Assembly (NCBI GenBank): GCA_029261995.1
Contig: JAJDAF010000060.1
Coordinates: forward strand, 21,963-85,962
Length of the DNA stretch: 64,000 bases
Reading direction: 5' to 3'
Source of the DNA: Candidatus Zhuqueibacterota bacterium
GTDB taxonomy: Bacteria; Zhuqueibacterota; Zhuqueibacteria; Oceanimicrobiales; Oceanimicrobiaceae
The notes under the pieces were generated by a model. That model saw nothing but the letters and a program-made list of their open reading frames with translations. It was not told the origin of the DNA and searched no databases. Position 1 is the first letter of the stretch, and each line of letters opens with the position of its first letter. Made by a program: the position numbers and the translations under genes. Shown here piece after piece: positions 1 through 64,000 of the stretch.

Positions 1-1657
1 TCTGAACCTCTTGTTCAGGTTTTTTTCCGCGCAAGTAACGTTTTAGCTCATCTTCGTTTGAGATTGCTTCTCCATCGAGGTCCAGGATGACATCCTGCCG
101 GTCGAGGCCGGCTTCGTAGAGCGGGCTGCCGACCATGGTCGAACTCTGGAGGGTAACTTTGTTTTCGTTAAATTTCATTCGAGCAGAGCCAAGCCAGGCC
201 GAGTCACCTTTTGCCGGGCGGAGCAAAAAACCGGCAGCGTTCAGCAGGGATTCGTATTCTGCAAGTTCATGTCCGAAGACAAACCTGTCAAAGAAATCAT
301 CCGCAAACGTCGCGGAATCCGAGACCTCGGCGAGAATGGCGCGCAAATCTGCATTTGAATAAGGGGCCTCGTTCACGCCGTGTTTTTGCCAAACGGAGCG
401 CATGAAATCGTCCAGGCTGATGTTCTGGAAGCGTTGGCGCAGGGTAAGGTCGAGCGCCAGCCCGATGGCCGCGCCGAACGGATAGTAGGAGATGTAGATA
501 TTTGTCGTGTTGACCGGATCATTCGAAACGCCGGCATCCACGAATGGCGCCCGCATACTCATTTCGACTGGACTGAAGACTTCCCGTCCGGGCCGGTTGA
601 GCACAGCATTGAGATTTCGGCCCAGAGACTCAGCAAACTTATCGATGCTGATAATCTGGGCCCGTTTCATGACCAGCCAGCCGTAGTAGGTGGTGAAGCC
701 CTCGGCGAACCAGAGCTCGCCCGACATATTGGCCTTTTCGAAATCGAACGGCTCAAGCGTTCGTGGGCGAATCCGCTCCACGTTCCAGGCATGGAAGAAC
801 TCGTGTGAGATGGTGCCGAGATTGCGCACCGCATGTTCTTTCAGGGAGCGCGTGCTGGTGCAGATGGTCGAGTTGCGGTGCTCCATGCCATCGCCGCTGA
901 CGTGCGGCAGGTAGTCGCAAATAAAGGTGTAGGTTGCAGAATCGAAGGCCGGCGCCTGGCCGAAAATCGCAATCTCTTCCTTGACGACCTGCTTGACCAA
1001 GTCAGCATAAGCATCGGTCTCAGATTTCGCGCCGTCGTGATGCAGGGCCAAACGCACGGTTTGATTGTCCGCAATTTGCCATTGTCGCAGTTGGAATGGC
1101 CCAATTTCCGTTGGACTGTCCAAGAAATACTGCAGGTTGGGCGCCCTGAACGTTGCTGCTTTTGGCGTCGGCTCGAGCTGTGTCGCGATCTGCCAGCCTT
1201 CGGGCTGCGCAAACGTGATTTCAATCGGGCGTTCGGTCTGACCTCGGGCCCACATAAAAGTCGCGGGCATGTTGAGGTGAGCATGCGTGTTATCGATCGC
1301 CAGGTAGGTGCCGTCGCAGCGGTCTCCGAAAATGGTGTAACTCACTTTGACCGTGCCGTCGTGGCCGGAGATATTCCACTGGTGCGGGTTCGGTCGCTCG
1401 ATCGCCAGGTTCCGGTCGCGACTGTCCACGGCCTTCACGTCGTAGACATTTTTTGCGAACTCATGCAGCGCATACCGCCCAGGCGAGCTTCTGCTCATTC
1501 GAACCTGCAGCACCTGTTCTGAAACGCCGGTAAACTCAATCGCTACCCGAGCCTCGTGGTGTTCTTTGTTATCGAATGAGATTTGGTAAAAAACAGGGCT
1601 TTGCGCCAGAACCAGAACGGGAAAGAGCAAGACAATGCACAGTGGCATCAGTTTCAT
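1..1657 (-). CDS. M61-family zinc metallopeptidase (glycyl aminopeptidase-like) with C-terminal PDZ domain; 3' end runs off the window
   Basis: Minus-strand ORF absent from the track because it has no stop inside the window. The ATG at 1657 is preceded by GGAGG and encodes a signal peptide (MKLMPLCIVLLFPVLVLAQS). Hand translation gives an HEFFHAWN zinc motif (complement of about 805-830) and a PDZ-like GSPLYEAGLDRQDVILDLDGEAI near coordinates 1-130. The plus-strand ORFs 380..808 and 833..1522 are antisense artefacts. Confidence 0.6.
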   Translation of the reverse strand, partial: MKLMPLCIVLLFPVLVLAQSPVFYQISFDNKEHHEARVAIEFTGVSEQVLQVRMSRSSPGRYALHEFAKNVYDVKAVDSRDRNLAIERPNPHQWNISGHDGTVKVSYTIFGDRCDGTYLAIDNTHAHLNMPATFMWARGQTERPIEITFAQPEGWQIATQLEPTPKAATFRAPNLQYFLDSPTEIGPFQLRQWQIADNQTVRLALHHDGAKSETDAYADLVKQVVKEEIAIFGQAPAFDSATYTFICDYLPHVSGDGMEHRNSTICTSTRSLKEHAVRNLGTISHEFFHAWNVERIRPRTLEPFDFEKANMSGELWFAEGFTTYYGWLVMKRAQIISIDKFAESLGRNLNAVLNRPGREVFSPVEMSMRAPFVDAGVSNDPVNTTNIYISYYPFGAAIGLALDLTLRQRFQNISLDDFMRSVWQKHGVNEAPYSNADLRAILAEVSDSATFADDFFDRFVFGHELAEYESLLNAAGFLLRPAKGDSAWLGSARMKFNENKVTLQSSTMVGSPLYEAGLDRQDVILDLDGEAISNEDELKRYLRGKKPEQEVQ

Positions 1658-1871
1658 ACAACCTCCAAAGATGAGTGTTCGAATCGCAACCATGTCGAGC
1701 AAATGGAATTCGGAGTAGGACTTTCTGCTCGAGGTGGCGTAGCCAGGAAAAACTCGCAGCCGGAAGCGTCAATATAAAAAGAATTCCGCCACCAGCCAAG
1801 TCCATTTTATTCGTTGCGCAATATGCAGGAAATTGCAATCTTGGTAATCATACACCTAGACAGGAGAAACG

Positions 1872-3362
1872 ATGCCCAAATATGTGCTTGCCCTCGACCA
1901 GGGCACAACCAGTTCACGAGCGATCTTGTTTGACCGTGCGGGAGCGGCGTGCGCACTTGCGCAAAAGGAGTTTAGGCAGCATTTCCCTCAGCCCGGTTGG
2001 GTTGAGCACGACGCCAACGAAATCTGGCAGACTCAGCTCGAAGTGGCGCGGCAGGCCCTGGCATCGGCGGGTACTACTGCTGCTGAGGTGGCGGCAATTG
2101 GCATCACCAACCAACGCGAAACCACCGTGGTCTGGGACCGTCGCACCGGTGCGCCAATTCACCGGGCCATTGTCTGGCAAGACCGTCGCACGACCCACCT
2201 CTGCGACGCGCTCAAGTCGAGCGGCCATGATCAGTCAATCCGTGACAAAACCGGCCTGGTGCTCGACGCCTATTTTTCCGCCACCAAACTGAACTGGCTG
2301 CTCGATAATGTGGAGGGCGCCCGCGAAAAAGTTCTGGCCGGTGACCTGGTATTTGGCACCATCGATTGCTGGCTGATTTGGAATCTGACCGGCGGCGCCA
2401 GCCATGTGACGGACATCAGCAACGCCAGCCGCACCATGCTCTTCAATATTCACACCTGCGAGTGGGACGAAGAGTTGCTGTCGCTCTTGGATATTCCGCG
2501 GTCGGTTTTACCCGAAGTCCAGGGGAACAGTGGAATTTTCGGTGAAACCGACCCGGCCCTCCTGAACGGTGCTATCCCGGTTGCCGGCGTTGCCGGTGAC
2601 CAGCAAGCGGCGCTTTTCGGTCAGATGTGTACCGACCCGGGAACATTGAAAAACACCTACGGCACCGGCTGTTTCATGATGCTGAACACCGGCTCGGAGC
2701 CAAAGCCGTCCGCCAACAATTTGCTGACCACCATCGCCTGGAAGATTGGCGACCAGGTAAGTTATGCGCTGGAAGGCAGCGTCTTTATCGGCGGAGCAGT
2801 CGTGCAATGGCTGCGCGACGGCCTCGGCCTGATCAAGTCTTCGTCGGATGTTGAGACGCTGGCGAATTCGGTAGAAGACAACGGCGGCGTCTACCTGGTG
2901 CCGGCATTCGCCGGTCTCGGCGCACCACACTGGGACCCGCTGGCACGCGGCACGATGGTGGGATTGACCCGCGGTTCCACCGCCGGCCATGTTGCACGGG
3001 CTGCCTTGGAGAGCATCGCCTTTCAGAGCGCCGACGTCATGCAGGCGATGAGAGCGGATGCCGGAATCGAGATTGCCGAGCTGCGTGTTGATGGCGGCGC
3101 CACAGCGAACGACACCCTCATGCAGTTTCAAGCAGATGTGCTCGGTCTGCCGATCATCCGCCCGCATGTGACCGAGACCACGGCACTTGGCGCCGCATAT
3201 CTGGCGGGGCTCGCGGTCGGGTTCTGGCCGGACGTTGCCACCCTGCGCCGCCAGTGGCAGACTGAGCGCGTATTCAAACCCAAAATGCAGGCTGACCGGG
3301 TTCAGGCCCTGAAGCACAACTGGCAGAGGGCGCTCGATCGCAGCCGTAGCTGGCTGGAGTGA
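1872..3362 (+). CDS. glpK: glycerol kinase
   Basis: 496 aa. N-terminal [18 protein letters not shown] (FGGY kinase motif), [14 protein letters not shown] and the C-terminal FGGY domain. RBS GGAGAAA upstream. Confidence 0.9.
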
Positions 3363-3452
3363 GTTACAGGTTTGCAGTCTTGATTCTACATCGAACCAGG
3401 CCACCGCAACTCTGGCCTGGAAATGAGCACTTGAATTCCTAAACAAAACGCT

Positions 3453-5030
3453 TTGAGGGCGAGAAAGATCATGGACCGAGAAAGCATGCTCAACACCCTT
3501 CGCGACCAGTCCACGATTTGCGATTTTATCGTGATTGGCGGCGGCGCCACGGGCTTGGGCACCGCAGTTGAAGCCGCCTCGCGGGGCTACCGTACGCTGT
3601 TGCTTGAACAGCATGATTTTGCTAAAGGCACTTCCAGTCGCAGCACCAAGCTCATCCATGGCGGTGTCCGCTATTTGCAGCAGGGCAATATTTCGCTGGT
3701 GTTGGAAGCGCTGCACGAACGCGGCCTGCTGATTAATAATGCGCCGCACCTGGTTCGGAACCAGGCGTTTATCGTGCCCAATTATGACTGGTGGGAAGCC
3801 CCGTTCTACGGCATCGGCATGAAAGTCTATGACATCCTTGCCGGCAAGCTCGGACTCGGACCATCGAAAAATCTTTCGAAGCAAGAGACTCTGGAACGTA
3901 TTCCGACCCTGGAGCCGGAGGGGCTGCGCGGCGGCGTTATTTATTACGATGGCCAGTTCGATGACGCCCGGCTGGCAGTCAACCTGGCACAGACGCTGAT
4001 GGACCTGGGGGGCACGCCGCTCAACTACATCAAAGTCACTGGCCTGCTGAAGGAGAAAGGCATGACCAATGGTGTGGTGGCGGTTGAGCAAGAAACCGGC
4101 GAACAGTTTGAAATCCGCAGCCAGGTGGTGGTGAATGCAACCGGCGTGTTTACCGATGGCATTCGGCGGCTGGATGATCCTGCCGCGCACGAACTGGTGG
4201 CCCCGAGTCAGGGCGTCCACATCATTCTGGACAAAGCTTTTTTGCCCGGAGATTCCGCCGTGATGGTGCCGCACACCGATGACGGCCGTGTCCTGTTTGC
4301 TGTTCCGTGGCATAATCGGGTCATCGTCGGGACCACAGACACGCCGGTGGACAAGCCTGAACTCGAGCCGCGCGCCCTGCCCGAAGAGGTCGACTTCATC
4401 CTGAAGCACGCAGCGCAGTACCTCACCCACGACCCGACTCCGGATGATGTTCTGAGCGTTTTTGCCGGGCTGCGGCCGCTGGTGAAAGCGGAGGACAGCG
4501 AAAACACGGCGGCGCTATCGAGAGACCATTCGCTCATCGTCTCCGGTTCCGGGCTGGTGACCATCGCCGGTGGCAAGTGGACCACCTACCGCAAGATGGG
4601 CCAGGACACGGTGGACCGCGCCGCCATGGTGGCCTGCCTGGATGAGCGCAAAAGTCTTACCGAAACCATGAACATTCACGGCTGGCGCGCCAACGTCGAT
4701 GAAAGCGATCCGTTGCGTTTCTATGGCACCGATGCCGATGCCATTCGCAAACTCCCGCTTGAGGACAGCGATCTCGCCGCACAGCTTGACCCGCGGCTGC
4801 CCTACACACAGGCCGAGGTGGTCTGGGCCGCGCGCAGCGAAATGGCGCGCACGGTTGAAGATGTGCTCGCCCGCCGCACCCGTGCCCTGCTGCTCGACGC
4901 GCGCGCCAGCATCGACGCCGCGCCGCTGGTGGCCGAGTTGCTGGCGGCTGAATTGGACAAAGACGAGCAATGGGAGCAGGCTCAGGTTGCTGCCTTCCAA
5001 AAGGTAGCCGCAGGTTACTTGCTGAGCTAG
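3453..5030 (+). CDS. glpD: FAD-dependent glycerol-3-phosphate dehydrogenase
   Basis: 525 aa. N-terminal DFIVIGGGATGLGTAVEAASRG dinucleotide-binding motif. Sits directly downstream of glpK. The true start may be the internal M at 3471. Confidence 0.85.
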   Translation: MRARKIMDRESMLNTLRDQSTICDFIVIGGGATGLGTAVEAASRGYRTLLLEQHDFAKGTSSRSTKLIHGGVRYLQQGNISLVLEALHERGLLINNAPHLVRNQAFIVPNYDWWEAPFYGIGMKVYDILAGKLGLGPSKNLSKQETLERIPTLEPEGLRGGVIYYDGQFDDARLAVNLAQTLMDLGGTPLNYIKVTGLLKEKGMTNGVVAVEQETGEQFEIRSQVVVNATGVFTDGIRRLDDPAAHELVAPSQGVHIILDKAFLPGDSAVMVPHTDDGRVLFAVPWHNRVIVGTTDTPVDKPELEPRALPEEVDFILKHAAQYLTHDPTPDDVLSVFAGLRPLVKAEDSENTAALSRDHSLIVSGSGLVTIAGGKWTTYRKMGQDTVDRAAMVACLDERKSLTETMNIHGWRANVDESDPLRFYGTDADAIRKLPLEDSDLAAQLDPRLPYTQAEVVWAARSEMARTVEDVLARRTRALLLDARASIDAAPLVAELLAAELDKDEQWEQAQVAAFQKVAAGYLLS

Positions 5031-5052
5031 TGTGATGATTTCCAAATAAGCG

Positions 5053-5120
5053 AACTCTGACAGGGTTTGCTGTTAACCGTTTCAGACATAAAAAAAGGGT
5101 CGAAACCCTGTCAGAGTTTT
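5053..5120. terminator. hairpin between convergent glpD and the cytochrome c gene
   Basis: Inverted repeat AACTCTGACAGGGTTT ... AAACCCTGTCAGAGTT followed by TTTT. Confidence 0.5.
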
Positions 5121-5153
5121 GTTCGGAAAATTAGAAATCGTGACACTAGCAGA

Positions 5154-6518
5154 TCACAGTTTGGTTGCTTGCACTCGAATGCTCTGTTCGAACGCTTCCA
5201 TGTCAAAGATGAGCAGCTCAGAAATCAGATCTTCGCGGCCAATTTCCCGAAATACGTAAGGAGGAAATGATCGAAATCGCAGCCGGACGCTGAGTGTAAG
5301 CTCACGCGTTCCAACGGGCGCTGACATCGTGAACTCTGATCTCCTGGACTCCAACGCAGGGATAGTGTTGTTCTCAACTGAAGCGGCTTCCCAGAAAAAC
5401 AGGGTTTCCCTGCCAGTTGCATCGATCGTTTTGCCGTTGTATAGAACCAGGGAACTGTCCTCAGAGATGTGTCCGGCTGCGACAAAATCGCTATGATAAT
5501 TACGAAGGTCGCCATTGTCATCCAGGAGTCCCGTGCTGAAATACGATGCGCCCGTAGCGTGGTCTGTAAGGTTCACTTCAAGCCACATCTGCCGTTCGAA
5601 GATGGCGCCGGTGGGCAGATTGTGACCTGCCTGGCTGTTATTTATCGTCACGCTTACCGTGAATATCTTGCTGGGCTCGACTTGCATCGGCGCCTCAACC
5701 GTCATCTCTGCTGAATTCTGGAGCAACTGCTGCACGCTGGCAATCGTCTCCTCTCTGCCGGGAAAATCTACCAGTGGATAATCAACTCCGACAAATGTAT
5801 GTTTGTGCAGGTTGTCGCGCACAGGTCCGGTTGTAGCGGCTTTGCCGGAATAAGTCGGCATGTGGCAAGTCTGGCATTCAATCCCGGGTAGTACATAAGA
5901 GCTTAAGGACCACTCGAGATTGGTGGTTTCAATATCAAAGGATTTGTCCGGAGATTTTACCTGGTGGCATGTGCTACAAAAATGCGAATCCTTGTACCGG
6001 CCGCTAAACTCCGATTCGTGAAAAGCATTTGCTACCGGGTCAGCGATTGGGCCTCTCCGGATGCCATCGACATGAAACGAAGTCCCTCCCTCACCTCTTT
6101 TGATATCGCCGAGCGTGTGACAGACATCACAACTGATGCCTGCGCCGGCTAAGGGTGTGAGATTCTCAAAGCGGAACCCCGGCTTCGTTTCTCCCATCAA
6201 GGAGCCGAACGGTGTGTGGCACTTCATGCAAAACTGGTCAAGCTCGTGGTTGGTGCGCTCCTGGCCAATCTTGCTGAGCGTTTGAAAAATCGGATCCGTT
6301 ATGGCGTAAGCGTGCATGGATTGCTGCCACTCAGCGTAGTGATTGGGGTGGCAACTGCCGCAGACAGCCGGATCAGATACATTGTCGCGAATCAACTGCG
6401 CCTGCTCTTGCGTCTCGTCCTGATTGGAATTGTTGACGTCGTGCTCGCAAGCAGTGCTGAGAAAGATTGATGATAGGATTAGTGCTGTGAGAAACGTTTC
6501 TGCTGATTTTTTCATGTG
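5154..6518 (-). CDS. penta-heme c-type cytochrome, secreted
   Basis: Five CxxCH motifs (CGSCH, CMKCH, CDVCH, CSTCH, CQTCH). N-terminal signal/TM MKKSAETFLTALILSSIFLSTA. The ORF extends to 6602, but the signal-peptide Met is at about 6518. Confidence 0.7.
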   Translation of the reverse strand, partial: HMKKSAETFLTALILSSIFLSTACEHDVNNSNQDETQEQAQLIRDNVSDPAVCGSCHPNHYAEWQQSMHAYAITDPIFQTLSKIGQERTNHELDQFCMKCHTPFGSLMGETKPGFRFENLTPLAGAGISCDVCHTLGDIKRGEGGTSFHVDGIRRGPIADPVANAFHESEFSGRYKDSHFCSTCHQVKSPDKSFDIETTNLEWSLSSYVLPGIECQTCHMPTYSGKAATTGPVRDNLHKHTFVGVDYPLVDFPGREETIASVQQLLQNSAEMTVEAPMQVEPSKIFTVSVTINNSQAGHNLPTGAIFERQMWLEVNLTDHATGASYFSTGLLDDNGDLRNYHSDFVAAGHISEDSSLVLYNGKTIDATGRETLFFWEAASVENNTIPALESRRSEFTMSAPVGTRELTLSVRLRFRSFPPYVFREIGREDLISELLIFDMEAFEQSIRVQATKL

Positions 6519-6931
6519 TGGCCCCCGTTGTTTTTTCATCGATGTGGTGTTGATAACCGCAAATGCTATGCCGGACTGGCTTCTGGTAAAAACCGTTTGC
6601 AAGAGCGATTGCTTTGAGGCTAAACAGATTTGTTTGTCCTAAACTTATCTTCATACCAATTTGGGATGTTGTCTCTTGAAAGGACATTTGTTCAGGAACG
6701 TATTACGTAGTCGAAACACGTCTACGCACGCGCAATTTCCTTGAAACCCCTCTGCTTCCGTCCACGCACTACCGTGAACGACCCCGTTGTCATCTGATGT
6801 TGGCTTCTGAACAGAATTCTTGACAATCCCGTGATTTTTCCGTTTGTTTGGACGCTCCACAGTGCTCTTCACCTAGTGGCGTCAAGGAAATAAGGTCGGG
6901 GGAGTTCAAAGTAATCCGTGGATGAATACCT

Positions 6932-7900
6932 ATGAAAGCGATTGTATATCAAGAATATGGGTCCCCTGATGTTCTTGAATTAGAACAGGTAGAAAAGCCG
7001 ACTCCCAAGGACAATGAAGTCTTGATAGAAGTTCATGCAACGTCCGTAAATGCATCTGACTGGGAACTCCTGAGAGGTAAGCCGCTCTATGCCCGCCTGG
7101 GCGGACTTCACAAGATACTTGGGTCTGACATAGCGGGACGGGTTGAGGCGGTTGGCGGAAACGTCAAGCAGTTTCAGCCAGGCGATGAGGTATTCGGTGA
7201 CATTTTCGGGTGTTGGGGCGGTTTTGCCGAGTATGTATGTGCTCCTGAAAATGCATTGGTGCTGAAACCTGCCAGTATGGCATTCGAGCAAGTGGCGGCG
7301 ATACCGCAAGCGGCGGTGCTCGCCCTGCAGGGGCTTCGCGATAAAGGACAGATTCAACCAGGGCAAAAGGTTCTCATCAATGGTGCGGGTGGTGGTGCGG
7401 GAACGTTTGCGGTGCAGATGGCCAAAATGTTCGGAGCTGAAGTGACCGGCGTGGACAGCACGAGTAAACTCGACATGATGCGCTCGATTGGTGCAGACCT
7501 GGTCATTGATTACACGCAGGAAGATTTCACTCAAAATGGGCACGAGTATGATTTGATTCTTGATCTTGTAGCATCTCATTCGATTTTCGATTACACACGT
7601 GCCTTAAATCCCAGGGGAAGGTATGTCATGGTCGGCGGCGCGATGCTTCATATATTTCAAACGCTGTTCCTGGGAACATGGATTTCAATGACCGGGGATA
7701 AGAAAATGGGTATTCTGGGACTTAAACAGAACAAAAAGGATCTAAATTTCATACTAGAGCTTTATGAAGCCGGCAAAGTAGCACCTGTTATAGATAGATG
7801 TTACCCCTTAAGTGAGGTTCCTGAAGCTCTCCGGTTTCTTGGTGAAGGACACGCCAAAGGCAAAGTAGTCATAACTGTGGAACATAACGAAAGAACCTGA
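6932..7900 (+). CDS. Zn-dependent alcohol dehydrogenase / quinone oxidoreductase (MDR superfamily)
   Basis: 322 aa. N-terminal GroES-like domain and a Rossmann GAGGGAGTFAVQMAK NAD(P)-binding motif. Confidence 0.8.
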   Translation: MKAIVYQEYGSPDVLELEQVEKPTPKDNEVLIEVHATSVNASDWELLRGKPLYARLGGLHKILGSDIAGRVEAVGGNVKQFQPGDEVFGDIFGCWGGFAEYVCAPENALVLKPASMAFEQVAAIPQAAVLALQGLRDKGQIQPGQKVLINGAGGGAGTFAVQMAKMFGAEVTGVDSTSKLDMMRSIGADLVIDYTQEDFTQNGHEYDLILDLVASHSIFDYTRALNPRGRYVMVGGAMLHIFQTLFLGTWISMTGDKKMGILGLKQNKKDLNFILELYEAGKVAPVIDRCYPLSEVPEALRFLGEGHAKGKVVITVEHNERT

Positions 7901-8002
7901 GAAAGCACTGCAGTTGATGACAGGGAGCTGATGTTCTTATTAGTGTCTACAAACTCATCAAGGATGTTAGGGAACTTTTTTGCTACGATGTGTAAAAAAT
8001 AT

Positions 8003-8031
8003 TTGACATTGTGTCTACTTTATGTTACTAT
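8003..8031 (+). promoter_or_regulatory. candidate sigma70-like promoter
   Basis: TTGACA (8003-8008), then 17 nt, then TACTAT (8026-8031). It sits upstream of the membrane-protein/XRE pair. Confidence 0.35.
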
Positions 8032-8060
8032 ATGTTCGTCAGGACTTACCAAAAGTAAAC

Positions 8061-8531
8061 ATGAACGGACAATATGAGGAAGACATGTCCTATCAAGAAA
8101 AAAGCATTTACGGATCCTTAATGAGCGCCATAATAATGCTTGCGCTCTATGGTTTTTACATGATTGAAATGTATCAGGAAGGGCGCTTCGATGGCGTAGA
8201 TGCCAGCAGCCTGGTGGGTAAGAGCGTTTTTGTGCTGATCGGTGTAAGTATTGTAGTTAGCATCATCGTACAGGTCGTATTCAGCATCATCCATTCAATA
8301 GCAACGAAAGAATACGAACACCCCATTTCTGATGAGCGCGACAAGCTGATTGAACTCAAGGGAATGCAGGTTTCTCTTGTGGCATTCAGTATCGGATTTG
8401 TTGGTTCAATGGGCGCATTGGCCATGGGAATGGCACCTTATATGGTCTTCTGCCTAATTACTTCCTCCATGTTTGTTGGATGTGTCGTGGGCGACACTGC
8501 AAAGCTCTTCTTCTATCATAGAGGGATCTGA
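8061..8531 (+). CDS. small polytopic membrane protein
   Basis: Hydrophobic helices throughout. Start uncertain: the ORF opens at 8022 inside the putative promoter, and I chose the M at 8061. Its stop is 1 nt before the XRE gene. Confidence 0.45.
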
Positions 8532-8532
8532 A

Positions 8533-8772
8533 ATGAGCAAACGCCGTGTTAGCAATAACATTCGGAAATTACGCTTTCACCATGATGAAATGACACAACA
8601 ACAATTGGCTGAAAAAGTGGGGGTAACACGACAAACAATCATAGCTATGGAAAAAGGCAAATACTCCCCTTCTCTGGAATTGGCTTTTCGCATTGCTCGC
8701 GTCTTCAACTCACCGTTGGAAGATGTGTTCTCTTACGAGCCCGAGCCCAAAGATGGTCAGCGAACGCACTAA
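8533..8772 (+). CDS. XRE-family helix-turn-helix transcriptional regulator
   Basis: [58 protein letters not shown] is a classic Cro/C1 HTH. Confidence 0.8.
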
Positions 8773-8976
8773 GGCCGGCTTGGAACGAGCCAAAGCCAAT
8801 AGACGGAAAGAAAATGCAATAATGATGTAACAACGGACATTATTGACATGTATAACCAATCTTTCTCCCTGACACTTTCAACTCTCGGTCCAAATATACA
8901 GGTAAACTCAACCGTCAGTCAACAATGTTGTATAGCATCATGAACCTAAATTTCAAAATATGCGGAGGATTCGAAA

Positions 8977-10743
8977 ATGTTAAATAGAAGGAAACAAGTG
9001 GGAGAGCCTGTTCTGACCAACGCGCAGACCGACGAACCGAGTCAGCAGAAGCCGCTGCGGCTGTGGCCCGGCGTGGTCATCGTGGCGCTGCAGTGGCTGG
9101 CCAGGTTTGTCGTCCCTATTTTAGTGCCTGATGTTTTTCAGTATGCGGTGATGGTGGGCGTTTTCGGTGGTGGGTTGGCTATCATTGTATGGTGGGCGTT
9201 CTTCAGCCGTGCACATTGGTCCGAGCGTTGGGGCGCCGTCGTCCTGATGATAGTCGCGCTGGTCGCGACACCGCTCATCCTCCATGAGTCGATTGCAACG
9301 GGGGCGATGGGTATGCTGTTCATCATCCTCGCCATCCCGGTCCTGGACCTCGCCTTCGTCGTCTGGGCGGTGGTCAGCCGTCACCTCCCTGACGGACTTC
9401 GGCGCGCGACACTGGTTGCGACAATCCTGCTCGCGTGCGCAGGATGGGCGCTCGTCCAGACCGGTGGCTTTGGCGGCAATCTCGATAACGATTTTTCTTG
9501 GCGCTGGGCTGAGACTCCTGAGGAGCAGCTCCTGGCCCAAACCGGTGACGAGCCGATGGTCAGGCCTTCGACTCCTGCGGCAATGGAGACAGAGGCCGAC
9601 TGGCCCGGCTTTCTCGGACCCAATCGTGACGGCGTCATCCGTGGCGTGCGCATCGAGACCGACTGGTCCGCGTCGCCGCCGGTCGAGTTGTGGCGCCGGC
9701 CGATCGGGCCGGGCTGGTCGTCCTTCGCGGTCCGCGGCGACCTGCTCTACACCCAGGAGCAGCGCGGTGATGACGAGGTCGTCGCCTGCTATAAGGTATC
9801 CACCGGCGAGCCGGTGTGGAGACATAGCGACGCGGCCCGGTTCTGGGAGTCGAATGCCGGCGCCGGTCCGCGCGGAACCCCGACCCTCAGCAACGGTCGC
9901 GTGTACACATTGGGTGCGACCGGAATCCTGAATGTGCTCGATGCCCGTGACGGCGCTGTCGTGTGGTCGCGCAACGCGGCTTCCTATACCAAGGCAAAGC
10001 TGCCAATCTGGGGCTTCTCAGGCTCGCCGTTGGTGACGGATAGCCTGGTCATCGTCGCCACCTCCAGCGCACTCGTCGCCTACGAACTCGACACCGGCAA
10101 TCCACGCTGGTTCGTGCCGGACAGCGGCGACGGCTACAGCTCGCCACAGCTATTGACGATCGACGGAGTCACGCAGATCCTGCAGCTAAGCGGCGATGGT
10201 CTGACCAGTGTCACGCCGGGCGATGGCACGTTGCTCTGGCAGCACTCCTGGTCCGGCTATCCCATCGTACAGCCAGCCATGACCGCGGATGGCGATCTCC
10301 TGATCAGCGTCAACGCGGAAAGCGGCATGCGCCGTCTCTCGGTGGCACAGGGAGCCGGCGGATGGACCATCGAAGAGCGTTGGACCTCGCGCGGACTAAA
10401 GCCCTATTACAGCGACTTCGCTGTTCATGATGGCCATGCCTTCGGCTTCGACGGCAGTATTCTCGCGTGCATCGACCTCGAGGATGGCAAGCGCAAGTGG
10501 AAGGGCGGACGCTACGGCGCCGGCCAGCTAGTGCTGCTGGCAGACCAAGGCTTGCTGCTGGTGCTGTCGGAGAAGGGTGAACTGGCACTGGTCAATGCGG
10601 CTTCCGACAAGTTCACGGAGTTGGCACGCTTCCCGGCCATCGAGGGCAAAACCTGGAACCACCCGGTGCTGGTCAACGACATCCTGTTGGTTCGCAACGC
10701 CCAGGAGATGGCTGCATTCCGTCTGGCTCTCGCGGGCGGCTGA
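8977..10743 (+). CDS. membrane-anchored PQQ-repeat beta-propeller protein (paralog 1)
   Basis: 588 aa. About 5 N-terminal TM helices, then PQQ/BamB-like propeller repeats (LLYTQEQRGDDEVVACY, GRVYTLGATGILNVLDARDGAVVW, DGHAFGFDGSILACIDLEDGKRKW). Confidence 0.75.
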   Translation: MLNRRKQVGEPVLTNAQTDEPSQQKPLRLWPGVVIVALQWLARFVVPILVPDVFQYAVMVGVFGGGLAIIVWWAFFSRAHWSERWGAVVLMIVALVATPLILHESIATGAMGMLFIILAIPVLDLAFVVWAVVSRHLPDGLRRATLVATILLACAGWALVQTGGFGGNLDNDFSWRWAETPEEQLLAQTGDEPMVRPSTPAAMETEADWPGFLGPNRDGVIRGVRIETDWSASPPVELWRRPIGPGWSSFAVRGDLLYTQEQRGDDEVVACYKVSTGEPVWRHSDAARFWESNAGAGPRGTPTLSNGRVYTLGATGILNVLDARDGAVVWSRNAASYTKAKLPIWGFSGSPLVTDSLVIVATSSALVAYELDTGNPRWFVPDSGDGYSSPQLLTIDGVTQILQLSGDGLTSVTPGDGTLLWQHSWSGYPIVQPAMTADGDLLISVNAESGMRRLSVAQGAGGWTIEERWTSRGLKPYYSDFAVHDGHAFGFDGSILACIDLEDGKRKWKGGRYGAGQLVLLADQGLLLVLSEKGELALVNAASDKFTELARFPAIEGKTWNHPVLVNDILLVRNAQEMAAFRLALAGG

Positions 10744-10756
10744 CGGAAGTTGCTTT

Positions 10757-10797
10757 CGCGGCCTTGACATGATAATTGTTATTATGTCAAGGCCGCG
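10757..10797. terminator. 19-bp imperfect inverted repeat (hairpin) downstream of paralog 1
   Basis: CGCGGCCTTGACATGATAA ttg TTATTATGTCAAGGCCGCG, with one mismatch. Confidence 0.45.
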
Positions 10798-11179
10798 TAG
10801 GCTCATAGCCGGCTCATGAGTGTCCGGTAAAAGCAGAACAAGGTTGAGAGAAGTTATTGGAAAACAAGAGCCCGGCGCTCTCTCAGCTAACACCAGGACT
10901 TGTTTTCTGGTTGAGGATATGGTGGTCAGTTCCTCCCTTTGGCCAAAGGGAGGACAGGATGGATTCGTTTGCAATGGCAATATGCGTGACCTCAAATCCT
11001 CCCTGTCCCTGCTTTGCGAAAGGAGGAGACTGTCGCATAACAGACTCTATGCAATCTACGAAATCATGAACCGGACACTCATGGTCCGACCTAAAAACGG
11101 GCGGCTACATTCAGTCGTCAGGCAACATGTTACCTGGGTACCATGAACCCAAGATTCAAAGTCGGAGGAGGAAAAGACA

Positions 11180-12961
11180 ATGTTGAAGAGAGCAAAACAA
11201 GTGGGGGAGTCTGATCTAGCCAACGTCCGGAGTGACGAAGCGACTCGACAGAGGCCACTCCGGCTTCTGCCTGGCGTGGTTATCGTGGCGCTGCAGTGGC
11301 TGGCCAGGTTTGCCGTCCCTTGGGTTGTGCCAGGGGCCTGGGCTTTAGGATTCGGGATATCTGGTGGATTCGTCGGCGGGTTGGCTATTGTCGTGTGGTG
11401 GGCGTTCTTCAGCCGGGCGCCTCGGTCGGAGCGCTGGGGCGCCGTCGTCCTGATGATAGTCGCGATGACCGTGACACCGCTCATCCTGCATGAGTCGATT
11501 GCGACGGCGCAGATGGGGATGACGTTCTTCATCTACGCCATTCCGGTGTTGAGCCTTGCCTTCGTCATCTGGGCGGTGGCCAGCCGTAGCCTTTCTGACG
11601 GACTTCGACGCGCGACAATGGTCGCGACCATCCTGCTTGCGTGCGGAGTGTGGGCGCTCGTGCGAACCGATGGCATGACCAGCGACATCGGTCATGATTT
11701 CGCGTGGCGCTGGGCGGAGACTGCCGAGCAGCGGCTCCTGGCCCAGGCCGGCGACGAGTTGACGGCGCTGCCATCGCCTCCGGCAGCAGCGGAGACAGCA
11801 GCCGACTGGCCCGGCTTTCGCGGACGCAATCGCGACGGCCACATCTCCGGCGTGCGCATTGAGACCGACTGGTCTGCATCGCCCCCGGTTGAGCTGTGGC
11901 GCCGGCCGGTCGGACCGGGCTGGTCGTCCTTCGCGGTCAGCAGCGACCTGCTTTACACCCAGGAGCAGCGCGGTGACGACGAGGTGGTGGCCTGCTACAA
12001 CGTGACCAGCGGCGAGCCGGTGTGGAGACACCGCGATGCCGCTCGCTTCCTGGGCGCGGCTGCCAACCCTGGTCCACGCGCGACGCCGACCCTGAGCGCC
12101 GGTCGCGTATACACCTTCGGTGCGACCGGAATCCTGAACGCGCTCGACGCTCGTGACGGCGCCGTCCTGTGGACACGCAATGCGGCCTCCGATACCGGCG
12201 AGAAGGTCCCGGTCTGGGGTTTTGCGAGTTCGCCGTTGGTGGTCGAAGACCTCGTTATCGTTCACGCCGGCGCACTGGTCGCCTACGACCTCGCCACCGG
12301 TGAGCCGCGCTGGTTCGGTCCGGCCGGTGGTGAGAGCTACAGCTCGCCACATCTATTGACCATCGCTGGCGTTGCGCAGGTCCTGCAACTGAGCGGAAAC
12401 GGCGCCATCAGCGTCTCGCCGGCCGATGGCGCGTTGCTTTGGGAGCACCCGTGGCCGGGTGGCAGCATCGTTCAGCCGGCCCTGACCGCGGACGACAACA
12501 TCCTGATCAGCGCCGAGGAAAATGGCACGCGCCGCATCGCGGTGACGCATGGACCCGCGGGATGGACTGTCGAAGAACGCTGGACCTCGCGCCGGCTGAA
12601 GTCCAGCTTCAACGACTTCGTGGTTCATAATGACCATGCCTTCGGTTTCGACGGCAGTATTCTCGCGTGCATCGACCTCGTGGACGGCAAGCGCAAGTGG
12701 AAGGGCGGACGCTACGGCCACGGCCAGCTCGTCCTGTTGGCCGACCAGGAGGTACTGCTGGTGGTGTCGGAGAAGGGCGAGCTGGCGCTGGTCGCGGCAA
12801 CCCCTGACCAGTTCACGGAGCTGGCGCGCTTCCCGGCCATCGAGGGCAAGACCTGGAACCACCCGGTGCTGGTCAACGACCTCCTGCTGGTCCGCAACGG
12901 CCAGGAGATGGTGGCGTTACGGCTGTCGCTCGCGGCTGACCTGAGTCAAAGTGGTCATTGA
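11180..12961 (+). CDS. membrane-anchored PQQ-repeat beta-propeller protein (paralog 2)
   Basis: 593 aa and about 75% identical to 8977..10743 along its full length. The roughly 90-nt leaders are also related (catgaacc.aa..ttcaaa...ggagga). Confidence 0.75.
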   Translation: MLKRAKQVGESDLANVRSDEATRQRPLRLLPGVVIVALQWLARFAVPWVVPGAWALGFGISGGFVGGLAIVVWWAFFSRAPRSERWGAVVLMIVAMTVTPLILHESIATAQMGMTFFIYAIPVLSLAFVIWAVASRSLSDGLRRATMVATILLACGVWALVRTDGMTSDIGHDFAWRWAETAEQRLLAQAGDELTALPSPPAAAETAADWPGFRGRNRDGHISGVRIETDWSASPPVELWRRPVGPGWSSFAVSSDLLYTQEQRGDDEVVACYNVTSGEPVWRHRDAARFLGAAANPGPRATPTLSAGRVYTFGATGILNALDARDGAVLWTRNAASDTGEKVPVWGFASSPLVVEDLVIVHAGALVAYDLATGEPRWFGPAGGESYSSPHLLTIAGVAQVLQLSGNGAISVSPADGALLWEHPWPGGSIVQPALTADDNILISAEENGTRRIAVTHGPAGWTVEERWTSRRLKSSFNDFVVHNDHAFGFDGSILACIDLVDGKRKWKGGRYGHGQLVLLADQEVLLVVSEKGELALVAATPDQFTELARFPAIEGKTWNHPVLVNDLLLVRNGQEMVALRLSLAADLSQSGH

Positions 12962-12965
12962 AACG

Positions 12966-13079
12966 TCCTTTTAACAAGGAGTCTCACTGAGTCAGCGGAG
13001 GTTCACGGAGCACTTGCTTGCAGAGACAGGAACTCCGTGTTCCTCCGGTTTCTCCGCGGCTCCGTGTTCAAAGCAAACC
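12966..13079. repeat. about 110-nt structured repeat, copy 1
   Basis: tccttttaacaaggagtctcactgagtcagcggaggttcacggagcacttgcttgcagagac...ctccgtgttcctccggtttctccgcggctccgtgtt, containing nested inverted repeats (ttcacggag / ctccgtgtt). Confidence 0.55.
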
Positions 13080-13171
13080 TGACTGTCCATTAAATATTCT
13101 GCCAGGGATGGCGGAAGTTGAGTTTGTCAGCCGCTCATCTTGTCAAGCTTGTCTCGGTTTGTTCGAAAGAT

Positions 13172-13279
13172 TGAAACATCCTTTTGACACGGAGCCACTG
13201 AGTCAACGGAGTTTCACGGAGAAAGTGCTTGCAGAGACGACAACTCCGTGTTTCTCCGTTTGCTCCGCGGCTCCGTGTT
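13172..13279. repeat. about 110-nt structured repeat, copy 2
   Basis: Direct repeat of 12966..13079 at about 85% identity. Confidence 0.55.
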
Positions 13280-13385
13280 GAGACCTGACCGGTACGCCTG
13301 CCCACCCGGGAAACAGTAGAACTGCTTCGCCGCAAGCCGGCGTCGCATTGACATAAGCGCGGAATGTTAGCTGCCAGGAGGACTG

Positions 13386-13751
13386 ATGAAGTACGAGCCA
13401 ATCAACTTTAGAGATAAGCTGTCAATGTTCGACCAGCATTGGTCACCAAGAGTAATCGCAGAAATGAACGATTACCAGTTCAAGCTGGTGAAAGTTTCCG
13501 GGGAATTTGTTTGGCATGCTCATCCCGAAACAGATGAGGTTTTCATTGTCATCGAGGGCAGCCTTGATATTGAATTTCGTGACGGCAAGGTCACCCTGCA
13601 AAGCGGAGAAATGTTCGTAATCCCGAGGGGTGTTGAACATAAGCCTGTAGCAGAGCGTGAATGTAAAATGATGCTGGTTGAACCAAAAGGTGTGGTAAAT
13701 ACGGGGGATGCCGGCGGTGAGCTAACAGCAGAGAATAATGTTTGGGTATAA
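13386..13751 (+). CDS. cupin-domain protein
   Basis: 121 aa with a two-His cupin motif region ([18 protein letters not shown]...[14 protein letters not shown]). AGGAGG RBS 7 nt upstream. AT-richer than the flanking DNA. Confidence 0.7.
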
Positions 13752-13861
13752 AGGAGTCAAACAAAGCACTGCACACGGATTCGCTCGCTCTCCGGTGAAT
13801 GCGGAGTTATGAAACACGAGCTGCAAACGATGCCGGGCAGCGGAAAAATCATGAAATAGGC

Positions 13862-14113
13862 CCGATGCGCGATGAAATAAGTCTGACGCGGTATGGGAAA
13901 AGCCTGATGCGGCATGAGATAAGCCTGATGCGCTATGGGAAAAGTCTGATGCGGCATGAGAAAAGTCCGATGCGCCATGAGAAAAGTCTGATGCGGTATG
14001 GGAAAAGCCTGATGTGCAATAGGCAAAGTCTGATGCGGCATGAGATAAGCCTGATGTGCCATGAGAAAAGTTCGATGTGTCATGAGAAAAGTCTGATGCG
14101 CGATGAGAGCCCG
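13862..14113. repeat. tandem array of 12 units of 21 bp (consensus CTGATGCGGCATGAGAAAAGC)
   Basis: The units are read directly from the sequence. There are no spacers, so this is not a CRISPR array. Both strands keep open frames through it, giving heptad repeats MRHE(I/K)SL (+) or ASDFSH(A/T) (-). Confidence 0.7.
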
Positions 14114-14537
14114 AGTTTGTAGGCTGAGCATGTTTCAGGAGCGCAATTTTCTGCTTGATATGCCCAATAGACTTTTCTATCTTCTTGTCACTATCTGAAG
14201 CGTCTCCAACTAAACCATTCATGACCAGCCGAATTCGGGTGGGAGAGGATGCAGGCTCCTAATTGACATCCACGACAGAAGCAGACGTTGCTATGGCAGG
14301 CCTAACGCAGAATGCAAAGCTGATCCGTGCCATAGTCGCTCACCACGGAGATGCCATGCTCGACACATGGTTATTGGACCGTAACATGTCCAGTAACAAA
14401 GGCGACAGCGTTCCGAATTGCGAGAGCAATTCATTGATTTGAAGGTCGTTAGGACAATCTGTGACGACTGGTTTATCGGACATGATGTGGCCGAAATCTT
14501 GGATCCAATAAACTAGGTTGGGTTACTAGGACAACTT

Positions 14538-14999
14538 ATGGATATTCCAGCAGACTTAGATGTTTTAAAAGGTGATATTTCTCGCGAGATACAGAGATTG
14601 CGGAAAAGTCGTTCTAACAACAAATATAAGGCTGCCAATATTGCAATCTATACAGGAGCGGTAGCTGCAATAACAACCGTGTGTATTGGGATCGGAACTT
14701 TCGTAGGAGAAGAGTTAGGAAGGGTTTTTGGGTTGATATCATTGGTAACGAGCGCATCCATATCTGTAGTATCGGCTTGGGACGGAATATTTAACCATAA
14801 GAAGCTTTGGGTTAGCATCTCCCTTACGTTGAATCAGTTTTATGAACTTGATACTGATATTTGCCACCTTGAGGCCCAAGGTGATATCGACCAAGAGACA
14901 AGAAACAAGCTATACATCCGGTTTAAAAAGATCTTAGCAGATTCCGACAGAAGGTGGTATCAAATACGAGATGCAGGTGTCGAGACAATAGAATCCTAA
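14538..14999 (+). CDS. small two-transmembrane (2TM) protein, SLATT-like
   Basis: 153 aa: N-terminal helix, two TM helices (AANIAIYTGAVAAITTVCIGIGTF and GLISLVTSASISVVSAW), C-terminal helix. This matches the SLATT domain layout. AT-rich. Confidence 0.45.
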   Translation: MDIPADLDVLKGDISREIQRLRKSRSNNKYKAANIAIYTGAVAAITTVCIGIGTFVGEELGRVFGLISLVTSASISVVSAWDGIFNHKKLWVSISLTLNQFYELDTDICHLEAQGDIDQETRNKLYIRFKKILADSDRRWYQIRDAGVETIES

Positions 15000-15099
15000 C
15001 AAAATGCGCAGGAAAAAATACTCGCTGTGGCTCGCATTTTTTCTGTGAGCACGACTAGTTGCTACGGTTCTAACATGTGGCTCAAGCACGAACTGTAAT

Positions 15100-16182
15100 T
15101 TGGAAAGGACGCATATTTTTATGGCAACAAGAATATCAATGTTCAATCATAAGGGTGGGGTAAGTAAGACCACCACCACCTTCAATCTTGGCTGGATGCT
15201 TGCGTCGCGAGGTAACAAGGTGGTTCTTGTTGATGCTGATCCCCAGTGTAACTTGACGGGTCTCGTATTGGGTTATGAAGGGATCAATGGTTTTGAAAAA
15301 TTCTATGAAAATTATGCGGAGCAGAACATAAAGGCGGGTTTGGCCCCTGCGTTCGAATCACGGCCAGAGCCGATTGAGGCTATCGAGTGCATTGAGGTCA
15401 AAGGTGTAAATGGGCTGAGCCTCATACCAGGGCATATCAATTTTTCTGAATACGAAGTGACACTCGGCATCTCTCAGGAACTATCCGGATCAATCCAAGC
15501 ACTCCAGAATCTACCAGGTTCTTTATCACACTTCATCGATAAAACCGCAAAAACTCAAGGCGCTGATTATGTTCTCATCGACATGAATCCAAGTCTTGGT
15601 GCAATAAATCAGAACCTATTAATGACGAGTCACTACTTTCTAGTTCCAACCGCTCCTGACTATTTCTCTAGAATGGCCATTGACTCTCTGAGCACCGTCT
15701 TACCTAAGTGGCATGCTTGGGCGGAAAAGGCAAAATCTATTGCCGTGCTGCAAAACGCGGCATATCCATTTCCGAAAACTATCCCCAAAATGCTGGGAAC
15801 TGTGATACAAAAATATAGACCTAGAAAGGGTAAAGCAACTGAAGGTTTCCAAGTCTGGATAGATGAAATTAACAAGTTGGTTTCTGAAAAGTTGGTGCCA
15901 GCTCTAAGGAAGAACAACATGGTTCTCGCGGACAAAGACTATGGCAACATTAGTGATGATTTTAGTTCCACTTACTGTCTTGCACAAATCCCAGACTTTA
16001 ATACACTCATTGCGACGTCACAGTCTCATCGAACACCAGTTTTTGCGCTAACTGACGACATGTTTCGCCATGTCGGTAGTGTTTTGGAGCAGGATAGAGT
16101 CAAAAAAAGGGAATTCAACACGATTTTCACTGAATTGGCAAAGAAAATCGCGACTTTGATAGAAAATGCAGCAGGCAATTGA
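15100..16182 (+). CDS. ParA/MinD-family P-loop ATPase
   Basis: Deviant Walker A NHKGGVSKTTTTFNLG, then VVLVDADPQCNLT. 360 aa. The start may be the M at 15121. Confidence 0.8.
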   Translation: MERTHIFMATRISMFNHKGGVSKTTTTFNLGWMLASRGNKVVLVDADPQCNLTGLVLGYEGINGFEKFYENYAEQNIKAGLAPAFESRPEPIEAIECIEVKGVNGLSLIPGHINFSEYEVTLGISQELSGSIQALQNLPGSLSHFIDKTAKTQGADYVLIDMNPSLGAINQNLLMTSHYFLVPTAPDYFSRMAIDSLSTVLPKWHAWAEKAKSIAVLQNAAYPFPKTIPKMLGTVIQKYRPRKGKATEGFQVWIDEINKLVSEKLVPALRKNNMVLADKDYGNISDDFSSTYCLAQIPDFNTLIATSQSHRTPVFALTDDMFRHVGSVLEQDRVKKREFNTIFTELAKKIATLIENAAGN

Positions 16183-16768
16183 CCAATTCCGCAGTAATAT
16201 TCAAAATATCCGAGCACTGTCATCCACAATTGTTGCTGTAAATAGAATGACGACAGAAGTGGTTGACCTCTCTGATATACTTAGAGCCGAGATTGTATTG
16301 GCGGTTAGTGCTCTGGATCATTTTGTTCATGAATTTGTTAGATTAGGAATGCTTGATATTTATTCGAGATCTCGAAGGCAGACAGATTCGTATCTAAGGT
16401 TTCAGGTGGCTTTGAGAGCAGCACATTTAGGTGAAACCAATCCGGCAGAGAATGGGTGGCTTGACGAATGCATCCGAGAACGTCATTCATGGCAGAGTTT
16501 TCAGGAACCCGACAAGATCGCAGATGCAATAAGATTGGTTTCCGAAATTAGGTTGTGGGATTCAGTTGGCCGAGAACTGGATAAAACGGGAGCTGATGTC
16601 AAGGCAGCACTGAAATTGATTATAGATAGAAGGAATAAGATTGCCCACGAGGCGGATATGGATCCTACCAATCCTGGTGTTCGCTGGCCAATCAACCAGA
16701 GGATGACAGAACAAGCAGTCAACAACGTTGAAGCGATAGTTGAAGCGATATACAAGGTAGCATCCTAG
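16166..16768 (+). CDS. putative HEPN-superfamily protein (Rx4H motif)
   Basis: 200 aa. Overlaps the ParA gene end by 17 nt, which suggests translational coupling. It carries DRRNKIAHE, matching the HEPN Rx4-6H RNase signature, and is predicted to be all-helical. Confidence 0.45.
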   Translation: MQQAIDQFRSNIQNIRALSSTIVAVNRMTTEVVDLSDILRAEIVLAVSALDHFVHEFVRLGMLDIYSRSRRQTDSYLRFQVALRAAHLGETNPAENGWLDECIRERHSWQSFQEPDKIADAIRLVSEIRLWDSVGRELDKTGADVKAALKLIIDRRNKIAHEADMDPTNPGVRWPINQRMTEQAVNNVEAIVEAIYKVAS

Positions 16769-17012
16769 ATACTCGCTAACATTGGCTCGCATGATGAATC
16801 GGGGAATGCCTTCCCCAGAGCGAGCCAGATGTTCAACCACGAGCCGGACGATCATTCGATTCTCAAGGTTGAACTCTTGCAGCGGGAGATAGCTTGGCGG
16901 GGTGAGCATGTGGGCAGCAAATCTTCCACGAGCAGGAGACAATGTCTAGATCAAAATGCGGAACATCGAATAACTGTCAGGTTACTAAAGAAACATTATG
17001 GATTCATAGACT

Positions 17013-17726
17013 ATGTCAAGTAGTGGGTACGAAATTCTCGCTAGCGAATACTACGATCATGCTCATATTACTTCAAGAAATTTTGATTCTGCAACAGCGA
17101 ACTTCTGCAAAGAGTTTGCCTTTCCTTTAATCCCGAAAGGTGTTATCGTTGAACTAGGTGCCGGAAGAGGGCGAACCCGTGAATATTGCCGCATTCCAGA
17201 ATCGCGCATAATTCAAACTGATTTATCTTATGGAATGCTGCAACTCAATTCTCGCGAGAATTCTATTGCTAGAGTGCAATGTAGCGCCCTCGAACTACCA
17301 TTTAAGCACTCATCGATGTCTGCCATTACGGCTTTTCTTTACGATCCCTATAATAGGCCAAAACTATATTCAGAAATGCATCGTGTCATGAAAACTGAAG
17401 GAATCTTCATAGGCACGCTGCCCCATCATGTTTGGGGAGAAAGTCTCAGAAATCTTAAGGGCATAGATGCAAACAAAGCTAGAATAATCCGCTTTACCAC
17501 AGACTCAAAGGAATTCGTTGAGATGGATTCCTACTTGATGAACGAAAATGAGATTGCAGATTCATTTCATTCTGCGGGGTTCGGCAAGATTGAATTTCAG
17601 GATTTGTTTTTGCCGAGAGAAATAAAGTGCTCTGATATTTCGCCACACATAGCAGAGGCAGCAAGCTCACAGGAGATATCGCCATATGAATTGCCAATCG
17701 TCACATTTATTCTAGGCTGGAAATGA
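17013..17726 (+). CDS. class I SAM-dependent methyltransferase
   Basis: VIVELGAGRGRT (motif I, glycine-rich loop). 237 aa. Confidence 0.7.
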   Translation: MSSSGYEILASEYYDHAHITSRNFDSATANFCKEFAFPLIPKGVIVELGAGRGRTREYCRIPESRIIQTDLSYGMLQLNSRENSIARVQCSALELPFKHSSMSAITAFLYDPYNRPKLYSEMHRVMKTEGIFIGTLPHHVWGESLRNLKGIDANKARIIRFTTDSKEFVEMDSYLMNENEIADSFHSAGFGKIEFQDLFLPREIKCSDISPHIAEAASSQEISPYELPIVTFILGWK

Positions 17727-17727
17727 A

Positions 17728-18366
17728 ATGAAGAAGAAATACTTGATTTTCTGGGCAACTGAGTTCGCAAGCCTAACAGCGATTTCTATCATCCTTGCAA
17801 AAATCGATTGGTCAATGTACTGGATAGTAATACCAGTTGTCCTTATTCTCACCATGAAAGTGCTCGAGTATCGGTTCTTTCTAGATCAAAAACAAGCCTC
17901 AATTCAATCACAGCTCAAGCTCCTTGTAAAACTTTTGAGATCAGAGGGTGTGTCCAGCATTAGATGCACCTATCACGTTCCGATATCAGACTCGAAATTC
18001 CTTCAGGTATTTGACTATATTCCCAACGGTGGCGGTGGAAAGAGAAAATTCAACACAACTAGAGGAATTATCGCAAAAGCTTTCCAAGAAAAGACCCCCC
18101 TTGTTGAGAATTTTGATGGCAGCCACGACTTTCAGAAGCGCATGGTTACACAGTACAATTACAGTACCTCCGAACTAGGACATAGAACTCCAGATCGCAG
18201 GTCGTATATTTGCTACCCAGTTATTGATGAAAACCACTATGTAATGGGAATGATATATTGTGATTCATCAGTGCCCCATACTTTTGAATTGGATGGAGGT
18301 GGCAATCAGAAAATTTCAAAGATGATAATTGACGCTAGCGAAGTTATTCGCGACAACATGATATAG
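17728..18366 (+). CDS. 2TM membrane protein with a C-terminal globular (possibly GAF-like) domain
   Basis: Starts 1 nt after the methyltransferase stop. Two N-terminal TM helices, then an amphipathic helix, then about 130 aa containing GGGKRKF...YICYPVIDENHYVMGMIYCDSS. Confidence 0.45.
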   Translation: MKKKYLIFWATEFASLTAISIILAKIDWSMYWIVIPVVLILTMKVLEYRFFLDQKQASIQSQLKLLVKLLRSEGVSSIRCTYHVPISDSKFLQVFDYIPNGGGGKRKFNTTRGIIAKAFQEKTPLVENFDGSHDFQKRMVTQYNYSTSELGHRTPDRRSYICYPVIDENHYVMGMIYCDSSVPHTFELDGGGNQKISKMIIDASEVIRDNMI

Positions 18367-19475
18367 TGTGTCTAACTAGCAGCTCAACAGACGGCTGGCC
18401 CGGAAATGATGAAAAGACTTATGTGGTATCGGTAAGAAGCGACGTTCCACGCAAGATGTCGACATTGAAAAAACTTCTCATTGGACTAGGCGCCGTTGCA
18501 ATTATAACACTTATCGCCTTTTCCTGGTTTGTCATGTCCTTGTTTTCTGAGCAGGATATGTCAGAAGTTCCTGACCACTATCCGTTTAAATCGGCAGAGG
18601 CCAAAGAACAATATCTGCACCATTATGACAAGAGAGCGCGAGCGTGGCCTGTTGCTTCGGAATCCAGGGTCGTGGAAACATCTTATGGCCGGACTTTTGT
18701 TCGCATCAGCGGTCCGGTAAATGCGCCACCTTTGGTCTTGCTACCTTCTACCAGCGCTTCATCTCTTATCTGGATACCCAATATTCAGACACTATCCGTT
18801 CACTACAGAGTCTATGCTGTTGACAACATTTACGACTTTGGCCGCAGTGTCAATACTCGCAACATCAAGAGTTCTGATGACATGACGCACTGGCTCGATG
18901 AGCTGTTTACTGCGCTTACTCTCGGAGACAGTATCAATCTTATGGGGCTTTCATTTGGTGGCTGGCTGACAAGCCAATACACACTTGCTCATCCAACCAG
19001 GCTCAACAAGGTCGTATGGCTCGCCCCGGTGGCGACAATCCATGATATTCCGGCAGAGTGGGCGTGGCGTGGCATGCTCTCCGCGTTGCCCTATCGTTAC
19101 TTCATGACGAAATTCATGGTAGAATGGCTTTTTGAAGATTTGTGCAAGAAGACTGATGAGCATAGTCTGGAACAGATAGATGATTTGGTTGATGATGCCA
19201 TGCTCGGCCTCAAATGTTTTAAATTCCGGATGCCAATCACACCCTCTGTCTTGACGGATAATGAATTACAGAGCATCAAGGCGCCAACGCTCTTCTTGGT
19301 CGGTGAAAATGAGAAACTCTATCCCGCAAAAAAAGCTGTTGAACGTCTCAACACATTGGCGCCGCAGATACAAACGGAAATCATACCGAATGCCGGCCAC
19401 GACTTAACAATCGTTCAGGCAGAATTGGTAAATCGAAGGGTTCTTGATTTCCTGATGACAACTAATCCAGAATAA
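18366..19475 (+). CDS. membrane-anchored alpha/beta-fold hydrolase
   Basis: GLSFGGW nucleophile elbow (GxSxG). TM anchor LLIGLGAVAIITLIAF. The probable true start is the M at 18456. Confidence 0.7.
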   Translation: MCLTSSSTDGWPGNDEKTYVVSVRSDVPRKMSTLKKLLIGLGAVAIITLIAFSWFVMSLFSEQDMSEVPDHYPFKSAEAKEQYLHHYDKRARAWPVASESRVVETSYGRTFVRISGPVNAPPLVLLPSTSASSLIWIPNIQTLSVHYRVYAVDNIYDFGRSVNTRNIKSSDDMTHWLDELFTALTLGDSINLMGLSFGGWLTSQYTLAHPTRLNKVVWLAPVATIHDIPAEWAWRGMLSALPYRYFMTKFMVEWLFEDLCKKTDEHSLEQIDDLVDDAMLGLKCFKFRMPITPSVLTDNELQSIKAPTLFLVGENEKLYPAKKAVERLNTLAPQIQTEIIPNAGHDLTIVQAELVNRRVLDFLMTTNPE

Positions 19476-19519
19476 GCGCGGCTGCCCTTGACGACCATGC
19501 TTAACTACGAAACCAAGAT

Positions 19520-21121
19520 ATGATTGCAAAAGCACGCTGGCTCGCCCTGCTTCATCTGAGTAGCTTGGCTCTGTGTTCAGCCGGCTTCTGTTTCTCCGAT
19601 GGGGAAAGTGGCTTCCGCGTCCGGCCCTATCTGCAGAATCCATCCGCAACCGAGATGACCCTGATTTGGTTTTCCGAAGACGATTCTCCCGGGTTTGTGA
19701 CTTACGTAGAGGAAGGTTCATCCGCAAGCAAGAGCCTGAGTTCTGTTCCTGTTCCGGCTGAAGCGCTTGCCTATTCAGACTGGGAGAATCAGACGTTTCT
19801 CAATGGCGAAGCTCCGGCGCCGCCCTATCGACATCGGGTCCGGCTAAAAGAACTGACGCCAAACACCACTTATGTCTACACCGTGCAGCAGGGCGAGAGC
19901 CAGTTCAGCGCGCATTTCAGAACGGCGCCCGGTCCGCAAAATGCCATCCGCTTTGTGGTTTACGCGGACTGCGAAACCGAGCCGGAGTCAACTGGAAAAC
20001 AAGCCAAATGGGTAGCGCCCGTCAGCGGCAAGGCGCGCACCTATCTTCTCGACCAGACCGTTGGCTATGCCAACAATCTGAAAGTCATCAAAGCCCGGCA
20101 GCCCGACTTCGTGGCCATTGCCGGCGACCTGGTTGAGTCTGGCGGCGAGCAGCGCGACTGGGATGAATTCTGGCGCCATCTCACGGGCGCAGAGCAAGCT
20201 GCCGGTATCGCGAGCGAAATCCCGTTTTTCGCTGCGCCTGGTAATCATGAATATTATGAGGGTCCTCGCCTGGACGGCTATCGCCAGCCGGGCTCGGAGC
20301 GGGCCGTGGCACGCTTTCGAACCTACCTTGAGTCGCCAGCCAACCTTTCCCCGGTGCCGGAGCATGAAGGCCGCTACTTCCGCGTCGATTATGGGCCCGT
20401 CACCCTTCTGTTTCTCGACGTGACCAACGGCACTCCTGGTGGCTCAATAAATGATACAAACTTTTTCTTGCTTGGTGAGCGAGACCAGTCGGGTGGCCAT
20501 TCACCGGGATTCAATCCCGGCTCCGAGCAATGGTCGTGGCTCGAGACCGAGTTGGAGGCATCCCGAAACCACAGCGCATTTACCTTTGTGGTTTTCCATC
20601 ACAGCCCATATTCTTCCGGTCCCCATGGCTGGCCGCCCGGCGTTGGAGACGGTCTGGACAAACAATCCGGTGTGCCCGTTCGCAGGCTAACTCAGTTATT
20701 TATGCGCTACGGCGTGGATGCCGTTTTCAGTGGCCATGATGAAATCTGGGAACGGTCAGAGGTCACTGGAAGAGAGATCGCAGCGGACGGCCGGATGGGA
20801 TTTGAGACCCATACCATTCATTTCTACGATGTCGGAATTGGCGGTGATGGCCTGCGCGGTCCCGAAGCGGGGCTGAGCAACCCCTACCAAAAATATCTCG
20901 CCCACCGAGATTCACCGGAGGTCTGGCAAGATGGGGTTCTGCTTGACGGCGGCAAACACTACGGCCATCTCGAAGTGAATATTGTGCCGCTGCCCGACAG
21001 CACCTGGCAGGCGGTTTGCGAGCCCGTCTATGTCTTCCCGGTTTTTGATTCAGATTCTACGTTAAGCGGCTTTGAACGCAGGGTTTATGATGACGTGGTG
21101 ACTTTGGTGAGTGACCGCTGA
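19520..21121 (+). CDS. calcineurin-like metallophosphoesterase, purple-acid-phosphatase-like
   Basis: 533 aa. Signal peptide, an N-terminal PAP-type fibronectin-like domain, and GDLVESGG...GNHEY...VVFHHSPYSS metallophosphoesterase motifs. Confidence 0.75.
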   Translation: MIAKARWLALLHLSSLALCSAGFCFSDGESGFRVRPYLQNPSATEMTLIWFSEDDSPGFVTYVEEGSSASKSLSSVPVPAEALAYSDWENQTFLNGEAPAPPYRHRVRLKELTPNTTYVYTVQQGESQFSAHFRTAPGPQNAIRFVVYADCETEPESTGKQAKWVAPVSGKARTYLLDQTVGYANNLKVIKARQPDFVAIAGDLVESGGEQRDWDEFWRHLTGAEQAAGIASEIPFFAAPGNHEYYEGPRLDGYRQPGSERAVARFRTYLESPANLSPVPEHEGRYFRVDYGPVTLLFLDVTNGTPGGSINDTNFFLLGERDQSGGHSPGFNPGSEQWSWLETELEASRNHSAFTFVVFHHSPYSSGPHGWPPGVGDGLDKQSGVPVRRLTQLFMRYGVDAVFSGHDEIWERSEVTGREIAADGRMGFETHTIHFYDVGIGGDGLRGPEAGLSNPYQKYLAHRDSPEVWQDGVLLDGGKHYGHLEVNIVPLPDSTWQAVCEPVYVFPVFDSDSTLSGFERRVYDDVVTLVSDR

Positions 21122-21473
21122 CTTTTTCGAGGCATTCTGTTTGAGCGCATAAGAGTTGTCCTCGCAACCGCACCTTGCCTTCATCAGAAATCATTCGTTT
21201 CTTGTCCAGATGTCATGGTGAGGGAGTGACGAGCCCGGTTGTCTCGCTCACAATGCCAGTCCGATAGAAGCCGCAACCAGAGATATTCAAAACTTGCCAC
21301 GGATGCACACGGATTTTCACTGATGTCTGAGGGTGTGTTGCGAAAAACAATTCGAACGCTTTCTGGTTATTGAAAGAATTGCATCAAGAACTCACCGAAC
21401 AAATCCGTGGCTAGTTTCATTTTTGCGCAAAACTCCGTGATATCAATATGAAGCAATCAAGCCAGAGAAAACT

Positions 21474-21935
21474 ATGAACTCGGACAAATTCCGCGCGGGA
21501 GTTGGTGCCATTATCGTCAACGATGCGGGAAAAGTACTCGCCTTCAGACGCAAGAACAGCGACGATGCCTGGCAATTGCCGCAGGGTGGATTGGATAAAT
21601 CAGAGCAGGCTTTGGACGGCATTGTTCGGGAGGTTTTCGAGGAAACCGGGCTTGCCGACGGCGAGTTGCAACTCATTGCCGAGCACCCCTTGTGGCTCGC
21701 GTATGAGTTCCCCGAAGACATCTCCGCGAGCATGCATTTCCGGGGTCAGGTGCACAAGTGGTTCCTGTTCAGGCTGGGCGCAGCCTACTCCGACTCGCAC
21801 CTGGCTCGGTCAACGGATGAGGAATTCGACGCCTGGTCGTGGCTGACCATTGAGGAGCTTTGCGAAAAGACCGTGCCGTTCAAAGTGAAAATCTACAAAG
21901 CGCTCAAGCAGGAGTTCACAGAATATCTGGCGTAG
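21474..21935 (+). CDS. NUDIX hydrolase (RppH-like)
   Basis: Nudix box GGLDKSEQALDGIVREVFEETGL. Confidence 0.8.
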   Translation: MNSDKFRAGVGAIIVNDAGKVLAFRRKNSDDAWQLPQGGLDKSEQALDGIVREVFEETGLADGELQLIAEHPLWLAYEFPEDISASMHFRGQVHKWFLFRLGAAYSDSHLARSTDEEFDAWSWLTIEELCEKTVPFKVKIYKALKQEFTEYLA

Positions 21936-21993
21936 CAGGGCAAGAAGGTCGATGGTCAGAAAACCCTCGACCTTCTTGAGACGGAACCAGCCT

Positions 21994-22902
21994 TTAGCGT
22001 CTTCTCTTTCCACCCTTCTTTACCTTGGTCTTTTTGGCGCCTTTGGCCCGGGTTGTTTTCTTCCCGCCTTTGGTTTTGGTGGTTTTCTTGACGCCCACCT
22101 TCGTTGTCGTCTTACCCGTTCTGGGATTCTTTGTCCTCTTGGCTCCAGCTTTCACCGTCGTGGTTTTTCCCGTCTTTGGGTTCTTGCGTGTGACGCTCGC
22201 TTTGCGAGTGACGGTGGTTCGTTTGCGCACATGAGTTGAGGTCCGCGGCTTGTAGTTGACGCGGGTAACGGTTCTCACCCGTGTGGTTCGTGTGGCGGCA
22301 AACGTAGGTCTGGTTCTGAAGTGGACCGTGCGGGTGCGATAAACGTTGACATGCACGGGACGAAAGGGTCGCCACCAGCGCGGGTAGAAACCATAATAGA
22401 AGGTCGAGCGGTATGGCCGGTAGAGCGGCCGGTACATCCAATGAATGATGGGCCAGGTATGAACATGCACATGTGCCGGCGCCACGTAGTAGTCAGCGCC
22501 GTAAATCTCATCGTTGCCGTGCACCTGCATGTTGTACTTTTCGTCGCTTTCCTTTTCCAATTCGATGGTGGCGACGTCCTGGAATTCATTCTCCGCCAGC
22601 GCAGCCTGCAAAATGATGACGCGGGTGTCGTCCGCGGCTTCTTCAACCACGCGCACGTAATCGACTTCGTCATCTTCATTCAAGTCCAGGTTATTGACGC
22701 CACTCTCAGGGTCATTGAGCGCTTTTTCGAAAGCTTCCAGGTTTTCGGCCTCTTTGAATAGCTCGCCCACCACCTGCAGGTCGAGGCCTTCACCAGCTTC
22801 TGATGGTGGCGCGACCACGGCGACGCTCTCTTGCGGCAAAGCCGGTTGCACCAGCAACAGCAACAGAATCAGGCTTGCAAGAGATTGGATTCGATGTTTC
22901 AT
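21994..22902 (-). CDS. secreted protein with an acidic N-domain and an extremely Lys/Thr/Arg-rich tail
   Basis: Signal peptide MKHRIQSLASLILLLLLVQPALPQ. C-terminal 90 aa is KTGKTTTVKAGAKRTKNP...KKGGKRRR, resembling a histone H1 tail. The ORF's upstream extension to 22992 is probably not translated. Confidence 0.55.
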   Translation of the reverse strand: MKHRIQSLASLILLLLLVQPALPQESVAVVAPPSEAGEGLDLQVVGELFKEAENLEAFEKALNDPESGVNNLDLNEDDEVDYVRVVEEAADDTRVIILQAALAENEFQDVATIELEKESDEKYNMQVHGNDEIYGADYYVAPAHVHVHTWPIIHWMYRPLYRPYRSTFYYGFYPRWWRPFRPVHVNVYRTRTVHFRTRPTFAATRTTRVRTVTRVNYKPRTSTHVRKRTTVTRKASVTRKNPKTGKTTTVKAGAKRTKNPRTGKTTTKVGVKKTTKTKGGKKTTRAKGAKKTKVKKGGKRRR

Positions 22903-23122
22903 GGGTTCCTCCTCGGTTTGGTGGTGAGCCTTACACACGCTGAAAAATACACAACGTAGCTGCAATATACCGCTGAGGTAATGCAAGATCAAGGATTATT
23001 GTCTTATGTAACCGGTTTGGTTAATTACGCACGCTCCCGTTTCGTATGTACTTATTTAAGTAGCCATTTAAGTATCGATCTGACGGCAATTCCACCACCA
23101 ACTCAGGCGCTGCAACAATGCA

Positions 23123-26100
23123 GTGGATTACGTCATGCAATTTCTTCAATTGCCAGTTTTTATACTGGTCGCGACCCTTACCGGCGGCGGGCTTTTCGCT
23201 CAAGAGACCGTCAGCGACACCTCTCGATTTATTTCCAGCCACGACGCGCAAGTAAAGTTCTCGAGTCCGAGTAAGAATTACGGAATCAAGACGACCGCCA
23301 AGGTCGAGCGCGGTGTTTTCAACACTTACCTGAAATTTGAAGTTGCGGGTCTGAGCGCTCCGGTTCAAAATGCTGTAGTCAGACTATTTGCCGTGGATGG
23401 CAGCGATGACGGTGGCGCCATCCACCTGGTCTCCAATAACCATTCCGGTACAGTGACGCCCTGGGATGAACGGATTTTGACCTGGGCCAACGCCCCGGCA
23501 ATCGAGACACCCGCTTTGAGCGCCGCAGGCAGGGTTCTGGCCGCCACCTTCGTAGATTTCGATGTCACTGCCGCGGTTACGGGAGACGGTATCTTCAGCT
23601 TCGCCATTCAGAATGGCAGTACCAACCGTGTCGAATACAACACCCGCGAAGGCGCCACTCCGCCTGAGCTGATTATCCTGACCGGCACCGATGCCAGCAA
23701 CACCAAACCTGTGGCCCGGAATGACACCTACCTGCTGGACAGTCCGGCGTTGACGCTGCTGCAGCCTGGCGTGCTCGGCAACGACGTCGATGTGGATTCC
23801 GACTTATTGACAGCCACCGTGATTACCCCGCCGCTGCTGGGCAGCCTGACTCTGAATTCGGACGGCTCATTTTCTTACTTGCCGCACCCCGGTTTCCTTG
23901 GAACCGTGAAGTTCTCCTACCAGGCGGCTGACGGTCGCGGGGGCGTCGATCAGGCCATCGTTGCCATCACGGTCACCGACAACGGTTTCGCACAAGCCGG
24001 CATCGTCGAGCCGGTGCTGAGCACTGCGCCGACTGCCGGCAATGCAGATGATCCCGCAATCTGGATTCATCCGACCGAGCCGGAAAGAAGCATCATCGTT
24101 GGCACCGACAAAGTTGCAGGCATCTATGTTTGGAATATGGCCGGGGAGATTCTGCAGGTTCTGCCGCAAACCGGCCGCTCCAACAATATCGAAGTCCGAT
24201 CAGATGTGGAGTTTGCCGGCCAGCGGGTGACGCTGGTGGCCGCGAACCTGCGCGACGCCGGCAAACTTGCTGTGTTCAAACTCAACCCGGACTACACCGG
24301 CTCGAACGTCTTGCTGCCGCTTGCGGACGCCAGCAGCGACAGCAACAACATCCAACCGGACACCTACGGATTCGGGCTTTATCGCCGCCCAGCGGACGCC
24401 GCGTTGTTCGTGTTCGACCGGCCTAAAAATGGCGGCGCCATTCGCCAATATCGAATCTCCGACAACGGAACGGCCTCCGGAGTTTTTGTCACGCCTGTGC
24501 GCGATCTCAACTACGCCGGCAAAACCGCGGAAGGGTTTGTCGCTGACGATGATTTGGGTTTTATTTATATCTCCGAAGAGGGCAAAGGCATTCACAAATA
24601 CCACGCGGACCCGACCATGAACAGCGATGCCATCGCTTTGTTCGCTTTGGAAGACGGAGTCGTAGCCGACCGTGAAGGCGTTGGCCTCTACAAATGCGAC
24701 GACGGCACCGGCTACCTGCTGCTCTCCAGCCAAGGCAATTCGACGGTTAAGATCTATGAACGCCAGGGCAGCAATCGCTTCCTGAAGACGATCATCCCAG
24801 CGGCGGCTAGTGGAGATTATTGGCTCGGTGCCGATGGCCTGGAAGTCACTTCCTCCACCGCTGGCCCATCCTTTCCAAAAGGCTTCGTGGCCGTGCACGA
24901 CGAAGCCGGTAGCCGATTCCACCTTTACGATTGGGAAGCTTTCGCCGGCGCCGATTTGAACATCTGTGTCGATGGTGGTGGCGGTCACCAGAATTTGCCG
25001 CCGGTGGCTGCAACTGACACGGTCCGCACGAGAGAGAACACGCCGGTGTCGGCAGACGTTCTTGCCAATGACCGCGATCCGGATGGACAGCTTGTTCCGG
25101 CTACCATCGCGATTACGACACAGCCCGGCCACGGAACGGCGAGCATCAACAGCGCTGACAGTCGCATCATTTATTCTCCGCATGCCGGCTTCAGCGGCAC
25201 GGATAGTTTCACCTACTCTATCAAAGATGAGCGGGGCGCTGTTTCAACTCCGGCCCGTGTGACGGCTATCGTGACCGAAAAGACCGGCGAAAGCGGCGTG
25301 CTGCAAATTGCAGCAAACCAGGACGCCTACGTGAAATCGACGCGAGCCACCAGAAACTATGGTAACCGAACGCTTCTCAAAGTGGACCATCCCGAGTTTC
25401 ACGCCTATTTGAAATTCACAGTTGAAGGCATCACCGGACCGGTTGAGAGTGCCATAATCAGAATGGTGGTGCTCAACGGCAGTATCGATGGCGGCTCTAT
25501 CTACTCGGTGTCCAACAATTTTCAGGGCACAAACGAACCGTGGACGGAATCGCTTGTCTCGTTCAACAACGCGCCATTGCTTGGCCCGTCAGCCCTCAGT
25601 TCCGTTGGCGCGGTCGCAGTTGGGCAGACCGTTGAGTTTGACGTGACAGCGGCTATTTCAGGGGACGGTACTTTCAGCTTTGCTGTAAAGAATCAGTCCA
25701 GCGATAAGGCTGAGTACAGCTCCAAAGACGGCGATTCCCCGCCCGAGCTCATCATTCGGATGGGAGACAGCGGTGGTGGCGGAGACAATGTACGACCCGT
25801 AGCAGTTGATGACGATGCAACCACAAACAAGGGCGTCGCCGTCAAGGTTCCTGTTCTCAGCAATGACCACGATCCTGACGGCAGGCTGGTGGTTTCGACG
25901 GTCACAATTTCGACATCACCGCTCAACGGCAACGTCAGTGTCGCTTCGGCCACAGGCATTGTGACTTACACGCCAAACCCCGGCCTGGTTGGCCGCGACC
26001 GCTTTCTCTACACCGTGAAAGATGATGACGGCGCCGTTTCGGATCCCGCGACGGTTTTGGTGACGGTGACAACCGGCGGAGCGAAGGAGCTGGTTTTTGC

Positions 26101-26899
26101 GCCGACGCATGATGCCCAGGTTAAAGCTTCGCGGCCAACGCGGAACTACGGTGGCAAAGAGACTGTCAACGTGGAAGCCGAGTCCTACCGCGCCTATTTT
26201 AAATTTGTGGTTATCGGCGTCAGCGGTCAGATGCAGAGTGCCCGCTTGCGGCTGTATGCAGTCGGCGCCAGTGTGGATGGCGGGCAAGCGTTTGCCGCTT
26301 CAAATACCTATGCCAGCAGCCCCACAGTATGGGAAGAAAGCGGCATCAACTGGACAAATTCACCGCTGCTGGCGGGCCAGGCATTGAGTTCGGCCGGCGT
26401 CGTTGCTTCCGAGACACACGTGGAGTTTGACGTCAAGTCGGCGATTTCAGGCGATGGGGTTTATACTTTTGCACTCAGCAGCGCATCTGCCGATAAGGTC
26501 GCGTACAGCACGAAAGAGGGACTAGCCGCGCCAGAACTCATTCTTGAAGTCGCTTCCGCCGTCGCCAGTGATGAGACCTTGACGTTAGCGGCAAATGTGG
26601 GTGATGAGCCACCGCTTCCTGACCGCATGTCGCTCAGTCAGAATTACCCGAACCCATTCAATCTGGAGACGCGCATCGAGTATGCCCTGCCGCAGGCAAC
26701 GCGAGTCCGGTTAACGCTGTACAACCTGTTGGGCCAGGAGATCCACCTGCTGGTGGATGAGATTCAGGAGCCCGGTTTCAAACGAGTCTTTTGGAATGGC
26801 CGTGACCAGCGTGGTTTCGAAATGGCATCGGGCATCTATTTCTTGAGATTGCAGGCCGGGCGGCAAACGCTGACTCGCAAAGTTTCTTTGCAGAAATAG
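23123..26899 (+). CDS. large secreted multidomain protein: beta-propeller phytase-like domain, cadherin-like repeats, three repeated binding-type modules, T9SS C-terminal sorting domain
   Basis: NADDPAIWIHPTEPERSIIVGTDKVAGIYVW matches the Bacillus 3-phytase beta-propeller signature (DDPAIW). Cadherin-like GVLGNDVDVDSD and VLANDRDPDG. Three copies of an about 120-aa module of the form AQVK-S-P-RNYG...YLKF-V-G...VVRL...VDGS-DGG. C-terminal LSQNYPNPFNLETRIEY...GIYFLRLQAG is a T9SS CTD. Confidence 0.7.
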   Translation: MDYVMQFLQLPVFILVATLTGGGLFAQETVSDTSRFISSHDAQVKFSSPSKNYGIKTTAKVERGVFNTYLKFEVAGLSAPVQNAVVRLFAVDGSDDGGAIHLVSNNHSGTVTPWDERILTWANAPAIETPALSAAGRVLAATFVDFDVTAAVTGDGIFSFAIQNGSTNRVEYNTREGATPPELIILTGTDASNTKPVARNDTYLLDSPALTLLQPGVLGNDVDVDSDLLTATVITPPLLGSLTLNSDGSFSYLPHPGFLGTVKFSYQAADGRGGVDQAIVAITVTDNGFAQAGIVEPVLSTAPTAGNADDPAIWIHPTEPERSIIVGTDKVAGIYVWNMAGEILQVLPQTGRSNNIEVRSDVEFAGQRVTLVAANLRDAGKLAVFKLNPDYTGSNVLLPLADASSDSNNIQPDTYGFGLYRRPADAALFVFDRPKNGGAIRQYRISDNGTASGVFVTPVRDLNYAGKTAEGFVADDDLGFIYISEEGKGIHKYHADPTMNSDAIALFALEDGVVADREGVGLYKCDDGTGYLLLSSQGNSTVKIYERQGSNRFLKTIIPAAASGDYWLGADGLEVTSSTAGPSFPKGFVAVHDEAGSRFHLYDWEAFAGADLNICVDGGGGHQNLPPVAATDTVRTRENTPVSADVLANDRDPDGQLVPATIAITTQPGHGTASINSADSRIIYSPHAGFSGTDSFTYSIKDERGAVSTPARVTAIVTEKTGESGVLQIAANQDAYVKSTRATRNYGNRTLLKVDHPEFHAYLKFTVEGITGPVESAIIRMVVLNGSIDGGSIYSVSNNFQGTNEPWTESLVSFNNAPLLGPSALSSVGAVAVGQTVEFDVTAAISGDGTFSFAVKNQSSDKAEYSSKDGDSPPELIIRMGDSGGGGDNVRPVAVDDDATTNKGVAVKVPVLSNDHDPDGRLVVSTVTISTSPLNGNVSVASATGIVTYTPNPGLVGRDRFLYTVKDDDGAVSDPATVLVTVTTGGAKELVFAPTHDAQVKASRPTRNYGGKETVNVEAESYRAYFKFVVIGVSGQMQSARLRLYAVGASVDGGQAFAASNTYASSPTVWEESGINWTNSPLLAGQALSSAGVVASETHVEFDVKSAISGDGVYTFALSSASADKVAYSTKEGLAAPELILEVASAVASDETLTLAANVGDEPPLPDRMSLSQNYPNPFNLETRIEYALPQATRVRLTLYNLLGQEIHLLVDEIQEPGFKRVFWNGRDQRGFEMASGIYFLRLQAGRQTLTRKVSLQK

Positions 26900-27268
26900 G
26901 GGTTGCTCCACGGGATTAAGCTTTTGTTACTTTCATCCGCGCCCGGCGGCGTTGCCTGTAAAGATGCAGTGATAGATTTGAGTTACACCATGGTGATCCT
27001 CCATTCATTGCGGGCGGAATGGTTAGCCGCCCGCAATCGAACTTCTCTCAATCTTCCAATCTAACATAGTCTGGCGAAAGCAGGTAATGTCATCGCGCGC
27101 TGTTTGCGATGTGATCTTCATCCGGAGCAGCGAGATTGCCGGGGGGCTTCAATTCTGAGTGGGTTCTAGCGGGCGTTCTCCCAAGATATTTTTTCCCGCC
27201 CTAATCTTCAGAAGATATAGGATGTTGCCGATAACGTAGCCTGACAGTACAATTCAATCATTCCAGAC

Positions 27269-28179
27269 TTGTTAAATCGAATGACCTCATCGCGTGACGA
27301 GGCGAGTTCAGAGCGATACATGGACGAACACGATGAACTCTTGAAAATCTTCCTGGACGAGTGCAAAGAGAATATCGATCTGCTCGATCAGGAGATTGTC
27401 AACCTCGAGAGTCAGCCCGACGATCGCGAACTGCTCGACAATATTTTTCGCGCCTTCCATACCTTAAAAGGTAACGCTGGCATTGTCGGCATGAATCGCT
27501 TCGGCGCCCTGGCGCACATCACCGAAGAAGTACTCACCGAAATTCGGGACGGCAAACGCCAGATCAGCTCTGAGGTCGTTACCTTCTTGCTGGACTCTCT
27601 GGATCAGCTGAAAGTACTGCACAAGGCCATGACAGAGACGGGTAGCGACGAAGTTGAAATCGATGAGGTGCTACCTCCCCCAAGAACAACTACATCTGAA
27701 CAATCTTCTGAGCCAAAAGAAGAAGCCTGCACAAAGCCAAACGACCCTCAAAGCGAAGCCGAACAAGACGCTCTGGAAGAAGCAAACAAGCAGTCTGTTT
27801 CAGAAGATCGGGAACTGGCTTCACGGAAGACGGAAGGCGAAAAAAGCGGTGGAAATCTCGAAGAGCCTGTTGGGCCGGAGCAAAAGCCACCATCAAAAAA
27901 GAAAAGTGATAACGACCCTGAACCACCAGCTCTTAAGTCGTTAGAAAAGCAAGCGCTGTCAAAAGACTCAACGACGAAGAAGAAAGCAGGTAAACCCGAG
28001 GTCGGCGAGTTATGGAACAAAGGCGATTCCGCCATCAGAGTTGATGTTTCGGTACTGGATGACCTGATGGATTTTGTCGGCGAGCTAGTGCTTTCGCGTA
28101 ACCAGATTCTGCAGTTTTCAGAAACTCTCCCGGACACAAACTTTGATTCTACCTGCCAACGCCTGGATACCATATTCTG
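27269..28179 (+). CDS. Hpt-domain phosphotransfer protein with a CheA-like segment; reading frame breaks around 28150-28180
   Basis: N-terminal Hpt (FHTLKGNAGIVGMNRFGALAHITEEVL), an E/K/P-rich linker, then IRVDVSVLDDLMDFVGELVLSRNQ, which resembles the start of the CheA dimerisation domain. Past 28150 the translation reads as nonsense and overlaps the next gene. Confidence 0.5.
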
Positions 28180-29367
28180 GTGGTCGATGACAACCAGACA
28201 AATCGTCTTGTTCTCAACAAAACTCTGTCCGCCTGGGGTGCAAAAGTATGGGAAGCCGAACACGGCATGGCTGCTCTGCAGCTTTTGGAAGAGAAAGACT
28301 TGTCGTTCGACCTGGTCATTCTTGACCACCAAATGCCGGAGATGGACGGAGTCCAAGTTGCCGAGGCTATCCGCAAGAAGAAACAAAATCGCAACCTGCA
28401 AAGGATAATGCTTTCATCCTGGGGCGGCGTTCCCTCGCAGGTCCAGGAAGAGCTGCGGATATCCAGAATGCTTACCAAGCCGGTAAAGCGGTCGGATCTC
28501 CATGAAATCCTGAGACAGGAATTCAACTTATCGCCTGCCGCGCAGCCGGTCGCCACGCCGTCCGCCATGCAGCGCGAGAAATCCCGAATCCTGCTGGTTG
28601 AGGACATCCCTGAGAACCGGGACCTGGCTTTGAGAATTCTTGTCAAGGCCGGTTATCCGGTGGACTATGCCGAGAACGGTCGAGATGCGGTAGACACGGT
28701 TATGCAGCGTCATTACGACCTGATTTTTATGGACATCCAAATGCCGATTATGGACGGCTTGGAGGCGACTCGCGAGATCCGCAAGCTTGAGAAGCATCTG
28801 GGCGATGAGCGGACTCCCATACTTGCGCTGACGGCGCACGCCTTGCAAGAGTACCGTGAAAAATGCGTTGTCTTGAGTATGGATGACTTCCTCACCAAAC
28901 CCATCCGCAAGAAGGTCATCTTGGACGCCGCTGCCAAGTGGATTGATACCCGTCATCGAATTTTGATTGTGGATGATTCGGCCTGTAATCGCAACCTGCT
29001 CGCACACAATTTGAGCAAGAGCACTGACTTCAGGCTGCTGTTCGCCCAAAATGGCCAGGAGGCGGTTCAGACGTTCCAGCGCTATCAGGTTTCGTTGGTC
29101 TTAATGGATATGGAAATGCCAGTCATGAACGGCTATGATGCCACACAGGCCATCCGTGAGCTGGATTCGGGACAGCATGTCCCAATCGTGGCTTTGACCG
29201 GCCATGAAGGCGAGGAAGCAAAGCAAAAGTGTCTGGATGCCGGCTGCTCGGACTATTTATGCAAGCCTATCAAAAAGGCCGCTTTGCTCGAGGCGGTGCA
29301 TTCCTTTATAGATATCTCCAGGGATTCGGGGGCACCCATTGAATCCGACGCTGCGGATAAGATATGA
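28180..29367 (+). CDS. response regulator with three tandem receiver (REC) domains
   Basis: GTG start. Three REC modules (VVDDNQTNRLVL..., ILLVEDIPENRDLALRIL..., ILIVDDSACNRNLLAHNL...), each with the conserved D and a T/K. No output domain. Confidence 0.75.
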   Translation: MVDDNQTNRLVLNKTLSAWGAKVWEAEHGMAALQLLEEKDLSFDLVILDHQMPEMDGVQVAEAIRKKKQNRNLQRIMLSSWGGVPSQVQEELRISRMLTKPVKRSDLHEILRQEFNLSPAAQPVATPSAMQREKSRILLVEDIPENRDLALRILVKAGYPVDYAENGRDAVDTVMQRHYDLIFMDIQMPIMDGLEATREIRKLEKHLGDERTPILALTAHALQEYREKCVVLSMDDFLTKPIRKKVILDAAAKWIDTRHRILIVDDSACNRNLLAHNLSKSTDFRLLFAQNGQEAVQTFQRYQVSLVLMDMEMPVMNGYDATQAIRELDSGQHVPIVALTGHEGEEAKQKCLDAGCSDYLCKPIKKAALLEAVHSFIDISRDSGAPIESDAADKI

Positions 29368-29376
29368 TCTTGTGGT

Positions 29377-30114
29377 CTACCCTTCGATCAATGCAGCGAT
29401 CTCACGCCGCACCAAATCGCTTAATTCCCGATTCGACAGGCTGGTGACACGTTCGGCCGGGATAACTTCCCCGAACTTGATTTCTATCGTTCCCGGCCTG
29501 ACCAGCCAGCTTCTTTTGTTCTTCACCTCGAACAGGCCAGCCAGCCCGATCGGCACAACATCGACCGCAGCTTCGCGGGCCAACAAAAAGGGCAGTTTCT
29601 TGAAGCGCCCGAGATTGCCATCTTCAGTGCGGCCGCCTTCCGGCAAAATCGTGATCGACTCTCCGGCGCGTAGCAAGTCTGCAGCCTTGCGAAGACTGGC
29701 CATTGAGCCATGCACACTGTCGCGATCGATTGGAACGTTGCCATAGCGCCGAAGAAACCAGCCGAAGCCGGGCCAATCGAATTGTTCCCGCGCAGAAACA
29801 CCTCGAAAGCAGACCGGAACATAAGCCGCCAGCAGCGGCAGGTCGAACATGCTGACATGGTTTGCCATGAATAAGTACGCCCGGTCGCCTCGCAATTTTT
29901 CACCACCTTGCGATTTCACCCGAACGAAAACCAGCCTGAAATAGCAACGCAAGAGCCACTGCAGCCAGGGGTCATACTTTTCACGAGGAAACAAATAAGA
30001 CAGCAAGCCGGTGGTCCCAAGGATGAGCGCGAACGCCAATAAGCCAAAGGTCCAGACGTAGATGGAAAACAAATATTTCATGAATGGAAAACCCGGATTG
30101 CGTGTTTCAGGCAT
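29377..30114 (-). CDS. plsC: 1-acyl-sn-glycerol-3-phosphate acyltransferase
   Basis: Catalytic NHVSMFD (HxxxxD) and ILPEGGRT motifs. N-terminal TM. Confidence 0.8.
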   Translation of the reverse strand: MPETRNPGFPFMKYLFSIYVWTFGLLAFALILGTTGLLSYLFPREKYDPWLQWLLRCYFRLVFVRVKSQGGEKLRGDRAYLFMANHVSMFDLPLLAAYVPVCFRGVSAREQFDWPGFGWFLRRYGNVPIDRDSVHGSMASLRKAADLLRAGESITILPEGGRTEDGNLGRFKKLPFLLAREAAVDVVPIGLAGLFEVKNKRSWLVRPGTIEIKFGEVIPAERVTSLSNRELSDLVRREIAALIEG

Positions 30115-30971
30115 TCGACTTTCAGCGGCGTTTCTCCGAACAACTCTCCGTCCGGCCCCAGGCGAATGGGCTTCGATGTCTCGATTTCCAGCTCCCGGAC
30201 TCGAAACGTCTCGACTTCCGGAGCGTTAACGTGCTGCCCGGTGAATATGGATGGGAACAGCCGCAGGAGTCGCCAGCGCGAGATTTTTCCTACCAGCGTA
30301 ATATCGAGCAGGCCGTCATCAAACCTGGCGGCGGGCGCCATGTAGAAACTGTGGGCAGTGTAACGGGTGTTGGAAATCTCCAGCAGCGCGACCTCCCGTT
30401 CGCTCGATTCTCCGTCTATTTTGAGTTTAAACTGGTAAGAGTCGAGAAATAGCATCTGGTAAAAAACCGCCAGAATATAAGCCATGTTGCCCATCGCTTT
30501 CAATCCCATAGATGTTTTCATGACTTCAGTGACAAAACCCAGGCCCATGACGTTCAGGAAATAGTGGGTTTTGCCGGAGGTGACAAATTTTGCGACATCG
30601 ACAGGCTTTGGCGAATTCCGTGCAATCATCGCCACCGCTTTCAGCCAATCGCCCGTATTGAGGTCGAAATCACGCGCAAAAGAATTGCCCGTGCCAATTG
30701 GCAGGATACCCAGCGGCGGCGGATGTTCGGACGAGTTGCGGAACAAGCCGTTGACCACCTCGAACAAAGTGCCGTCGCCACCCGCGGCCACAATGCCATC
30801 GATTCCCTGTAGATTTGCCTCGGCGACAATGTCGATGGCGTGCCCTCTGTGCTGCGTTATTTCGACGACCACCTCAACCGCCGCGGCCTCGAATTGGTCG
30901 AGAATCACCGGCAGAAGTTTCCCGGCGCGACCGTGTGCTGCTTTTGAATTGAAGATGAGCAGGATTCTCAA
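30078..30971 (-). CDS. lipid kinase (DAGK_cat / YegS-like)
   Basis: IVAAGGDGTLFEVVNGL matches the diacylglycerol-kinase catalytic-domain signature. Its 3' end overlaps plsC by 37 nt. Confidence 0.8.
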   Translation of the reverse strand: MRILLIFNSKAAHGRAGKLLPVILDQFEAAAVEVVVEITQHRGHAIDIVAEANLQGIDGIVAAGGDGTLFEVVNGLFRNSSEHPPPLGILPIGTGNSFARDFDLNTGDWLKAVAMIARNSPKPVDVAKFVTSGKTHYFLNVMGLGFVTEVMKTSMGLKAMGNMAYILAVFYQMLFLDSYQFKLKIDGESSEREVALLEISNTRYTAHSFYMAPAARFDDGLLDITLVGKISRWRLLRLFPSIFTGQHVNAPEVETFRVRELEIETSKPIRLGPDGELFGETPLKVECLKHAIRVFHS

Positions 30972-31223
30972 GCTGAATTCCGGAGCTGTTTAAGAAGAAG
31001 TCAGTAAATACAAAAATTTATGGAGATGTTCAAGAAAAAATAGTGGCGGGTGTTTCAGGCCAGACCGCGCTCACGCTTGGTTCACTATTCAGACTTTGCA
31101 CCAGCCCGGTCGCCACGGCGCCATAATTGTCTTCATCACTGTTGCAATTCATTGACAGTTTCATCACGAATGTTGATATTACACATCTCTCAGAATCATT
31201 TGACCACTGTGTGAGGTAAGAGC

Positions 31224-31892
31224 ATGCATTTCCTTCTATCTTCCTGTAAATCATTGATATTCGTCATCGCAGTGCCTTGCGCTGTCCTGGGGGCAACCAA
31301 AGCGTTGCATGCTCAGCCAAGCCGGAATAGTCGCACAGATACCGCCCCGAAAGTTGGCGAAATGGCCCCCACCTTTATCCTCGAGTCTCTGGACCGCAAA
31401 AGCAAAACGGATCTCGCCAGTTACCGGGGCAAGAAACCGGTCGTACTCTTCTTCGGTAGTTACACGTGACCTCCGTTTCGTCGCCAGTTGGGCGAAATGG
31501 AAGCTATATATCAGTCATTCAAGAACATCGTCGAGTTTAGAATCGTCTACATCAGCGAAGCACACGCCGTCGATGACCGTCGCCCGGAACCGCTGGCTCA
31601 AAAGCTCAAAATCTTCGAAGCCAAAGACACCGGTCAATGTTGCACCACTGCCGAAATGATGATGAAGGAAGAGAACGTCTCGATTCCGTGTTTGATTGAT
31701 AATATGGACAATTCCATCAACACAGCCTACAACGCCCATCCTGACCGGGTCTTTCTAGTGCGCACAGATGGCCGTCTTGCGGTGGCCGCGGATCGAGGCC
31801 CCTGGGGATTCAAACCGGCGCTTGACAAGACCCTGGCCTGGCTCCGGAGTTACAAAGCGACCGGCAAAGAATCCGCGCTTCCGGAGCGTTGA
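31224..31892 (+). CDS. candidate selenoprotein, iodothyronine-deiodinase-like thioredoxin-fold protein (in-frame TGA at 31467-31469 read as Sec)
   Basis: ORFs 31224..31469 and 31488..31892 share a frame and are separated only by TGA. Reading through gives PVVLFFGSYT-U-PPFRRQL...VYISEAHAVDD. Compare the deiodinase active site FGS(C/A)TUPPF...IYIEEAHASDGW. Signal peptide at the N-terminus. Confidence 0.65.
31476..31500 (+). ncRNA. candidate bacterial SECIS hairpin
   Basis: UUUCG-UCGCC-AGUUG-GGCGA-AAUGG begins about 9 nt after the UGA, with a G in the apical loop. Weak stem. Confidence 0.3.
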
Positions 31893-32002
31893 ACTCAGGC
31901 TCAGCTAAAATACCGTTATCGCGGTATTTACTTTCCTGTCATAAAAAGTTACACTTAATTTAATACCATTCAACATTCCCAACAACTTGATGAGGAGGTT
32001 CT

Positions 32003-33109
32003 ATGTCCTGGAAAGCCTTGCTACTTTTTATTTCTCTCACTTTGCCGGTGGCCGCCTTTGGTCAGATTCAAATCACCCAGCAAAATCTGCTTGGGCAGAT
32101 TGGCACTACCCAGACCATCATTGAAGACGAACGGTTCCATATTCCAATCGATGTTGGCGAAGCCGGCGCTAATAAGGTCTGGGACTTTCGATCGACCCCC
32201 CTTGTTGACACAGTGTTCGTAGTGAATGAATTCCTCCCGCCGGGCGGGTTACCGGGCATCGAACGGTTTCCGGACGTTAACTGGGTGCAGAAGATCACTT
32301 TCCCGGATTTCCCGGATAACGAGGCCTACAACTATCTCAATGTAACGTCAGACTATCTGATCACGCGGGGTGACAGTGTAGCTTTCACCGAGCCGATTGA
32401 CACGTCCTTCGTTTTCTTTCAAAATGATACCGTGGCGCCAATGCCACTCGAATTCGGCAACATGTGGACTTCCACGGAAATTGATACGGATGGTTTTTAC
32501 CCGGACTTCGGCAACATTTCCCTTGATACGACCATTAACCACATCGACGGCTGGGGAATGGTGAGAATTCCTCTCGGAGACTTCGAGTGCCTGAGACTGC
32601 GTCAGGATATCAAGGCGGTCAACTTGACAGTTGTAGCAGGAGAAATCACGTCTAGCAACACCGACACGTGGATTCAGTATGATTGGATTTCAAAGAATGA
32701 ATTTTTTGTCGCAAGGGCGCAAAGCCAGTTTGGCAACACCAACCCGGACTTCACCGATGCAAACGGGTACGGCCTGCTACACGCAAAGAGTGGTACACCC
32801 ACAAGCGTCGAAGGAAACCCCGAGGTTCCGGAGTCCTTTGTGCTGTTTCAGAACTATCCCAATCCTTTCAACCCGGAAACCGCAATCTCATTCCAAATGC
32901 GTGAAGCAGGGCCGGTCGATCTGACCATCTTCAACGTGCTTGGGCAGCCGGTTCGGAAGCTCGTGAGCGGCTTCATGGATGCGGGAAGCCGGCAGGTGAC
33001 CTGGGACGGCACAGACAACCTGGGCCAGCGAGTCTCCTCGGGCGTGTATGTTTACCAGTTGCAATCAAGCGAACTGGTTCAAACAAAAAAAATGGTACTG
33101 CTGCAATAG
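32003..33109 (+). CDS. secreted protein with a T9SS C-terminal sorting domain
   Basis: Signal peptide. C-terminal FVLFQNYPNPFNPETAISFQ...GVYVYQLQSS. Confidence 0.6.
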   Translation: MSWKALLLFISLTLPVAAFGQIQITQQNLLGQIGTTQTIIEDERFHIPIDVGEAGANKVWDFRSTPLVDTVFVVNEFLPPGGLPGIERFPDVNWVQKITFPDFPDNEAYNYLNVTSDYLITRGDSVAFTEPIDTSFVFFQNDTVAPMPLEFGNMWTSTEIDTDGFYPDFGNISLDTTINHIDGWGMVRIPLGDFECLRLRQDIKAVNLTVVAGEITSSNTDTWIQYDWISKNEFFVARAQSQFGNTNPDFTDANGYGLLHAKSGTPTSVEGNPEVPESFVLFQNYPNPFNPETAISFQMREAGPVDLTIFNVLGQPVRKLVSGFMDAGSRQVTWDGTDNLGQRVSSGVYVYQLQSSELVQTKKMVLLQ

Positions 33110-33133
33110 AACTCAACCAACAAGGAGAACAAC

Positions 33134-33808
33134 ATGAGACGGAGTTTACCCATACTCGCCATTTCGCTGATTGCTGTTATTGTCTTTGGCAATTCGTCGT
33201 CTACCTGGGCAGGCAAAAAGCCCAAAGTCAAACGCTACAAGGAGAAGTCCGGCATCATCGAGATGATATCCACCGGCACTATGTCGGGCAAAGAAACCAT
33301 CTATTTTGACAACTGGGGCTGGCTCGAGGCCAAGTACACGGAGACCACCATCAAGGTTGCCGGGTTCACTCAAAAAACCAAACAGTTGACTTTGCTCGAC
33401 GGCGAGTGGACTTACAATATCGATCTGAATACGAACAAGGGCACGAAAATGAAAACCCCTTTGTTCGATGAACTCAACGCTTCCGCCAAGTCGAAAGGCA
33501 ACGACTTGACCGATACGGGCGAAGAAATGATGAAGCAGATGGGCGCCAGGAAAGTCGGCAAAGGCGTGATCGCAGGCAAGAACTGCGACATCTGGGAAAT
33601 CAAAGATATGGGCACGAAAACCTGGGTCTACAATGGCGTTGGTCTGAAAGTCGAAACCGGCTTTGCCGGCATGAAGATAGTGCAGGAAGCTAAGAGTGCC
33701 AAGTTCAACGTCGCGATACCAGCCGGCAAGCTTAAGTTACCGGCGAATGCGACCATCACGGAAGGCCCCGATATTTCAGACATCATGAAGGGCTTACGGC
33801 GCAAGTAA
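33134..33808 (+). CDS. hypothetical secreted protein or lipoprotein
   Basis: AAGGAGA RBS and a signal peptide. 224 aa, Lys-rich. No motif recognised. Confidence 0.5.
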   Translation: MRRSLPILAISLIAVIVFGNSSSTWAGKKPKVKRYKEKSGIIEMISTGTMSGKETIYFDNWGWLEAKYTETTIKVAGFTQKTKQLTLLDGEWTYNIDLNTNKGTKMKTPLFDELNASAKSKGNDLTDTGEEMMKQMGARKVGKGVIAGKNCDIWEIKDMGTKTWVYNGVGLKVETGFAGMKIVQEAKSAKFNVAIPAGKLKLPANATITEGPDISDIMKGLRRK

Positions 33809-33901
33809 AGCGTCACGGACCTGTGCGCTGGCGGGGTACTGCTTGTGCCAGTTGCCTGGGGGAAATAGCATTGCCAGTTTAACCCTGTCACCGAACTGAT
33901 T

Positions 33902-36112
33902 ATGGAGGCAAGAATGAGATTGTCGTGTTTTGGAGTTTTGGCGTTTGCTTTGAGTTGTCTTTTGGCACCTCAGGCCAGCGCGCAAGAGAGTGAATGGAAT
34001 TGGGTGTTCCCCGTATCGAATACCATTCTGGATGTCAAGATCCTCGATGGTAGCACGGCAATCGCCGTCGGCCGCAGTGGCACCATCCTGAAGACCAAGG
34101 ACAAGGGCACGACTTGGGAGTCCTTGAAGAGTGGCACGCGCAGAACCTTGAGGGCCGTGAGTTTTGCTGACACAGAATTCGGCATGGTTTTCGGCGACGG
34201 TGGAACGCTGCTCGTCACCCGCAACTGCGGCAAAACCTGGGAGTCGGGGGAGACGGCCTTTGGCGGCACACTTCGTGGTGGTGTGTTGACCGGGCCGGAT
34301 ATCGGCATCGCGGTGGGCGATTCCGGCGCGATTTTTCGCACCGTTGATGGCGGCACAATCTGGGACAGAATTCCGAGCCCGACAGGCCTGACCCTAAATG
34401 GCGTCTACAATTTCGGCAACTGGGCGTTCGCTGTTGGCGATTCGGGCATCGGCATCTCAAGCTCAGATTTGGGGCAAACCTGGACTCCGCTACCAATTGA
34501 CACCGACTGCCCGATTTGGGCCGGCGCCATGTTCGATACCACTGGCTGGTGGGGCGTAGGTGGCGGCGGCAAGGTTTTTCGCACCGTTGACGGCGGCACT
34601 ACCTGGAAGCCGCAGAACAGCGGCGTCCCTTTCGATCTATGGAATATTGCCCTGGACGACTCCCTTGGCGCCATCGCCATTGGCGACAGCGGAACATTTA
34701 TCACAACCACGGATGGTGGAGCGACCTGGAACTCGAATCCCCTGGATCCGCTCTGCAATAACTTTGCTCTTGCTCTGGATGACTCATTTGGCGTAGCTGC
34801 CGGCTCGCACGGCAAATTTTGGACTTCCGGGGGATTCGGGAAGCCGTTCAACCCGTTTCCGAGACCGCCGCTTTACCAATTTACTGACTTTGAGATCTTG
34901 AATCCGGATACCTTCATTGCCGTCACGATTGCTGGCGAGATTCTTTCAACGTTTAACGGCGGAATCGATTTTTCTCTCGCTCTTGCTACCAACTTCGAGC
35001 TGCAAGCGATTTGCCGTTCCGGGGAGAATGATTGGTGGGCCGCCGGCGGTACCTTCGGGGATTCCGCACGCGTTTTTCATTCTGGCGATGGCGGAGCTAC
35101 CTGGGCGCCGCAGTTTGTGCCCTCGTCTCTGAAGTTCTTCGACATCTGCTTCAAAGATTCTCTGAACGGAATGGCTGTGGGACTTCTCGGTACCATATTC
35201 TGCACCACCGATGGCGGCAAGACCTGGAGAAAAAAGAACGGCCAGACCAACGAATGGCTGCTGTCGATAGACATCGTTGATGACACAACCGCGTTCGCCG
35301 TTGGTGGCAACGGCACGATGATCCGCAGCCGAGACTTCGGCGAAACCTGGTCTCCACTTCCCAGCGGTACGTCAGAGTGGCTCACAAACGTGACATTCCT
35401 GGATGACTCTATTGGGATTGCCTGTGGTAACAACGCAACCCTTATCAGGACGGATGATGGCGGTGAAGAGTGGGATGCATTTGAACTAGACCTCGGTCGA
35501 TTCGGCGGGTTGGATCCGCCGGATTTTCAGGGCGTTTACTTCTTTGATGAGTTTGAATCGTTTCGCGAGCCGGCGCCAGCCAGGCCAGGTTCGAACAGCG
35601 GAGGCGGTAACCTGGTTGCAACTGTGGTAGGCCACCTCGGCACCATCCTGCATTCTGTAGATGGCGGCCTGACCTGGACACAGGAGGACAGCAAAACAAA
35701 TAACAGTCTGAGCGCGGTCAGTTACGCGAATGCGGAGACGGCAGTTGTTGTCGGGGATTTTGGTACGGTCTTGCGCCGCACCAGTTCAGGCCCGACGACC
35801 TCTGTGGAGTGGCAGCCGAGAGCGCAAGCCCCGCAATCGGTTGTGCTGCACCAGAATTACCCGAATCCTTTCAATCCCTCAACCACGATCCGATTTGAGT
35901 TGCGGGATGATACTGCTGTGGACCTTCGCATCTTCAATCTTCGCGGGCAACTGGTTAAGACGATTCTCAGCGACAGGTTGAATGCCGGAGCGCACAGCCG
36001 AGTCTGGGATGGCCAGGATGCCTCAGGACGGCCTGCGGCAAGCGGACTCTATATCGCGAGGTTGCGTGCGGGTGAAAATGTGACTCAACGCAAGATGCTC
36101 CTTATCAAATAG
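33902..36112 (+). CDS. BNR/Ycf48-like beta-propeller repeat protein with a T9SS C-terminal sorting domain
   Basis: Many repeats of the form G-x-I/V-x-x-T-x-D-G-G-x-T-W (TKDKGTTWES, TVDGGTIWD, TVDGGTTWKP, TTDGGATWNS, SGDGGATWAP, TTDGGKTWRK, SRDFGETWSP, RTDDGGEEWD, SVDGGLTWTQ). C-terminal HQNYPNPFNPSTTIRFEL...GLYIARLRAG. Confidence 0.7.
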   Translation: MEARMRLSCFGVLAFALSCLLAPQASAQESEWNWVFPVSNTILDVKILDGSTAIAVGRSGTILKTKDKGTTWESLKSGTRRTLRAVSFADTEFGMVFGDGGTLLVTRNCGKTWESGETAFGGTLRGGVLTGPDIGIAVGDSGAIFRTVDGGTIWDRIPSPTGLTLNGVYNFGNWAFAVGDSGIGISSSDLGQTWTPLPIDTDCPIWAGAMFDTTGWWGVGGGGKVFRTVDGGTTWKPQNSGVPFDLWNIALDDSLGAIAIGDSGTFITTTDGGATWNSNPLDPLCNNFALALDDSFGVAAGSHGKFWTSGGFGKPFNPFPRPPLYQFTDFEILNPDTFIAVTIAGEILSTFNGGIDFSLALATNFELQAICRSGENDWWAAGGTFGDSARVFHSGDGGATWAPQFVPSSLKFFDICFKDSLNGMAVGLLGTIFCTTDGGKTWRKKNGQTNEWLLSIDIVDDTTAFAVGGNGTMIRSRDFGETWSPLPSGTSEWLTNVTFLDDSIGIACGNNATLIRTDDGGEEWDAFELDLGRFGGLDPPDFQGVYFFDEFESFREPAPARPGSNSGGGNLVATVVGHLGTILHSVDGGLTWTQEDSKTNNSLSAVSYANAETAVVVGDFGTVLRRTSSGPTTSVEWQPRAQAPQSVVLHQNYPNPFNPSTTIRFELRDDTAVDLRIFNLRGQLVKTILSDRLNAGAHSRVWDGQDASGRPAASGLYIARLRAGENVTQRKMLLIK

Positions 36113-36127
36113 GGCAAACGGTTATCG

Positions 36128-36182
36128 AGCGTCCCCCGCCAGTCTCCCGGGGGGATCCGCTCGCTATTTCCGGATTCTTTTT
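36128..36182 (+). terminator. candidate rho-independent terminator
   Basis: TCCCCCGCC agtctc CCGGGGGGA stem, followed by a T-rich tract. Confidence 0.4.
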
Positions 36183-36256
36183 AGTCTCGACATCTTGTTG
36201 CCGTAGCCATTCAGATTTCAGTTTTGTCCATTTTTAATATCACGCAGGAGGTTGTT

Positions 36257-37330
36257 ATGAACAGATGGTACACCTGTTTCACGTCGGTGCTGGTGTTCTC
36301 ACTCGGTATATGTGCAACTACACACGTCTCTGCACAAACCACGGCTTACGGTATTGACGCCAGTAGTTTCCCGGACATAGGATTTTCATCTGTGCCGATT
36401 CCCACGGCAGATGCCGTTACCTCCATTGGCGCCACGAGCGCAAATGTTGCGGGTGGCGATTTCGGACCAGACAGCCTCTTTTACGGAAGGGTTGACAACG
36501 CCCTGGTCACCATCAGCCTGGACGATGGTAGCGCAACGACAGTGGCGCAGATTACCGGTGTTGCCGGAGGCCAAACTATCATCGGCATGGGGTACGACCA
36601 GACCGGTGGCGCCATGTATCTTGCCACCACGAATCTCTCTTCGGCAGGGTCGGAACTTTACACTATCGACCTGTCAACAGCCGTCGCGACGAGAGTGGGC
36701 GCGATAACCAACGCATCTTTTGTGCTGGCCATTGCCGTGGATCCCGCCGGTCAGATTTATGCGTTCGATGAGACGGATGACAACTTGGTCTCAGTGGATG
36801 GCGGCACCGCGGCCGGCACCATCGTCGGGCCGCTCACGGTTCCGTTCGTAGCCCAGGACGCGGATTTTGATGCCAGCAGCGGAATCCTGTACTGGACATT
36901 CTTCTCAGGCGGTAGTGGCAGACTCGCGACCGTCGATGTCACGACTGCTGTGGCAACTACCGTGACCACCTGGTCGGCGGATTTCATCGCGTTTGCGATT
37001 CTGGGAGAAGGGCCGCCAACCAGCGTTAGGGGCAGGAGTAGAACCCGGCCTGAGAGTATTTCATTGGCTCAGAATTTTCCCAATCCTTTCAATCCCGAAA
37101 CTGTCATTCAGTATCAGTTGGACCAAGCAGCCCAAGTCGAGCTGGCGATTTTTAATCTCCTGGGAGACCCAATCCGTACCTTGGTAAATGAAAAGAGCAG
37201 TCGCGGTGCGCACCAGGTCCGTTGGGATGGTTTGGATGACTCCGGACACCAAGCTGCAAGCGGGGTCTATTTCTATCGACTCAAAGCCGGGTCAGCGACT
37301 TTGAGCCGGAGGATGCTGTTGACAAGGTAA
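36257..37330 (+). CDS. secreted beta-propeller-like protein with a T9SS C-terminal sorting domain
   Basis: Signal peptide MNRWYTCFTSVLVFSLGICATTHVSA. C-terminal LAQNFPNPFNPETVIQYQL...GVYFYRLKAG. Confidence 0.6.
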   Translation: MNRWYTCFTSVLVFSLGICATTHVSAQTTAYGIDASSFPDIGFSSVPIPTADAVTSIGATSANVAGGDFGPDSLFYGRVDNALVTISLDDGSATTVAQITGVAGGQTIIGMGYDQTGGAMYLATTNLSSAGSELYTIDLSTAVATRVGAITNASFVLAIAVDPAGQIYAFDETDDNLVSVDGGTAAGTIVGPLTVPFVAQDADFDASSGILYWTFFSGGSGRLATVDVTTAVATTVTTWSADFIAFAILGEGPPTSVRGRSRTRPESISLAQNFPNPFNPETVIQYQLDQAAQVELAIFNLLGDPIRTLVNEKSSRGAHQVRWDGLDDSGHQAASGVYFYRLKAGSATLSRRMLLTR

Positions 37331-37737
37331 TTGTCGCAGTCAAGCATTGCTCCGGGGTCACGGGGCGATGCCAAGTCCGCGGCACCTGGTGTAAATGACC
37401 AACGCTGGACAACGCACTTAGCCCAGCGTTTTTGTACAAGCCTTGCCGTCGCGCCACGCACGAGAATTCAACCCTTGCCTGGCCACGAGACCGGCGTTGA
37501 AGTGCAGCGTGCTATGTCCTGCCAGCCCGAATTTCTGTATGCCGCTGCCTGATATCCTCTTGACATCCGGATCAGGTTTTCCTACTTTACCGGGTAACGG
37601 TAACCACTACCCCAATTCTCACACCGAAGCGCATATAGTAAACAATGACTCACCACAGGGGAGATCGAGATGGTTGTTGAGGGCGTCAAATCCAACTCTT
37701 GCTGACAAACTACCATAATTTTTCGACGGAGGAAAAG

Positions 37738-38097
37738 ATGAGCACTTCAATCACCAAGGTTTACCAGGTTAAGAACAGCACCCGCAGGGTCAAACTGACT
37801 ATCAAAGTCGGGCATGGCCAAAACGCAGTTTCTTCGATATTCCTGGGAGGCGTGGAGTTGCAATCTGGTTTGCGAGACGGTGTCGAAAAGCTCGACCTCG
37901 GCAGCGGAGCGGATCTGATAAACAAGAACTTGCACTGCACCACAACGGTGACCGATGTGCGAGCCGAAACCAACAGGACCAGCGTCAGTTACAAACTTAC
38001 CGGCGGTGTCAAGTCTTTCCAGAATACCTACTCGGAGGCCGTCACCCACGAGGGCGAAACCTTGTCCTACATGGCCACTTTTTTCTTTTTCGCCTGA
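37738..38097 (+). CDS. hypothetical small protein
   Basis: ORF with start MSTSITKV. No motif recognised. Confidence 0.35.
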   Translation: MSTSITKVYQVKNSTRRVKLTIKVGHGQNAVSSIFLGGVELQSGLRDGVEKLDLGSGADLINKNLHCTTTVTDVRAETNRTSVSYKLTGGVKSFQNTYSEAVTHEGETLSYMATFFFFA

Positions 38098-38121
38098 TCC
38101 GCAAACTGAGGAGGGAGAATC

Positions 38122-39321
38122 ATGTCCAAGAAACTGTGTGTTATCGTCGTCCTTGCGGCGCTGACTGCCGCGTTTTCAGGTCATTCCATGGTCCTTGCGC
38201 AACCTGCGGAAGCCGACAGCGGCAGGACCTCAGAATCCTTTGATCTGCTGCTGGCGCCGGCTTCGCCCGGATTTGTGCTGCTGGGGATTGCGCCCACCGC
38301 CGTTGAGCGGCCCGGAACGCCATCTGATCTCGCGATGACCGTTCTGAACAACACCCGCAACTTCAGTGCTTTGCCTGAGAACTTCGCGCTCGAGTTCTCT
38401 CCGTATTGGCTTTTCTTCGGGCAGAACATCGGCTACAGCAGTTACGCTGCCGACAACGTCGGATCGAATATTGCGCAAACGCTATCCTTTTCCATTGCCA
38501 CCACATCTGACGCCGAAACCTCCACCGACCCAACCTCAACCTCTTTGGGGATTGGAGTTCGGTTTTCACTTCTGCGGGGCAGCATCGACCAGGAGTTCAA
38601 TGACTATGCGAAAAAGCTCGAAACGCTCTACAGCAATCTCGGCGAAATCAGTCTCCGGACGACCCAAAAACGAGCACAAATGACGGCGACCGACACCACC
38701 ATTCGCAAGCTCGTCATCCAGTTGCAGAGCGCCGAACCCGCAATGATACCGCTCATTGAAACTGCTCTGGCACAGAAGCAGAGTGCGATCGACAACCAGG
38801 CCGAGGCGGAAGTGCGTGAGGAACTGCGAGCTAACTACGACAAACTACAGGCGATCGCTACCGGTCTGCGCCTGCGCCGCATCGGATGGAAACTCGATCT
38901 GGCAGGCGGATTCGTGGTGGATTTCCCGCAAAGTCAATTTGATAACGGCAGTCTGAACCGCACCGGTGCCTGGCTGACCGGCGGCTACGAATGGACCAAT
39001 TTCAGTTTCCTGAGCCTGGCGCGCTATCTTGGCGGCCATGACGACTCTAATAACAACAGCATCGATCTGGGCGGACGTCTCATCCTCGACAACGTCAAGA
39101 AGTTTTCGCTGTCCGCCGAGTCGGTCTACCGTAGCTTTCCCGACCGGGATTCTGACAAGAGCGAGTACCGCCTGGCCTTCAGCCTGGATTATGCCATCGC
39201 GAAAAACAAGGCGCTCTCTTTCTCATTTGGTCGCGACTTTGAAGGCAAGCAGTCCGGGAATCTGATTTCCATGATCAATCTGATACTGGGATTTGGCTCG
39301 GAAAGGCCGTTTGCCAATTAG
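38122..39321 (+). CDS. hypothetical secreted protein, possibly an outer-membrane beta-barrel
   Basis: GGAGGG RBS and a signal peptide. The alternating hydrophobic pattern in the C-terminal half is only a guess at a barrel. Confidence 0.45.
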   Translation: MSKKLCVIVVLAALTAAFSGHSMVLAQPAEADSGRTSESFDLLLAPASPGFVLLGIAPTAVERPGTPSDLAMTVLNNTRNFSALPENFALEFSPYWLFFGQNIGYSSYAADNVGSNIAQTLSFSIATTSDAETSTDPTSTSLGIGVRFSLLRGSIDQEFNDYAKKLETLYSNLGEISLRTTQKRAQMTATDTTIRKLVIQLQSAEPAMIPLIETALAQKQSAIDNQAEAEVREELRANYDKLQAIATGLRLRRIGWKLDLAGGFVVDFPQSQFDNGSLNRTGAWLTGGYEWTNFSFLSLARYLGGHDDSNNNSIDLGGRLILDNVKKFSLSAESVYRSFPDRDSDKSEYRLAFSLDYAIAKNKALSFSFGRDFEGKQSGNLISMINLILGFGSERPFAN

Positions 39322-39354
39322 AGAACCTGCGCAGCAGCCCTCCCAGGGACCGGC

Positions 39355-40284
39355 ATGACTAGAGAGAAAGAGTTAGATGTCGCGGTGGTCGGTAATGTCG
39401 GAATCGACACGAATGTTTACTTTCCCGAGGGGGATGTCGATTTCACGGCGGAGTCGAATTTCACCGAGAACATCGATTATGTCGGCCAGGCCGGCGGCTA
39501 TACCAGTCGCGGTTTCAGCAGGCTGGGACTCCGCACCGCTTTTGTCGGCTACCTGGGAGATGATGCCAGCGGACATTTGATCCGGGAAGAATTCGCCGGC
39601 GACGGCATTGACACCACAGCGGTTTTCATCGATCCGGCCGGCACCAGTCGCAGCATCAATTTCATGTATGGCGATGGCCGCCGCAAGAACTTTTACGATG
39701 GCAAGAGCCATTGTGCGCTTGCGCCTGACCTTGAGGTTTGCCGTAGCATTCTGGCCAAATCAACCCTCGCTCATTTCAATATTCCGGATTGGGCGCGCCA
39801 CCTGCTGCCGCTGGCAAAGGAACTCGGGCTTACCATTTCATGTGATATCCAGGATGTCCCTCTGGCGGGTGATGCTTACCGCAAGGACTTCGTCGAGTAT
39901 GCCGACGTCCTGTTCTTTTCCGCGGTCAATCATGACCGGCCGGGCGATTTGATCGAAGCGTTCCTGCAGACGAAGCCAAATCAAATCGTCGTTGCAGGCA
40001 TGCGTGCGAATGGCTGCGCAGTCGGTACGGCCTCTGGTCTGGAGTTTTTTCCGGCAGTGCAACTCGAAGCGCCGGTGGTCGATACCAACGGCGCCGGCGA
40101 TGGCTTGGCGGTCGGCTTTTTGTCGAGTTATGTGTTCAAAGGATGTTCTGTGCACGATGCCATCCTGCGCGGTCAGATTGTGGCGCGACATACCTGCAGC
40201 CAGCGGGCTTCGTCCTCGAATCTTATGACCGCAGACCAGCTTGAGCGGGAAATTAAGTCTGTGCCGACGAAGCAAGTAACTTAG
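39355..40284 (+). CDS. PfkB-family carbohydrate kinase (ribokinase / ketodeoxygluconokinase-like)
   Basis: N-terminal VVGNVGIDT and C-terminal DTNGAGDGLAVGFL PfkB signatures. Confidence 0.8.
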   Translation: MTREKELDVAVVGNVGIDTNVYFPEGDVDFTAESNFTENIDYVGQAGGYTSRGFSRLGLRTAFVGYLGDDASGHLIREEFAGDGIDTTAVFIDPAGTSRSINFMYGDGRRKNFYDGKSHCALAPDLEVCRSILAKSTLAHFNIPDWARHLLPLAKELGLTISCDIQDVPLAGDAYRKDFVEYADVLFFSAVNHDRPGDLIEAFLQTKPNQIVVAGMRANGCAVGTASGLEFFPAVQLEAPVVDTNGAGDGLAVGFLSSYVFKGCSVHDAILRGQIVARHTCSQRASSSNLMTADQLEREIKSVPTKQVT

Positions 40285-40342
40285 CCACTGATTTTCACTG
40301 ATGGATACGGATTAGCCAAGTCTTGCCGAGAAGTGGACTCAT

Positions 40343-40564
40343 TTACGTTTCGCCGAAGGCGTTGTTAAGCAATTCCTTTGCTTGCGATGCATCTTCTTTC
40401 TTGACTAACAAATCAACACCACCGGCATAGGCCAAAGATGGCCTTATGCCTCCATGATCATCAGAAGAGATCAAGACTTCGATGCCTTCTTTTTCCAGTA
40501 ATTCCTTTGCCATTTCTGCTTCATGCCGATATAGGAATGTTCTAACCTTCGTTAACATTGTCAT
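40343..40564 (-). CDS. DUF2007-like small protein
   Basis: 73 aa: LYRHEAEMAKELLEKEGIEVLISSDDHGG...LLVKKEDASQAKELL. Confidence 0.5.
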   Translation of the reverse strand: MTMLTKVRTFLYRHEAEMAKELLEKEGIEVLISSDDHGGIRPSLAYAGGVDLLVKKEDASQAKELLNNAFGET

Positions 40565-40593
40565 TACTTTCCTTTAGTTTGCCCTAACGATAA

Positions 40594-40624
40594 CTGCTGG
40601 TGGGGGATTTTGCCGCCCACCTGC
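40594..40624 (-). promoter_or_regulatory. conserved 5' leader hairpin, copy 1
   Basis: CTGGTGGGGGATTTTGCCGCCCACCTG (GGTGGG / CCCACC stem), about 30 nt upstream of the start codon of 40343..40564. Confidence 0.45.
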
Positions 40625-40767
40625 CTCGTCCATCAGGTAATCCTCTACGCACGAACAGATCGGGAATTGCATTCCCCAGGAACACTACAGCATCCGCAAT
40701 AACTCAACTTCGAGAATCGAATGATCTTGTATTTGGCCATATCCGGTTATGCTGTTACCACCTGGCA

Positions 40768-40838
40768 AGTGCAGGGGGATGCAATCTCCTGTTTAGTTTC
40801 ACCACCACGGTCTGAAGCCACGTGGCACACGGTCTCCT
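40768..40838. repeat. about 70-nt conserved intergenic element, copy A
   Basis: GTGCAGGGGGATGCAATCTCCTGTTTAGTTTCACC...CCACGTGGCACACGGTCTCC, about 80% identical to 41554..41622. Confidence 0.5.
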
Positions 40839-40939
40839 ATCCATTCTCGTCCTGGCCACCCGCCCGATGAAATGCCAAGTGCGGACCCGCACGCGCTGGG
40901 TGTTGTGGGGAGGGCGGGAGAGAACCCGCCCTTACCCGA

Positions 40940-41494
40940 TTAGCTGAGCTTGACGGCTGTTCCGTACACTAACAATTCAGCTGCACTGCCAATAACACTC
41001 GTAGTCATATAGCGAACATTAATTACCGCATCGGCTCCCATTTCAGCAGCCTTAACTGTCATCCTCTCGGTAGCGGTTGACCGAGCGCTCCCCATCATCT
41101 CCGTGTACTCAGTTAATTCACCTCCAAGAATCAGCCTGACTATGGCGGATAGGTCTTTGCCAAGCCATATGGCAAAGACCGTGTGTCCTTGGACCAGACC
41201 GAGAATCTCATTGATTTCTCGACCGGGCAGTACATCGGAGTTCAGCAGCAGAACCGTACGATCAGCCTCAGTAGCCAGCGGCTCTTCAACTGATGCCATG
41301 TGTGCCTTTTGTTCGAGAGCTAATGTCGCTAGCACCACAAGGATACCCCCCAAAAGACAGAAAACCGCTGTTCTCATCCACCATGGTAGGACCGGATCAT
41401 CGGCAACCATTATGTACCACGGCATCCCCACAAATACTGCAGTAAAAAGCCCAAACACGAACGCCACTGAGCCAATCTGTCTAAGCCCTTTCAT
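40940..41494 (-). CDS. membrane-anchored YbjQ/DUF74 (UPF0145) family protein
   Basis: Two N-terminal TM helices. The C-terminal domain NEILGLVQGHTVFAIW...MGADAVINVRYMTTS...AELLVYGTAVKL fits the YbjQ fold signature. Confidence 0.65.
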   Translation of the reverse strand: MKGLRQIGSVAFVFGLFTAVFVGMPWYIMVADDPVLPWWMRTAVFCLLGGILVVLATLALEQKAHMASVEEPLATEADRTVLLLNSDVLPGREINEILGLVQGHTVFAIWLGKDLSAIVRLILGGELTEYTEMMGSARSTATERMTVKAAEMGADAVINVRYMTTSVIGSAAELLVYGTAVKLS

Positions 41495-41553
41495 GGCTTC
41501 TCCTTTCTGACTATCATAAACGAAATCTTAGCTAACGACCCGGTCACCCGTCA

Positions 41554-41622
41554 GGTGCAGGGGGATGCAACCTCTTGTTCAATTTCACACAGTCTCTCAG
41601 GCCACGTGCCACACGGTTTCCA
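41554..41622. repeat. about 70-nt conserved intergenic element, copy B
   Basis: GTGCAGGGGGATGCAACCTCTTGTTCAATTTCAC...CCACGTGCCACACGGTTTCC. Sits 60-130 nt upstream of the start of 40940..41494. Confidence 0.5.
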
Positions 41623-41681
41623 ACTAGTTCTTGTCAATGCCACCCAGGCGGCTTCCTATTTGACCCCACAAATGAAAGAAG

Positions 41682-42398
41682 CTAAATATTCTCATCGAAA
41701 AGAGATTGGATTTCATCTTCCCTAAGCGTACGATCATAGATTCTAATATCATCAATGACGCCATTGAAGAAGTACCTACTTGTGTCACGGTTTGTGCCAA
41801 TAAATGACCTTGGGAAACCTACATCAGAATGATGATTCATGAATGGCACAGAATTAATAATCTCTCCGTTTACGTAGGCACTTGTATTCAATGAATCAAT
41901 CATCAGGACAGCGTGATACCAATTATTCTGTACAATTGTATACAGAATATCATCACCCTGACCGCCGCCAGCTTCCAATCGCAATTTATATTCATTAGAC
42001 TGATTATCTTTGAAGACATCAATATTCGTACTTGAATAGTCCAAATTTGGATGGTCAGAATTGTATAATCTGTTGTATCCATCCACTTCATTTACACTAA
42101 ACCAAAGGCTAATGGTACGTTGTGCTAAATCAAAATCTGAAGGTAAGCCGATGAAATCATCGACCCCATCAAAACTAAATGCCCGGTTGCTGTTACCAGC
42201 CCTATCTTCAATTAATTCAACGCCATGTACTATTCCATTGTTCGAACTTGTTGCGTCATCTTTTGCATTACCGTTAAATGGATAATAGGCAACCAAGCCA
42301 TCAGTAGGTATTGGTTTCATATCAGGCGCGGTCGAATTGCCACAGGCTGAAATAAGAAAAGTGACCGTTAAGAACATAAGAAGATTTGACATAGCCAT
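41682..42398 (-). CDS. LamG/concanavalin-A-like lectin-domain lipoprotein
   Basis: Lipobox LISACG. GLVAYYPFNGNAKDD...FSFDGVDDFI is typical of LamG-type jelly-roll domains. Confidence 0.6.
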   Translation of the reverse strand: MAMSNLLMFLTVTFLISACGNSTAPDMKPIPTDGLVAYYPFNGNAKDDATSSNNGIVHGVELIEDRAGNSNRAFSFDGVDDFIGLPSDFDLAQRTISLWFSVNEVDGYNRLYNSDHPNLDYSSTNIDVFKDNQSNEYKLRLEAGGGQGDDILYTIVQNNWYHAVLMIDSLNTSAYVNGEIINSVPFMNHHSDVGFPRSFIGTNRDTSRYFFNGVIDDIRIYDRTLREDEIQSLFDENI

Positions 42399-42454
42399 TG
42401 ATTTGCCTCCTCTGGGTTACCTGCAATGTTATTACGGCATAACACAATGCACTC

Positions 42455-42479
42455 CTGGTGGGGATTTGCCGCCCACCTG
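42455..42479 (-). promoter_or_regulatory. conserved 5' leader hairpin, copy 2
   Basis: CCTGGTGGGGATTTGCCGCCCACCTG, about 57 nt upstream of the start of 41682..42398. Near-identical to 40594..40624. Confidence 0.45.
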
Positions 42480-43918
42480 AATCCCTCCTTGCCAATGCCA
42501 CCGGAAACAAGCCTCTCCCGCAAAAGTCACGCACGCAAAAAGGGCTGAAAAACGGAAGAGCTGCGGAAACTTCTGACAAGATAGACATCGTAGTCCCGTA
42601 AGTCAACGGAAAACGTGGCTCAATGTCCATTGCTATTGCGCCGTCTTCAAAAGCAAACGGCACGCAGGAGCGCATTGCTACGCCGAGAGAGTGTGGAAAA
42701 CGGGCTGAAGCCCATCAGGCAGTGTTTTGGGTTCGAGCGACACCCCGCGCTGAAGCACGGAGCTATTCAGGATGGAAACAAGAGGATCCTGGTTCCCACG
42801 CTCCGGCGTGGCGAATCCAGACAACGACGCTCCTGCGTCGAGTGGCGGCGCCTTACGCGGGTCGCATAGGAACACGGGACGCGGGAGCGTCCCAGGATGC
42901 ATTCCCACGCCGAGCGTGGCGAACGAGACTTACGAGCGGCGACCCTGACCATGAGTCTTCTCTCAGCTCTTGGTGGTCTCGGGCATAGTCCCCACATTTA
43001 TGAACAAAACTTCTTGACCCCAGGCAGAAATAACCCACCGCATTATGGCGTGAAAATCATGGCTGCTTTCCAGCTTATGATCCGGAGTTAACAAATTTTC
43101 CGAGATCGAGACGAGGATTCAAGACAACGGGATCAAAAATTAAAAACATCGGGTGTTTTTGAAAAAAGATCCCGATCTAAATTCGAAAAAGTCCCGTTGT
43201 TTTTGTCGAAAAAGCCGGATTTTTTGGCAAAAAATCACGAAAAAGGACTGGTTTTGGGCGCAACTGGGGACAGTTTGGGCGTGGCTTTTTGGGGTGGCCG
43301 CTAGCAGGCCAAAGGCAGGTGATGGGTAGAAATGACCGGACGGACAGGCCTCCGCCGCGGCCAGGTGCTAGCCGGTCTCTTTGGTGTCGATGTTGTTCAG
43401 CATTTTGTTTGCCTCTTTACCTGGCCGGAAGCGCAGGTGGTTGGTGTCAATGTTCTGGGCAGTGACGTCTTCTTCCGTGTCAGCGCCGTTGCTGCATAGG
43501 CTGAGCCGGAAACTGCTAGGGTCACCGGGATTGCTTCTGGCAGCGATTGTATCGTAGACCAACATGACAATACTCCTTTGCACATGAGTAAGAAAATGGA
43601 TCAGGAGGTCAGGGGAGCATGATTGCAAAGTCACCTCCACCCATCCTGGACTTGCCTGCCTTATCTTATCGTCATACGAGGCGGAGATCTGAGAGATGTT
43701 GAGAAAACGTGATAATTATTTATGAATCGAACTTGCGGAAGGCACTCATGCAGGGGTTCTCTGCTGGCTAGGGAAGTTTTGTCCAGCGGGGTAGACATCC
43801 CCCTGATTTGTTCGCTGGACGCCCTTCGACAAGCTCAGGACATGCTTCACAAATCGTCCCCCTTCGAAGGAGGAGTCGGCTGCCCTTCCGAAGGGCCTGC
43901 CCTGAGCTTGTCGAAGGG

Positions 43919-44251
43919 CTATTTCTTCGGCGAAACAACCACAGCAGTACTGTAGCACAAGACTTCGGTGACACCGCCCATCAATTCCGTCGCATCGTAT
44001 CTTACTCCCAGCAGAGCATTGGCTCCCAATTCTTCCGCATGGGAAACCATCATATCAAATGCTTCTTCTCTGGTCTTTTCACATAATTCGGTAAACACAG
44101 TGATATTGCCGCCGACCAACGCATGCAACACCCCGCCCAGGGTGCCGAATATAGAGCGCGATCGGACAACAATTCCGCGCACAACTCCCAGATTGCGCTC
44201 AACCTGGTAACCGTGGAGTTCAAAGGTTGTAGTCGTCATTGTTTTTTCCAT
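43919..44251 (-). CDS. YbjQ/DUF74 (UPF0145) family protein
   Basis: 110 aa: GIVVRSRSIFGTLGGVL...ELGANALLGVRYDATE...EVLCYSTAVVV, the canonical heavy-metal-binding-like domain. Confidence 0.75.
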   Translation of the reverse strand: MEKTMTTTTFELHGYQVERNLGVVRGIVVRSRSIFGTLGGVLHALVGGNITVFTELCEKTREEAFDMMVSHAEELGANALLGVRYDATELMGGVTEVLCYSTAVVVSPKK

Positions 44252-44337
44252 GTCAGCCTCGTCAAAAGAATCTTCCTCAAACTCTCAAACCACCAATTGG
44301 AAAAGAGAGCCGTGAATATCATACTGTACATACATAT

Positions 44338-45473
44338 CTAATTGGCACACCCTTCCGAGGTTACAGTTATGTCCTGAAAGACTTTGACATCCTGAATGTT
44401 CTCTATCCTCTCGCTTTCCCAGACGTAGGTTGGACTTCCGTCATAGATCCCGTATTCATTCGTAGCGTAATTGTACTCGGCTTGGATTAGAGCATCCCTG
44501 TCTTGATGAATTATCTGCTCTGTTTTCTCGATTTGCTTTTTGGACATACCCACTTCTTTAGCAATTTCTTGCCAGGGCTTGTCACTATGAACTCGTCGCT
44601 TCAGGTATTTGTAGGAGAATTGTTGAAATTGATCTCTGATGACTATTTGAACCAGGTTTTCACGCAACTCTTCCTCGCCATGCAATGATGCGTAAATCTT
44701 CTTGTCTCCATCATGCTGTTCATAAAAGATGAATCGTACTTCAAGCCTGGGCTTGCTGTCGCCGGCATAGTTGTCCAGTAAGTCCGTTAATGCAATCTCA
44801 GCGTTTTGGCCGAAAGGGCATTGACTCATCACAAAAAGCTCAAGGGTGTTCTGCTTTACAGGTTGAAATCTTACTACCTCAATTTCGTTCATCTCTTTTA
44901 GGTAACCATGAACGATAAAACGATCGGTAGCGTTCTGCCCAAGTGCAGAGAGAGAATTGCCCGTGAGTTTATATTGCCCTTGGTCTACCAGCAAATGCCA
45001 ATCTTCATCAGCTCGCATAATCATTCCGGATATCTTGACGAGATTCCAGATCGGGTTCTTCTTAGAATCTTCCACTTTTGCAAGAAGAGACTTCATACCT
45101 TTGAGAGTAAGTTTGCTATCCGCATCGAGATTGTCGAGATCGACGGTCTTAACAAAGTCAGCGGATTTCCAGGCAAGACGGTGCTCAATAATCTCCAAAA
45201 GGCTTGCGTCGTCGGACTGGATTGTCCAGACGACCTGCTCTTCTACCTGCGCTATTCCCAGATGAAAATCAACAAATCCCCCGAATCTTTCGATGCCGTC
45301 AGCGAGAGAGCTGCTGAGTACAGAAAACTCATCTAATGTCAATTTGAGTTCATAGCGCGGATCTTGTGGAGTTAACTTGTTCTGCTCTTTACCGTTTTGT
45401 GCTGAAATGGGCGTGGTGTGGAGAGAGTTTATAATCAAGATCATTAACAGGACAAAGAGTCTATTGGTGACAT
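44338..45473 (-). CDS. hypothetical secreted protein
   Basis: Signal peptide MRPHVTNRLFVLLMILIINSLHT. The track ORF extends to 46010, but that N-terminal extension overlaps the neighbouring gene's Cys-rich repeats in another frame. A single CPFG motif sits in a possible thioredoxin-like C-terminal region. Confidence 0.45.
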
Positions 45474-45514
45474 GTGGTCTCATTTCTGGTCTCCGTTTCA
45501 AACATTGAGTACTG

Positions 45515-48082
45515 TCACAGGCACTCTCCGGGAATCCATCTATTCCCGCTCGCTCGTAGGCCGTTGCAGACACGCGACAGGCATTGGTGGTGGTGCGAGC
45601 AAATATCTCCTCTTCTGCCGTTGTTGTTTGGCATGCAGCGATTGGTTCTGGAGGTTCCGTTACCGGCATCACAGTAGCCTGAGGCACATTGATGATTCTG
45701 TGAGCAATTGTGTCCGAGAGCGAATTTGCTGCTGCACTTTCCAGGAATCCATCGATTGCCGCTCGCGCGGAGTCCCTCACAGTTGCCGGAAGTACATTGA
45801 TTGTCATGCGAGCAGATATCCCCTGATCTACCATTCCTGTTGGGCATGCAGCGATCGGTCCTGGAGGTTCCGTTGCCGGCGTCACAGTAGCCCGAAGCAC
45901 ATTGATGATTTTGGGAGCAATTGTGTCCGAGAGCGAATTTGTTGCCGCACCTCCCAGGTATCCATTGTCCGCCACTCGCTCGTAACCCTTCACAGATGCC
46001 TGAAGTACATTGGTTGTCATGCGAGCAGATATCTCCTATTCTGCCATTTCGGTTGGGCATACAGAGGCTGGTTTTGGAGGTACCATCGCCGCGGTCGCAA
46101 TAGCCGGAACTGCATTGGCTGTTGCTAAAGCAGTACATGCCAAGGGGCTTCGTGCTGCTGTTGCTGCACTGGCCTGGAATCCAATTCTTCCCGTCGCTGT
46201 GGGGCCTTAGGCCTGCACAATTATGGGACGCGCATTGGTCGTCATGTGAGCATATATCGCCTGGTCTACCGTTATTGTTTGGCATGCACCTGTTCGTTTT
46301 GGATGTTCCGTCGCCCGCGTCACAGTAGCCGGATTTACACTCTGTGTTAGCGAAACAGGTGTCGCCCAATGCCTTTGGTGCCATGCCATGTGCTGCAAAG
46401 ATATTGTGCGCCTGAGCGCTTTCTTCCGGGTCTGCGTGCTCACCGAGCCATTGCAGGATTGTGTAAGCTAGGTCATCGATCCTATGTCCCGTGTTCTTTG
46501 CAAGTGCATAGGAAAAAGCATTAACCATAGACTTGTTGGCGTTCGCTGGACTTGACCACACGCTGTCCCAAAGGGTTTTATGGAACGCTTGGGCGAGGGG
46601 TAATCCCATCCAGTAGTCGGTGGCCCCACACTGGTTATTCCACTGGTCAGTGCGAGAAAGGTAAAAGGATGAACTTGGCACGCCACTTACTACCGGGTTC
46701 TGTGTGACATAGTAGCCATATCTTGCGTCGTGCAAGAAAACGCTCATGAACATCTCTGCGATGGCTTCCTGAAATGAACGTTGGTCACATTTGGCCGGAT
46801 CGAAACCAATACTAAAGCCAGGTACAAAGGAAATGTCCATGTGGCCAAAGACGTAACCTGCCGCATAGTGTCCAAACTCATGAGCAACGAGATGGTCGGT
46901 AGTTTCGCCGGCTTTGATGTGAATCTTAGGCCCTTCATGTGGCCAAGCGCGCATGCATCCATCTTGTGAGCTTGTGATGGGAACACAGGCTACGCTAAAT
47001 GCACCTTGCGTGAGAACGTTCGGGCCAACGCGATCATTCGCATGTTTGATGGGCCCACCGGTCCAGCCGGGTGGTGTGATCCACAGGTGATTTTTCGCGT
47101 ACTCTCTCGCTTCTTTAGTCCAGTAGTAGACCGTCTGTTCTTCAAATTGAGCCTTGTTATCTGCATCTGCAACCGTGAAGTCCGGGACTGTACATGTTGT
47201 GCTGGGGTGGCGTTGTGCCGGCCCTCGATCGCCCGCAATCTCATCAATCGGCCAATTTGTTGGGTTCGCAGGATTATACTCAAGACGATACTCGCATCCA
47301 TGCGCCCCCTCACGGACGCTTATCTGTGTTTGACCAAGCTGCGATGTACCATCAGCGTCCTTATAAAGGATGTCGATGGTCACCACACCTGGCTCTGTCT
47401 CCTGCGTGGACTCTACCGGAGCAGTTCTCATCCACAACCTATTCCTGTTGTCAGCAGCAAAGAGCCCATTGTCGAGCGCAGTGAACCCAACCACTCCGTT
47501 TGCCTGATCTATCTGTTTCCACGGAACGTCATACGGTACGGGCAATCGCATCCACAGTTTATTGTCTTTCGTCGCCGCAAATAGCTTCCCGTTAGCGGCA
47601 GCCATTCCGACCGTGTTATTTGCATGACCTATGTGCTGCCATGATACGTCACTTGGCACGGGCTCACGCATCCACAATCTATTATCACTCGTCGCCGCAA
47701 ACAGCTTGCTGCCAAGGGCAGCCATTGCGACCACATTATTTGCGTGACCTATGTGCTGCCATGCAACGTTACGTGGCACGGGCTCACGCATCCACAATCT
47801 ATTGTCTTTCGTCGCCGCAAACAGCTTCCCATTAACGGCCGCCATTCCGACGATATTGTTTGCATGACCTATGTACTGCCATCGAACGTTGTGGGGCACG
47901 GACTCACGCATCCAAAGCTGATTGTTTTTCGTTGCCGCAAACAGCTTCCCATTGACGGCTGCCATTGCGACCACATTACTTGCACGACCTATCTGCTGCC
48001 ATTGGGCGTGAGCAGAACCACACAATGAGAGAAAAACACCTATACTGAGAACAGCTATCACAATGACTATTCTCCGGTCCAT
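45515..48082 (-). CDS. secreted protein with tectonin-like repeats, an HExxH zinc metallopeptidase-like domain and four C-terminal Cys-rich repeats
   Basis: Six repeats of about 45 aa of the form W(Q/K)xIGxANxVVxMAAxxGKLFAATxxNxLWMRxPVP, a tectonin/tachylectin-like pattern. VAHEFGHYAAGYVFGH zinc motif. Four repeats of about 70 aa rich in C...C.SGYCD.G.GTS.T..CMPN.NG..GDICSHD.QC.S..C.GLR. Confidence 0.6.
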   Translation of the reverse strand: MDRRIVIVIAVLSIGVFLSLCGSAHAQWQQIGRASNVVAMAAVNGKLFAATKNNQLWMRESVPHNVRWQYIGHANNIVGMAAVNGKLFAATKDNRLWMREPVPRNVAWQHIGHANNVVAMAALGSKLFAATSDNRLWMREPVPSDVSWQHIGHANNTVGMAAANGKLFAATKDNKLWMRLPVPYDVPWKQIDQANGVVGFTALDNGLFAADNRNRLWMRTAPVESTQETEPGVVTIDILYKDADGTSQLGQTQISVREGAHGCEYRLEYNPANPTNWPIDEIAGDRGPAQRHPSTTCTVPDFTVADADNKAQFEEQTVYYWTKEAREYAKNHLWITPPGWTGGPIKHANDRVGPNVLTQGAFSVACVPITSSQDGCMRAWPHEGPKIHIKAGETTDHLVAHEFGHYAAGYVFGHMDISFVPGFSIGFDPAKCDQRSFQEAIAEMFMSVFLHDARYGYYVTQNPVVSGVPSSSFYLSRTDQWNNQCGATDYWMGLPLAQAFHKTLWDSVWSSPANANKSMVNAFSYALAKNTGHRIDDLAYTILQWLGEHADPEESAQAHNIFAAHGMAPKALGDTCFANTECKSGYCDAGDGTSKTNRCMPNNNGRPGDICSHDDQCASHNCAGLRPHSDGKNWIPGQCSNSSTKPLGMYCFSNSQCSSGYCDRGDGTSKTSLCMPNRNGRIGDICSHDNQCTSGICEGLRASGGQWIPGRCGNKFALGHNCSQNHQCASGYCDAGNGTSRTDRCMPNRNGRSGDICSHDNQCTSGNCEGLRASGNRWIPGKCSSKFALGHNCSQNHQCASGYCDAGNGTSRTNRCMPNNNGRRGDICSHHHQCLSRVCNGLRASGNRWIPGECL

Positions 48083-48253
48083 GCGATTCTCCTTTGCGAT
48101 TTGATACAGAGCGACAGTGATCTTTGAAAACCGTTTCAACTCTATTTAGGAACTCCATCGAGGTATTGCTGCATTGGAGAGCAAATCAGGCTTCATCTCT
48201 CGGACTTTATTGTCCGCGAGCGTGCGAAGGAGCGAGATCCCCAGAGGTGAGTT

Positions 48254-48745
48254 TCAAGTCAAATGAGCGGAGGACAGACCCGTTCTGACTTCCTGCAGAA
48301 TTGCGGCCACGACTTCTGGTATGGCCGCCGCGATTTCATCGGATAAGCCAATGCCCACCTGCTGCTCAGGGTCGATAGCAACGGCGTATAGCGTGATATC
48401 CGGCTGTTCGCCCAGCAGGTAAAAAGTGTCGATCAAGTCCTTCAGCCCAATGTCGTGTGCGGTCAGGGTGCGTGGATAGTCGGAAGAAAAGCGCGGACGC
48501 AGCCGACGCACCGTGCCGATGGGTGCGTCGAGTGCCGCCGCGTCAATCAGGATAACACGTTTCGCTTCTTGCATGGGCTCGAGCAGCAGGAAGCTGCCGG
48601 TGCCGCCATCCAGGCTGACCACGCCATCCGGCAATGTTTCTTTTTCCAACGCCCGGATGGCGTGGACGCCAAGGCCCTCGTCGCCCATCAGCAAATTGCC
48701 GATGCCGAGGACCAGGATGTGCCCGCCAGTTCTATTTGTGTTCAT
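48254..48745 (-). CDS. hyaD: hydrogenase maturation endopeptidase (HyaD/HybD family)
   Basis: ILVLGIGNLLMGDEGLGVHAIRAL. Sits directly downstream of the hydrogenase cytochrome b. The true start is the M at 48745. Confidence 0.75.
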   Translation of the reverse strand: MNTNRTGGHILVLGIGNLLMGDEGLGVHAIRALEKETLPDGVVSLDGGTGSFLLLEPMQEAKRVILIDAAALDAPIGTVRRLRPRFSSDYPRTLTAHDIGLKDLIDTFYLLGEQPDITLYAVAIDPEQQVGIGLSDEIAAAIPEVVAAILQEVRTGLSSAHLT

Positions 48746-49418
48746 CTTCGCGCTCAAACTTCCAGCCGCCAACCATCGACGAGGTGGTGCCGCGGCCTTC
48801 GACATAGTCGTGGTAGAAGACCAGGTAGACATGCACGATGGTGAACACGATGAAGAACCACATGGCGATGTGGTGCCACTGCCGCACCGCGAAATCACCA
48901 CCCATCAATGGCACGACCCAGGCAAACATTCTCGGCAGAAAGGACTCACTCATGCTCGAATAGAGCGCAAATCCCGTGCAGGACTGGAACGCGAACGCCA
49001 GACAGGTCAGGAAGTAGGTAAAGCCCGCCAGGGCGTTATGACCGGTGGAACTGATGTCGCCGGCCTTTGCCTGCAGAATATCGACCTTTAGAACGTTGCC
49101 GATTTCGTCGAATTGCTTCTTGCGCAAGGGGATGAAGTTGGTCCAGCGCGAATGTTCGTTGCCGACGAAACCCCAATAGGTTCGCACCAGAAAATTGAAG
49201 AAGAAAATGAACGCCGTCACGAAGTGGGCGAAACGCACCGTGCCAAACCAGTACTGCTGGTAGGCCTCGCTCGAGTAGGAGATAGCAAGAGGATTGCCAA
49301 TCAAGTAGCCCGTGACGATCAGAACCGCGACGCAGAGCGCGTTCAGCCAGTGATATAGCCTGACAGGAAGCTGCCAGACATACACGCGGCGATAGTGAAC
49401 CGCTTGTGTTGTAGCCAT
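48732..49418 (-). CDS. hyaC: [NiFe] hydrogenase b-type cytochrome subunit
   Basis: 228 aa with four TM helices and conserved His residues. Position in the operon supports the call. Confidence 0.8.
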   Translation of the reverse strand: MATTQAVHYRRVYVWQLPVRLYHWLNALCVAVLIVTGYLIGNPLAISYSSEAYQQYWFGTVRFAHFVTAFIFFFNFLVRTYWGFVGNEHSRWTNFIPLRKKQFDEIGNVLKVDILQAKAGDISSTGHNALAGFTYFLTCLAFAFQSCTGFALYSSMSESFLPRMFAWVVPLMGGDFAVRQWHHIAMWFFIVFTIVHVYLVFYHDYVEGRGTTSSMVGGWKFEREDEHK

Positions 49419-49430
49419 GGCGCGTCCTCC

Positions 49431-51146
49431 TCAGTTGATCTTTATTTGATGCACATGTTTGCCGTCGGGGTCGTACAGGTGCACGGCGCAGGCAAGACAT
49501 GGATCAAAGGAGTGAATGGTGCGCAGAATCTCCACCGGCTGGTCGCTGTTGGCAACCGGCGTGCCGATCAGGGATTCCTCGTAGGCAGAACGCAGGCCAT
49601 TGCCATCTTTTGGTGACGCGTTCCAGGTGCTGGGAACCACAAGCTGGTAGTTGTCGATCTTCTTATCTTTGATGCGGATCCAGTGCGCCAGTGCGCCGCG
49701 TGGCGCTTCGGTCAAGCCTACACCCTCAGCCGTGTCCGGCCAGGTCGATGGTGACCAGTGGTAGTCGTTAAACGTCTTGGTGTCGCCGGCTTTGATGTTG
49801 GCGATCAGGCTGGCGTAGAATTCCTGCATCCAGTGCACCACCAGGCGTGTTTCGAGACCGCGAGCAGCGGTACGGCCAAGGGTGGAGAACAGCGCCGTAA
49901 CCGGTACATTCAGGCGGCCCAGTGCTTCGCCGATGACGTCTTTGACTTCCGTGTTGCCCCGGCCATAAGCCACAAGCAAGCGCGCCAGTGGGCCGACTTC
50001 CATGGGATGTTCTTTCCAGCGCGGCGTCTTACACCAGGAGTATTTGCCTTCGACATTGAGCTGGTCGTACGGTGGCGTCGGACCGGTGTAGTTGAGTTCC
50101 GTTTCACCGTCCCAGGGGTGCAGTCCGGTTCCGTCGCCTGCGGAGTACTCGTAGTAGGAATGCGAGATGTACTCCTTGATTTCCTCGGAGTCGCGGGCGT
50201 TGACTTCGTGCACCTCGTTCAGGTTGCGGCCCAGAATGGCGCCACGCGGAAACTTGAAGCTGTCGACCTGACCGTAGCCGTTGGTGGGCAGATCGCCATA
50301 GGAGAGGTAGTTGGTCAAACCGCCGCCCCATGAAGCCCAGTCCTTGTAGAATCCGGCCACAGCCATCAAGTCGGGAATGTAGACTTGCTCGACAATATCG
50401 ATGGCGTCCTTGATGAGTTTGCCCACGTGGTTGAGACGCTCGGTGTTGATGGCGTTAACCTCGTCGAGATTGATGGAACAGGGCACACCGCCAACAAGAT
50501 AGTTGGGATGCGGATTCTTGCCGCCAAAAATCGCATGAACTTTGACCAGTTCCTTCTGCCATTCCAGCGCTTCCAGATAGTGCGTGACCGCAAGCAGGTT
50601 GACTTCGGCCGGCAGTTTGTAGGCCGGATGACCCCAGTAGCCATTGGCAAAAATGCCCAGTTGCCCACTCTCGACAAAGGTCTTGACCCGTTGCTGAATG
50701 CTGGCGAAATAGGCCGGCGAGGTTTTGGGCCAGCTCGAGATTGAGCGAGCGACGCGGGAGGTCTCTTTCGGATCTGCCGATAGCGCACTCACCACATCGA
50801 CCCAGTCCAGGGCGTGCAGGTGGTAGAAGTGAATGACATGGTCCTGAACGTACTGTGCACAGAACATCAGGTTGCGAATCAGTTCCGCGTTTGTCGGAAC
50901 CGTGATGCCGAGCGCATCTTCTACAGTCCGTACGGAAGCCAGCGCGTGCACGGTTGTGCAAACGCCGCATGCGCGTTCGGTAAAGGCCCAGGCATCGCGT
51001 GGGTCGCGGCCTTTGAGAATTTTCTCGAATCCGCGAACCATGGTGCCTGAACTGTAAGCCTCAGTGATAACACCGTTATCGATAACAGCTTCGATGCGCA
51101 AATGACCTTCGATGCGCGTGATCGGATCAACGACGACTCGTGCCAT
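49431..51146 (-). CDS. hyaB: [NiFe] hydrogenase large subunit (group 1, membrane-bound uptake type)
   Basis: N-terminal RIEGHLRIEA and ERACGVCTTVH (L1). C-terminal DPCLACAVH (L2). All four ligands are Cys, so this is not a NiFeSe enzyme. Confidence 0.9.
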   Translation of the reverse strand: MARVVVDPITRIEGHLRIEAVIDNGVITEAYSSGTMVRGFEKILKGRDPRDAWAFTERACGVCTTVHALASVRTVEDALGITVPTNAELIRNLMFCAQYVQDHVIHFYHLHALDWVDVVSALSADPKETSRVARSISSWPKTSPAYFASIQQRVKTFVESGQLGIFANGYWGHPAYKLPAEVNLLAVTHYLEALEWQKELVKVHAIFGGKNPHPNYLVGGVPCSINLDEVNAINTERLNHVGKLIKDAIDIVEQVYIPDLMAVAGFYKDWASWGGGLTNYLSYGDLPTNGYGQVDSFKFPRGAILGRNLNEVHEVNARDSEEIKEYISHSYYEYSAGDGTGLHPWDGETELNYTGPTPPYDQLNVEGKYSWCKTPRWKEHPMEVGPLARLLVAYGRGNTEVKDVIGEALGRLNVPVTALFSTLGRTAARGLETRLVVHWMQEFYASLIANIKAGDTKTFNDYHWSPSTWPDTAEGVGLTEAPRGALAHWIRIKDKKIDNYQLVVPSTWNASPKDGNGLRSAYEESLIGTPVANSDQPVEILRTIHSFDPCLACAVHLYDPDGKHVHQIKIN

Positions 51147-52267
51147 TATGCTTTCCCTCCTTCAGCGTTTTTCTCATCACCGTTGGCTTCCTCGATCTGC
51201 TGGTCGATGAGATGTTTTTTGCGGATGTTAGTGGAAATAGCGTGCGCAGCAACGCCAGCAGTGGCCGCAAGGCCAACCACGGTGCCAACGGTGTCGGCTG
51301 TAGTTTCAATACCGAACCCCGGAAAGGACGCCAGGTGTTGATAGAAAGGACCGTTGTCCCAGAAACCATTCTCGCTGCAGCCGATGCAGCCGTGGCCCGA
51401 TTGGATGGGATAGCTGGTGCCTTCATTCCAGCGCGTGACAGAGCAAGCATTGTAGGTGACTGGCCCGCGGCAGCCCATCTTGTAAAGGCAATAACCTTTG
51501 CGGGCTTTTTCATCATCCCAGGCTTCCACGAACAGGCCGGCGTCGTAATAAGGCCGGCGGTAGCAGGTATCGTGCACGCGGCGGCCGTAGAACTCTTTCG
51601 GTCGGCCCTGGCCGTCGAGTTCAGGCATGCGACCGTAAACCAGAATATGAGTCACCACCGCGGTCATGACATCACCGATTGGCGGACAACCCGGCACCTT
51701 GATAACCGGCTTGCTGATGATCTCGTGAATCGGCGTGGCGCCGGTGGGATTAGGATTGGCGGCCTGAATGCAGCCGTTGGAGGCGCAACTCCCCCATGCG
51801 ATTACCGCTGCGGCGTCTTTGGCGGCTTCCTGCAGAATGTCCTCAGCAGTGCGGCCCGCGATGGTGCAGTGGATGCCACCGTCGTTTGTCGGCACCGAAC
51901 CTTCGACCAGGAGAATGTATTCGCCAGGGTAGTTTTTCATGGTGTCGTGCATACATTGTTCGGCCTGTGCGCCGGCCGCGGCCTGCAGTGTTTCGGTGTA
52001 ATCGAGTGAGAGGTAGTCAAAAATGACATCGGAAACAATCGGGTGAGATGAACGGATAAACGACTCGCTGCAGCAGGTGCACTCTTGAAAATGGAGCCAG
52101 ACGACAGGCGGCCTGGGTTTCTTTTCGAGCGCGTGGACGACACTCGTTACCCCTGATGCGTGGATTCCGGCAGCAGCAGCGGCAAAGCTACAGAAGCGCA
52201 GGAACTCCCTGCGGCTATAGCCCTTGGCCTGCATGGCTTGCCAGACGGACAGCTTGGTCTCAGACAT
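51146..52267 (-). CDS. hyaA: [NiFe] hydrogenase small subunit with a twin-arginine (Tat) signal
   Basis: SRREFLRFCSFAAAAAGIHA Tat motif and Cys clusters for the FeS centres. The stop overlaps the large-subunit ATG (TAATG). Confidence 0.9.
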   Translation of the reverse strand: MSETKLSVWQAMQAKGYSRREFLRFCSFAAAAAGIHASGVTSVVHALEKKPRPPVVWLHFQECTCCSESFIRSSHPIVSDVIFDYLSLDYTETLQAAAGAQAEQCMHDTMKNYPGEYILLVEGSVPTNDGGIHCTIAGRTAEDILQEAAKDAAAVIAWGSCASNGCIQAANPNPTGATPIHEIISKPVIKVPGCPPIGDVMTAVVTHILVYGRMPELDGQGRPKEFYGRRVHDTCYRRPYYDAGLFVEAWDDEKARKGYCLYKMGCRGPVTYNACSVTRWNEGTSYPIQSGHGCIGCSENGFWDNGPFYQHLASFPGFGIETTADTVGTVVGLAATAGVAAHAISTNIRKKHLIDQQIEEANGDEKNAEGGKA

Positions 52268-52674
52268 AACTCCTCCTGAATTCGGTTCGATGAACGGGGA
52301 CACAAACCCCGGAGTTATCGGAGCGACACAGCCTCAGATTGTGAGGGGTGCCATCTTCACTTGCTGGCGATTTTATGCCTCAAGTAGAGAAGGCAAGGGA
52401 ATATATGAAGGACATTATAGATGAGCCAACTATCACCCCTTCCAAAGAAGGTTGTTGCGATCGTGGATAAAAGGCTACGTGTGACTGGCGATAAGACTAC
52501 GAAAGGCGGATTTAGTTATCCGATGGTCATAATATTAATGAAGTAACTGTAAAATGTCAAGGCTTTTTTCGGATAGAATTATCTGTGCCCTGTTTGTTGG
52601 AAATGTGGGAGTAGCGTTACCTGACGAAATCAACCTTTGATTTTGTCACGATTGATACTTTTATTGCTGTCTCG

Positions 52675-53424
52675 ATGCGCTTTCGATGCCAATCTTTGAT
52701 GAAAGGAAACCACATGTTTCAGATGATTCAGTGTATTTGCGTGCTTGCTGTTGTTCTGGCGGGTGTTGGCTGCAACCAGGCCGAGTTGGAGCGGCTCGAC
52801 ACCGAGAATCAAGCCCTGCAGGAACAGAAGTCGAAACTCGAAGGCAAAGTCGCGGGGCTTGAAGCAGACATTGCACTGTTTGCACCCGCGCAGGAGCGGC
52901 TACGGTTCCTCGCCGGAAAGATGCGGGTGCTGAAGGCCAGGATTGTTACCAACCTTGGCGATATCGAGTTGTCTTTCTTCCCCAAGAAAGCGCCGATTCA
53001 TTGTTTTAACTTCTTGGTGCGCGCCGAATCCGGGTTTTATGACAACACCAGGTTTCACAGGATTATCAAGGATTTCATGATTCAGGGCGGCGACCCGAAT
53101 TCCAAAGACAACGACCCTTACAACGACGGCGCCGGTGGACCGAAGATCATGATTCCGCATGAATTCAACGACACCGTGCACGAACCAGGCATCGTGTCCA
53201 TGGCTCGGGGAGACAATGCCAGCGCTGGAGCAGGTTGCCAGTTCTTTATCATGCATGGCGCTGCGCCGCACCTGGATGGGCAGTACACGGCCTTCGCAAG
53301 AGTCGTCAAAGGCATGGATGTGGTGAACAAGATAGCCAGTCTGGAGGCGGTTACGGATGATCCGCGCCGCCGGGAGCAACCGGTGCAGCCTGTGATTGTT
53401 GAGACGGTTCGGGTTTTTTGGTAG
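52675..53424 (+). CDS. cyclophilin-type peptidyl-prolyl cis-trans isomerase with an N-terminal lipoprotein signal and coiled coil
   Basis: FHRIIKDFMIQGGDP cyclophilin signature. AGVGC lipobox. The start may be the M at 52714. Confidence 0.8.
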   Translation: MRFRCQSLMKGNHMFQMIQCICVLAVVLAGVGCNQAELERLDTENQALQEQKSKLEGKVAGLEADIALFAPAQERLRFLAGKMRVLKARIVTNLGDIELSFFPKKAPIHCFNFLVRAESGFYDNTRFHRIIKDFMIQGGDPNSKDNDPYNDGAGGPKIMIPHEFNDTVHEPGIVSMARGDNASAGAGCQFFIMHGAAPHLDGQYTAFARVVKGMDVVNKIASLEAVTDDPRRREQPVQPVIVETVRVFW

Positions 53425-53493
53425 TTATGCAAGGGCAGGGAAACACGGATGCCGGGGTTAGGTTCCAGGCAGAATAATTATCTTGACAAAAAG

Positions 53494-53520
53494 GGCAGGC
53501 GGGGAATTGCTCCCCGCCTC
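53494..53520. terminator. GC-rich hairpin between convergent genes
   Basis: AGGCGGGG aattgct CCCCGCCT. Confidence 0.4.
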
Positions 53521-53528
53521 GCTTCGGT

Positions 53529-53939
53529 CTATAATCTCCATCTACCTTCAATCCAAATCGAAAGACCACCTTCATCTATCCAGCGTCCGGGAATCCAGAT
53601 CGAGGCTCGCGGATGCAAGTCCCAATATCCGTCCATCCAAATCCACTGGAGCAGGTTGCTGTCCCACATCCAGTAGCCGCTGATCCACACTGCCCTTGGT
53701 GTCGGTCTGCGCGGAATGATTTGCGGTATGGTCGCCGGCGGCTGAAAACGGACGGAAGTCACTATTCTCGACGGAGCGACCGCCGTGTTGCGCGTGTTTA
53801 CGGTCTTCACGATGGCCACTTTTGCCGTGGACCTGGTGACTTTGGTTCGTCTACTGCCACGTCCGTTAGCATGTCCCTCTGCCACAAAGGCAGTGGTGAG
53901 CATGAAGGCTAAACTCATCAAACAAATCTTGCGTAGCAT
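53529..53939 (-). CDS. secreted protein with Trp-rich C-terminal repeats
   Basis: Signal peptide MLRKICLMSLAFMLTTAFVAEGHA. C-terminal WISGYWMWD / WIWMDGYWD / WIPGRWIDEGG / WIEGRWR repeats. Confidence 0.45.
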   Translation of the reverse strand: MLRKICLMSLAFMLTTAFVAEGHANGRGSRRTKVTRSTAKVAIVKTVNTRNTAVAPSRIVTSVRFQPPATIPQIIPRRPTPRAVWISGYWMWDSNLLQWIWMDGYWDLHPRASIWIPGRWIDEGGLSIWIEGRWRL

Positions 53940-54283
53940 TGTCAACACCTCCTTATCGGTATCGTGCATTTTCACACCTGTTGTTTGCAGTGCTCAATGA
54001 ATCAACCTTTGTGCCAAACATACTCACCTGCGGTTTCACTCCTGTTAACATCCTGATTTAGCAGAGCTAACGACGTCGGCATCTCGAAGCTACAAGGGTG
54101 ACGCAGGATTGTTTTCCGACCATTTCGTCGAAATTAGGGTCATCCTGGTCGTCTCTCAAGAAGTCATGATTTGCGCTGAATCAAAAATAAAGCTTGCATT
54201 GAATACGGTTTCTTCACTACACTATGTTAGTGAGCGATAACTAATTTAGTTCTGGCATCTGATCCTTAAACCGAGGAGAGAAA

Positions 54284-54829
54284 ATGTATCAAACCTGGAA
54301 ACTCTTGCTGGCTATCTCTTTAGTCTTGGCGCTGGGCTGTTCCCGCAACCAGCCAAACGATAACCATGCTGGAACAGAAAAAACAATAGCCGACGCTGAT
54401 GGCCATGGTCATGCTGACGACTCCACCGCCGACTCAAAACCAGAAACGTTGGTTTTGCCTGAGCATCTGTCGACCGTTCTACGCGCGGAGATGCGGGAAA
54501 TTGATGCAGGCATGGGCCGGCTCCTTTCTCACCTTGCGCTGGGAGACGGTCCCCGGGCCGCGGAGGTCGCTGAGAATATTCACAACAGTTTCATTCTCAA
54601 ACGCAACCTGAGCAAGCAGGATCTGAAACAACTGCTGGGTTTGCTCCCCGCCAAATTTATCCAGATGGATCGTGCTTTCCATGCCAAAGCAGGAAAGCTG
54701 GCGCAAGATGCCAACAGCGGAGATTTCACCGCTGCCATCAGTCTCTACGGAGAAATGGCGCAGGCATGTGTCTCGTGTCACGCTCAATACGCAGCGGCTC
54801 AATTCCCAGCACTGGCCACGAACGACTGA
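54284..54829 (+). CDS. lipoprotein class II cytochrome c (cytochrome c'-like)
   Basis: Lipobox LALGCS. Helical. A single heme-binding CVSCH near the C-terminus, as in cytochrome c'. Confidence 0.5.
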   Translation: MYQTWKLLLAISLVLALGCSRNQPNDNHAGTEKTIADADGHGHADDSTADSKPETLVLPEHLSTVLRAEMREIDAGMGRLLSHLALGDGPRAAEVAENIHNSFILKRNLSKQDLKQLLGLLPAKFIQMDRAFHAKAGKLAQDANSGDFTAAISLYGEMAQACVSCHAQYAAAQFPALATND

Positions 54830-54842
54830 GGAGCATCCGCCG

Positions 54843-55427
54843 ATGGCGCGACTACGCACAGCCGAAAGAAGAACCCAGATCATCGACAAGGCGATCAAGA
54901 TTATTCATACGCAGGGATTTGCGGGCCTGGCTATTCGCGAGTTAGCGAAACAGGTTGGGATTAGCGAGCCTGCCATTTACAGACATTTCGCCAATAAGGA
55001 TGAAATTATTCTGGGCATATTGGATCGGGTGCAGCAAATGGGCGATACCCTTGCAACAAGACTGAGTGGGACAGCATCGGGCAAAGAGAAAATCAGGCAA
55101 TTCATCTTGTTTCACTTTGATTTTCTGACGCAAAACCGGGAAATCACTTCGGTTGTTTTTTCAGAGAACATCTTTGAACCGAATTCCATCCTCAAGGCGA
55201 GACTTCGAGCCATCTTGACCTCCCGATACCAAATCCTGCGTGCTCTTCTGGATGAGGCCAGGCAAGAGCGAAACCTGGTTGATTTAGACCCCGATGATTT
55301 GGCAGTCCTGATTATCGGCAACATCCGGGTAATCGTTCTGGAATGGCGTCTTTCTGATTTTGAATTCGACTTGAGAGAGCGGGGAAACCGTGCTCTGCAG
55401 ACAATTGCGCAACTCATTTTCACTTAG
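54843..55427 (+). CDS. TetR-family transcriptional regulator
   Basis: IIDKAIKIIHTQGFAGLAIRELAKQVGISEPAIYRHFANKDEI is a TetR HTH. Sits upstream of the efflux operon. Confidence 0.8.
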   Translation: MARLRTAERRTQIIDKAIKIIHTQGFAGLAIRELAKQVGISEPAIYRHFANKDEIILGILDRVQQMGDTLATRLSGTASGKEKIRQFILFHFDFLTQNREITSVVFSENIFEPNSILKARLRAILTSRYQILRALLDEARQERNLVDLDPDDLAVLIIGNIRVIVLEWRLSDFEFDLRERGNRALQTIAQLIFT

Positions 55428-55482
55428 CGAATACAGCATAAGCGGCCGCTTACAGGCCGAGGCTATTTTTGAAGGAAGCACA

Positions 55483-56847
55483 ATGCACCAAAATCAAAGC
55501 AATCATTTCGCGGTTCCGCGATTAGGTCCAGCACTGCTTTTCATTGTTCTATCAGCTCTTCCGGTACTTGCCAGTACACCCGGTGAAACGGTCTCCTTGT
55601 CAACCGCGTTGCGGGCCGCCCTCGCTGACAATCCTGCGCTCAGTTCCGTCAGAAATAAGCGGGAATCCGCCAAAGCCAGGGTTGGCGAGGCTAACAGCGG
55701 TTTTCTGCCACAGCTCTCTCTTCTTGCCGGGTTCACACAATTTCAGGAACCGAATGTTATCGTCCCGATTCACGAAATAGGCGTGTTCCCGCCGCTGGAC
55801 GACCAGATTTATGAAGCCAGCCTGCAGTTGCGGTTGCCGCTCTTCAACGGCGGTCGCGCAATGGCGAACAAACGCGCATCAGTGGCTTCGGTCAAGGAGT
55901 TGCAGGGACAAGAAGAAATAGTCCAGACCAGTCTTATGGAGGGGGTCGGCCAGTTATTCATTCAAGGCAAAGAGGTGGAAGATAAGAAAAGCCTGGTTGT
56001 TGCCCGTATCAAATCACTTCGCCGGCGGCACCAGGAACTTGCTCTGCTTCTTAGAGAAGGTCGTGTTTCTCCTGCTGATGTGGCGATAGTCACCGCCTCG
56101 CTGGAAACGTCCCGAGCCGACAGCATTGATATCGAGGGTAAGAAACTGGAGATTGCCATTCGGCTCGGACAACTCGTGGGCAGCAGCCCCGTCCATCCAT
56201 CTCTAAGTCTCGACACAACAATGAGCATCGGCGAAACTGAGGTTCTTGACTTGCAGCCTGATTCATCCCTGACCTCAGCTTTCGGGCCAAGGGTCGTACA
56301 GGCGCAGTCGCAACTCCAGCGTGCCGATGCGTTGCGTTCGTTCGCGAAACGCAGCTTTTGGCCGGACATCAACGGCTTCGCAGGCTATAACTACCGCTCC
56401 GGGGCAGACCTTGAACTCATCGGAGAATGGGCCGTCGGGATTACACTTCGCCTACCGCTGTTTGAAGGGGGGCGCCGTTTTGCCAGCGTAAGAACGGCAC
56501 AGGCATCGTTGCGTGCCGCTGAAAACAATCTTCAGACGGTTCTACAAACGCAAGAGGCAGAACTGCAAATCGCTGAAGAACGCTGGCGGTCGGCCCGAAT
56601 GCGCGGGCAGTATATTTCCGGAGCCGTGGCCAGCAAAATGAAGTCTACAACAGCTTATCAACAAATGTACAAAGCCGGGCGGCTCTCGCTCAGCGAACTT
56701 CTGGTGCAGGAAACTGAACTACTGCAACTGCAAATCCAGGAGAGAAGCCTGCTATATCTGCAAACGCTGGCGCTTCTCCACTATCACGGCACAGCCGGAA
56801 GGTTAACGGAGAACAGCGTAAAATTGATTGTAAGGAGCATATTATGA
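55483..56847 (+). CDS. TolC-like outer-membrane efflux channel
   Basis: Signal peptide and two-repeat OEP architecture (LSTALRAALADNPAL...). The ORF opens at 55390, but the signal-peptide Met is at 55483. Confidence 0.7.
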   Translation: MHQNQSNHFAVPRLGPALLFIVLSALPVLASTPGETVSLSTALRAALADNPALSSVRNKRESAKARVGEANSGFLPQLSLLAGFTQFQEPNVIVPIHEIGVFPPLDDQIYEASLQLRLPLFNGGRAMANKRASVASVKELQGQEEIVQTSLMEGVGQLFIQGKEVEDKKSLVVARIKSLRRRHQELALLLREGRVSPADVAIVTASLETSRADSIDIEGKKLEIAIRLGQLVGSSPVHPSLSLDTTMSIGETEVLDLQPDSSLTSAFGPRVVQAQSQLQRADALRSFAKRSFWPDINGFAGYNYRSGADLELIGEWAVGITLRLPLFEGGRRFASVRTAQASLRAAENNLQTVLQTQEAELQIAEERWRSARMRGQYISGAVASKMKSTTAYQQMYKAGRLSLSELLVQETELLQLQIQERSLLYLQTLALLHYHGTAGRLTENSVKLIVRSIL

Positions 56848-57926
56848 CCCAATGGCATCTTTCTCCAGGAAGAATTTTTGACTCACTCAAATCTGCAATA
56901 AAAGGTTTGTGCGTCGTGATTCTGTTCACGCTCTGGGGCTGCAACAAGAATCTTGACCAATTGCAGGAAACGCGCCCGGTGGCGGTAAGGGTTACGAAAC
57001 CTGCAGTCATGGATTTGAGTCATCGTCTTTCCTATATGGGCAGAATCCAATCCAGGAAGGATGTCAAAATTATTGCACAGGTTCCTGGCACTGTTATTGA
57101 CTTGCCGGTCAAAGAGGGCGGCAACGTATCAGTAGGGAATGTCGTCGCCCGCATCGATGCACCCGAGCTGCAGGCGGCCGTGGAACGATTGCAAGCCGAC
57201 AAAGAGTATTGGTGCCGTCGCTATGAGGCCGACAGCCGATTGATGGAGATGGAGGCGTTGCCGCGCGAACAGATGGAGTCGAGCAAACGCGCTTGTTTGA
57301 GCGCGAGCGCCGCGCTTACGGAGGCGAAGTCACGACTGGCAAAGACGGTTGAGAAGTCGCCGGTTCAAGGAGAAGTGCTGAAGTGGTTTGTGGAATCCGG
57401 TCAAAGCGTCATGTCTGGGCAGCCCATTTTGCTGCTTGGCAGCGACAGCCTCGAGATACAGGTCGATGTCATCGAAGAAGATTTGGGGCGCGGAATTGCT
57501 CCCGGCATTCGGGCCGTGATTGAACTTGGCGCAGGCAATCAATCAGAATCATTTGTTTCAGAAATTGCCCCGGTCAGCACCGGTTTTAGCAGAACATTCA
57601 GTGTCAAACTGCCAATAACTCGATCTCCTCGGAACCATCTGCGAAATGGCGCATCTGTAAACGTCTCCTTTATTTTGGGTACAAGCAAGGGCGAACTCGC
57701 TGTTCCGGTGACAGCAGTTGCCAGCCGAGATCTGGATTCGCACATTTTTGTTATTAAGGATGAACATGCCTTCCGCCAGCCCGTGACGCTCGGAATAGAG
57801 CAGAAAGGTTGGATCGCGGTCTCCTTCCCATGGAACAAGACGGATTTTATCGCAACATCCAACCTCAGTAACCTTGATGATGGGACGCCGGTCTTCAGTG
57901 TGGCCGTCGAGGGAGCGCAACCATGA
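56844..57926 (+). CDS. RND efflux membrane fusion protein (HlyD family)
   Basis: 4-nt overlap with tolC. Lipoyl/barrel motifs VVARIDAPELQAAV...SPVQGEV. Confidence 0.75.
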   Translation: MTQWHLSPGRIFDSLKSAIKGLCVVILFTLWGCNKNLDQLQETRPVAVRVTKPAVMDLSHRLSYMGRIQSRKDVKIIAQVPGTVIDLPVKEGGNVSVGNVVARIDAPELQAAVERLQADKEYWCRRYEADSRLMEMEALPREQMESSKRACLSASAALTEAKSRLAKTVEKSPVQGEVLKWFVESGQSVMSGQPILLLGSDSLEIQVDVIEEDLGRGIAPGIRAVIELGAGNQSESFVSEIAPVSTGFSRTFSVKLPITRSPRNHLRNGASVNVSFILGTSKGELAVPVTAVASRDLDSHIFVIKDEHAFRQPVTLGIEQKGWIAVSFPWNKTDFIATSNLSNLDDGTPVFSVAVEGAQP

Positions 57927-60900
57927 CCCTTCCAGGCTTTGCCCTAAAATACAAATATTCCATTTATGCGCTTTCGATTGCAGCAACGATATTTGGCGTA
58001 ATGGCCTATTTCAGCCTGCCAATTCAGTTGCTTCCTGATACGGCGCCACCCCTGGTTAATGTCCTCGTCGCATATCCTGGCGCGGCGGCACAGGACGTTG
58101 CCGACCTGATTTCAGATCCAATTGAAAATGAAGTGGCTGCACTGGAAGGGGTCCTGAAAGTGACATCAACGGCACAAGACGGACTGGCACTGGTATCCAT
58201 AGAATTTCGCTATGATATTCCAGTTGATTTAGCAGCGATTGATGTGCAGAATGCCATTTCCCGCATCCGGGGCAAATTGCCTCGAGAGATTGGTGAACCC
58301 CAGGTGATTAAATTCTCAACAAGTAGTCGCCCGGTGTTGACCATGGGATTGCGAGGAGATAATCTCGTGGCCGTGCGCCGGCTAGCCGAAGATGTACTCG
58401 CACCTGAAATACAGCGGGTGGCGGGAGTCGCCATCGTCGATGTGTTCGGTGGCCATCAACCCGAACTCTCAGTATTGGTAAATCGCAACCGCCTGGAAGC
58501 CCACCGTTTGCCTTTAGCGGCGGTGGTCAATGCGATTCGTACCCACAACGTCAGCGCCCCGGCAGGTCAAATCCGGAGCAGCAACCGGCAGTATACCTTC
58601 CGGCTCAATGAGCAGAGCCGCTCACTGCATGATATTGAAAATATCCCCATCAGCGCCCCTGACGGCAGCCGCCTCCTGGTCGGTGATTTAGCTGCGGTTA
58701 CCGAAGGTGGCGGCGAGGATTTGTCCCGCTTCCGGGTTAACGGCAAATCAGCTATTGCCATGCAAATCTTTAAACAGGACGATGCCAATACTGTGGATGT
58801 GGTGCAACTCGCACGTGAGGCGTTCACCGAGTTGTCGCTCCGCTATCCACATATTGACATGGTCGAGGCGGAAGAAACAGCATCCTTCACAGCCCGCGTC
58901 GTCAACAACATGATGACCAGCGTTTGGCAAGCATTATTGTTGGCAACGGTAGTTATTTTTCTCTTTCTCGCCAGCCTGCATCGTGGCTTTGTTGTTATCA
59001 TCTCAATGCCCATGTCCTTTCTGCTCACCTTTGCCGGCATGAAAGTCTTCAATATTGAAGTGAATATGGTCACCTTGACCGCCATTATCCTTTCAGTCGG
59101 AATGGTTGTTGACGCTTCCGTGGTGGTTCTGGAAAATATCACCCGCTACTACTCGAAGGGTGGTCTGTCCCCCACCGAGGCCGCGCTGAAAGGAGCGTCA
59201 GAAATCCAATTTTCGGTGATAGCCGGTGTGGCGACCACCCTGATTGTTTTGCTTCCCTTGCTTTTTCTGTATGGTTTTGTCGGCAAGATTTTTGGCCCCC
59301 TGGCGGCAACCCTGGTGATCGCCTTTGTTGCATCTCTGTTTGTCGCCCTGACCATTGTACCCATTCTCTCGGTGATGGTGAGCGGCGAAGGCGGCAAAAT
59401 GGAAAGAGTGGCAGAAAGAATTTCGCAGCCCTGGAATAGATTGATGCTAGGCTTGCGCAACGTATATGTCAGGATTCTAAAGAAGTCCCTGGGACACCGT
59501 CGGATTGTTTTCCTCGTTATCTCCATCCTGTTCGTCGCCGGGCTGGCGACGCTGCGGTTCAGGGGCACTGAACTGCTTCCAAAGATGGACAGCGGCTCAA
59601 GTTTTGTCGTGGTCGAGACCACCTCCGGAGCGTCATTGGATGAAACTGAAAAAGTCATGCAGGAAGTTGAGGCTATCATCTTGCAGGAATCGGAAGTGAT
59701 ATTGATTTCCAACCAAATGGGATTTGAGCCCGGCATGCATTCTTTTGCCGGCGGCGGCGCTCAGGGTCCTACTCAGGGCTACATCGCAATCACACTGACG
59801 CCGCGCACGGAAAGAGATGAGAGCATCTGGGAAATCCAGAACCGGCTGCGGGACAAATTTTCGAAGATTCCCAATATCCAGAATTTTGTGGTCCGCGAGT
59901 CAGGCAGTACTGCGAAAGCAACGACGGCGTCATCGATCATTGTTAACATCAAAGGGGATGACCCGCTGGTTCTGGACAAGCTGGGCAGTCAGGTTCTGAC
60001 GGCTTTGCGAACTGTCAAGGGTGTGGTCAATCCCTACCGGCGGTGGCGGCGTGACCAACGCAATATCTCCCTTTCTCTCAGCGAAGACCGCGCACGTGAG
60101 CTGCGCATTTCTCCGGCTCTCGCCGCACAGGAGCTTGTACAGTCACTCGATGGGGTCAATGCCGGCATTTTCCGTGGGGAATTGGGAGAAGACACGCCGA
60201 TACGGGTGCGTTATGCCGAAAGGTTCCGCAGTCAGGAAGCAGATGCTTTTATGGTGCGTACCATTTCCGCGAATGACGGCGCCGTTGTACCCCTGGGCGC
60301 AATCATGCAGGGAAAAGAATCTTACGCTCAGGGGGTGGTGACGCGCGAGAATCTTCAGCCGACATTGGAAATATTGGCGTTGCATGAGGGCCGCCCTCTG
60401 AATTTTGTGGTTGCTGATATCGAACAAGTGTTATCCGGCTTGACCCTGCCACAAGCTTACGAAGCAAGCCTGGCTGGCGAGAGCACGGATATGAATGAAG
60501 CCCGCAAGGAATTGGCTTCAGCCCTCGCGGTCGCATTCATTGCCGTCTATTTGCTGCTCGTGGCACAATTTCGTTCGTTCATTCACCCTATCACGGTGTT
60601 GGTGTCCGTCCCGTTGAGTCTGGTCGGCGTAGGAACGGCTCTTTGGATTGCAGGAAAACCGGTCTCCATGCCCGTGATGATTGGATTGATCCTGTTGGTA
60701 GGAATCGTGGTGAACAACTCCATCATTCTGATAGACTTCATTCGGCAACGGCGACAAGAAGGGCATTCCCGGGAAGAGGCTATTATCGAATCCGTGGCCA
60801 CCCGTTTTCGTCCCATTATGATGACATCCTTTTCGACAATCGTAGGTATGACGCCACTTGCTCTGGAGTGGGCGCTGGGAGCAGAACGGTTTTCGCCCCT

Positions 60901-61027
60901 GTCCACTGCCGTCATTGGTGGCATGACCGCATCCACATTCTTAACCATGATCGTCATTCCAGTGCTTTACGATACATTTGATGACTGGAAGCAAACATTC
61001 AAGCAATTGAGAGAGGGAAAAGCATGA
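57923..61027 (+). CDS. RND efflux permease (AcrB/CzcA superfamily)
   Basis: 1034 aa with 12 TM helices and two large periplasmic loops. 4-nt overlap with the fusion protein. Confidence 0.85.
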   Translation: MTLPGFALKYKYSIYALSIAATIFGVMAYFSLPIQLLPDTAPPLVNVLVAYPGAAAQDVADLISDPIENEVAALEGVLKVTSTAQDGLALVSIEFRYDIPVDLAAIDVQNAISRIRGKLPREIGEPQVIKFSTSSRPVLTMGLRGDNLVAVRRLAEDVLAPEIQRVAGVAIVDVFGGHQPELSVLVNRNRLEAHRLPLAAVVNAIRTHNVSAPAGQIRSSNRQYTFRLNEQSRSLHDIENIPISAPDGSRLLVGDLAAVTEGGGEDLSRFRVNGKSAIAMQIFKQDDANTVDVVQLAREAFTELSLRYPHIDMVEAEETASFTARVVNNMMTSVWQALLLATVVIFLFLASLHRGFVVIISMPMSFLLTFAGMKVFNIEVNMVTLTAIILSVGMVVDASVVVLENITRYYSKGGLSPTEAALKGASEIQFSVIAGVATTLIVLLPLLFLYGFVGKIFGPLAATLVIAFVASLFVALTIVPILSVMVSGEGGKMERVAERISQPWNRLMLGLRNVYVRILKKSLGHRRIVFLVISILFVAGLATLRFRGTELLPKMDSGSSFVVVETTSGASLDETEKVMQEVEAIILQESEVILISNQMGFEPGMHSFAGGGAQGPTQGYIAITLTPRTERDESIWEIQNRLRDKFSKIPNIQNFVVRESGSTAKATTASSIIVNIKGDDPLVLDKLGSQVLTALRTVKGVVNPYRRWRRDQRNISLSLSEDRARELRISPALAAQELVQSLDGVNAGIFRGELGEDTPIRVRYAERFRSQEADAFMVRTISANDGAVVPLGAIMQGKESYAQGVVTRENLQPTLEILALHEGRPLNFVVADIEQVLSGLTLPQAYEASLAGESTDMNEARKELASALAVAFIAVYLLLVAQFRSFIHPITVLVSVPLSLVGVGTALWIAGKPVSMPVMIGLILLVGIVVNNSIILIDFIRQRRQEGHSREEAIIESVATRFRPIMMTSFSTIVGMTPLALEWALGAERFSPLSTAVIGGMTASTFLTMIVIPVLYDTFDDWKQTFKQLREGKA

Positions 61028-61422
61028 GAATTTCAACCGACCAATCCCCACGGACGATGACTAGAGCAGCAGCGATTGCCGGCCTGCTTGTTGGGCTGCT
61101 TTCGGTCTTTTCAGGATCCGCTGTGCTGCTGGGAATCAAGCACCCTGGTTACACAACCTTGGACTGGCTCCTGATCTACAACGTCAGTATGGGCGTTGTT
61201 TCAATTGTGGCCGGCGTCGCAATATGGTCCGCCCGGAGCTGGGCTGTCAGGCTGGCGAATTGCATCGCGGCAGCTCATTTTGTGGTCCTTCTGATTCTGG
61301 TGGCCATGTATGCCGTAACGACTGCCGTTGCACTGCAAAGCGTTGGCGCAATGACGTTCAGGTCAGCCATCTGGGTTGCAATTGTTCTCATTGTGAGAAA
61401 AGCCAGGGGGGAACTGGAGTAG
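61024..61422 (+). CDS. small 4-TM membrane protein coupled to the RND gene
   Basis: ATGA overlap with the RND stop. Four hydrophobic helices. No motif recognised. Confidence 0.45.
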   Translation: MRISTDQSPRTMTRAAAIAGLLVGLLSVFSGSAVLLGIKHPGYTTLDWLLIYNVSMGVVSIVAGVAIWSARSWAVRLANCIAAAHFVVLLILVAMYAVTTAVALQSVGAMTFRSAIWVAIVLIVRKARGELE

Positions 61423-61486
61423 TTCGAGATCCACACACAACGTAACGTGCTGGTCGAAGCCCTGGCGCGCCCAAATCGTCGATAGA

Positions 61487-61502
61487 TCGACTAAATGGTC
61501 GA
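61487..61502. promoter_or_regulatory. palindromic site TCGACTAAATGGTCGA
   Basis: One of three near-identical palindromes, each 160-205 nt upstream of one of three consecutive plus-strand genes. Confidence 0.4.
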
Positions 61503-61682
61503 AAGCCGTCTGGGATAGTGAATTCAGCACTGCCGATGTCGCGAATTTTAAGATACTGTTTTCATAAGTTTTATCACGTAACGTTAGCGTGAATTGTTGC
61601 TGGCACGCAAATTGTCTTAGCTTGAGTTGAATTTGAATTGACAACAACTGGATTGTTCAAAACCAACCTTAGGAGGTCCACA

Positions 61683-62327
61683 ATGAGACGACTGATGACA
61701 TTGCTGAGTGTTGTTGCACTGTTTGCAATGTTTACTTTGAATAGCAGTGGCTATGCGCAGGAAGATGCCAAGGCCAAGACAGCAACGAAGGGGTTCGTCG
61801 ATAAAAACAAAGACGGCGTCAACGACAACGCTCCAGACCATGACGGCGACGGCATTCCGAACGGCAAGGATCCGGATTGGCAAAAGATTCGTCCTGAGAA
61901 AAAGGGGCGGGGTTTTGCTGACGAAAATGGTGACGGCGTCAATGATAACGCTAAAGATGATGATGGCGACGGCATTCCAAACGGAAAAGACCCGGACTGG
62001 GAGCGGCCAAAAGATGGGACTGGTCAGAAGGCCGCCAATAAAATGCAGAAAGCTGGAAAAGGCAAGCGAGGCCAAGCCTCTGCCCGAAAGTGTGGCAAAA
62101 AAGGCGGACGCTTGGGATTCGTAGATGAGGACGGCGACGGCATAAACGACTTTGCTCGTGACGACGATGGAGATGGCATCGCCAACTGCAAAGACAAGGA
62201 CTTTGAAGGAAAAAAAGCCGGCAGCAGCACAAGACTGGGTAAAGGCGCCCGTGGGGCAGCCGGCGCCTGCGGAGGAGGAAGTGGCTGCTGCCGCAGCAAT
62301 CGTAGCGGGAAAGCTAAGGCCCAATAA
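61683..62327 (+). CDS. secreted Ca-binding protein with thrombospondin-type-3-like repeats (paralog 1)
   Basis: AGGAGG RBS and a signal peptide. Four repeats of FVD(E/K)NGDG(V/I)NDNA(K/P)DDDGDGIPNGKDPDW. Confidence 0.6.
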   Translation: MRRLMTLLSVVALFAMFTLNSSGYAQEDAKAKTATKGFVDKNKDGVNDNAPDHDGDGIPNGKDPDWQKIRPEKKGRGFADENGDGVNDNAKDDDGDGIPNGKDPDWERPKDGTGQKAANKMQKAGKGKRGQASARKCGKKGGRLGFVDEDGDGINDFARDDDGDGIANCKDKDFEGKKAGSSTRLGKGARGAAGACGGGSGCCRSNRSGKAKAQ

Positions 62328-62362
62328 ACTTCATTTATCATAGCTCCATCCTTTCCTCGTTA

Positions 62363-62398
62363 AGGCGAGAGTCGATTTGACTCTCGCCTTTCTTTTTG
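62363..62398 (+). terminator. rho-independent terminator
   Basis: AAGGCGAGAGTC gatt TGACTCTCGCCTT followed by TCTTTTTG. Confidence 0.7.
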
Positions 62399-62691
62399 AT
62401 CACAGGCTCCGCTTCATCCCGAAGAGACAGGTGTTTGCAATTTCTTGACCCGGCGTGTCGAATCATCCTGAGAGACAACGGAAGTCACGGCGCAGCGGAA
62501 CCCCGAAATGCTTCGGGATTATGAACCCCGCAAAAAGCGCGGGATTTGAGAACCGCAACCAGGTGACTTAGCCACGGATGAACACTGATTCGACACGGAT
62601 AAAGGCATTGACGATCAAAGCCAGATACTAAAATAGTTTGTGTGAACACTTTGTGGCTAACCTGGGAGAACCCGACGATCTCGTCGATGTT

Positions 62692-62707
62692 TCGACTGCC
62701 CGGTCGA
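62692..62707. promoter_or_regulatory. palindromic site TCGACTGCCCGGTCGA
   Basis: Same TCGAC...GTCGA arms as 61487 and 63764. Lies 206 nt upstream of 62898. Confidence 0.35.
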
Positions 62708-62897
62708 AGAATTAGCTTTCCAATAGATGAAAGGTGATCATTTTAAAGTAGTAATAAAGCAAAATTTTACAATAATTTAAGTCTGTATGAATTCTTTATG
62801 AACCTTTTTGGCACGCAAGTTGAATAACCAGTCAGCGAAACACGAAACAAGTTGAGCTTTTTATAAATAACCTAATTCAAACCAAAGGAGATTCAAA

Positions 62898-63680
62898 ATG
62901 AAATGGCTCACTTCTCTTCTCACAGTAGCGGCTCTGATTTTTACGCTCGGACTGCTTTTCACGATTCCCGCGGACTCATTCGCACAGCAAGGCAACAAAG
63001 GCAAACCCGCGGACAAAGGCTTCGTTGACGAAAACAACGACGGCATCAACGACAACGCCAAAGACGATGATGGCGACGGTATCCCAAATGGTCAGGATCC
63101 GGATTTCGTTAAGGTGAATCCCGACGCTGGCCGCGGACACGGCTTTGTGGACGCAGATGGCGACGGCGTCAATGACTACGCTCAAGATGCAGATGGTGAT
63201 GGCATCCCCAACGGCCAGGACCCTGACTGGGTGGCGCCGCAAGATGGCAGCGGCAGCAAAAATGCCAACGGACAAAAGAAGTCCGGCAACAAAGACAACA
63301 AGGGCAAGGGCGCCCGGGGCTTCGTCGATGCAGATGGTGACGGTGTCAACGACAATGCCAAAGACGATGACGGCGACGGCATCCCGAATGGTCAGGACCC
63401 AGATTTTGTAAGTCAGAATCCCAACACCGGCAATGGCAAGATGGGCTTTGTTGACGCAGATGGCGACGGCATCAACGACAATGCAAGAGATGATGATGGT
63501 GACGGCATTCCCAATGGTCGCGATGAAGACTTTGTTCGTCCTGAAGACGGATCGGGTCGCAAGGCTGGCTCCGGCAAAGGCATGCGCGGCGGTGACAACT
63601 CCGGTAGTGGCGACGGCACGGGCACGGGAGACTGCGACGACACAGGCCCGAAAGGCAAAAGACAAGGCGGTCGAAAGTAA
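62898..63680 (+). CDS. secreted Ca-binding protein with thrombospondin-type-3-like repeats (paralog 2)
   Basis: Signal peptide. Five repeats of FVD(A/E)(D/N)GDG(V/I)ND(N/Y)A(K/Q/R)D(D/A)DGDGIPNGQDPD(F/W). Confidence 0.6.
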   Translation: MKWLTSLLTVAALIFTLGLLFTIPADSFAQQGNKGKPADKGFVDENNDGINDNAKDDDGDGIPNGQDPDFVKVNPDAGRGHGFVDADGDGVNDYAQDADGDGIPNGQDPDWVAPQDGSGSKNANGQKKSGNKDNKGKGARGFVDADGDGVNDNAKDDDGDGIPNGQDPDFVSQNPNTGNGKMGFVDADGDGINDNARDDDGDGIPNGRDEDFVRPEDGSGRKAGSGKGMRGGDNSGSGDGTGTGDCDDTGPKGKRQGGRK

Positions 63681-63710
63681 GCTTTACCCATCTTCATGGT
63701 GCTCCTCCTC

Positions 63711-63746
63711 AAGCGAGAGTCTGAAAAGGCTCTCGCTTTTTTTTCG
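63711..63746 (+). terminator. rho-independent terminator
   Basis: AAGCGAGAGTC tgaaaagg CTCTCGCTT followed by TTTTTTTT. The stem is related to that at 62363. Confidence 0.7.
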
Positions 63747-63763
63747 ACCGATTGGTCTCTGCT

Positions 63764-63779
63764 TCGACCAAATGGTCGA
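63764..63779. promoter_or_regulatory. palindromic site TCGACCAAATGGTCGA
   Basis: Perfect TCGACCA-N2-TGGTCGA palindrome. A second half-copy (TCGACCGATTGGTC) lies 20 nt upstream. 158 nt upstream of the next gene. Confidence 0.4.
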
Positions 63780-63921
63780 TTCGGTGTCTTCGATATCCCA
63801 TTTCCATCGTAAAGTAAAGACAATATAAACAAAAATTTGGATCACTTGTTTTTCCCTGGCACGGATGTTGAATGTCTATGGGATGAGTCAAAGAATAATG
63901 ACCATTATCTGGAGAAAGAAC

Positions 63922-64000
63922 CATGAAACGAAGAATCATTCAGTGGAGCCTGCTGTGCGCAATATGGCCTTCCGTTGCGGCCGCACAACTGCAATCAACG
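63922..64000 (+). CDS. 5' end of a secreted protein; runs off the window
   Basis: MKRRIIQWSLLCAIWPSVAAAQ signal peptide. Confidence 0.4.

What the first reader, a model, noticed from the sequence alone, without database searches (positions are those of the whole stretch)
13300..19500. AT-rich island encoding a ParA-like ATPase, an HEPN-motif protein, a methyltransferase, two 2TM proteins and a membrane hydrolase: candidate novel defence/abortive-infection module
Base composition drops from roughly 60-65% GC in the flanks to about 40-45% GC between the end of the PQQ paralogs and the metallophosphoesterase gene, which is the signature of acquired DNA. Inside the island, a ParA/MinD-type ATPase (deviant Walker A KGGVSKTT) overlaps by 17 nt with a 200-aa protein carrying an HEPN-like Rx4H motif (RRNKIAH). 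Downstream lies a tight operon with 1-nt gaps: a SAM methyltransferase, then a 2TM plus globular-domain protein, then a TM-anchored alpha/beta hydrolase. Upstream lies a separately transcribed SLATT-like 2TM protein. This gene order does not match any named defence system I can recall. Membrane 2TM effectors, HEPN RNases and methyltransferases are recurrent parts of phage-defence and toxin systems. I saw no integrase, tRNA or transposase at the borders.
Basis: partly seen in the sequence, partly recalled or inferred. Interest (0 to 1): 0.8.

Follow-up and report, generated by a model that had tools for sequence, protein, structure and literature searches.

The report
Mobile ParA-HEPN pair in AT-rich island
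The AT-rich stretch is real, but it is not one six-gene defence system: its core is a self-contained, widely travelled two-gene cassette (a ParA-type ATPase plus a HEPN RNase) that was predicted in 2013 to be a toxin-antitoxin pair and has not, in the literature searched, been tested, and unrelated passenger genes sit beside it.

Summary
These are the low-GC stretch, a ParA-type ATPase overlapping a HEPN protein by 17 nt, a SLATT 2TM protein, a SAM methyltransferase, a 2TM+GAF protein and an anchored esterase. No tRNA was found, and no integrase or transposase among the genes scanned.

The six genes are not one system. In 80 genomes from many phyla that encode a HEPN relative, a ParA homologue lies directly upstream in 79, usually overlapping by 17 or 8 nt. 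None of the other island genes occurs within 8 kb. Nearest neighbours are heterogeneous (165 Pfam families in 124 ORFs). The pair is more AT-rich than its flanks in 76 of 76 loci. It sits in type I R-M operons in 4 loci. Distant versions occur on Burkholderia conjugative plasmids and in Pseudomonas Pf filamentous phages.

The catalytic RRNxxAHE motif and the deviant Walker A are conserved, and the AF2 model is a HEPN fold. This matches the ParA/Soj-HEPN dyad predicted as a toxin-antitoxin module by Anantharaman et al. (2013). I found no experimental study.

The methyltransferase and 2TM-GAF genes form a second, independent conserved pair. SLATT and the YbfK-like esterase are singletons. Verdict: a new member of a known, predicted kind; moderate interest.

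The parts
15121..16182 (+). ParA/Soj-type (SIMIBI) ATPase, 353 aa, with deviant Walker A NHKGGVSKTT. It is the upstream gene of the conserved pair and the predicted regulator or antitoxin. The mechanical ORF starts at TTG 15100. The source gene call and the homologue alignments start at ATG 15121.
   Evidence: Pfam AAA_31 1.9e-29 and CbiA 2.1e-14. Best solved structure is 3pg5, a full-length match at 5.7e-21. Walker A is invariant in 74 aligned homologues. A homologue of about 41-68% identity lies directly upstream of HEPN in 79/80 loci. Gene call of 353 aa.
16166..16768 (+). HEPN-domain protein, 200 aa (Pfam HEPN_RiboL-PSP), with conserved RRNxxAHE (Rx4H). It overlaps ParA by 17 nt and is the predicted RNase toxin or effector.
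14538..14999 (+). SLATT-family 2TM protein, 153 aa. It is a neighbour of the pair in this genome only and is not a conserved partner.
   Evidence: NCBIfam SLATT_1 3.1e-15, 56.3 bits against a 41-bit cutoff. Pfam DUF4231 is below cutoff. Two hydrophobic segments at 32-57 and 60-81. Only two partial relatives are known; their DNA similarity covers 14517-15003 only and is frameshifted, and L089, which continues about 250 nt past it, has no ParA there. It is absent from all 80 pair loci.
17013..17726 (+). Class I SAM-dependent methyltransferase, 237 aa. It is the first gene of a second, independent conserved pair.
   Evidence: Methyltransf_11 1.3e-9 and Methyltransf_25 2e-8. Only weak small-molecule or rRNA methyltransferase hits. 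A homologue of 40-47% identity lies directly upstream of the 2TM-GAF gene in L086/L087, L088, L094, L095, L097, L099 and L101-L103.
17728..18366 (+). Membrane-anchored (2TM) GAF-domain protein, 212 aa. It is the second gene of the methyltransferase/2TM-GAF pair.
   Evidence: AF2 pLDDT 83.6. Foldseek against PDB returns GAF domains (PDE5/6/2, CyaB2, fRMsr) at probability 1.0. Hydrophobic segments at 5-24 and 28-52. Five relatives by word-indexed search. Exhaustive profile search finds 41 representatives at E<=1e-30 and 975 at E<=1e-3.
18366..19475 (+). N-terminally anchored alpha/beta-fold carboxylesterase of the YbfK/NP type. The start is uncertain: GTG 18366 gives 369 aa and ATG 18456 gives 339 aa. 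It is not conserved with either pair.
   Evidence: Abhydrolase_1 2.5e-15. PDB 4ccy YbfK 2.4e-42 and 4ccw/2r11 esterase NP. One hydrophobic segment. It never follows the methyltransferase/2TM-GAF pair in metagenome loci that have downstream sequence. It is absent from pair loci.
13386..13751 (+). Small cupin protein, 121 aa, at the left edge of the low-GC stretch.
   Evidence: Cupin_2 7.6e-13. GC 0.456, GC3 0.475. Absent from pair loci.
13300..19500 (.). Low-GC stretch (0.41-0.48 GC) holding the genes above. It has no recognisable integration machinery or bracketing repeats.
   Evidence: composition; no tRNA; no flanking direct repeats.

Best explanation
The island is an accretion of unrelated accessory cassettes, not a single system.

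Its core, 15121-16768, is an autonomous, horizontally mobile two-gene module. A ParA/Soj-type ATPase gene overlaps the start of a HEPN ribonuclease gene.

Most likely mechanism (inferred, not shown): the HEPN protein is a growth-arresting RNase. Its composite Rx4H active site needs a particular dimer geometry. The ParA-type ATPase is made just before it from the same transcript and holds it inactive, acting as an enzymatic or sequestering antitoxin. It could do this through ATP-dependent sandwich dimerisation or through phosphoryl transfer. Loss or titration of ParA control would free the RNase. Plausible triggers are loss of the cassette, ATP depletion, or a phage or plasmid trigger.

The module therefore behaves as an addiction or abortive-infection element.

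The methyltransferase/2TM-GAF genes are a second, independent two-gene module of unknown role. SLATT, the esterase and the cupin are unlinked singletons.
For: Shown:
- Strict pairing. ParA lies directly upstream on the same strand in 79/80 species-level genome loci, with a 17-nt overlap in 38 and an 8-nt overlap in 24. The same holds in 7/7 plasmid, inovirus and IMG/VR loci.
- The two proteins co-vary: pairwise identities correlate at r=0.70 over 74 pairs.
- No third conserved gene. 124 nearest-neighbour ORFs hit 165 Pfam families, and the largest has 5 members. None of the other island genes appears in any locus.
- Mobility. The pair occurs in many phyla at a near-uniform 47-55% identity. It is more AT-rich than its flanks in 76/76 loci, by 9.5 points on average. 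It is inserted in a DUF58/VWA/BatA operon, next to HicB/RelB-like genes, and after pyruvate dehydrogenase genes. Distant versions are on Burkholderia conjugative plasmids and inside 10-kb Pf inovirus genomes.
- Conflict context. The order hsdM-hsdS-parA-HEPN(-hsdR) occurs in 4/80 loci.
- Catalytic competence. RRNxxAHE is conserved in HEPN. The model is a HEPN fold whose best matches include HepT toxins. The deviant Walker A, including the signature lysine, is invariant in ParA.

Published prediction of the same architecture as a toxin-antitoxin system: PMC3710099.
Against: There are no experimental data on toxicity, neutralisation or phage defence for any member; literature searches found only the 2013 prediction.

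There is no PADLOC match for the HEPN protein, and only a P-loop-level match for ParA.

Only about 5% of loci are next to recognisable defence genes, and most neighbours are housekeeping genes. This fits a selfish toxin-antitoxin module better than a dedicated defence system.

Which protein is the toxin, and how ParA controls HEPN, is inferred from gene order and from analogy to MNT-HEPN.

Pfam places the HEPN in the RiboL-PSP family. The 2013 paper tied ParA/Soj to its MAE_18760 family instead, so identity with the published dyad is not proven.
Confidence: 0.6

Rival explanations
1. The two-gene module is the same, but the logic is reversed. HEPN is inactive by default. The ParA-type ATPase is the sensor and activator: it senses foreign DNA, nucleoid perturbation or a phage protein, and then assembles or licenses the RNase. 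This would be a dedicated abortive-infection system rather than a toxin-antitoxin addiction module.
For: The pair is embedded between hsdS and hsdR of type I R-M operons, the slot used by PrrC/RloC-type nucleases (PMC3710099 for those precedents). It is carried as accessory cargo in Pf inoviruses and conjugative plasmids. The invariant signature lysine implies ATP-dependent dimerisation, which could bring two HEPN domains together (inference).
Against: The gene order (regulator first, overlapping stop and start) and the scattered housekeeping contexts are typical of toxin-antitoxin cassettes. There is no PADLOC match and no phage-challenge data.
Confidence: 0.2
2. The pair is a non-conflict, housekeeping-type RNA-processing or regulatory module: an ATPase-regulated RNase acting on specific cellular RNAs.
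For: Most neighbours are ordinary metabolic or repair genes. Protein sequences are unusually well conserved for a toxin: about 50% identity across phyla with many invariant positions.
Against: The distribution is patchy, with no conserved genomic position. The pair is always more AT-rich than its host flanks, in 76/76 loci. It is present on plasmids and in filamentous phages. It occurs inside R-M operons.
Confidence: 0.07
3. ParA is a true DNA-partition ATPase for a mobile element. The 200-aa protein is its adaptor or centromere-binding partner, analogous to ParB or ParG.
For: ParA family membership holds at superfamily level, and PHROG names the family 'ParA-like partition protein'. The pair occurs on plasmids and in Pf episomes. 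The conserved N-terminal helix of the partner (F8, N11, R14) could act as an ATPase-stimulating peptide (speculation).
Against: The score is far below the NCBIfam partition equivalog cutoffs: 60 against 180 bits, and 56 against 348 bits. The partner is a HEPN fold with a conserved RNase motif, not a DNA-binding fold. Most copies are chromosomal and lie in unrelated contexts. No repeat families were found between SLATT and ParA, so no centromere-like repeats there.
Confidence: 0.05
4. One reading: SLATT, ParA, HEPN, methyltransferase, 2TM-GAF and hydrolase together form one novel multi-gene defence system.
For: All genes are on the same strand with tight spacing and share low GC. SLATT, HEPN and 2TM proteins do recur as components of conflict systems (PMC3710099, PMC7159879).
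Against: There is no co-occurrence of the pair with any of the other four genes in 80 genome loci, in 7 phage, plasmid and viral loci, or in the closest relative. The methyltransferase/2TM-GAF pairs occur without ParA, HEPN, SLATT or the hydrolase in 13 metagenome loci. The SLATT relative lies in different flanks.
Confidence: 0.04

Closest known systems
ParA/Soj-HEPN gene dyad predicted as a toxin-antitoxin system (Anantharaman, Makarova, Burroughs, Koonin, Aravind 2013, Biol Direct 8:15; PMC3710099)
   Same: The architecture is the same: a SIMIBI ParA/Soj-like ATPase gene immediately upstream of a small stand-alone HEPN gene with an intact Rx4H motif. It is found sporadically in bacteria. The ATPase occupies the position of the antitoxin (searches compared).
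   Different: The paper assigns the ParA-linked HEPNs to its MAE_18760 family and lists 'Ribo L-PSP-HEPN' as linked to ParB. Pfam places the present protein in HEPN_RiboL-PSP (PF18735). Equivalence could not be tested here. The paper called the dyad 'less common', but this clade alone has more than 1500 database homologues and relatives in 420 species-representative genomes.
HepT-MntA (HEPN-MNT) type VII toxin-antitoxin systems
   Different: The partner is a ParA-type P-loop ATPase, not a minimal nucleotidyltransferase. The HEPN is larger (200 aa against about 130 aa) and has extra helices. There is no evidence of AMPylation or phosphorylation.
PrrC / RloC and other nucleases embedded in type I R-M operons
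   Same: In 4 of 80 loci the pair sits directly after hsdM-hsdS, and in one of these directly before hsdR. This is the classic position of R-M-linked suicide RNases.
   Different: This is a two-gene unit with a separate ATPase, not an ABC-ATPase fused to the nuclease. Most copies (about 95%) are not R-M linked.
ParABS / type Ib plasmid partition systems
   Same: The ATPase fold and the deviant Walker A are shared.
   Different: No ParB or centromere was found. The ATPase scores below the partition equivalog cutoffs. The partner is a HEPN RNase fold.
SLATT 2TM pore-forming effector family (Burroughs et al. 2015, as cited in PMC7159879)
   Same: The 14538-14999 protein matches NCBIfam SLATT_1 above cutoff and has two TM segments.
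   Different: No nucleotide-signal generator (SMODS, TIR, LOG, cyclase) was found among the island genes scanned. The protein is not linked to the ParA-HEPN pair elsewhere.
Bacillus subtilis carboxylesterases YbfK / NP
   Same: The hydrolase aligns over the whole catalytic domain at E 2e-42.
   Different: It has an added N-terminal membrane anchor. Its physiological substrate is unknown.

Membership tests
ParA/Soj-HEPN predicted TA dyad (Anantharaman 2013) | Stand-alone HEPN protein with an intact Rx4-6H motif | tested here: met
ParA/Soj-HEPN predicted TA dyad (Anantharaman 2013) | ParA/Soj SIMIBI ATPase gene adjacent in the same operon, conserved across genomes | tested here: met
   79/80 genome loci and 7/7 other loci; overlapping stop and start in most.
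ParA/Soj-HEPN predicted TA dyad (Anantharaman 2013) | HEPN belongs to the MAE_18760 family as defined in that paper | not testable with these tools
   The MAE_18760 sequence was not retrievable. Pfam assigns HEPN_RiboL-PSP instead, and the paper's table links that family to ParB.
ParA/Soj-HEPN predicted TA dyad (Anantharaman 2013) | Toxin-antitoxin behaviour: HEPN toxic, ATPase neutralising | not testable with these tools
   This needs expression experiments. No published test was found.
[quoted passage not shown] | Cognate MNT nucleotidyltransferase antitoxin | tested here: not met
   The upstream gene is a ParA-type ATPase and has no NTP_transf hit.
ParABS / plasmid partition | ParA reaching the partition-family equivalog scores | tested here: not met
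   NF041546 scores 60.2 bits against a 180-bit cutoff. TIGR03453 scores 56.3 bits against a 348-bit cutoff.
ParABS / plasmid partition | ParB or a centromere-binding partner, with centromere repeats | tested here: not met
   The downstream gene is a HEPN fold. No repeat family lies near the pair.
SLATT domain family | Family HMM above cutoff plus a 2TM topology | tested here: met
   NCBIfam SLATT_1 56.3 bits against a 41-bit cutoff. Two hydrophobic segments. Pfam DUF4231 scores only 22.7 bits against a 24.7-bit cutoff.
SLATT-containing nucleotide-signalling conflict systems | Linked nucleotide-generating or nucleotide-processing enzyme (SMODS, TIR, LOG-Smf/DprA, cyclase) | tested here: not met
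   None was found among the island genes.
Known anti-phage systems in PADLOC-DB v2 | Significant full-length match of any island protein to a system model | tested here: not met
   There were only a P-loop-local hit of ParA to PDC-M28B (residues 9-47) and marginal hits of 2TM-GAF to PDC-M04A (E about 2e-3).
Restriction-modification | DNA methyltransferase motifs plus a restriction endonuclease | tested here: not met
   The methyltransferase hits only generic Methyltransf_11/25 and weak UbiE/BioC/RlmA-like models. There is no nuclease gene in the island.
GAF domain | GAF fold | tested here: met
   Foldseek probability 1.0 to many solved GAF domains. The Pfam GAF hit is only sub-threshold.

The most novel reading that the evidence does not exclude
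The stretch would be a small defence island formed from three independent conflict modules.

1. A ParA-HEPN system that is a still-uncharacterised class of ATPase-gated RNase immunity or addiction. It would be broadly distributed across bacterial phyla and exploited by Pf filamentous phages and conjugative plasmids.
2. A previously undescribed methyltransferase + membrane-anchored GAF pair that acts as a ligand-gated membrane effector.
3. An orphan SLATT pore protein.

Under this reading the ParA-linked HEPN clade (Pfam RiboL-PSP) is distinct from the published MAE_18760 dyad. ParA recruitment to HEPN toxins would then have happened more than once.
Probability: 0.25. Interest if true: 0.65.

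Novelty: new member of a known kind. Interest (0 to 1): 0.4.

Why it matters
HEPN RNases are the effectors of many immune and toxin systems, including Cas13, Csm6, RnlA, HepT and Abi proteins. Regulation of a HEPN RNase by a ParA/MinD-type ATPase has not been shown experimentally in the literature I could search.

This survey shows that the predicted dyad is a tightly co-inherited cassette. It is compositionally foreign wherever it was measured. It is present in hundreds of species across many phyla, in type I R-M operons, on Burkholderia plasmids and in Pseudomonas aeruginosa Pf phages. The Pf copy offers a tractable, clinically relevant host for testing.

The result also has practical value for annotation. 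An AT-rich run of defence-like domains should not be read as one system without a co-occurrence test.

Tried and rejected
- PADLOC scan of all eight island proteins: no system-level match.
- Promoter and terminator scans: counts were not above the shuffled expectation, so no transcription units could be drawn.
- Rfam scan of 12.8-21.5 kb: only one sub-threshold chance hit.
- Search for att-like direct repeats or inverted repeats bracketing the island: none.
- Intergenic ORF fragments (14263-14516, 16769-17023, and the repeat ORF 13722-14222): no Pfam family. My impression of a Bro-N-like remnant at 14418-14516 is therefore unsupported and dropped.
- SLATT neighbourhood: only three contigs of about 1 kb exist, too short to define partners. 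They show only that similarity stops at the gene borders.
- Source organism: exact look-ups returned no names, so the taxon is unknown.
- Sequence search of the HEPN profile against PDB: nothing significant. Only the fold comparison worked.
- IMG/VR scan: only 4 viral contigs carry close relatives, so phage carriage of this clade is rare.
- GC of methyltransferase/2TM-GAF pairs against their flanks: no consistent trend.

Full report

Yes. GC in 500-nt windows falls to 0.41-0.48 between about 13.3 and 19.5 kb. The genes inside have GC 0.41-0.47 and GC3 0.39-0.50. The window mean is 0.529, and most other genes have GC3 of 0.55-0.72.

One correction is needed. The "60-65%" flank exists only on the left. 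The two PQQ beta-propeller paralogues there are themselves abnormally GC-rich (GC3 0.76-0.78). The right flank is 0.57.

All six proteins are as described.
- SLATT, 14538-14999: NCBIfam SLATT_1 at 56.3 bits against a 41-bit cutoff, with two hydrophobic segments.
- ParA-type ATPase, 15121-16182: motif KGGVSKTT.
- HEPN, 16166-16768: overlaps ParA by 17 nt and carries RRNKIAHE. Pfam HEPN_RiboL-PSP scores 40.4 bits against a 28.4-bit cutoff.
- Methyltransf_11 enzyme, 17013-17726.
- 2TM protein, 17728-18366: its globular part is a GAF domain (AF2 pLDDT 83.6; Foldseek probability 1.0 to solved GAF domains).
- Anchored alpha/beta hydrolase, 18366/18456-19475.

There is no tRNA in the window. The neighbours scanned contain no integrase or transposase. 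No direct repeats bracket the stretch.

**2. Is it one system?**

No. The HEPN protein has 1515 database homologues, and the best 120 are 51-66% identical and about 200 aa long. A scan of one genome per species found 420 relatives. I kept the best 80 loci with 8-kb flanks.

In these 80 loci a ParA homologue (about 41-68% identical, full length in most) lies on the same strand directly upstream in 79. The genes overlap by 17 nt in 38 loci and by 8 nt in 24. The window has the 17-nt overlap.

None of the 80 loci contains a homologue of SLATT, the methyltransferase, 2TM-GAF, the hydrolase, the cupin or the phosphoesterase at tblastn E<=1e-3.

The closest relative is 73% (ParA) and 66% (HEPN) identical. 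There the pair sits inside a DUF58/VWA/BatA operon. Another copy sits beside HicB, RelB-like, DUF433 and Uma2 genes.

The 124 nearest-neighbour ORFs of at least 100 aa hit 165 different Pfam families. The most frequent family has five members. Pairwise identities of ParA and HEPN across 74 pairs correlate at r=0.70.

The pair is therefore a self-contained, co-inherited two-gene unit.

**3. Mobility and context**

Record titles place the 80 loci in many phyla. These include Chloroflexota, Acidobacteriota, Planctomycetota, Pseudomonadota, Cyanobacteria, Bacteroidota, Actinomycetota, Nitrospirota, Poribacteria, Verrucomicrobiota and Desulfobacterota. Identity to the window protein is a near-uniform 47-55%.

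In all 76 loci with enough flank, the pair is more AT-rich than its surroundings. The means are 0.472 and 0.568, with Wilcoxon p=4e-14. The window shows the same contrast, 0.438 against 0.538. Part of the "AT-rich island" signal is therefore a property of the cassette itself.

In four loci (L007, L012, L013, L020) the pair follows a type I R-M specificity gene within 3-16 nt; hsdM was confirmed upstream of it in L007 and L020 and is inferred from ORF size in L013. In L013 the pair is followed by hsdR 14 nt later. In L012 it is followed by a GHKL-type ATPase.

More distant but clearly homologous pairs also exist.
- On Burkholderia glumae conjugative plasmids they are annotated "AAA family ATPase" plus "HEPN domain-containing protein".
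- They lie inside Pseudomonas Pf filamentous phage genomes. In phage WX-TY (10.3 kb) ParA is 42% identical (E 2e-98) and HEPN is 32% identical, RRNxIxHE is kept, and the genes overlap by 8 nt.
- In prophage record AY324828 only the "Soj-like Orf317" is annotated. The HEPN ORF is not.

Four IMG/VR contigs also carry the pair. PHROGs holds the HEPN as phrog_13503, of unknown function.

**4. What the two proteins can do**

The ParA deviant Walker A (NHKGGVSKTT, including the signature lysine) is invariant in 74 sequences. Its best solved relative is the uncharacterised 361-aa protein 3pg5, which aligns over the full length. It scores far below the NCBIfam partition equivalog cutoffs, and no ParB is present.

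**5. Most likely mechanism**

Shown: two catalytically intact proteins that are always encoded together with overlapping stop and start codons. The cassette behaves like a mobile selfish or defensive element.

Inferred: HEPN is the RNase toxin or effector, and the upstream ParA-type ATPase restrains it. The inference rests on gene order and on analogy with MNT-HEPN, as Anantharaman et al. proposed (PMC3710099). Restraint could work in two ways. ATP-dependent dimerisation could keep the HEPN monomers out of the active dimer geometry, or phosphoryl transfer could modify HEPN.

A serious variant reverses the logic, with ParA as the sensor and activator in an abortive-infection system. I rate the partition-system, housekeeping and six-gene readings as unlikely, for the reasons given under the rival explanations.

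**6. The other genes**

The methyltransferase and 2TM-GAF genes form a second conserved pair. A methyltransferase homologue of 40-47% identity lies directly upstream of the 2TM-GAF gene in L086/L087, L088, L094, L095, L097, L099 and L101-L103. L098 has 6 kb of upstream sequence and is the one exception with flank to judge. The hydrolase never follows the pair.

Contexts vary: dnaX-recR, type I hsdR-hsdM, an Eco57I-like methylase, a Roc-COR LRR protein and DUF6119. The family looked tiny in the word-indexed search, with 5 relatives. An exhaustive profile search finds 41 representatives at E<=1e-30 and 975 at E<=1e-3.

The methyltransferase is a generic class I enzyme with no DNA-methylase signature. 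The function of this pair is unknown, and I treat it as a separate lead.

The SLATT gene has only two partial relatives. Their DNA matches 14517-15003 only and is frameshifted. L089, the one contig that continues about 250 nt past the gene, has no ParA there; the other two end at or near the gene.

The hydrolase is a YbfK/NP-type carboxylesterase with an added membrane anchor. It is most simply an ordinary metabolic enzyme. Its start codon (GTG 18366 or ATG 18456) is uncertain.

**7. Comparison with known systems**

The closest known entity is the ParA/Soj-HEPN dyad predicted as a toxin-antitoxin system in 2013. The two structural defining features are met: an intact HEPN and a conserved adjacent ParA/Soj gene.

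The family label could not be reconciled. Pfam says RiboL-PSP-HEPN. The paper ties ParA/Soj to its MAE_18760 family and RiboL-PSP to ParB. I could not retrieve MAE_18760 to test this.

The pair is not a HepT-MntA system, because there is no MNT. It is not a ParABS system, because there is no ParB and the scores are below cutoff. It is not any PADLOC v2 system. I found no experimental paper on such a pair.

**8. Verdict**

The real unit is a two-gene ParA-HEPN cassette, which is a new member of a known but only predicted kind. Unrelated cargo lies beside it.

Interest is moderate. Nothing here overturns expectation. The survey does turn a decade-old prediction into a well-delimited, widely distributed and directly testable system, and the P. 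aeruginosa Pf phages offer an accessible model.

Limits: every functional statement is an inference. The neighbourhood survey covers the best 80 of 420 genome hits. The source organism is unknown.

Noticed in passing
window 13850-14108: A tandem array of a 21-nt unit (about 11.7 copies, consensus GATGCGGCATGAGAAAAGTCT; also scored with periods 42 and 63). It is open in several frames on both strands. One example is the minus-strand ORF 13722-14222, which encodes ASDFSHx heptad repeats. There is no Pfam match, and whether it is coding is unknown.
   Followed up: partly
window 12985-13079 and 13196-13290: Two copies of a 95-nt element, 83% identical and 211 nt apart, lie at the left edge of the low-GC stretch. 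Each folds into a long imperfect hairpin (-38.8 and -33.4 kcal/mol; z -3.3 and -2.2). They look like REP/MITE-type palindromic elements. There are only two copies in the window.
   Followed up: partly
window 8977-10743 and 11180-12961: Two tandem PQQ_2/BamB-like beta-propeller paralogues with N-terminal membrane regions are markedly more GC-rich (GC3 0.76-0.78) than the rest of the window. They may themselves be acquired, and they exaggerate the apparent GC drop at 13.3 kb.
   Followed up: partly
L107 (AY324828.1) 4001-4516; L109 (PV296014.1) 2676-4308: Pseudomonas Pf filamentous phages carry a ParA-HEPN pair near one end of the prophage record (AY324828); in phage WX-TY it lies next to the integrase gene. 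In AY324828 only the 'Soj-like Orf317' is annotated, and the HEPN ORF overlapping its end is missing from the record.
   Followed up: partly
L013 5726-11805; L007, L012, L020: The ParA-HEPN pair is inserted between hsdS and hsdR of type I restriction-modification operons. In L012 it is followed by a HATPase_c_3 (GHKL/MORC-like) protein.
   Followed up: partly
L086 722-2431: One methyltransferase/2TM-GAF pair lies just downstream of two DUF6119 genes. Others lie next to type I R-M genes (L097) or an Eco57I-like methylase (L098). This hints that the second pair also frequents variable or defence-like regions.
   Followed up: no
window 8022-8531 and 41682-42398: There are further low-GC genes elsewhere in the window. 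One is a 169-aa ORF with no Pfam hit (GC 0.44). The other is a Laminin_G_3 protein (GC 0.38). The genome is therefore compositionally mosaic beyond the reported island.
   Followed up: no
L089-L091 (ENA metagenome contigs): The only close relatives of the SLATT gene (82% nt identity) carry the same frameshift in three independent assemblies. This suggests a decaying or truncated copy.
   Followed up: no

Follow-up and report, generated by a model that had tools for sequence, protein, structure and literature searches.

A ParA/MinD-type ATPase and a RiboL-PSP-HEPN protein encoded by a coupled gene pair: a candidate mobile conflict module

RNases of the HEPN superfamily, among them Cas13, Csm6, PrrC, RnlA and HepT, are central effectors of prokaryotic immunity, and for each HEPN family the key question is how the enzyme is silenced and how it is released. 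This question is raised by the stretch of DNA analysed here (64,000 nucleotides from Candidatus Zhuqueibacterota bacterium, hereafter the window), in which the gene of a ParA-like ATPase (ORF1) runs into that of a small helical protein with an HEPN-like motif (ORF2). What do these two proteins do together, and which of them controls the other? Known controllers of HEPN proteins are CARF, MNT, ABC ATPase and STAND, to which this pair would contribute a switch of ParA/MinD type.

The two proteins and their junction

The longest open reading frame of the ATPase opens at TTG 15100 on the + strand and ends at 16182; the start was placed at ATG 15121 because of the N-termini of its homologs and the public gene call, giving a gene at 15121..16182 (+) and a protein of 353 aa. 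This protein matches the Pfam profiles AAA_31 (1.8e-29) and CbiA (2e-14) and carries the deviant Walker A motif NHKGGVSKTT (residues 9-18; 15145..15174, +), with the signature lysine K11 and the P-loop lysine K16. Residues N9, H10, K11, G12, G13, V14, K16, T17 and T18 are kept in at least 97% of 77 aligned partner ATPases, and D38 and D40 of Walker A' (within DADPQCN) and D154 of Walker B are likewise conserved (62 to 77 partner ATPases). By sequence, the nearest solved structure is 3pg5 (E 5.7e-21, full length), followed by pNOB8 ParA. The AF2 model (pLDDT 89.3) retrieved 3pg5, Soj, ParA, pNOB8 ParA, McdA and MinD in Foldseek with E values of 1e-14 to 1e-8 and a probability of 1.00. The 3pg5 protein, DIP2308 of Corynebacterium diphtheriae, is an uncharacterized structural-genomics protein that aligns with the ATPase including the C-terminal extension (Foldseek E 6e-14), at an identity no higher than about 22-25%. 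Judged by profiles, motifs and predicted structure, ORF1 is a ParA/MinD-type (SIMIBI) deviant-Walker-A ATPase with all the catalytic motifs and a ParA/Soj/MinD fold, and its description as ParA-like in the first-pass annotation of this DNA was well founded.

The second gene (16166..16768, +) encodes a protein of 200 aa that scores 40.4 bits against Pfam PF18735 (HEPN_RiboL-PSP; cut-off 28.4, E 3.7e-10), with residues 12-197 aligned to positions 4-187 of the 191 in the profile; the same match is precomputed for all the ORF2 homologs listed. In an hmmscan at E <= 10 the only other hit was a weak one to Swt1. The family comprises 1,663 clusters at 50% identity, every one of about 200 aa and standalone. 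The AF2 model is confident (pLDDT 92.7) and entirely helical, and its top Foldseek matches are mostly HEPN/HepT proteins (among them the HepT structures 7bxo, 6m6w, 7ae8 and 8xdj), which are weak and not significant (best E 0.45); its best viral structural match, also not significant, carries the annotation MAE-28990/MAE-18760-like HEPN. The prediction does not refute the HEPN fold proposed earlier. A profile search of the PDB with the HEPN family returned chance coiled-coil matches and nothing else.

ORF2 contains RRNKIAHEAD (16628..16657, +), in which R156, N157 and H161, flanked by E162 and D164, form the catalytic-type set, and the Rx4H itself (R156-N-K-I-A-H161) spans nucleotides 16631-16648. 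HEPN motifs are defined as Rx4-6H, and the residue following the arginine is typically N, D or H and adds to catalysis (PMC3710099). By a rough estimate a bare Rx4H has a chance of about 0.2 in a 200-aa protein and is not rare; that of ORF2 stands above chance because R156 and H161 are invariant and the match to PF18735 runs nearly end to end. These two residues do not vary in alignments of 30, 67 and 114 sequences; R156, N157, H161, E162 and D164 are all invariant among the 30 and 67 close homologs, and in the 114 representatives, at 30-51% identity, R156, H161 and D164 stay at 100% and N157 at 93%. The R-[ND]-x3-H pattern is kept by 123 of 124 full-length representatives, and RRNKIAHEAD itself occurs in 73 of the 78 HEPN proteins encoded at the related loci. 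Homologs were expected to retain the Rx4H residues if the HEPN-like assignment was right, and they do so even when diverse. A second conserved patch lies in helix 2 (D51, H55, E56 and R59; SALDHFVHEFVR; 16316..16342, +), where D51 and H55 do not vary among close homologs and reach 98% and 99%, respectively, in diverse representatives; we infer that this patch may be the equivalent of the acidic 'Ex3[KR]' element described upstream in HEPN domains (PMC3710099). On sequence grounds ORF2 is an HEPN-superfamily protein of the RiboL-PSP-HEPN family with a catalytic-type R-N-x3-H motif, and a predicted metal-independent RNase effector, so that the earlier wording, a small helical protein with an HEPN-like motif, stands on a profile match above cut-off and a conserved motif.

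The ATG of the HEPN gene at 16166 lies inside the end of the ATPase gene, whose TGA occupies 16180-16182, as had been read before; the two genes overlap by 17 nt (16166..16182, +). An overlap is present at this junction in 69 of 78 related loci, measuring exactly 17 nt in 42 and 8 nt in 22, and with 42 loci sharing the identical 17 nt, such conservation is not due to chance. The first-pass annotation took the overlap to imply stoichiometric co-expression: coupled translation is indeed implied, and the conserved geometry agrees with it, but a 1:1 stoichiometry is not a necessary consequence. The pair is compact (about 1.65 kb) and lies within an islet of low GC content relative to its flanks. 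In the window the intergenic RNA folds no better than shuffled sequences (z -0.71), arguing for no structured leader, and scans for promoters and terminators remained at chance level. Neither a ParB domain among the neighbouring genes (Pfam) nor a centromere-like repeat array flanking the pair was found, and the earlier remark that ParB and parS are missing held for neighbours, flanking repeats and homologous loci alike.

Pairing, spread and genomic contexts of the family

A full-length ATPase homolog is located immediately upstream of the HEPN gene in 78 of 80 genome loci from many phyla, and directly 5' of it in 7 of 7 loci from phages, plasmids and viruses; these carriers are filamentous phages of Pf type, a conjugative plasmid from Burkholderia and a set of four viral contigs. 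The pairing had been called unusual, which overstates the case: it is obligate in this HEPN family (78/80), and a ParA/Soj–HEPN pair was predicted in 2013 (PMC3710099). HEPN genes lacking an intact ATPase occur in 3 decayed loci of 87 and nowhere else; these three, in which an intact HEPN ORF lies beside a damaged ATPase, may be assembly errors or unexpressed genes. No conserved third gene was found in about 76 loci, and SLATT was rejected as a third component, as neither the 80 loci nor the closest relatives contained a SLATT, methyltransferase or GAF homolog. Some loci carry the pair twice in tandem, and some copies are interrupted by an IS element. Individual carriers include Pf phage WX-TY, Chitinophaga oryziterrae JCM 16595 and Sphingomonas longa BT552.

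The two proteins diverge together (Mantel r 0.72, a value reached by 0 of 2000 permutations), and the ATPase is the better conserved of the two, with a mean pairwise identity of 58% vs 50% for the HEPN protein, suggesting that it does more than block a toxin. Typical antitoxins evolve fast, and the conservation of the ATPase runs in the opposite direction. ATPase homologs also occur as orphans in prophage immunity regions.

Among the scanned species-representative genomes 394 matches were obtained (at least 394 species, many phyla) in a patchy scatter, as expected from horizontal transfer. Most copies reside at unrelated positions of multi-megabase chromosomes, and most loci lie outside recognisable defence islands, with many housekeeping neighbours (e.g., IleS, ClpB, BipA). 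In five loci from different phyla the pair is inserted into type I restriction-modification (R-M) operons in the order hsdM-hsdS-[ATPase-HEPN]-...-hsdR; further copies belong to the accessory region of Pf filamentous prophages and to the accessory genes of the conjugative plasmid, and in another context the pair lies beside an AAA+S8-protease pair and an HNH gene. The Burkholderia plasmid encodes its own ParA/ParB next to the rep gene, 42 kb from the ATPase-HEPN pair, and a partition role of the pair on this plasmid was rejected because the canonical ParAB adjoins rep. The R-M operon loci, the separate ParAB of the plasmid and the orphan ATPases in immunity regions point to conflict rather than partition.

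Relation to described systems

A ParA/Soj-like ATPase combined with an HEPN protein of the MAE_18760 family was predicted computationally to be a toxin–antitoxin system (Anantharaman et al., 2013, Biol Direct 8:15; PMC3710099), in which the ATPase antitoxin was proposed to act through a nucleotide-dependent conformational change or by phosphorylation. Like the pair in the window, that system consists of two genes, one for a SIMIBI ATPase of ParA/Soj type and one for a standalone HEPN protein in which Rx4-6H is retained; its HEPN family is probably a different one, to judge by the family models, whereas the protein studied here is assigned to RiboL-PSP-HEPN (PF18735) by both Pfam and UniProt. 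The MAE_28990/MAE_18760 model did not match it even at E <= 10 (hmmscan), and all proteins retrieved by a search seeded from a cyanobacterial HEPN member belong to Oscillatoriales and bear the names HEPN or RiboL-PSP-HEPN, with none from Microcystis. For RiboL-PSP-HEPN the table of the 2013 work reads 'fused to endoRNase L-PSP; operon with ParB', not ParA (PMC3710099). Going by family assignment, the window pair is a further member of the ParA/Soj–HEPN kind predicted in 2013, with another HEPN family.

Control of HEPN RNases by NTPases is an established theme, represented by PrrC and RloC, and the gene of PrrC lies within a type I R-M locus of hsdMSR composition (PMC3710099), a position matched by the five related pairs found between hsdS and hsdR. 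In PrrC and RloC, however, the P-loop NTPase forms an N-terminal ABC (Rad50/SbcC-like) domain that shares a single polypeptide with the HEPN domain, whereas here it is a separate protein of ParA/MinD type, and most copies of the pair, including that of the window, have no R-M linkage. HepT–MntA (HEPN–MNT, type VII toxin–antitoxin) likewise unites an HEPN RNase toxin with a nucleotide-using enzyme encoded upstream; its partner, though, is a minimal nucleotidyltransferase that AMPylates the tyrosine of RX4HXY, while the motif in the window continues with E-A-D and has no tyrosine. With ParABS and McdAB the pair has in common the ATPase fold, the signature lysine of the deviant Walker A and the order of ATPase then small partner, but it comes without ParB, a known adaptor domain or centromere repeats, and the partner is an HEPN protein with catalytic residues. 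A locus of the Gifsy-1 prophage, described as an orphan ParA plus unknown small proteins, is needed for the RNA-damage signal that activates RtcR (PMC9879122). By analogy this locus (STM14_3218-3220) might belong to the same functional class; it is treated only as an analogy because its ATPase has 280 aa and it comprises three genes, vs two in the ATPase-HEPN pair.

No experimental study of RiboL-PSP-HEPN proteins, ParA+HEPN pairs or Pf-prophage HEPN proteins was found in the literature, and ParA is not mentioned among the validated systems of DefensePredictor. In PADLOC-DB v2.0.0 the HEPN protein matches none of the models and the ATPase matches PDC-M28B weakly, by its P-loop region alone (residues 2-40).

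Control of the putative RNase

With some reserve, we regard it as probable that the two genes form a self-contained, horizontally mobile conflict module of toxin–antitoxin or abortive-infection type. The observations behind this reading are the identities of both proteins, their intact catalytic motifs, the strict co-occurrence and coupled geometry of the genes, their mobility and their conflict-type contexts; on it, the HEPN protein would be a toxic RNase and the ATPase its neutraliser, subject to some trigger. As in other HEPN enzymes, the RNase would probably be dimeric, with a metal-independent active site built from the R156/N157/H161 motifs, and its cleavage would leave 2',3'-cyclic phosphate ends. 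The ATPase, expected to dimerise on ATP as a ParA-type protein, would be synthesised first, and HEPN synthesis would be linked to it by the overlap of stop and start codon. As long as the cell is at rest, the ATPase would keep the RNase inactive by binding it in a nucleotide-dependent conformation, phosphorylation being the less likely means. If a disturbance broke this control, the liberated RNase would cleave cellular RNA and stop growth; such a disturbance might be infection by a phage, loss of the element, a change in nucleotide pools or nucleoid DNA, or a phage protein that targets the ATPase.

ParA proteins ordinarily read out nucleoid DNA and partner peptides. A bolder proposal, which we put forward only tentatively, is that the pair constitutes an abortive-infection system, uncharacterised so far and spread over many phyla, whose ParA-type ATPase has been repurposed as an immune sensor that releases the HEPN RNase, coupling this release to the state of the cellular DNA, to nucleotide pools or to a phage protein. 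If this is true, the orphan ATPases in immunity regions of temperate phages would be independent defences or decoy neutralisers of host pairs.

The same components could also be wired in reverse, which seems to us rather unlikely: the HEPN protein would be inactive by default and the ATPase would be both sensor and activator, its ATP binding or hydrolysis assembling or licensing the RNase in response to foreign or damaged DNA or a phage protein, after the model of ABC-ATPase licensing in PrrC/RloC. The stronger conservation of the ATPase (58% vs 50%) and its retention of every catalytic motif of an active enzyme agree with such a role, as does the fact that its closest characterised structural relatives (pNOB8 ParA–DNA, Soj) attach to DNA non-specifically in their ATP-dimer form. 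The licensing of HEPN nucleases by NTPases is established, with PrrC located in type I R-M operons like five of these pairs; the lone ATPase homologs in prophage immunity regions imply that the ATPase can act without HEPN, and an intact HEPN is tolerated beside a damaged ATPase in three loci. What speaks for neutralisation instead is that the regulator comes first and the overlap is conserved, the classical neutraliser-then-toxin layout, and that HEPN orphans are nearly absent.

Much less probable is a positioning or partition system, in which the ATPase would form patterns on the nucleoid and the HEPN-like protein would serve as a ParB/McdB-like cargo adaptor whose motif binds a ligand. In par and McdAB loci it is indeed standard for the ParA gene to precede a small coupled partner gene; McdA and plasmid ParAs are among the structural matches, and the pair is carried by a plasmid and by filamentous phages, which replicate as episomes. 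However, ParB domains and centromere-like repeats were not found near the pair, most copies lie at unrelated positions of multi-megabase chromosomes in a patchy distribution resembling horizontal transfer, the Burkholderia plasmid has its separate ParA/ParB by rep, 42 kb off, five copies are enclosed in type I R-M operons, and the invariant residues of the partner are exactly the HEPN catalytic set R-N-x3-H. Similarly improbable, in our estimate, is a housekeeping or stress-response RNA-processing enzyme served by an ATPase chaperone and without a role in conflict, a reading that would suit the many loci among metabolic and translation genes (IleS, ClpB, BipA) and the processing of rRNA or mRNA by some HEPN proteins (PMC3710099). 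Against it, the pair was found in only 394 of the scanned species genomes, scattered over phyla and without conserved neighbours; in the window it is low in GC relative to its flanks, and elsewhere it is carried by phages and plasmids, sits inside R-M operons and occurs as tandem duplicates or in copies disrupted by IS elements.

For genome annotation, the labels 'ParA family', 'BcsQ' and 'partition protein' are misleading where a RiboL-PSP-HEPN gene lies downstream. The cultured or tractable hosts in which the pair is present include Pseudomonas aeruginosa (Pf phages), Burkholderia glumae (plasmids), and strains of Chitinophaga and Sphingomonas.

The HEPN Protein and the ATPase Encoded Upstream

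ORF2 (16166..16768, + strand) encodes an HEPN-family protein of 200 residues containing the sequence RRNKIAHEAD (nt 16628-16657, + strand), within which the first-pass annotation had pointed out the motif R156-N-K-I-A-H161. As a bare Rx4H is not improbable by chance in 200 residues (rough estimate about 0.2), the motif proves nothing by itself and the proof is supplied by its conservation. In alignments, RRNxxAHEAD was invariant in 30 close homologs and near-invariant in 67. Among 114 cluster representatives sharing only 30-51% identity with ORF2, R156, H161, and D164 were 100% conserved, N157 was conserved in 93%, and R40, S48, D51, H55, and W131 in at least 98%, and R-[ND]-x3-H was retained by 123 of 124 full-length representatives. 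The catalytic determinants of HEPN RNases are the R and H together with a polar residue after the R (PMC3710099). Neither of the outcomes by which the original proposal would have been refuted was thus observed: homologs retain the Rx4H residues, and the predicted structure is all-helical, its weak, non-significant top matches being mostly HEPN proteins. The family comprises 1,663 clusters at 50% identity, 317 of them at E <= 1e-30; its members are all about 200 aa long and standalone, and no fused HEPN protein was found among the best 150 of these clusters. ORF2 matched PF18735 (HEPN_RiboL-PSP) instead of the MAE_28990/18760 model, and PADLOC v2 contained no model for it.

The longest reading frame of ORF1 spans 15100..16182 (+ strand) from a TTG at 15100; however, its true start is taken to be the ATG at 15121, based on the homolog N-termini (M-x-[KR]-x-I-x-x-F-N-H-K-G-G) and on a public gene call of 353 aa. 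The protein matched the Pfam families AAA_31 (1.8e-29) and CbiA (2e-14) and aligned with true partition-ATPase models over N-terminal parts only, far under their curated cut-offs. The protein carries the deviant Walker A motif NHKGGVSKTT (signature lysine K11, P-loop lysine K16), aspartates D38 and D40 of Walker A' and D154 of Walker B, all of them retained across 62 to 77 orthologs. In Foldseek, an AlphaFold2 model (pLDDT 89.3, pTM 0.91) matched ParA/Soj/MinD structures at E 6e-14 to 1e-8; DIP2308 (3pg5), an uncharacterized protein, ranked first, ahead of Soj, ParA, DNA-bound pNOB8 ParA, McdA, and MinD. Compared with minimal ParAs, ORF1 has ~100 extra residues, and a long helix (residues 319-352) forms its C-terminal end. 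The Walker motifs, the ParA-type fold matches and the conserved R-N-x3-H confirm the first-pass identification of both proteins.

Conservation and Genomic Context of the Pair

As had been noted from the sequence, the second gene begins inside the end of the first; the overlap is 17 nt, from its ATG at 16166 to the last base of the ATPase stop codon (TGA, 16180-16182). With each species represented by a single genome, a scan retrieved 394 HEPN relatives, the best 80 of which were taken for locus analysis; their sources included Chloroflexota, Acidobacteriota, Planctomycetota, Cyanobacteria, Alpha-, Beta-, and Gammaproteobacteria, Bacteroidota, Nitrospirota, Desulfobacterota, Verrucomicrobiota, Spirochaetia, and others. 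In 78 of these 80 loci the gene directly upstream of the HEPN gene encoded a full-length ORF1 homolog (41-68% identity), and the two genes overlapped in 69 of the 78 (by 17 nt in 42, by 8 nt in 22 and by 1-20 nt in five more). One exception carries an ATPase remnant (L051). In the other (L032, 2061-6191), a 2.5-kb insertion with three genes, one of them for an IS1595/ISXO2-like transposase, replaces the last ~45 ATPase residues and parts the ATPase from an intact HEPN gene. Pairwise identities of ATPase and HEPN proteins were correlated over 73 loci (Mantel r 0.72, reached by 0 of 2000 permutations), indicating that both are inherited as one unit, of which the window copy is an ordinary intact member.

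The pairing was still present where HEPN identity had fallen to about 32%, namely in a Pf1-type prophage, Pseudomonas phage WX-TY, a conjugative Burkholderia glumae plasmid and four IMG/VR contigs, the only viral contigs with the pair. In the prophage (AY324828.1) 'Orf317, similar to Soj' is followed by an HEPN ORF (4001-4516 of the extracted locus) absent from the GenBank annotation; the tblastn match ends at query residue 169, where this ORF may be truncated. A Thiomargarita contig (4880-8301 of the extracted locus) carries a tandem duplication of the pair, in which the second copy shares 47% and 42% identity with the window proteins, and in a Chloroflexaceae contig (1153-3921 of its locus) two ATPase paralogs in a row precede a single HEPN gene.

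Neighboring genes were heterogeneous, and other gene families each recurred in at most 4-5 of the roughly 76 neighborhoods. In five loci of different phyla (L003, L008, L009, L015, and L021) the arrangement was hsdM-hsdS-[ATPase-HEPN]-...-hsdR, a location within the type I R-M operon shared with PrrC, which holds the corresponding position in its own locus (PMC3710099). Other conflict-type contexts included the accessory end of Pf prophages, an accessory region on a plasmid where H-NS, DUF932, methyltransferase, and ParB-N-terminal-domain genes are found, an HNH gene together with an AAA+S8-peptidase pair, and loci with HicB antitoxins and resolvases nearby, in addition to the tandem duplicate and the IS-disrupted locus.

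Proposed Control of the HEPN Protein by the ATPase

The pairing, initially regarded as unusual, is obligate (78/80 loci), ancient and mobile. Pairs of this kind were predicted in 2013 from computational analysis, and the control of HEPN RNases by ATPases is a familiar theme. Anantharaman et al. postulated that the ATPase is an antitoxin acting via nucleotide-dependent conformational change or phosphorylation; for RiboL-PSP-HEPN, their table gives fusion to endoRNase L-PSP or an operon shared with ParB rather than ParA (PMC3710099). By profile match (PF18735), the window HEPN falls outside the MAE_18760 family of the 2013 pair. No experimental work on either ParA-HEPN pair was found in literature searches.

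The evidence favors, with reasonable probability, a toxin–antitoxin or abortive-infection module in which the ATPase neutralizes the predicted HEPN RNase. The regulator gene comes first and its coupling to the HEPN gene is conserved; moreover, the ATPase is found alone, whereas HEPN genes without an intact ATPase occurred in only 3 of 87 loci, all apparently decayed (the IS-disrupted locus among them). The main rival, in which the ATPase would be a sensor or activator of the HEPN protein, is considerably less probable but has support in the higher conservation of the ATPase (58% vs 50% mean pairwise identity), in the retention of all its catalytic motifs, in its ability to exist alone and in the precedent of the NTPase-licensed HEPN nucleases PrrC and RloC (PMC3710099). 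For a ParA-type protein a partition or positioning role also comes into consideration; however, domain and repeat searches at the pair found neither a ParB domain nor centromere-like repeats, in agreement with the first-pass annotation, a conserved third gene is absent, most copies reside on large chromosomes, and the B. glumae plasmid has its own canonical 214-aa ParA-type ATPase and ParB/RepB/Spo0J gene beside the replication initiator, 42 kb from the pair. Such a role is therefore very unlikely.

Full-length orphan homologs of the ATPase subfamily (36-37% identity) were detected in the P22-like Salmonella phages ST160 and SE1, also in ST-32, and in a Helicobacter prophage (2504-3571 of its locus), the proteins being labeled 'ParA-like partition protein'. 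In ST160 (NC_014900.1; 3021-4574 of its locus) the orphan ATPase gene belongs to the immunity region, where the c2 repressor and a DUF3024 gene directly precede it; no HEPN ORF was found downstream, where about 800 nt lack an annotated gene. These orphans could be independent defense genes or phage-borne neutralizers of host pairs. In the Gifsy-1 immunity region of Salmonella 14028s, STM14_3218 (an orphan ParA-like ATPase) and the hypothetical proteins STM14_3219 and STM14_3220 are needed for production of the signal that turns on the RtcR RNA-repair regulon in the SOS response. This signal is presumably tRNA carrying 2',3'-cyclic phosphate ends left by cleavage, and deletion of the region increased phage titers 2-4 fold (PMC9879122). 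As an analogy only, the function of this set recalls an ATPase combined with a metal-independent RNase, and the phenotype is possibly related.

Surroundings of the Window Copy

The pair lies inside a low-GC islet of about 6.5 kb (window ~13000-19500; 41-45% GC vs 55-65% in the flanks), which is flanked by ordinary chromosomal genes and shows no tRNA or integrase at its ends. The islet contains a cupin gene, a repeat protein, a SLATT gene, the pair and then a series of genes whose stops and starts touch or overlap, encoding a SAM methyltransferase (17013-17726), a TM/GAF-like protein (17728-18366), and an alpha/beta hydrolase (18366-19475). The direct upstream neighbor of the pair (14538-14999, + strand) encodes a solo SLATT-domain protein with two predicted TM helices (NCBIfam SLATT_1, 56.3 bits vs a cut-off of 41; weak DUF4231). 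SLATT proteins are predicted pore-forming effectors in nucleotide-signaling conflict systems; no cyclase or other partner was found near this gene. Homologs of the SLATT, methyltransferase and GAF-like neighbors occurred in no other locus, the closest relatives included.

Within 13722-14222, overlapping ORFs on both strands contain a 21-nt tandem repeat (14002-14108; at least 4 copies, 60-80% identical), which is translated as 7-residue repeats, e.g., SDFSHxA on the - strand; no Pfam match was obtained. In the high-GC flank, a tandem pair of genes (8977-10743 and 11180-12961, + strand) encodes paralogous PQQ/BamB-like beta-propeller proteins, each about 590 aa long, adjoined by a multihaem cytochrome gene (5157-6602, - strand).

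Follow-up and report, generated by a model that had tools for sequence, protein, structure and literature searches.

A single reading frame interrupted by one TGA

Does the TGA at 31467-31469 end one gene ahead of another, or is it read as selenocysteine (Sec) within a single gene of the deiodinase family? In the window, by which we mean the whole 64,000-nucleotide stretch of DNA analyzed, the forward strand carries 223 codons from ATG 31224 to TGA 31890-31892, all in the same frame, and the TGA at codon 82 is their sole interruption. The internal stop lies in the context ...KKPVVLFFGSYT-TGA-PPFRRQL..., followed by VYISEAHAVDD, with the motif FGSYT-TGA-PPF at the junction. The coordinates, the sequence, and the single frame with an internal TGA reported in an earlier sequence-only reading of this DNA were confirmed. 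On the evidence set out below, we consider 31224-31892 to be a genuine Sec-encoding gene of the deiodinase family, with a probability of about 0.88; judged from the sequence, its internal TGA most likely encodes selenocysteine, which the host would insert at this codon. Table 1 lists the features of the locus.

Table 1. Features of the selenoprotein gene and its flanking DNA, in window coordinates
Feature	Position	Strand	Details and basis
Promoter-like sequence	31152..31180	+	TTGACA, 17 nt, GATATT; consensus scan, 10/12
Shine-Dalgarno-like GAGG	31213..31216	+	7 nt 5' of ATG 31224; putative, read off the sequence
Full selenoprotein ORF	31224..31892	+	222 residues with Sec82, stop TGA 31890-31892; read-through PF00837 match
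Signal-peptide-like N-terminus	31224..31313	+	residues 1-30: K9, hydrophobic core ~10-24, then ALHA-QP
Predicted deiodinase-type thioredoxin-fold domain	31347..31820	+	residues 42-199; PF00837, matches to solved structures
Proposed selenocysteine codon, UGA codon 82	31467..31469	+	alignment with Dio2 Sec130, Dio3 Sec170, and bacterial Cys
SECIS-like hairpin	31472..31501	+	lower stem 31472-31477/31496-31501, 3-nt bulge, upper stem 31481-31485/31491-31495
Terminator-like hairpin	31908..31929	+	16 nt past the stop codon; 9-bp stem, then T-containing tail; consensus scan, weak pattern match

Public gene callers cut this ORF in two, giving products of 81 and 131 aa. Exactly such a split would result if the TGA were a true stop separating two genes, one for an 81-aa secreted peptide and one, independently started, for a protein of 131-134 aa, and the same truncation, with a start just past the TGA site, marks 114 of the 120 closest proteins in databases. 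A Met and a TTG start are indeed available 7-10 codons past the TGA. Nonetheless, the consensus scan found no promoter-like or terminator-like site between the two halves. The sole promoter-like sequence lies 5' of the entire read-through ORF, not of its second half, although this site is weak evidence because shuffles yield a similar count (mean of 1.1 versus one).

The TGA could also be a sequencing or assembly error for TGC or TGT, a concern raised in the sequence-only reading, or the genome as a whole could have reassigned TGA to Trp or Gly. Nothing specific speaks for either explanation, since both could be raised against any stop codon found in frame in a metagenome assembly. The gene DNA is found with zero mismatches in assemblies from two separate runs, SRR15505515 and SRR15505513, and the same TGA recurs in 17 independent genomes. 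TGA is moreover the most frequent ordinary stop in the window, ending 14 of 33 long ORFs, which indicates the standard genetic code; a scan of the window revealed no other credible TGA read-through gene, and the residue aligned with the TGA in homologs is Cys rather than Trp or Gly. Error and recoding are thus already effectively refuted, and we give them next to no weight.

The product belongs to the deiodinase family

With Cys placed at the TGA, the read-through protein matched the T4_deiodinase profile PF00837 at 83.7 bits (cutoff, 27; E=1.6e-23). The match is one stretch spanning residues 42-199 and profile positions 73-227 of 237; it runs across codon 82 and bridges the very junction at which two genes would part, a division that would sever the predicted thioredoxin fold at its active-site loop. 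The window protein sequence also matched the solved structures of DIO2 (9h48; E=4e-17) and DIO3 (4tr3; E=1e-14). As a structural proxy, we used the Cys homolog P0002, which is 48% identical to the window protein and yielded a model with a pLDDT of 85. Its top matches were again DIO3 4tr3 and DIO2 9h48 (TM, 0.76-0.78), followed by ResA, DsbE, and Bcp. The profile score, the DIO2 and DIO3 matches, and the P0002 model together bear out the membership in the deiodinase family claimed in the sequence-only reading.

Two other family assignments were rejected. Secondary Pfam matches to AhpC-TSA (PF00578; 36.9 bits) and Redoxin (29.7 bits) both exceeded their own cutoffs, but the peroxiredoxin family AhpC/TSA scored ~47 bits under PF00837, and the active site carries the deiodinase motif FGSYT-U-PPF. 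The NCBIfam model NF038285 (deiodinase_rel), which describes a 347-aa architecture, reached 132.3 bits against a cutoff of 250; the match is limited to model positions 174-334, and the N-terminal half of the architecture is absent.

A signal peptide had been proposed to precede the domain, and the N-terminus is indeed signal-peptide-like: Kyte-Doolittle means over 11 residues are 2.0-3.0 across residues 7-15 and drop below 0 past residue 22. Most homologs have N-termini resembling this one.

The TGA codon and the catalytic residues are conserved

TGA occurs at the identical codon and in the same frame in 17/17 homologous genomic loci, which span Planctomycetota, Verrucomicrobiota, a 'Deltaproteobacteria' MAG, and unclassified MAGs; the closest relatives of the window gene (61-66% identity) share the identical arrangement. 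In five full-length bacterial Cys forms (P0002, P0010, P0017, P0022, and P0107), codon 82 aligns with the Cys of FGSYTCPPF. The alignment places the TGA at the catalytic Sec of DIO2 and DIO3, in agreement with the deiodinase active site named in the sequence-only reading, and shows a Sec/Cys correspondence within bacteria. The parts on either side of the TGA are contiguous and in frame in 18/18 loci, and the 5' part is conserved as well as the 3' part, mean identity to the window protein being 60% over the 40 residues 5' of the TGA and 51% over the 40 residues 3' of it. Coincidence falls far short of accounting for such a pattern, and we regard a true stop between two genes as highly improbable.

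Residues S79, T81, P84, F85, Y109, E112, and H114 are invariant across 23 bacterial sequences and identical in Dio2 and Dio3. Position 82 is Sec or Cys, according to form, and P83 is conserved apart from one relative that reads U-G-P-F; both positions match Dio2 and Dio3. The catalytic and proton-relay residues of Dio2 are Ser127, Thr129, Sec130, Tyr157, Glu160, His162, and His182 (PMC11592359), of which six of seven are identical in the window protein (S79, T81, U82, Y109, E112, and H114). The seventh, His182, corresponds to A133, a position occupied by His in 8 of the 23 bacterial sequences, and Dio2 Trp167 corresponds to R119. C156, the equivalent of the distal Cys of Dio2 (C205), is kept in 17/23 bacterial sequences, and R191, the equivalent of Dio3 R275, in 18/23.

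A conserved, covarying hairpin follows the TGA codon

The sequence-only reading had suggested a search for a bacterial SECIS element (bSECIS) 3' of the TGA, and a SECIS-like hairpin was found there. Its apical loop, AGUUG (31486-31490), carries G at loop position 2; it has a 5-bp upper stem, a 6-bp lower stem, a spacing of 16 nt, and a folding energy of -12.9 kcal/mol, and the unconstrained MFE alternative to this fold is an 11-bp stem. These values fall within the bSECIS criteria, namely, a loop of 3-9 nt, an upper stem of 4-16 bp, G in the first two loop positions, a spacing of 16-37 nt, and an MFE of <= -7.5 kcal/mol (PMC13188914). The same is true of 17/18 Sec forms, with locus L009 failing the spacing rule, and in 13/18 the distance between UGA and loop is 16-17 nt. 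The criteria are permissive, however, since ~51% of synonymous recodings pass too, and the window hairpin does no better than the top 12% when ranked among its own synonymous recodings. Taken alone, the window gives a weak MFE z score of -1.46 against dinucleotide shuffles, and the significance of the hairpin therefore rests on the comparative data.

The register of the hairpin is shifted in five loci (L008, L012, L014, L015, and L016), and RNAalifold returned a weak 5-pair consensus for the 18 loci. Because a single consensus hairpin was unworkable for this reason, we combined a covariation count in the majority register with register-free tests. The covariation score across the 18 loci was 0.49, compared to 0.22 in shuffles (0/500 reached the observed value) and 0.11-0.22 in slid registers. 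Paired cells made up 73% of the hairpin alignment versus 54% for shuffles. Furthermore, Sec forms fold better than their own synonymous recodings (mean z, -0.94; 16/18 negative), whereas the mean for Cys forms is +0.25. Conservation of the hairpin is owed in part to the conserved peptide that it encodes, PPFxxQ(V/L)G. A search of the whole window with Rfam at gathering thresholds gave no match; at E<=10 over 31100-32000, two meaningless sub-threshold matches appeared, neither of them a SECIS.

Selenocysteine machinery and gene neighborhood

From the Sec codon, the sequence-only reading inferred that the genome would carry selABCD. Neither motif search nor tblastn with real SelA and SelB sequences detected selA, selB, or selD in the 64-kb window, and no sel genes occur in the 7 kb past its 3' end or the 2.4 kb past its 5' end. 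With ARAGORN, neither the window nor any of 18 related loci yielded a tRNA, tRNA-Sec included. The lack of sel genes and tRNA-Sec across the ~73 kb inspected would fit a relic, that is, an inherited Sec-form gene in a host whose Sec machinery is lost or absent, so that productive translation of the gene fails; the window's [NiFe] hydrogenase, which is of the Cys type (ending ...DPCLACAVH), points the same way. However, ~73 kb covers little of a genome, and genomes do not usually link their sel genes to each selenoprotein gene that they carry. When the machinery is lost, a Sec-to-Cys change or decay normally ensues, neither of which is seen in the window gene: the ORF is intact on either side of the TGA, the hairpin retains its -12.9 kcal/mol, and the closest relatives keep the arrangement. 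A relic is, in our estimate, improbable. A functional Sec-encoding gene, the reading we prefer, marks the host as a likely selenocysteine user. Homologs of the hydrogenase tentatively suggest that this host is a KSB1/FCB-type bacterium.

In three Sec-form relatives, L010, L011, and L017, selA and selB directly adjoin the gene, and L017 also has selD, as a SelD fusion. The linkage to selA-selB is kept by Cys forms too; in the literature, we found no report of sel-cluster linkage for bacterial deiodinase-like genes. A weaker, novel reading is that this linkage may point to a function in handling selenium itself and not to simple coinheritance with the machinery. The window's own clade has no conserved gene neighborhood, and in clade B an AhpC/TSA-Redoxin protein is a conserved neighbor. 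Elsewhere in the window, the odd-looking ORFs at 380-5045 were rejected as candidates, since they are antisense shadows of glpK-like and glpD-like genes, and nothing in that region is unusual.

Proposed mechanism and candidate chemistry

In the mechanism that we propose, a single gene encodes a selenoprotein of ~22 kDa that is predicted to be exported and is a member of the bacterial deiodinase-like family (PF00837). The hairpin would recruit SelB and Sec-tRNA(Sec) at the UGA, and Sec would be inserted as residue 82 in place of termination. Export through the Sec pathway, with cleavage near ALHA-QP, would probably give a mature enzyme of the thioredoxin/peroxiredoxin fold, in which Sec82 is expected to lie where helix alpha1 begins, within the FGSYT-U-PPF loop, backed by the hydrogen-bond network of animal deiodinases (S79, T81, Y109, E112, and H114). 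By analogy with DIO and peroxiredoxin (Prx) enzymes, the selenolate may attack a small substrate outside the cytoplasm at an electrophilic atom. We lean toward the halogen of an aryl halide as this atom, which would make the reaction a reductive dehalogenation, with the oxygen of a peroxide as the leading alternative. The Se-X or Se-OH intermediate so formed could be resolved by Cys156, the counterpart of Dio2 Cys205, or by Cys140 to form a selenenylsulfide, which an extracytoplasmic thiol-reductant system would presumably reduce.

Given a Sec-encoding gene, peroxidase or other thiol-selenol redox chemistry comes just short of an even chance, dehalogenase chemistry, argued by analogy, is somewhat less probable, and chemistry of some other kind is unlikely. 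The invariant S/T/U/Y/E/H network together with the Arg275 equivalent, the unusually strong preference for Sec over Cys, and the predicted export signals are all consistent with dehalogenation but do not prove it. We consider it doubtful, although conceivable, that the family as a whole consists of exported Se-dependent reductive dehalogenases of natural iodinated or brominated phenolics, employing deiodinase-type halogen abstraction and ancestral to the animal enzymes.

With the gene model unchanged, the protein might instead be no dehalogenase but an exported peroxiredoxin-like peroxidase or thiol-disulfide oxidoreductase, in which Sec82 would reduce peroxides or disulfides and a Cys would resolve the selenenic acid. 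We treat this as a serious contender at somewhat under even odds. The above-cutoff AhpC-TSA and Redoxin scores, the ResA, DsbE, and Bcp neighbors of the P0002 model, and the conserved AhpC/TSA-Redoxin neighbor in clade B all suit such a role. A redox role was also proposed by the authors of the 2005 description, on the ground that bacteria would not be expected to contain thyroid hormones (PMC1088965), and DIO enzymes have themselves been termed peroxiredoxin-like (PMC11592359). On the other hand, the edge of the deiodinase-specific YIxEAH insertion and the Arg275 equivalent are kept, the sequence reads U-P-P-F with no CxxC/UxxC motif, and Sec forms strongly outnumber Cys forms, whereas typical Prx families are Cys dominated.

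Comparison with known systems

Bacterial deiodinase-like selenoproteins, in Sec and Cys forms and with bacterial SECIS elements, were described by Zhang, Fomenko, and Gladyshev in 2005 (PMC1088965). The family appears again in the GOS study of 2008, with 22 Sec versus 21 Cys forms (PMC2398784), and in reviews (PMC9312934, PMC13188914). Like the window gene, its members belong to PF00837 and have Sec at an in-frame UGA, Cys homologs at the same position, and a SECIS hairpin just 3' of the UGA with G in a small apical loop; they come mainly from environmental and marine bacteria and have a presumed redox function. The window gene shows no difference in kind from this family, and, with the family and its Sec, Cys, and SECIS features on record since 2005, it is a new member of a known family and nothing new in kind. 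The sequence-only reading overstated how notable a secreted Sec-containing member would be.

The window gene is, then, a misannotated new member of a known, biochemically unstudied family: in the literature, we found no biochemical characterization of any bacterial member, and Dictyostelium didA, the sole nonanimal homolog tested genetically, is not the DIF dechlorinase (PMC3205185). The misannotation as two products in public records is shared by most of the family. Truncation after the TGA affects ~120 (~80%) of the best 150 cluster representatives as well as the 114 proteins mentioned above, and databases consequently underreport the family and its true architecture. As bacterial counterparts of the thyroid hormone deiodinases, with a near-intact catalytic network and predicted export, these proteins are a good experimental target, and settling whether their chemistry is dehalogenation or peroxide/thiol redox would clarify the origin of the animal deiodinases.

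The window protein shares its Pfam family, predicted fold, and FGSxT-U-PPF loop with animal DIO1-3 (4tr3, 9h48); the equivalents of DIO Ser127, Thr129, Sec130, Tyr157, Glu160, and His162 are invariant, and those of Dio2 C205 and Dio3 Arg275 are mostly conserved. In contrast to the animal genes, whose SECIS lies in the 3'-UTR, its SECIS-like hairpin is bacterial and inside the ORF. It also has a cleavable-looking signal peptide rather than an N-terminal membrane anchor, A133 and R119 at the Dio2 His182 and Trp167 positions, and Tyr at position -2, where the animal enzymes have Cys or Ala. Thyroid hormones are not an expected substrate for the window protein. With Prx/AhpC-TSA and ResA/TlpA-type proteins, it has in common the thioredoxin fold, an N-terminal beta-hairpin, a nucleophile at the N-terminus of helix alpha1, and an extracytoplasmic location, all of them predicted for the window protein. 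Unlike them, it lacks CxxC and the Prx signature PxxxTxxC and contains the deiodinase insertion YIxEAH... As for the family motif, none is given in the 2008 table (PMC2398784); recent review tables list 'UxxC', whereas the window gene and 22 relatives read U-P-P-F (one, U-G-P-F).

A single deiodinase-family gene spans the in-frame TGA

The reading frame runs on the forward strand from the ATG at 31224 to the TGA at 31890-31892, and direct reading and translation revealed a sole break, the TGA at 31467-31469 (codon 82), in the context KKPVVLFFGSYT-TGA-PPFRRQLGEMEAIYQSFKNIVEFRIVYISEAHAVDD. In the mechanical ORF list, the gene appears as two same-frame halves, an 81-aa ORF (31224-31469) and a 134-aa ORF (31488-31892). 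The sequence-only reading had described a secreted, deiodinase-like selenoprotein here; its coordinates and FGSYT-U-PPF motif proved exact when the region was read and translated. With Cys at codon 82, the 222-residue product matched PF00837 (T4_deiodinase; Pfam) at an E value of 1.6e-23 (83.7 bits versus a gathering score of 27) in a single stretch, residues 42-199, that spans the TGA, bearing out the proposed family membership. Matches to AhpC-TSA and Redoxin were weaker and arise because these families have the thioredoxin fold in common. NCBIfam NF038285 (deiodinase_rel) was matched only over the C-terminal half of its model, at 132 bits, below the cutoff of 250, and the gene does not fit that architecture. 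By sequence, the nearest solved structures were mouse DIO2 (9h48; E=4e-17) and DIO3 (4tr3; E=1e-14). Weak promoter- and terminator-like sites flank the entire read-through ORF (see the table), and the pattern scan found no such site between the two halves. Altogether, these data identify one gene of the deiodinase family with UGA at the catalytic position.

A sequencing or assembly error was rejected, since assemblies of the separate runs SRR15505515 and SRR15505513 carry the same gene, TGA included, without a mismatch; the gene is also present on a 109-kb NCBI contig. Reassignment of TGA was likewise ruled out: among the window's long ORFs, TGA is the commonest ordinary stop (14 TGA, 12 TAG, and 7 TAA), and a scan of the window found no other credible TGA read-through gene, indicating that the genetic code is standard.

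Features of the window and of the region around the in-frame TGA
Feature	Position	Strand	Remark
Glycerol-kinase-like gene	1872-3362	+	FGGY
Glycerol-3-phosphate-dehydrogenase-like gene	3453-5030	+	DAO/DAO_C
Promoter-like site	31152-31180	+	Weak pattern match
Hairpin, lower stem	31472-31477 with 31496-31501	+	Form fitting the published bacterial SECIS model
Hairpin, bulge	3 nt	+	Same SECIS-model form of hairpin 31472-31501
Hairpin, upper stem	31481-31485 with 31491-31495	+	Form fitting the published bacterial SECIS model
Hairpin, apical loop AGUUG	31486-31490	+	Form fitting the published bacterial SECIS model
Terminator-like hairpin	31908-31929	+	Weak pattern match

The TGA codon is conserved among relatives

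Scanning a single genome for each species recovered 17 loci with relatives at 35-66% identity, from Planctomycetota, Phycisphaerae, Pirellulaceae, a Limisphaerales (Verrucomicrobiota) MAG, a "Deltaproteobacteria" MAG, and unclassified MAGs. All 17 carry TGA at the identical codon, with the frame open and conserved on either side, and the motif reads FGSYT-TGA-PPF save for one FGSFT-TGA-GPF. Mean identity to the window protein was 60% over the 40 residues before the TGA versus 51% over the 40 after it; therefore, the upstream ORF is coding and part of the same protein. In five full-length database homologs the motif is FGSYTCPPF, encoded with TGC. The observation made in the sequence-only reading is thus confirmed, and its interpretation of the TGA as Sec is supported by the conserved codon, the Cys homologs, a covarying hairpin, and the catalytic network.

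Truncation affects 114 of the 120 closest database proteins: their gene calls open 14-23 residues before the Y(I/V)xEAH motif, where the first Met downstream of the TGA site lies. When 1.84 billion cluster representatives were searched exhaustively, 1,018 clusters matched at E<=1e-3; of the best 150, about 120 begin there too. These results indicate that Sec forms dominate the family and that automatic annotation splits them systematically; the scale of this mis-annotation is among the most useful by-products of the analysis. Calls starting just after the Sec codon occur among the database homologs P0001-P0120 and P0243-P0390, and some truncated family proteins have long C-terminal extensions (TPR, PF22316, or PF11376 domains).

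A covarying hairpin occupies the SECIS position

A search for a SECIS element after the UGA located a hairpin directly 3' of it that fits the bacterial model (see the table), with a UGA spacing of 16 nt and an energy of -12.9 kcal/mol. The model specifies a loop of 3-9 nt with a G within the first two positions, an upper stem of 4-16 bp, a spacing of 16-37 nt, and an MFE of <= -7.5 kcal/mol (PMC13188914, Fig. 2). Seventeen of the 18 Sec forms (the window gene and the 17 loci) fall within these limits; the loop, typically A-GGU-U or AGUU, begins 16-17 nt past the UGA in 13 of the 18. Because the limits are permissive, admitting about 51% of the peptides' synonymous recodings, a pass alone is weak evidence.

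More weight is carried by comparison with recodings and by covariation. Ranked among their recodings, the natural sequences fell on average in the top 18%, and 16 of the 18 Sec forms were stabler than their recodings (mean z, -0.94), whereas four Cys forms were not (mean z, +0.25). In an ungapped alignment of the 18 sequences, several from closely related loci, the majority-register helix, itself derived from the tested sequences, had 73% of cells paired versus 54% in shuffles and 22 double-sided changes versus 10; its covariation score was 0.49 versus 0.22 in shuffles (reached by 0/500) and 0.11-0.22 in slid registers. The stems vary in sequence (GCGCC/GGCGC, GAAUC/GAUUC, GAGUC/GGCUC, and UCGGUC/GAUCGA), and in several cases the encoded amino acids co-change with pairing maintained. 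Five loci place the hairpin in a different register, and one locus, L009, lies outside the spacing rule. A conserved, covarying hairpin therefore occupies the SECIS position.

At the Cys-form (TGC) locus L020, positions 1013-1060 retain a SECIS-like hairpin, GGCGCC-AGGUU-GGCGCG, at the usual distance, which has the look of a fossil SECIS left by a recent Sec-to-Cys conversion; the hairpin is gone from the other Cys forms L021 and L022.

Export, catalytic residues, and proposed chemistry

The N-terminus has the signal-peptide-like character claimed for it (K9, then a hydrophobic core over roughly residues 10-24, then ALHA|QP), and since similar N-termini occur in most homologs, the protein is likely exported. 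In an alignment to the catalytic cores of DIO2 and DIO3, S79, T81, U82, P83, P84, F85, Y109, E112, and H114 were invariant in 23/23 bacterial sequences and the same as in the animal enzymes. S79, T81, U82, Y109, E112, and H114 correspond to Dio2 Ser127, Thr129, Sec130, Tyr157, Glu160, and His162, the proposed catalytic proton relay (PMC11592359). The equivalents of Dio2 His182 and Trp167, A133 and R119, are not conserved. The distal Cys205 of Dio2, which forms a selenenylsulfide intermediate, aligns with C156 (kept in 17/23), Dio2 Cys189 with C140 (12/23), and Dio3 Arg275, a proposed substrate-carboxylate clamp, with R191 (18/23). Judged by alignment, the catalytic network appears conserved, and this residue-level match is a second useful by-product. 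The fold was tested on the AlphaFold model of P0002, the nearest full-length Cys homolog, in place of the window protein (pLDDT of 85, and >95 across the domain); its top PDB matches were DIO3 and DIO2 (TM, 0.76-0.78; 28-29% identity), before ResA, DsbE, and Bcp proteins.

We propose that SelB with Sec-tRNA(Sec) would bind the hairpin and insert Sec82, and that, in the exported protein, the selenolate would attack an electrophilic atom of a small substrate. The Se-X intermediate would be resolved by C156 or C140, and an extracytoplasmic thiol system would reduce the selenenylsulfide. The authors of the 2005 report (PMC1088965) preferred a general redox or peroxidase role, and the fold neighbors point that way. 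Three features argue for halogen abstraction: deiodinase-specific residues are retained, Arg275 has an equivalent, and Sec dominates over Cys to an unusual degree. By analogy, we lean only slightly toward this deiodinase-like chemistry. Knockout of a Dictyostelium homolog left DIF dechlorination unaffected (PMC3205185).

Sec machinery and gene neighborhoods

The sequence-only reading predicted that selABCD would be present in this genome. In the window, no tRNA genes, no Rfam matches, and no matches to real SelA or SelB sequences or to SelD, SelA, and SelB motifs were found, and overlapping assemblies showed no sel genes in the 7 kb past its 3' end or the 2.4 kb past its 5' end. At the Sec-form loci L010 and L011, selB and selA adjoin the deiodinase-like gene in divergent orientation, and a conserved 378-aa AhpC/TSA-Redoxin protein follows (L010 and L011:6317-11936), a candidate partner for selenenylsulfide reduction in this clade. 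At L017:99-8133, a Pyr_redox_2-SelD fusion is followed, divergently, by selA, a transglutaminase-like gene, selB, and a Sec-form deiodinase-like gene. The selB-selA adjacency is kept at the Cys-form loci L020-L023. The sel-linked genes form a clade distinct from that of the window gene, in which no conserved neighbors were found. A literature search found no report of such linkage, and its recurrence in one clade is likewise among the most useful by-products.

Relationship to known deiodinase-like proteins

The first report of the family came from the Sargasso Sea metagenome, where 4 Sec and 6 Cys sequences were found; that study described bacterial SECIS elements and proposed a redox function (PMC1088965). 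The family was later counted in GOS data (22 Sec and 21 Cys sequences; PMC2398784), noted in an EF-hand fusion (PMC9402790), and listed in reviews (PMC9312934, PMC13188914); some members are already named "deiodinase-like protein" by NCBI. In its PF00837 score, its in-frame UGA paired with Cys in homologs, and its downstream SECIS-like hairpin, the window gene has the defining features of this selenoprotein family. The claim that such a protein is notable must be reduced, because the gene is a new, mis-annotated member of a family known since 2005. It is not an animal DIO in the strict functional sense, since it has a bacterial SECIS, no membrane anchor, and two nonconserved relay/loop residues. 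Review tables give the family motif as "UxxC" (PMC9312934, PMC13188914) and the 2008 GOS table gives none (PMC2398784), whereas all 23 bacterial sequences examined have U-P-P-F or U-G-P-F; the mismatch reflects either a table error or a subfamily outside this sample.

Other features of the window

Upstream of the selenoprotein gene lies a 1,258-aa cadherin/phytase-domain protein (23123-26899, +), and directly 3' of it is a run of secreted proteins with FlgD_ig/Por_Secre_tail C-terminal sorting domains (type IX secretion; 32003-37330, +), including a BNR/Sortilin-repeat protein and a DUF4394 protein. A [NiFe] hydrogenase operon (48732-52303, -) encodes small and large subunits together with cytochrome b. 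Ending in ...DPCLACAVH, the large subunit is of the Cys type, not [NiFeSe]. Among named homologs, the closest come from candidate division KSB1, the one taxonomic hint for the window. Long ORFs at 380-5045 without a family match, such as 2508-4430 (-; 640 aa), were dismissed as antisense shadows of the glycerol-kinase-like and glycerol-3-phosphate-dehydrogenase-like genes listed in the table, a longest-ORF artifact. Tandem paralogs of about 590 aa each (8977-10743 and 11180-12961, +), highly similar over their full length, carry a membrane segment at the N-terminus and, after it, a long conserved region; a 108-aa ORF separates the two genes. The stretch at 14000-18400 is low in GC (0.43-0.44 versus a window mean of 0.53). 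It codes for a ParA-like ATPase (15100-16182; MFNHKGGVSKTT motif) and for several proteins without obvious function, and may represent a mobile or defense island. Two repeat-rich secreted proteins were also observed: one of 874 aa (45515-48139, -), with about five NN(V/T)V(A/G)MAA..GKLFAAT..N.LWMR repeats and then repeated Cys-rich modules, and one of 260 aa (62898-63680, +), composed of DADGDG(V/I)ND calcium-binding-like repeats.
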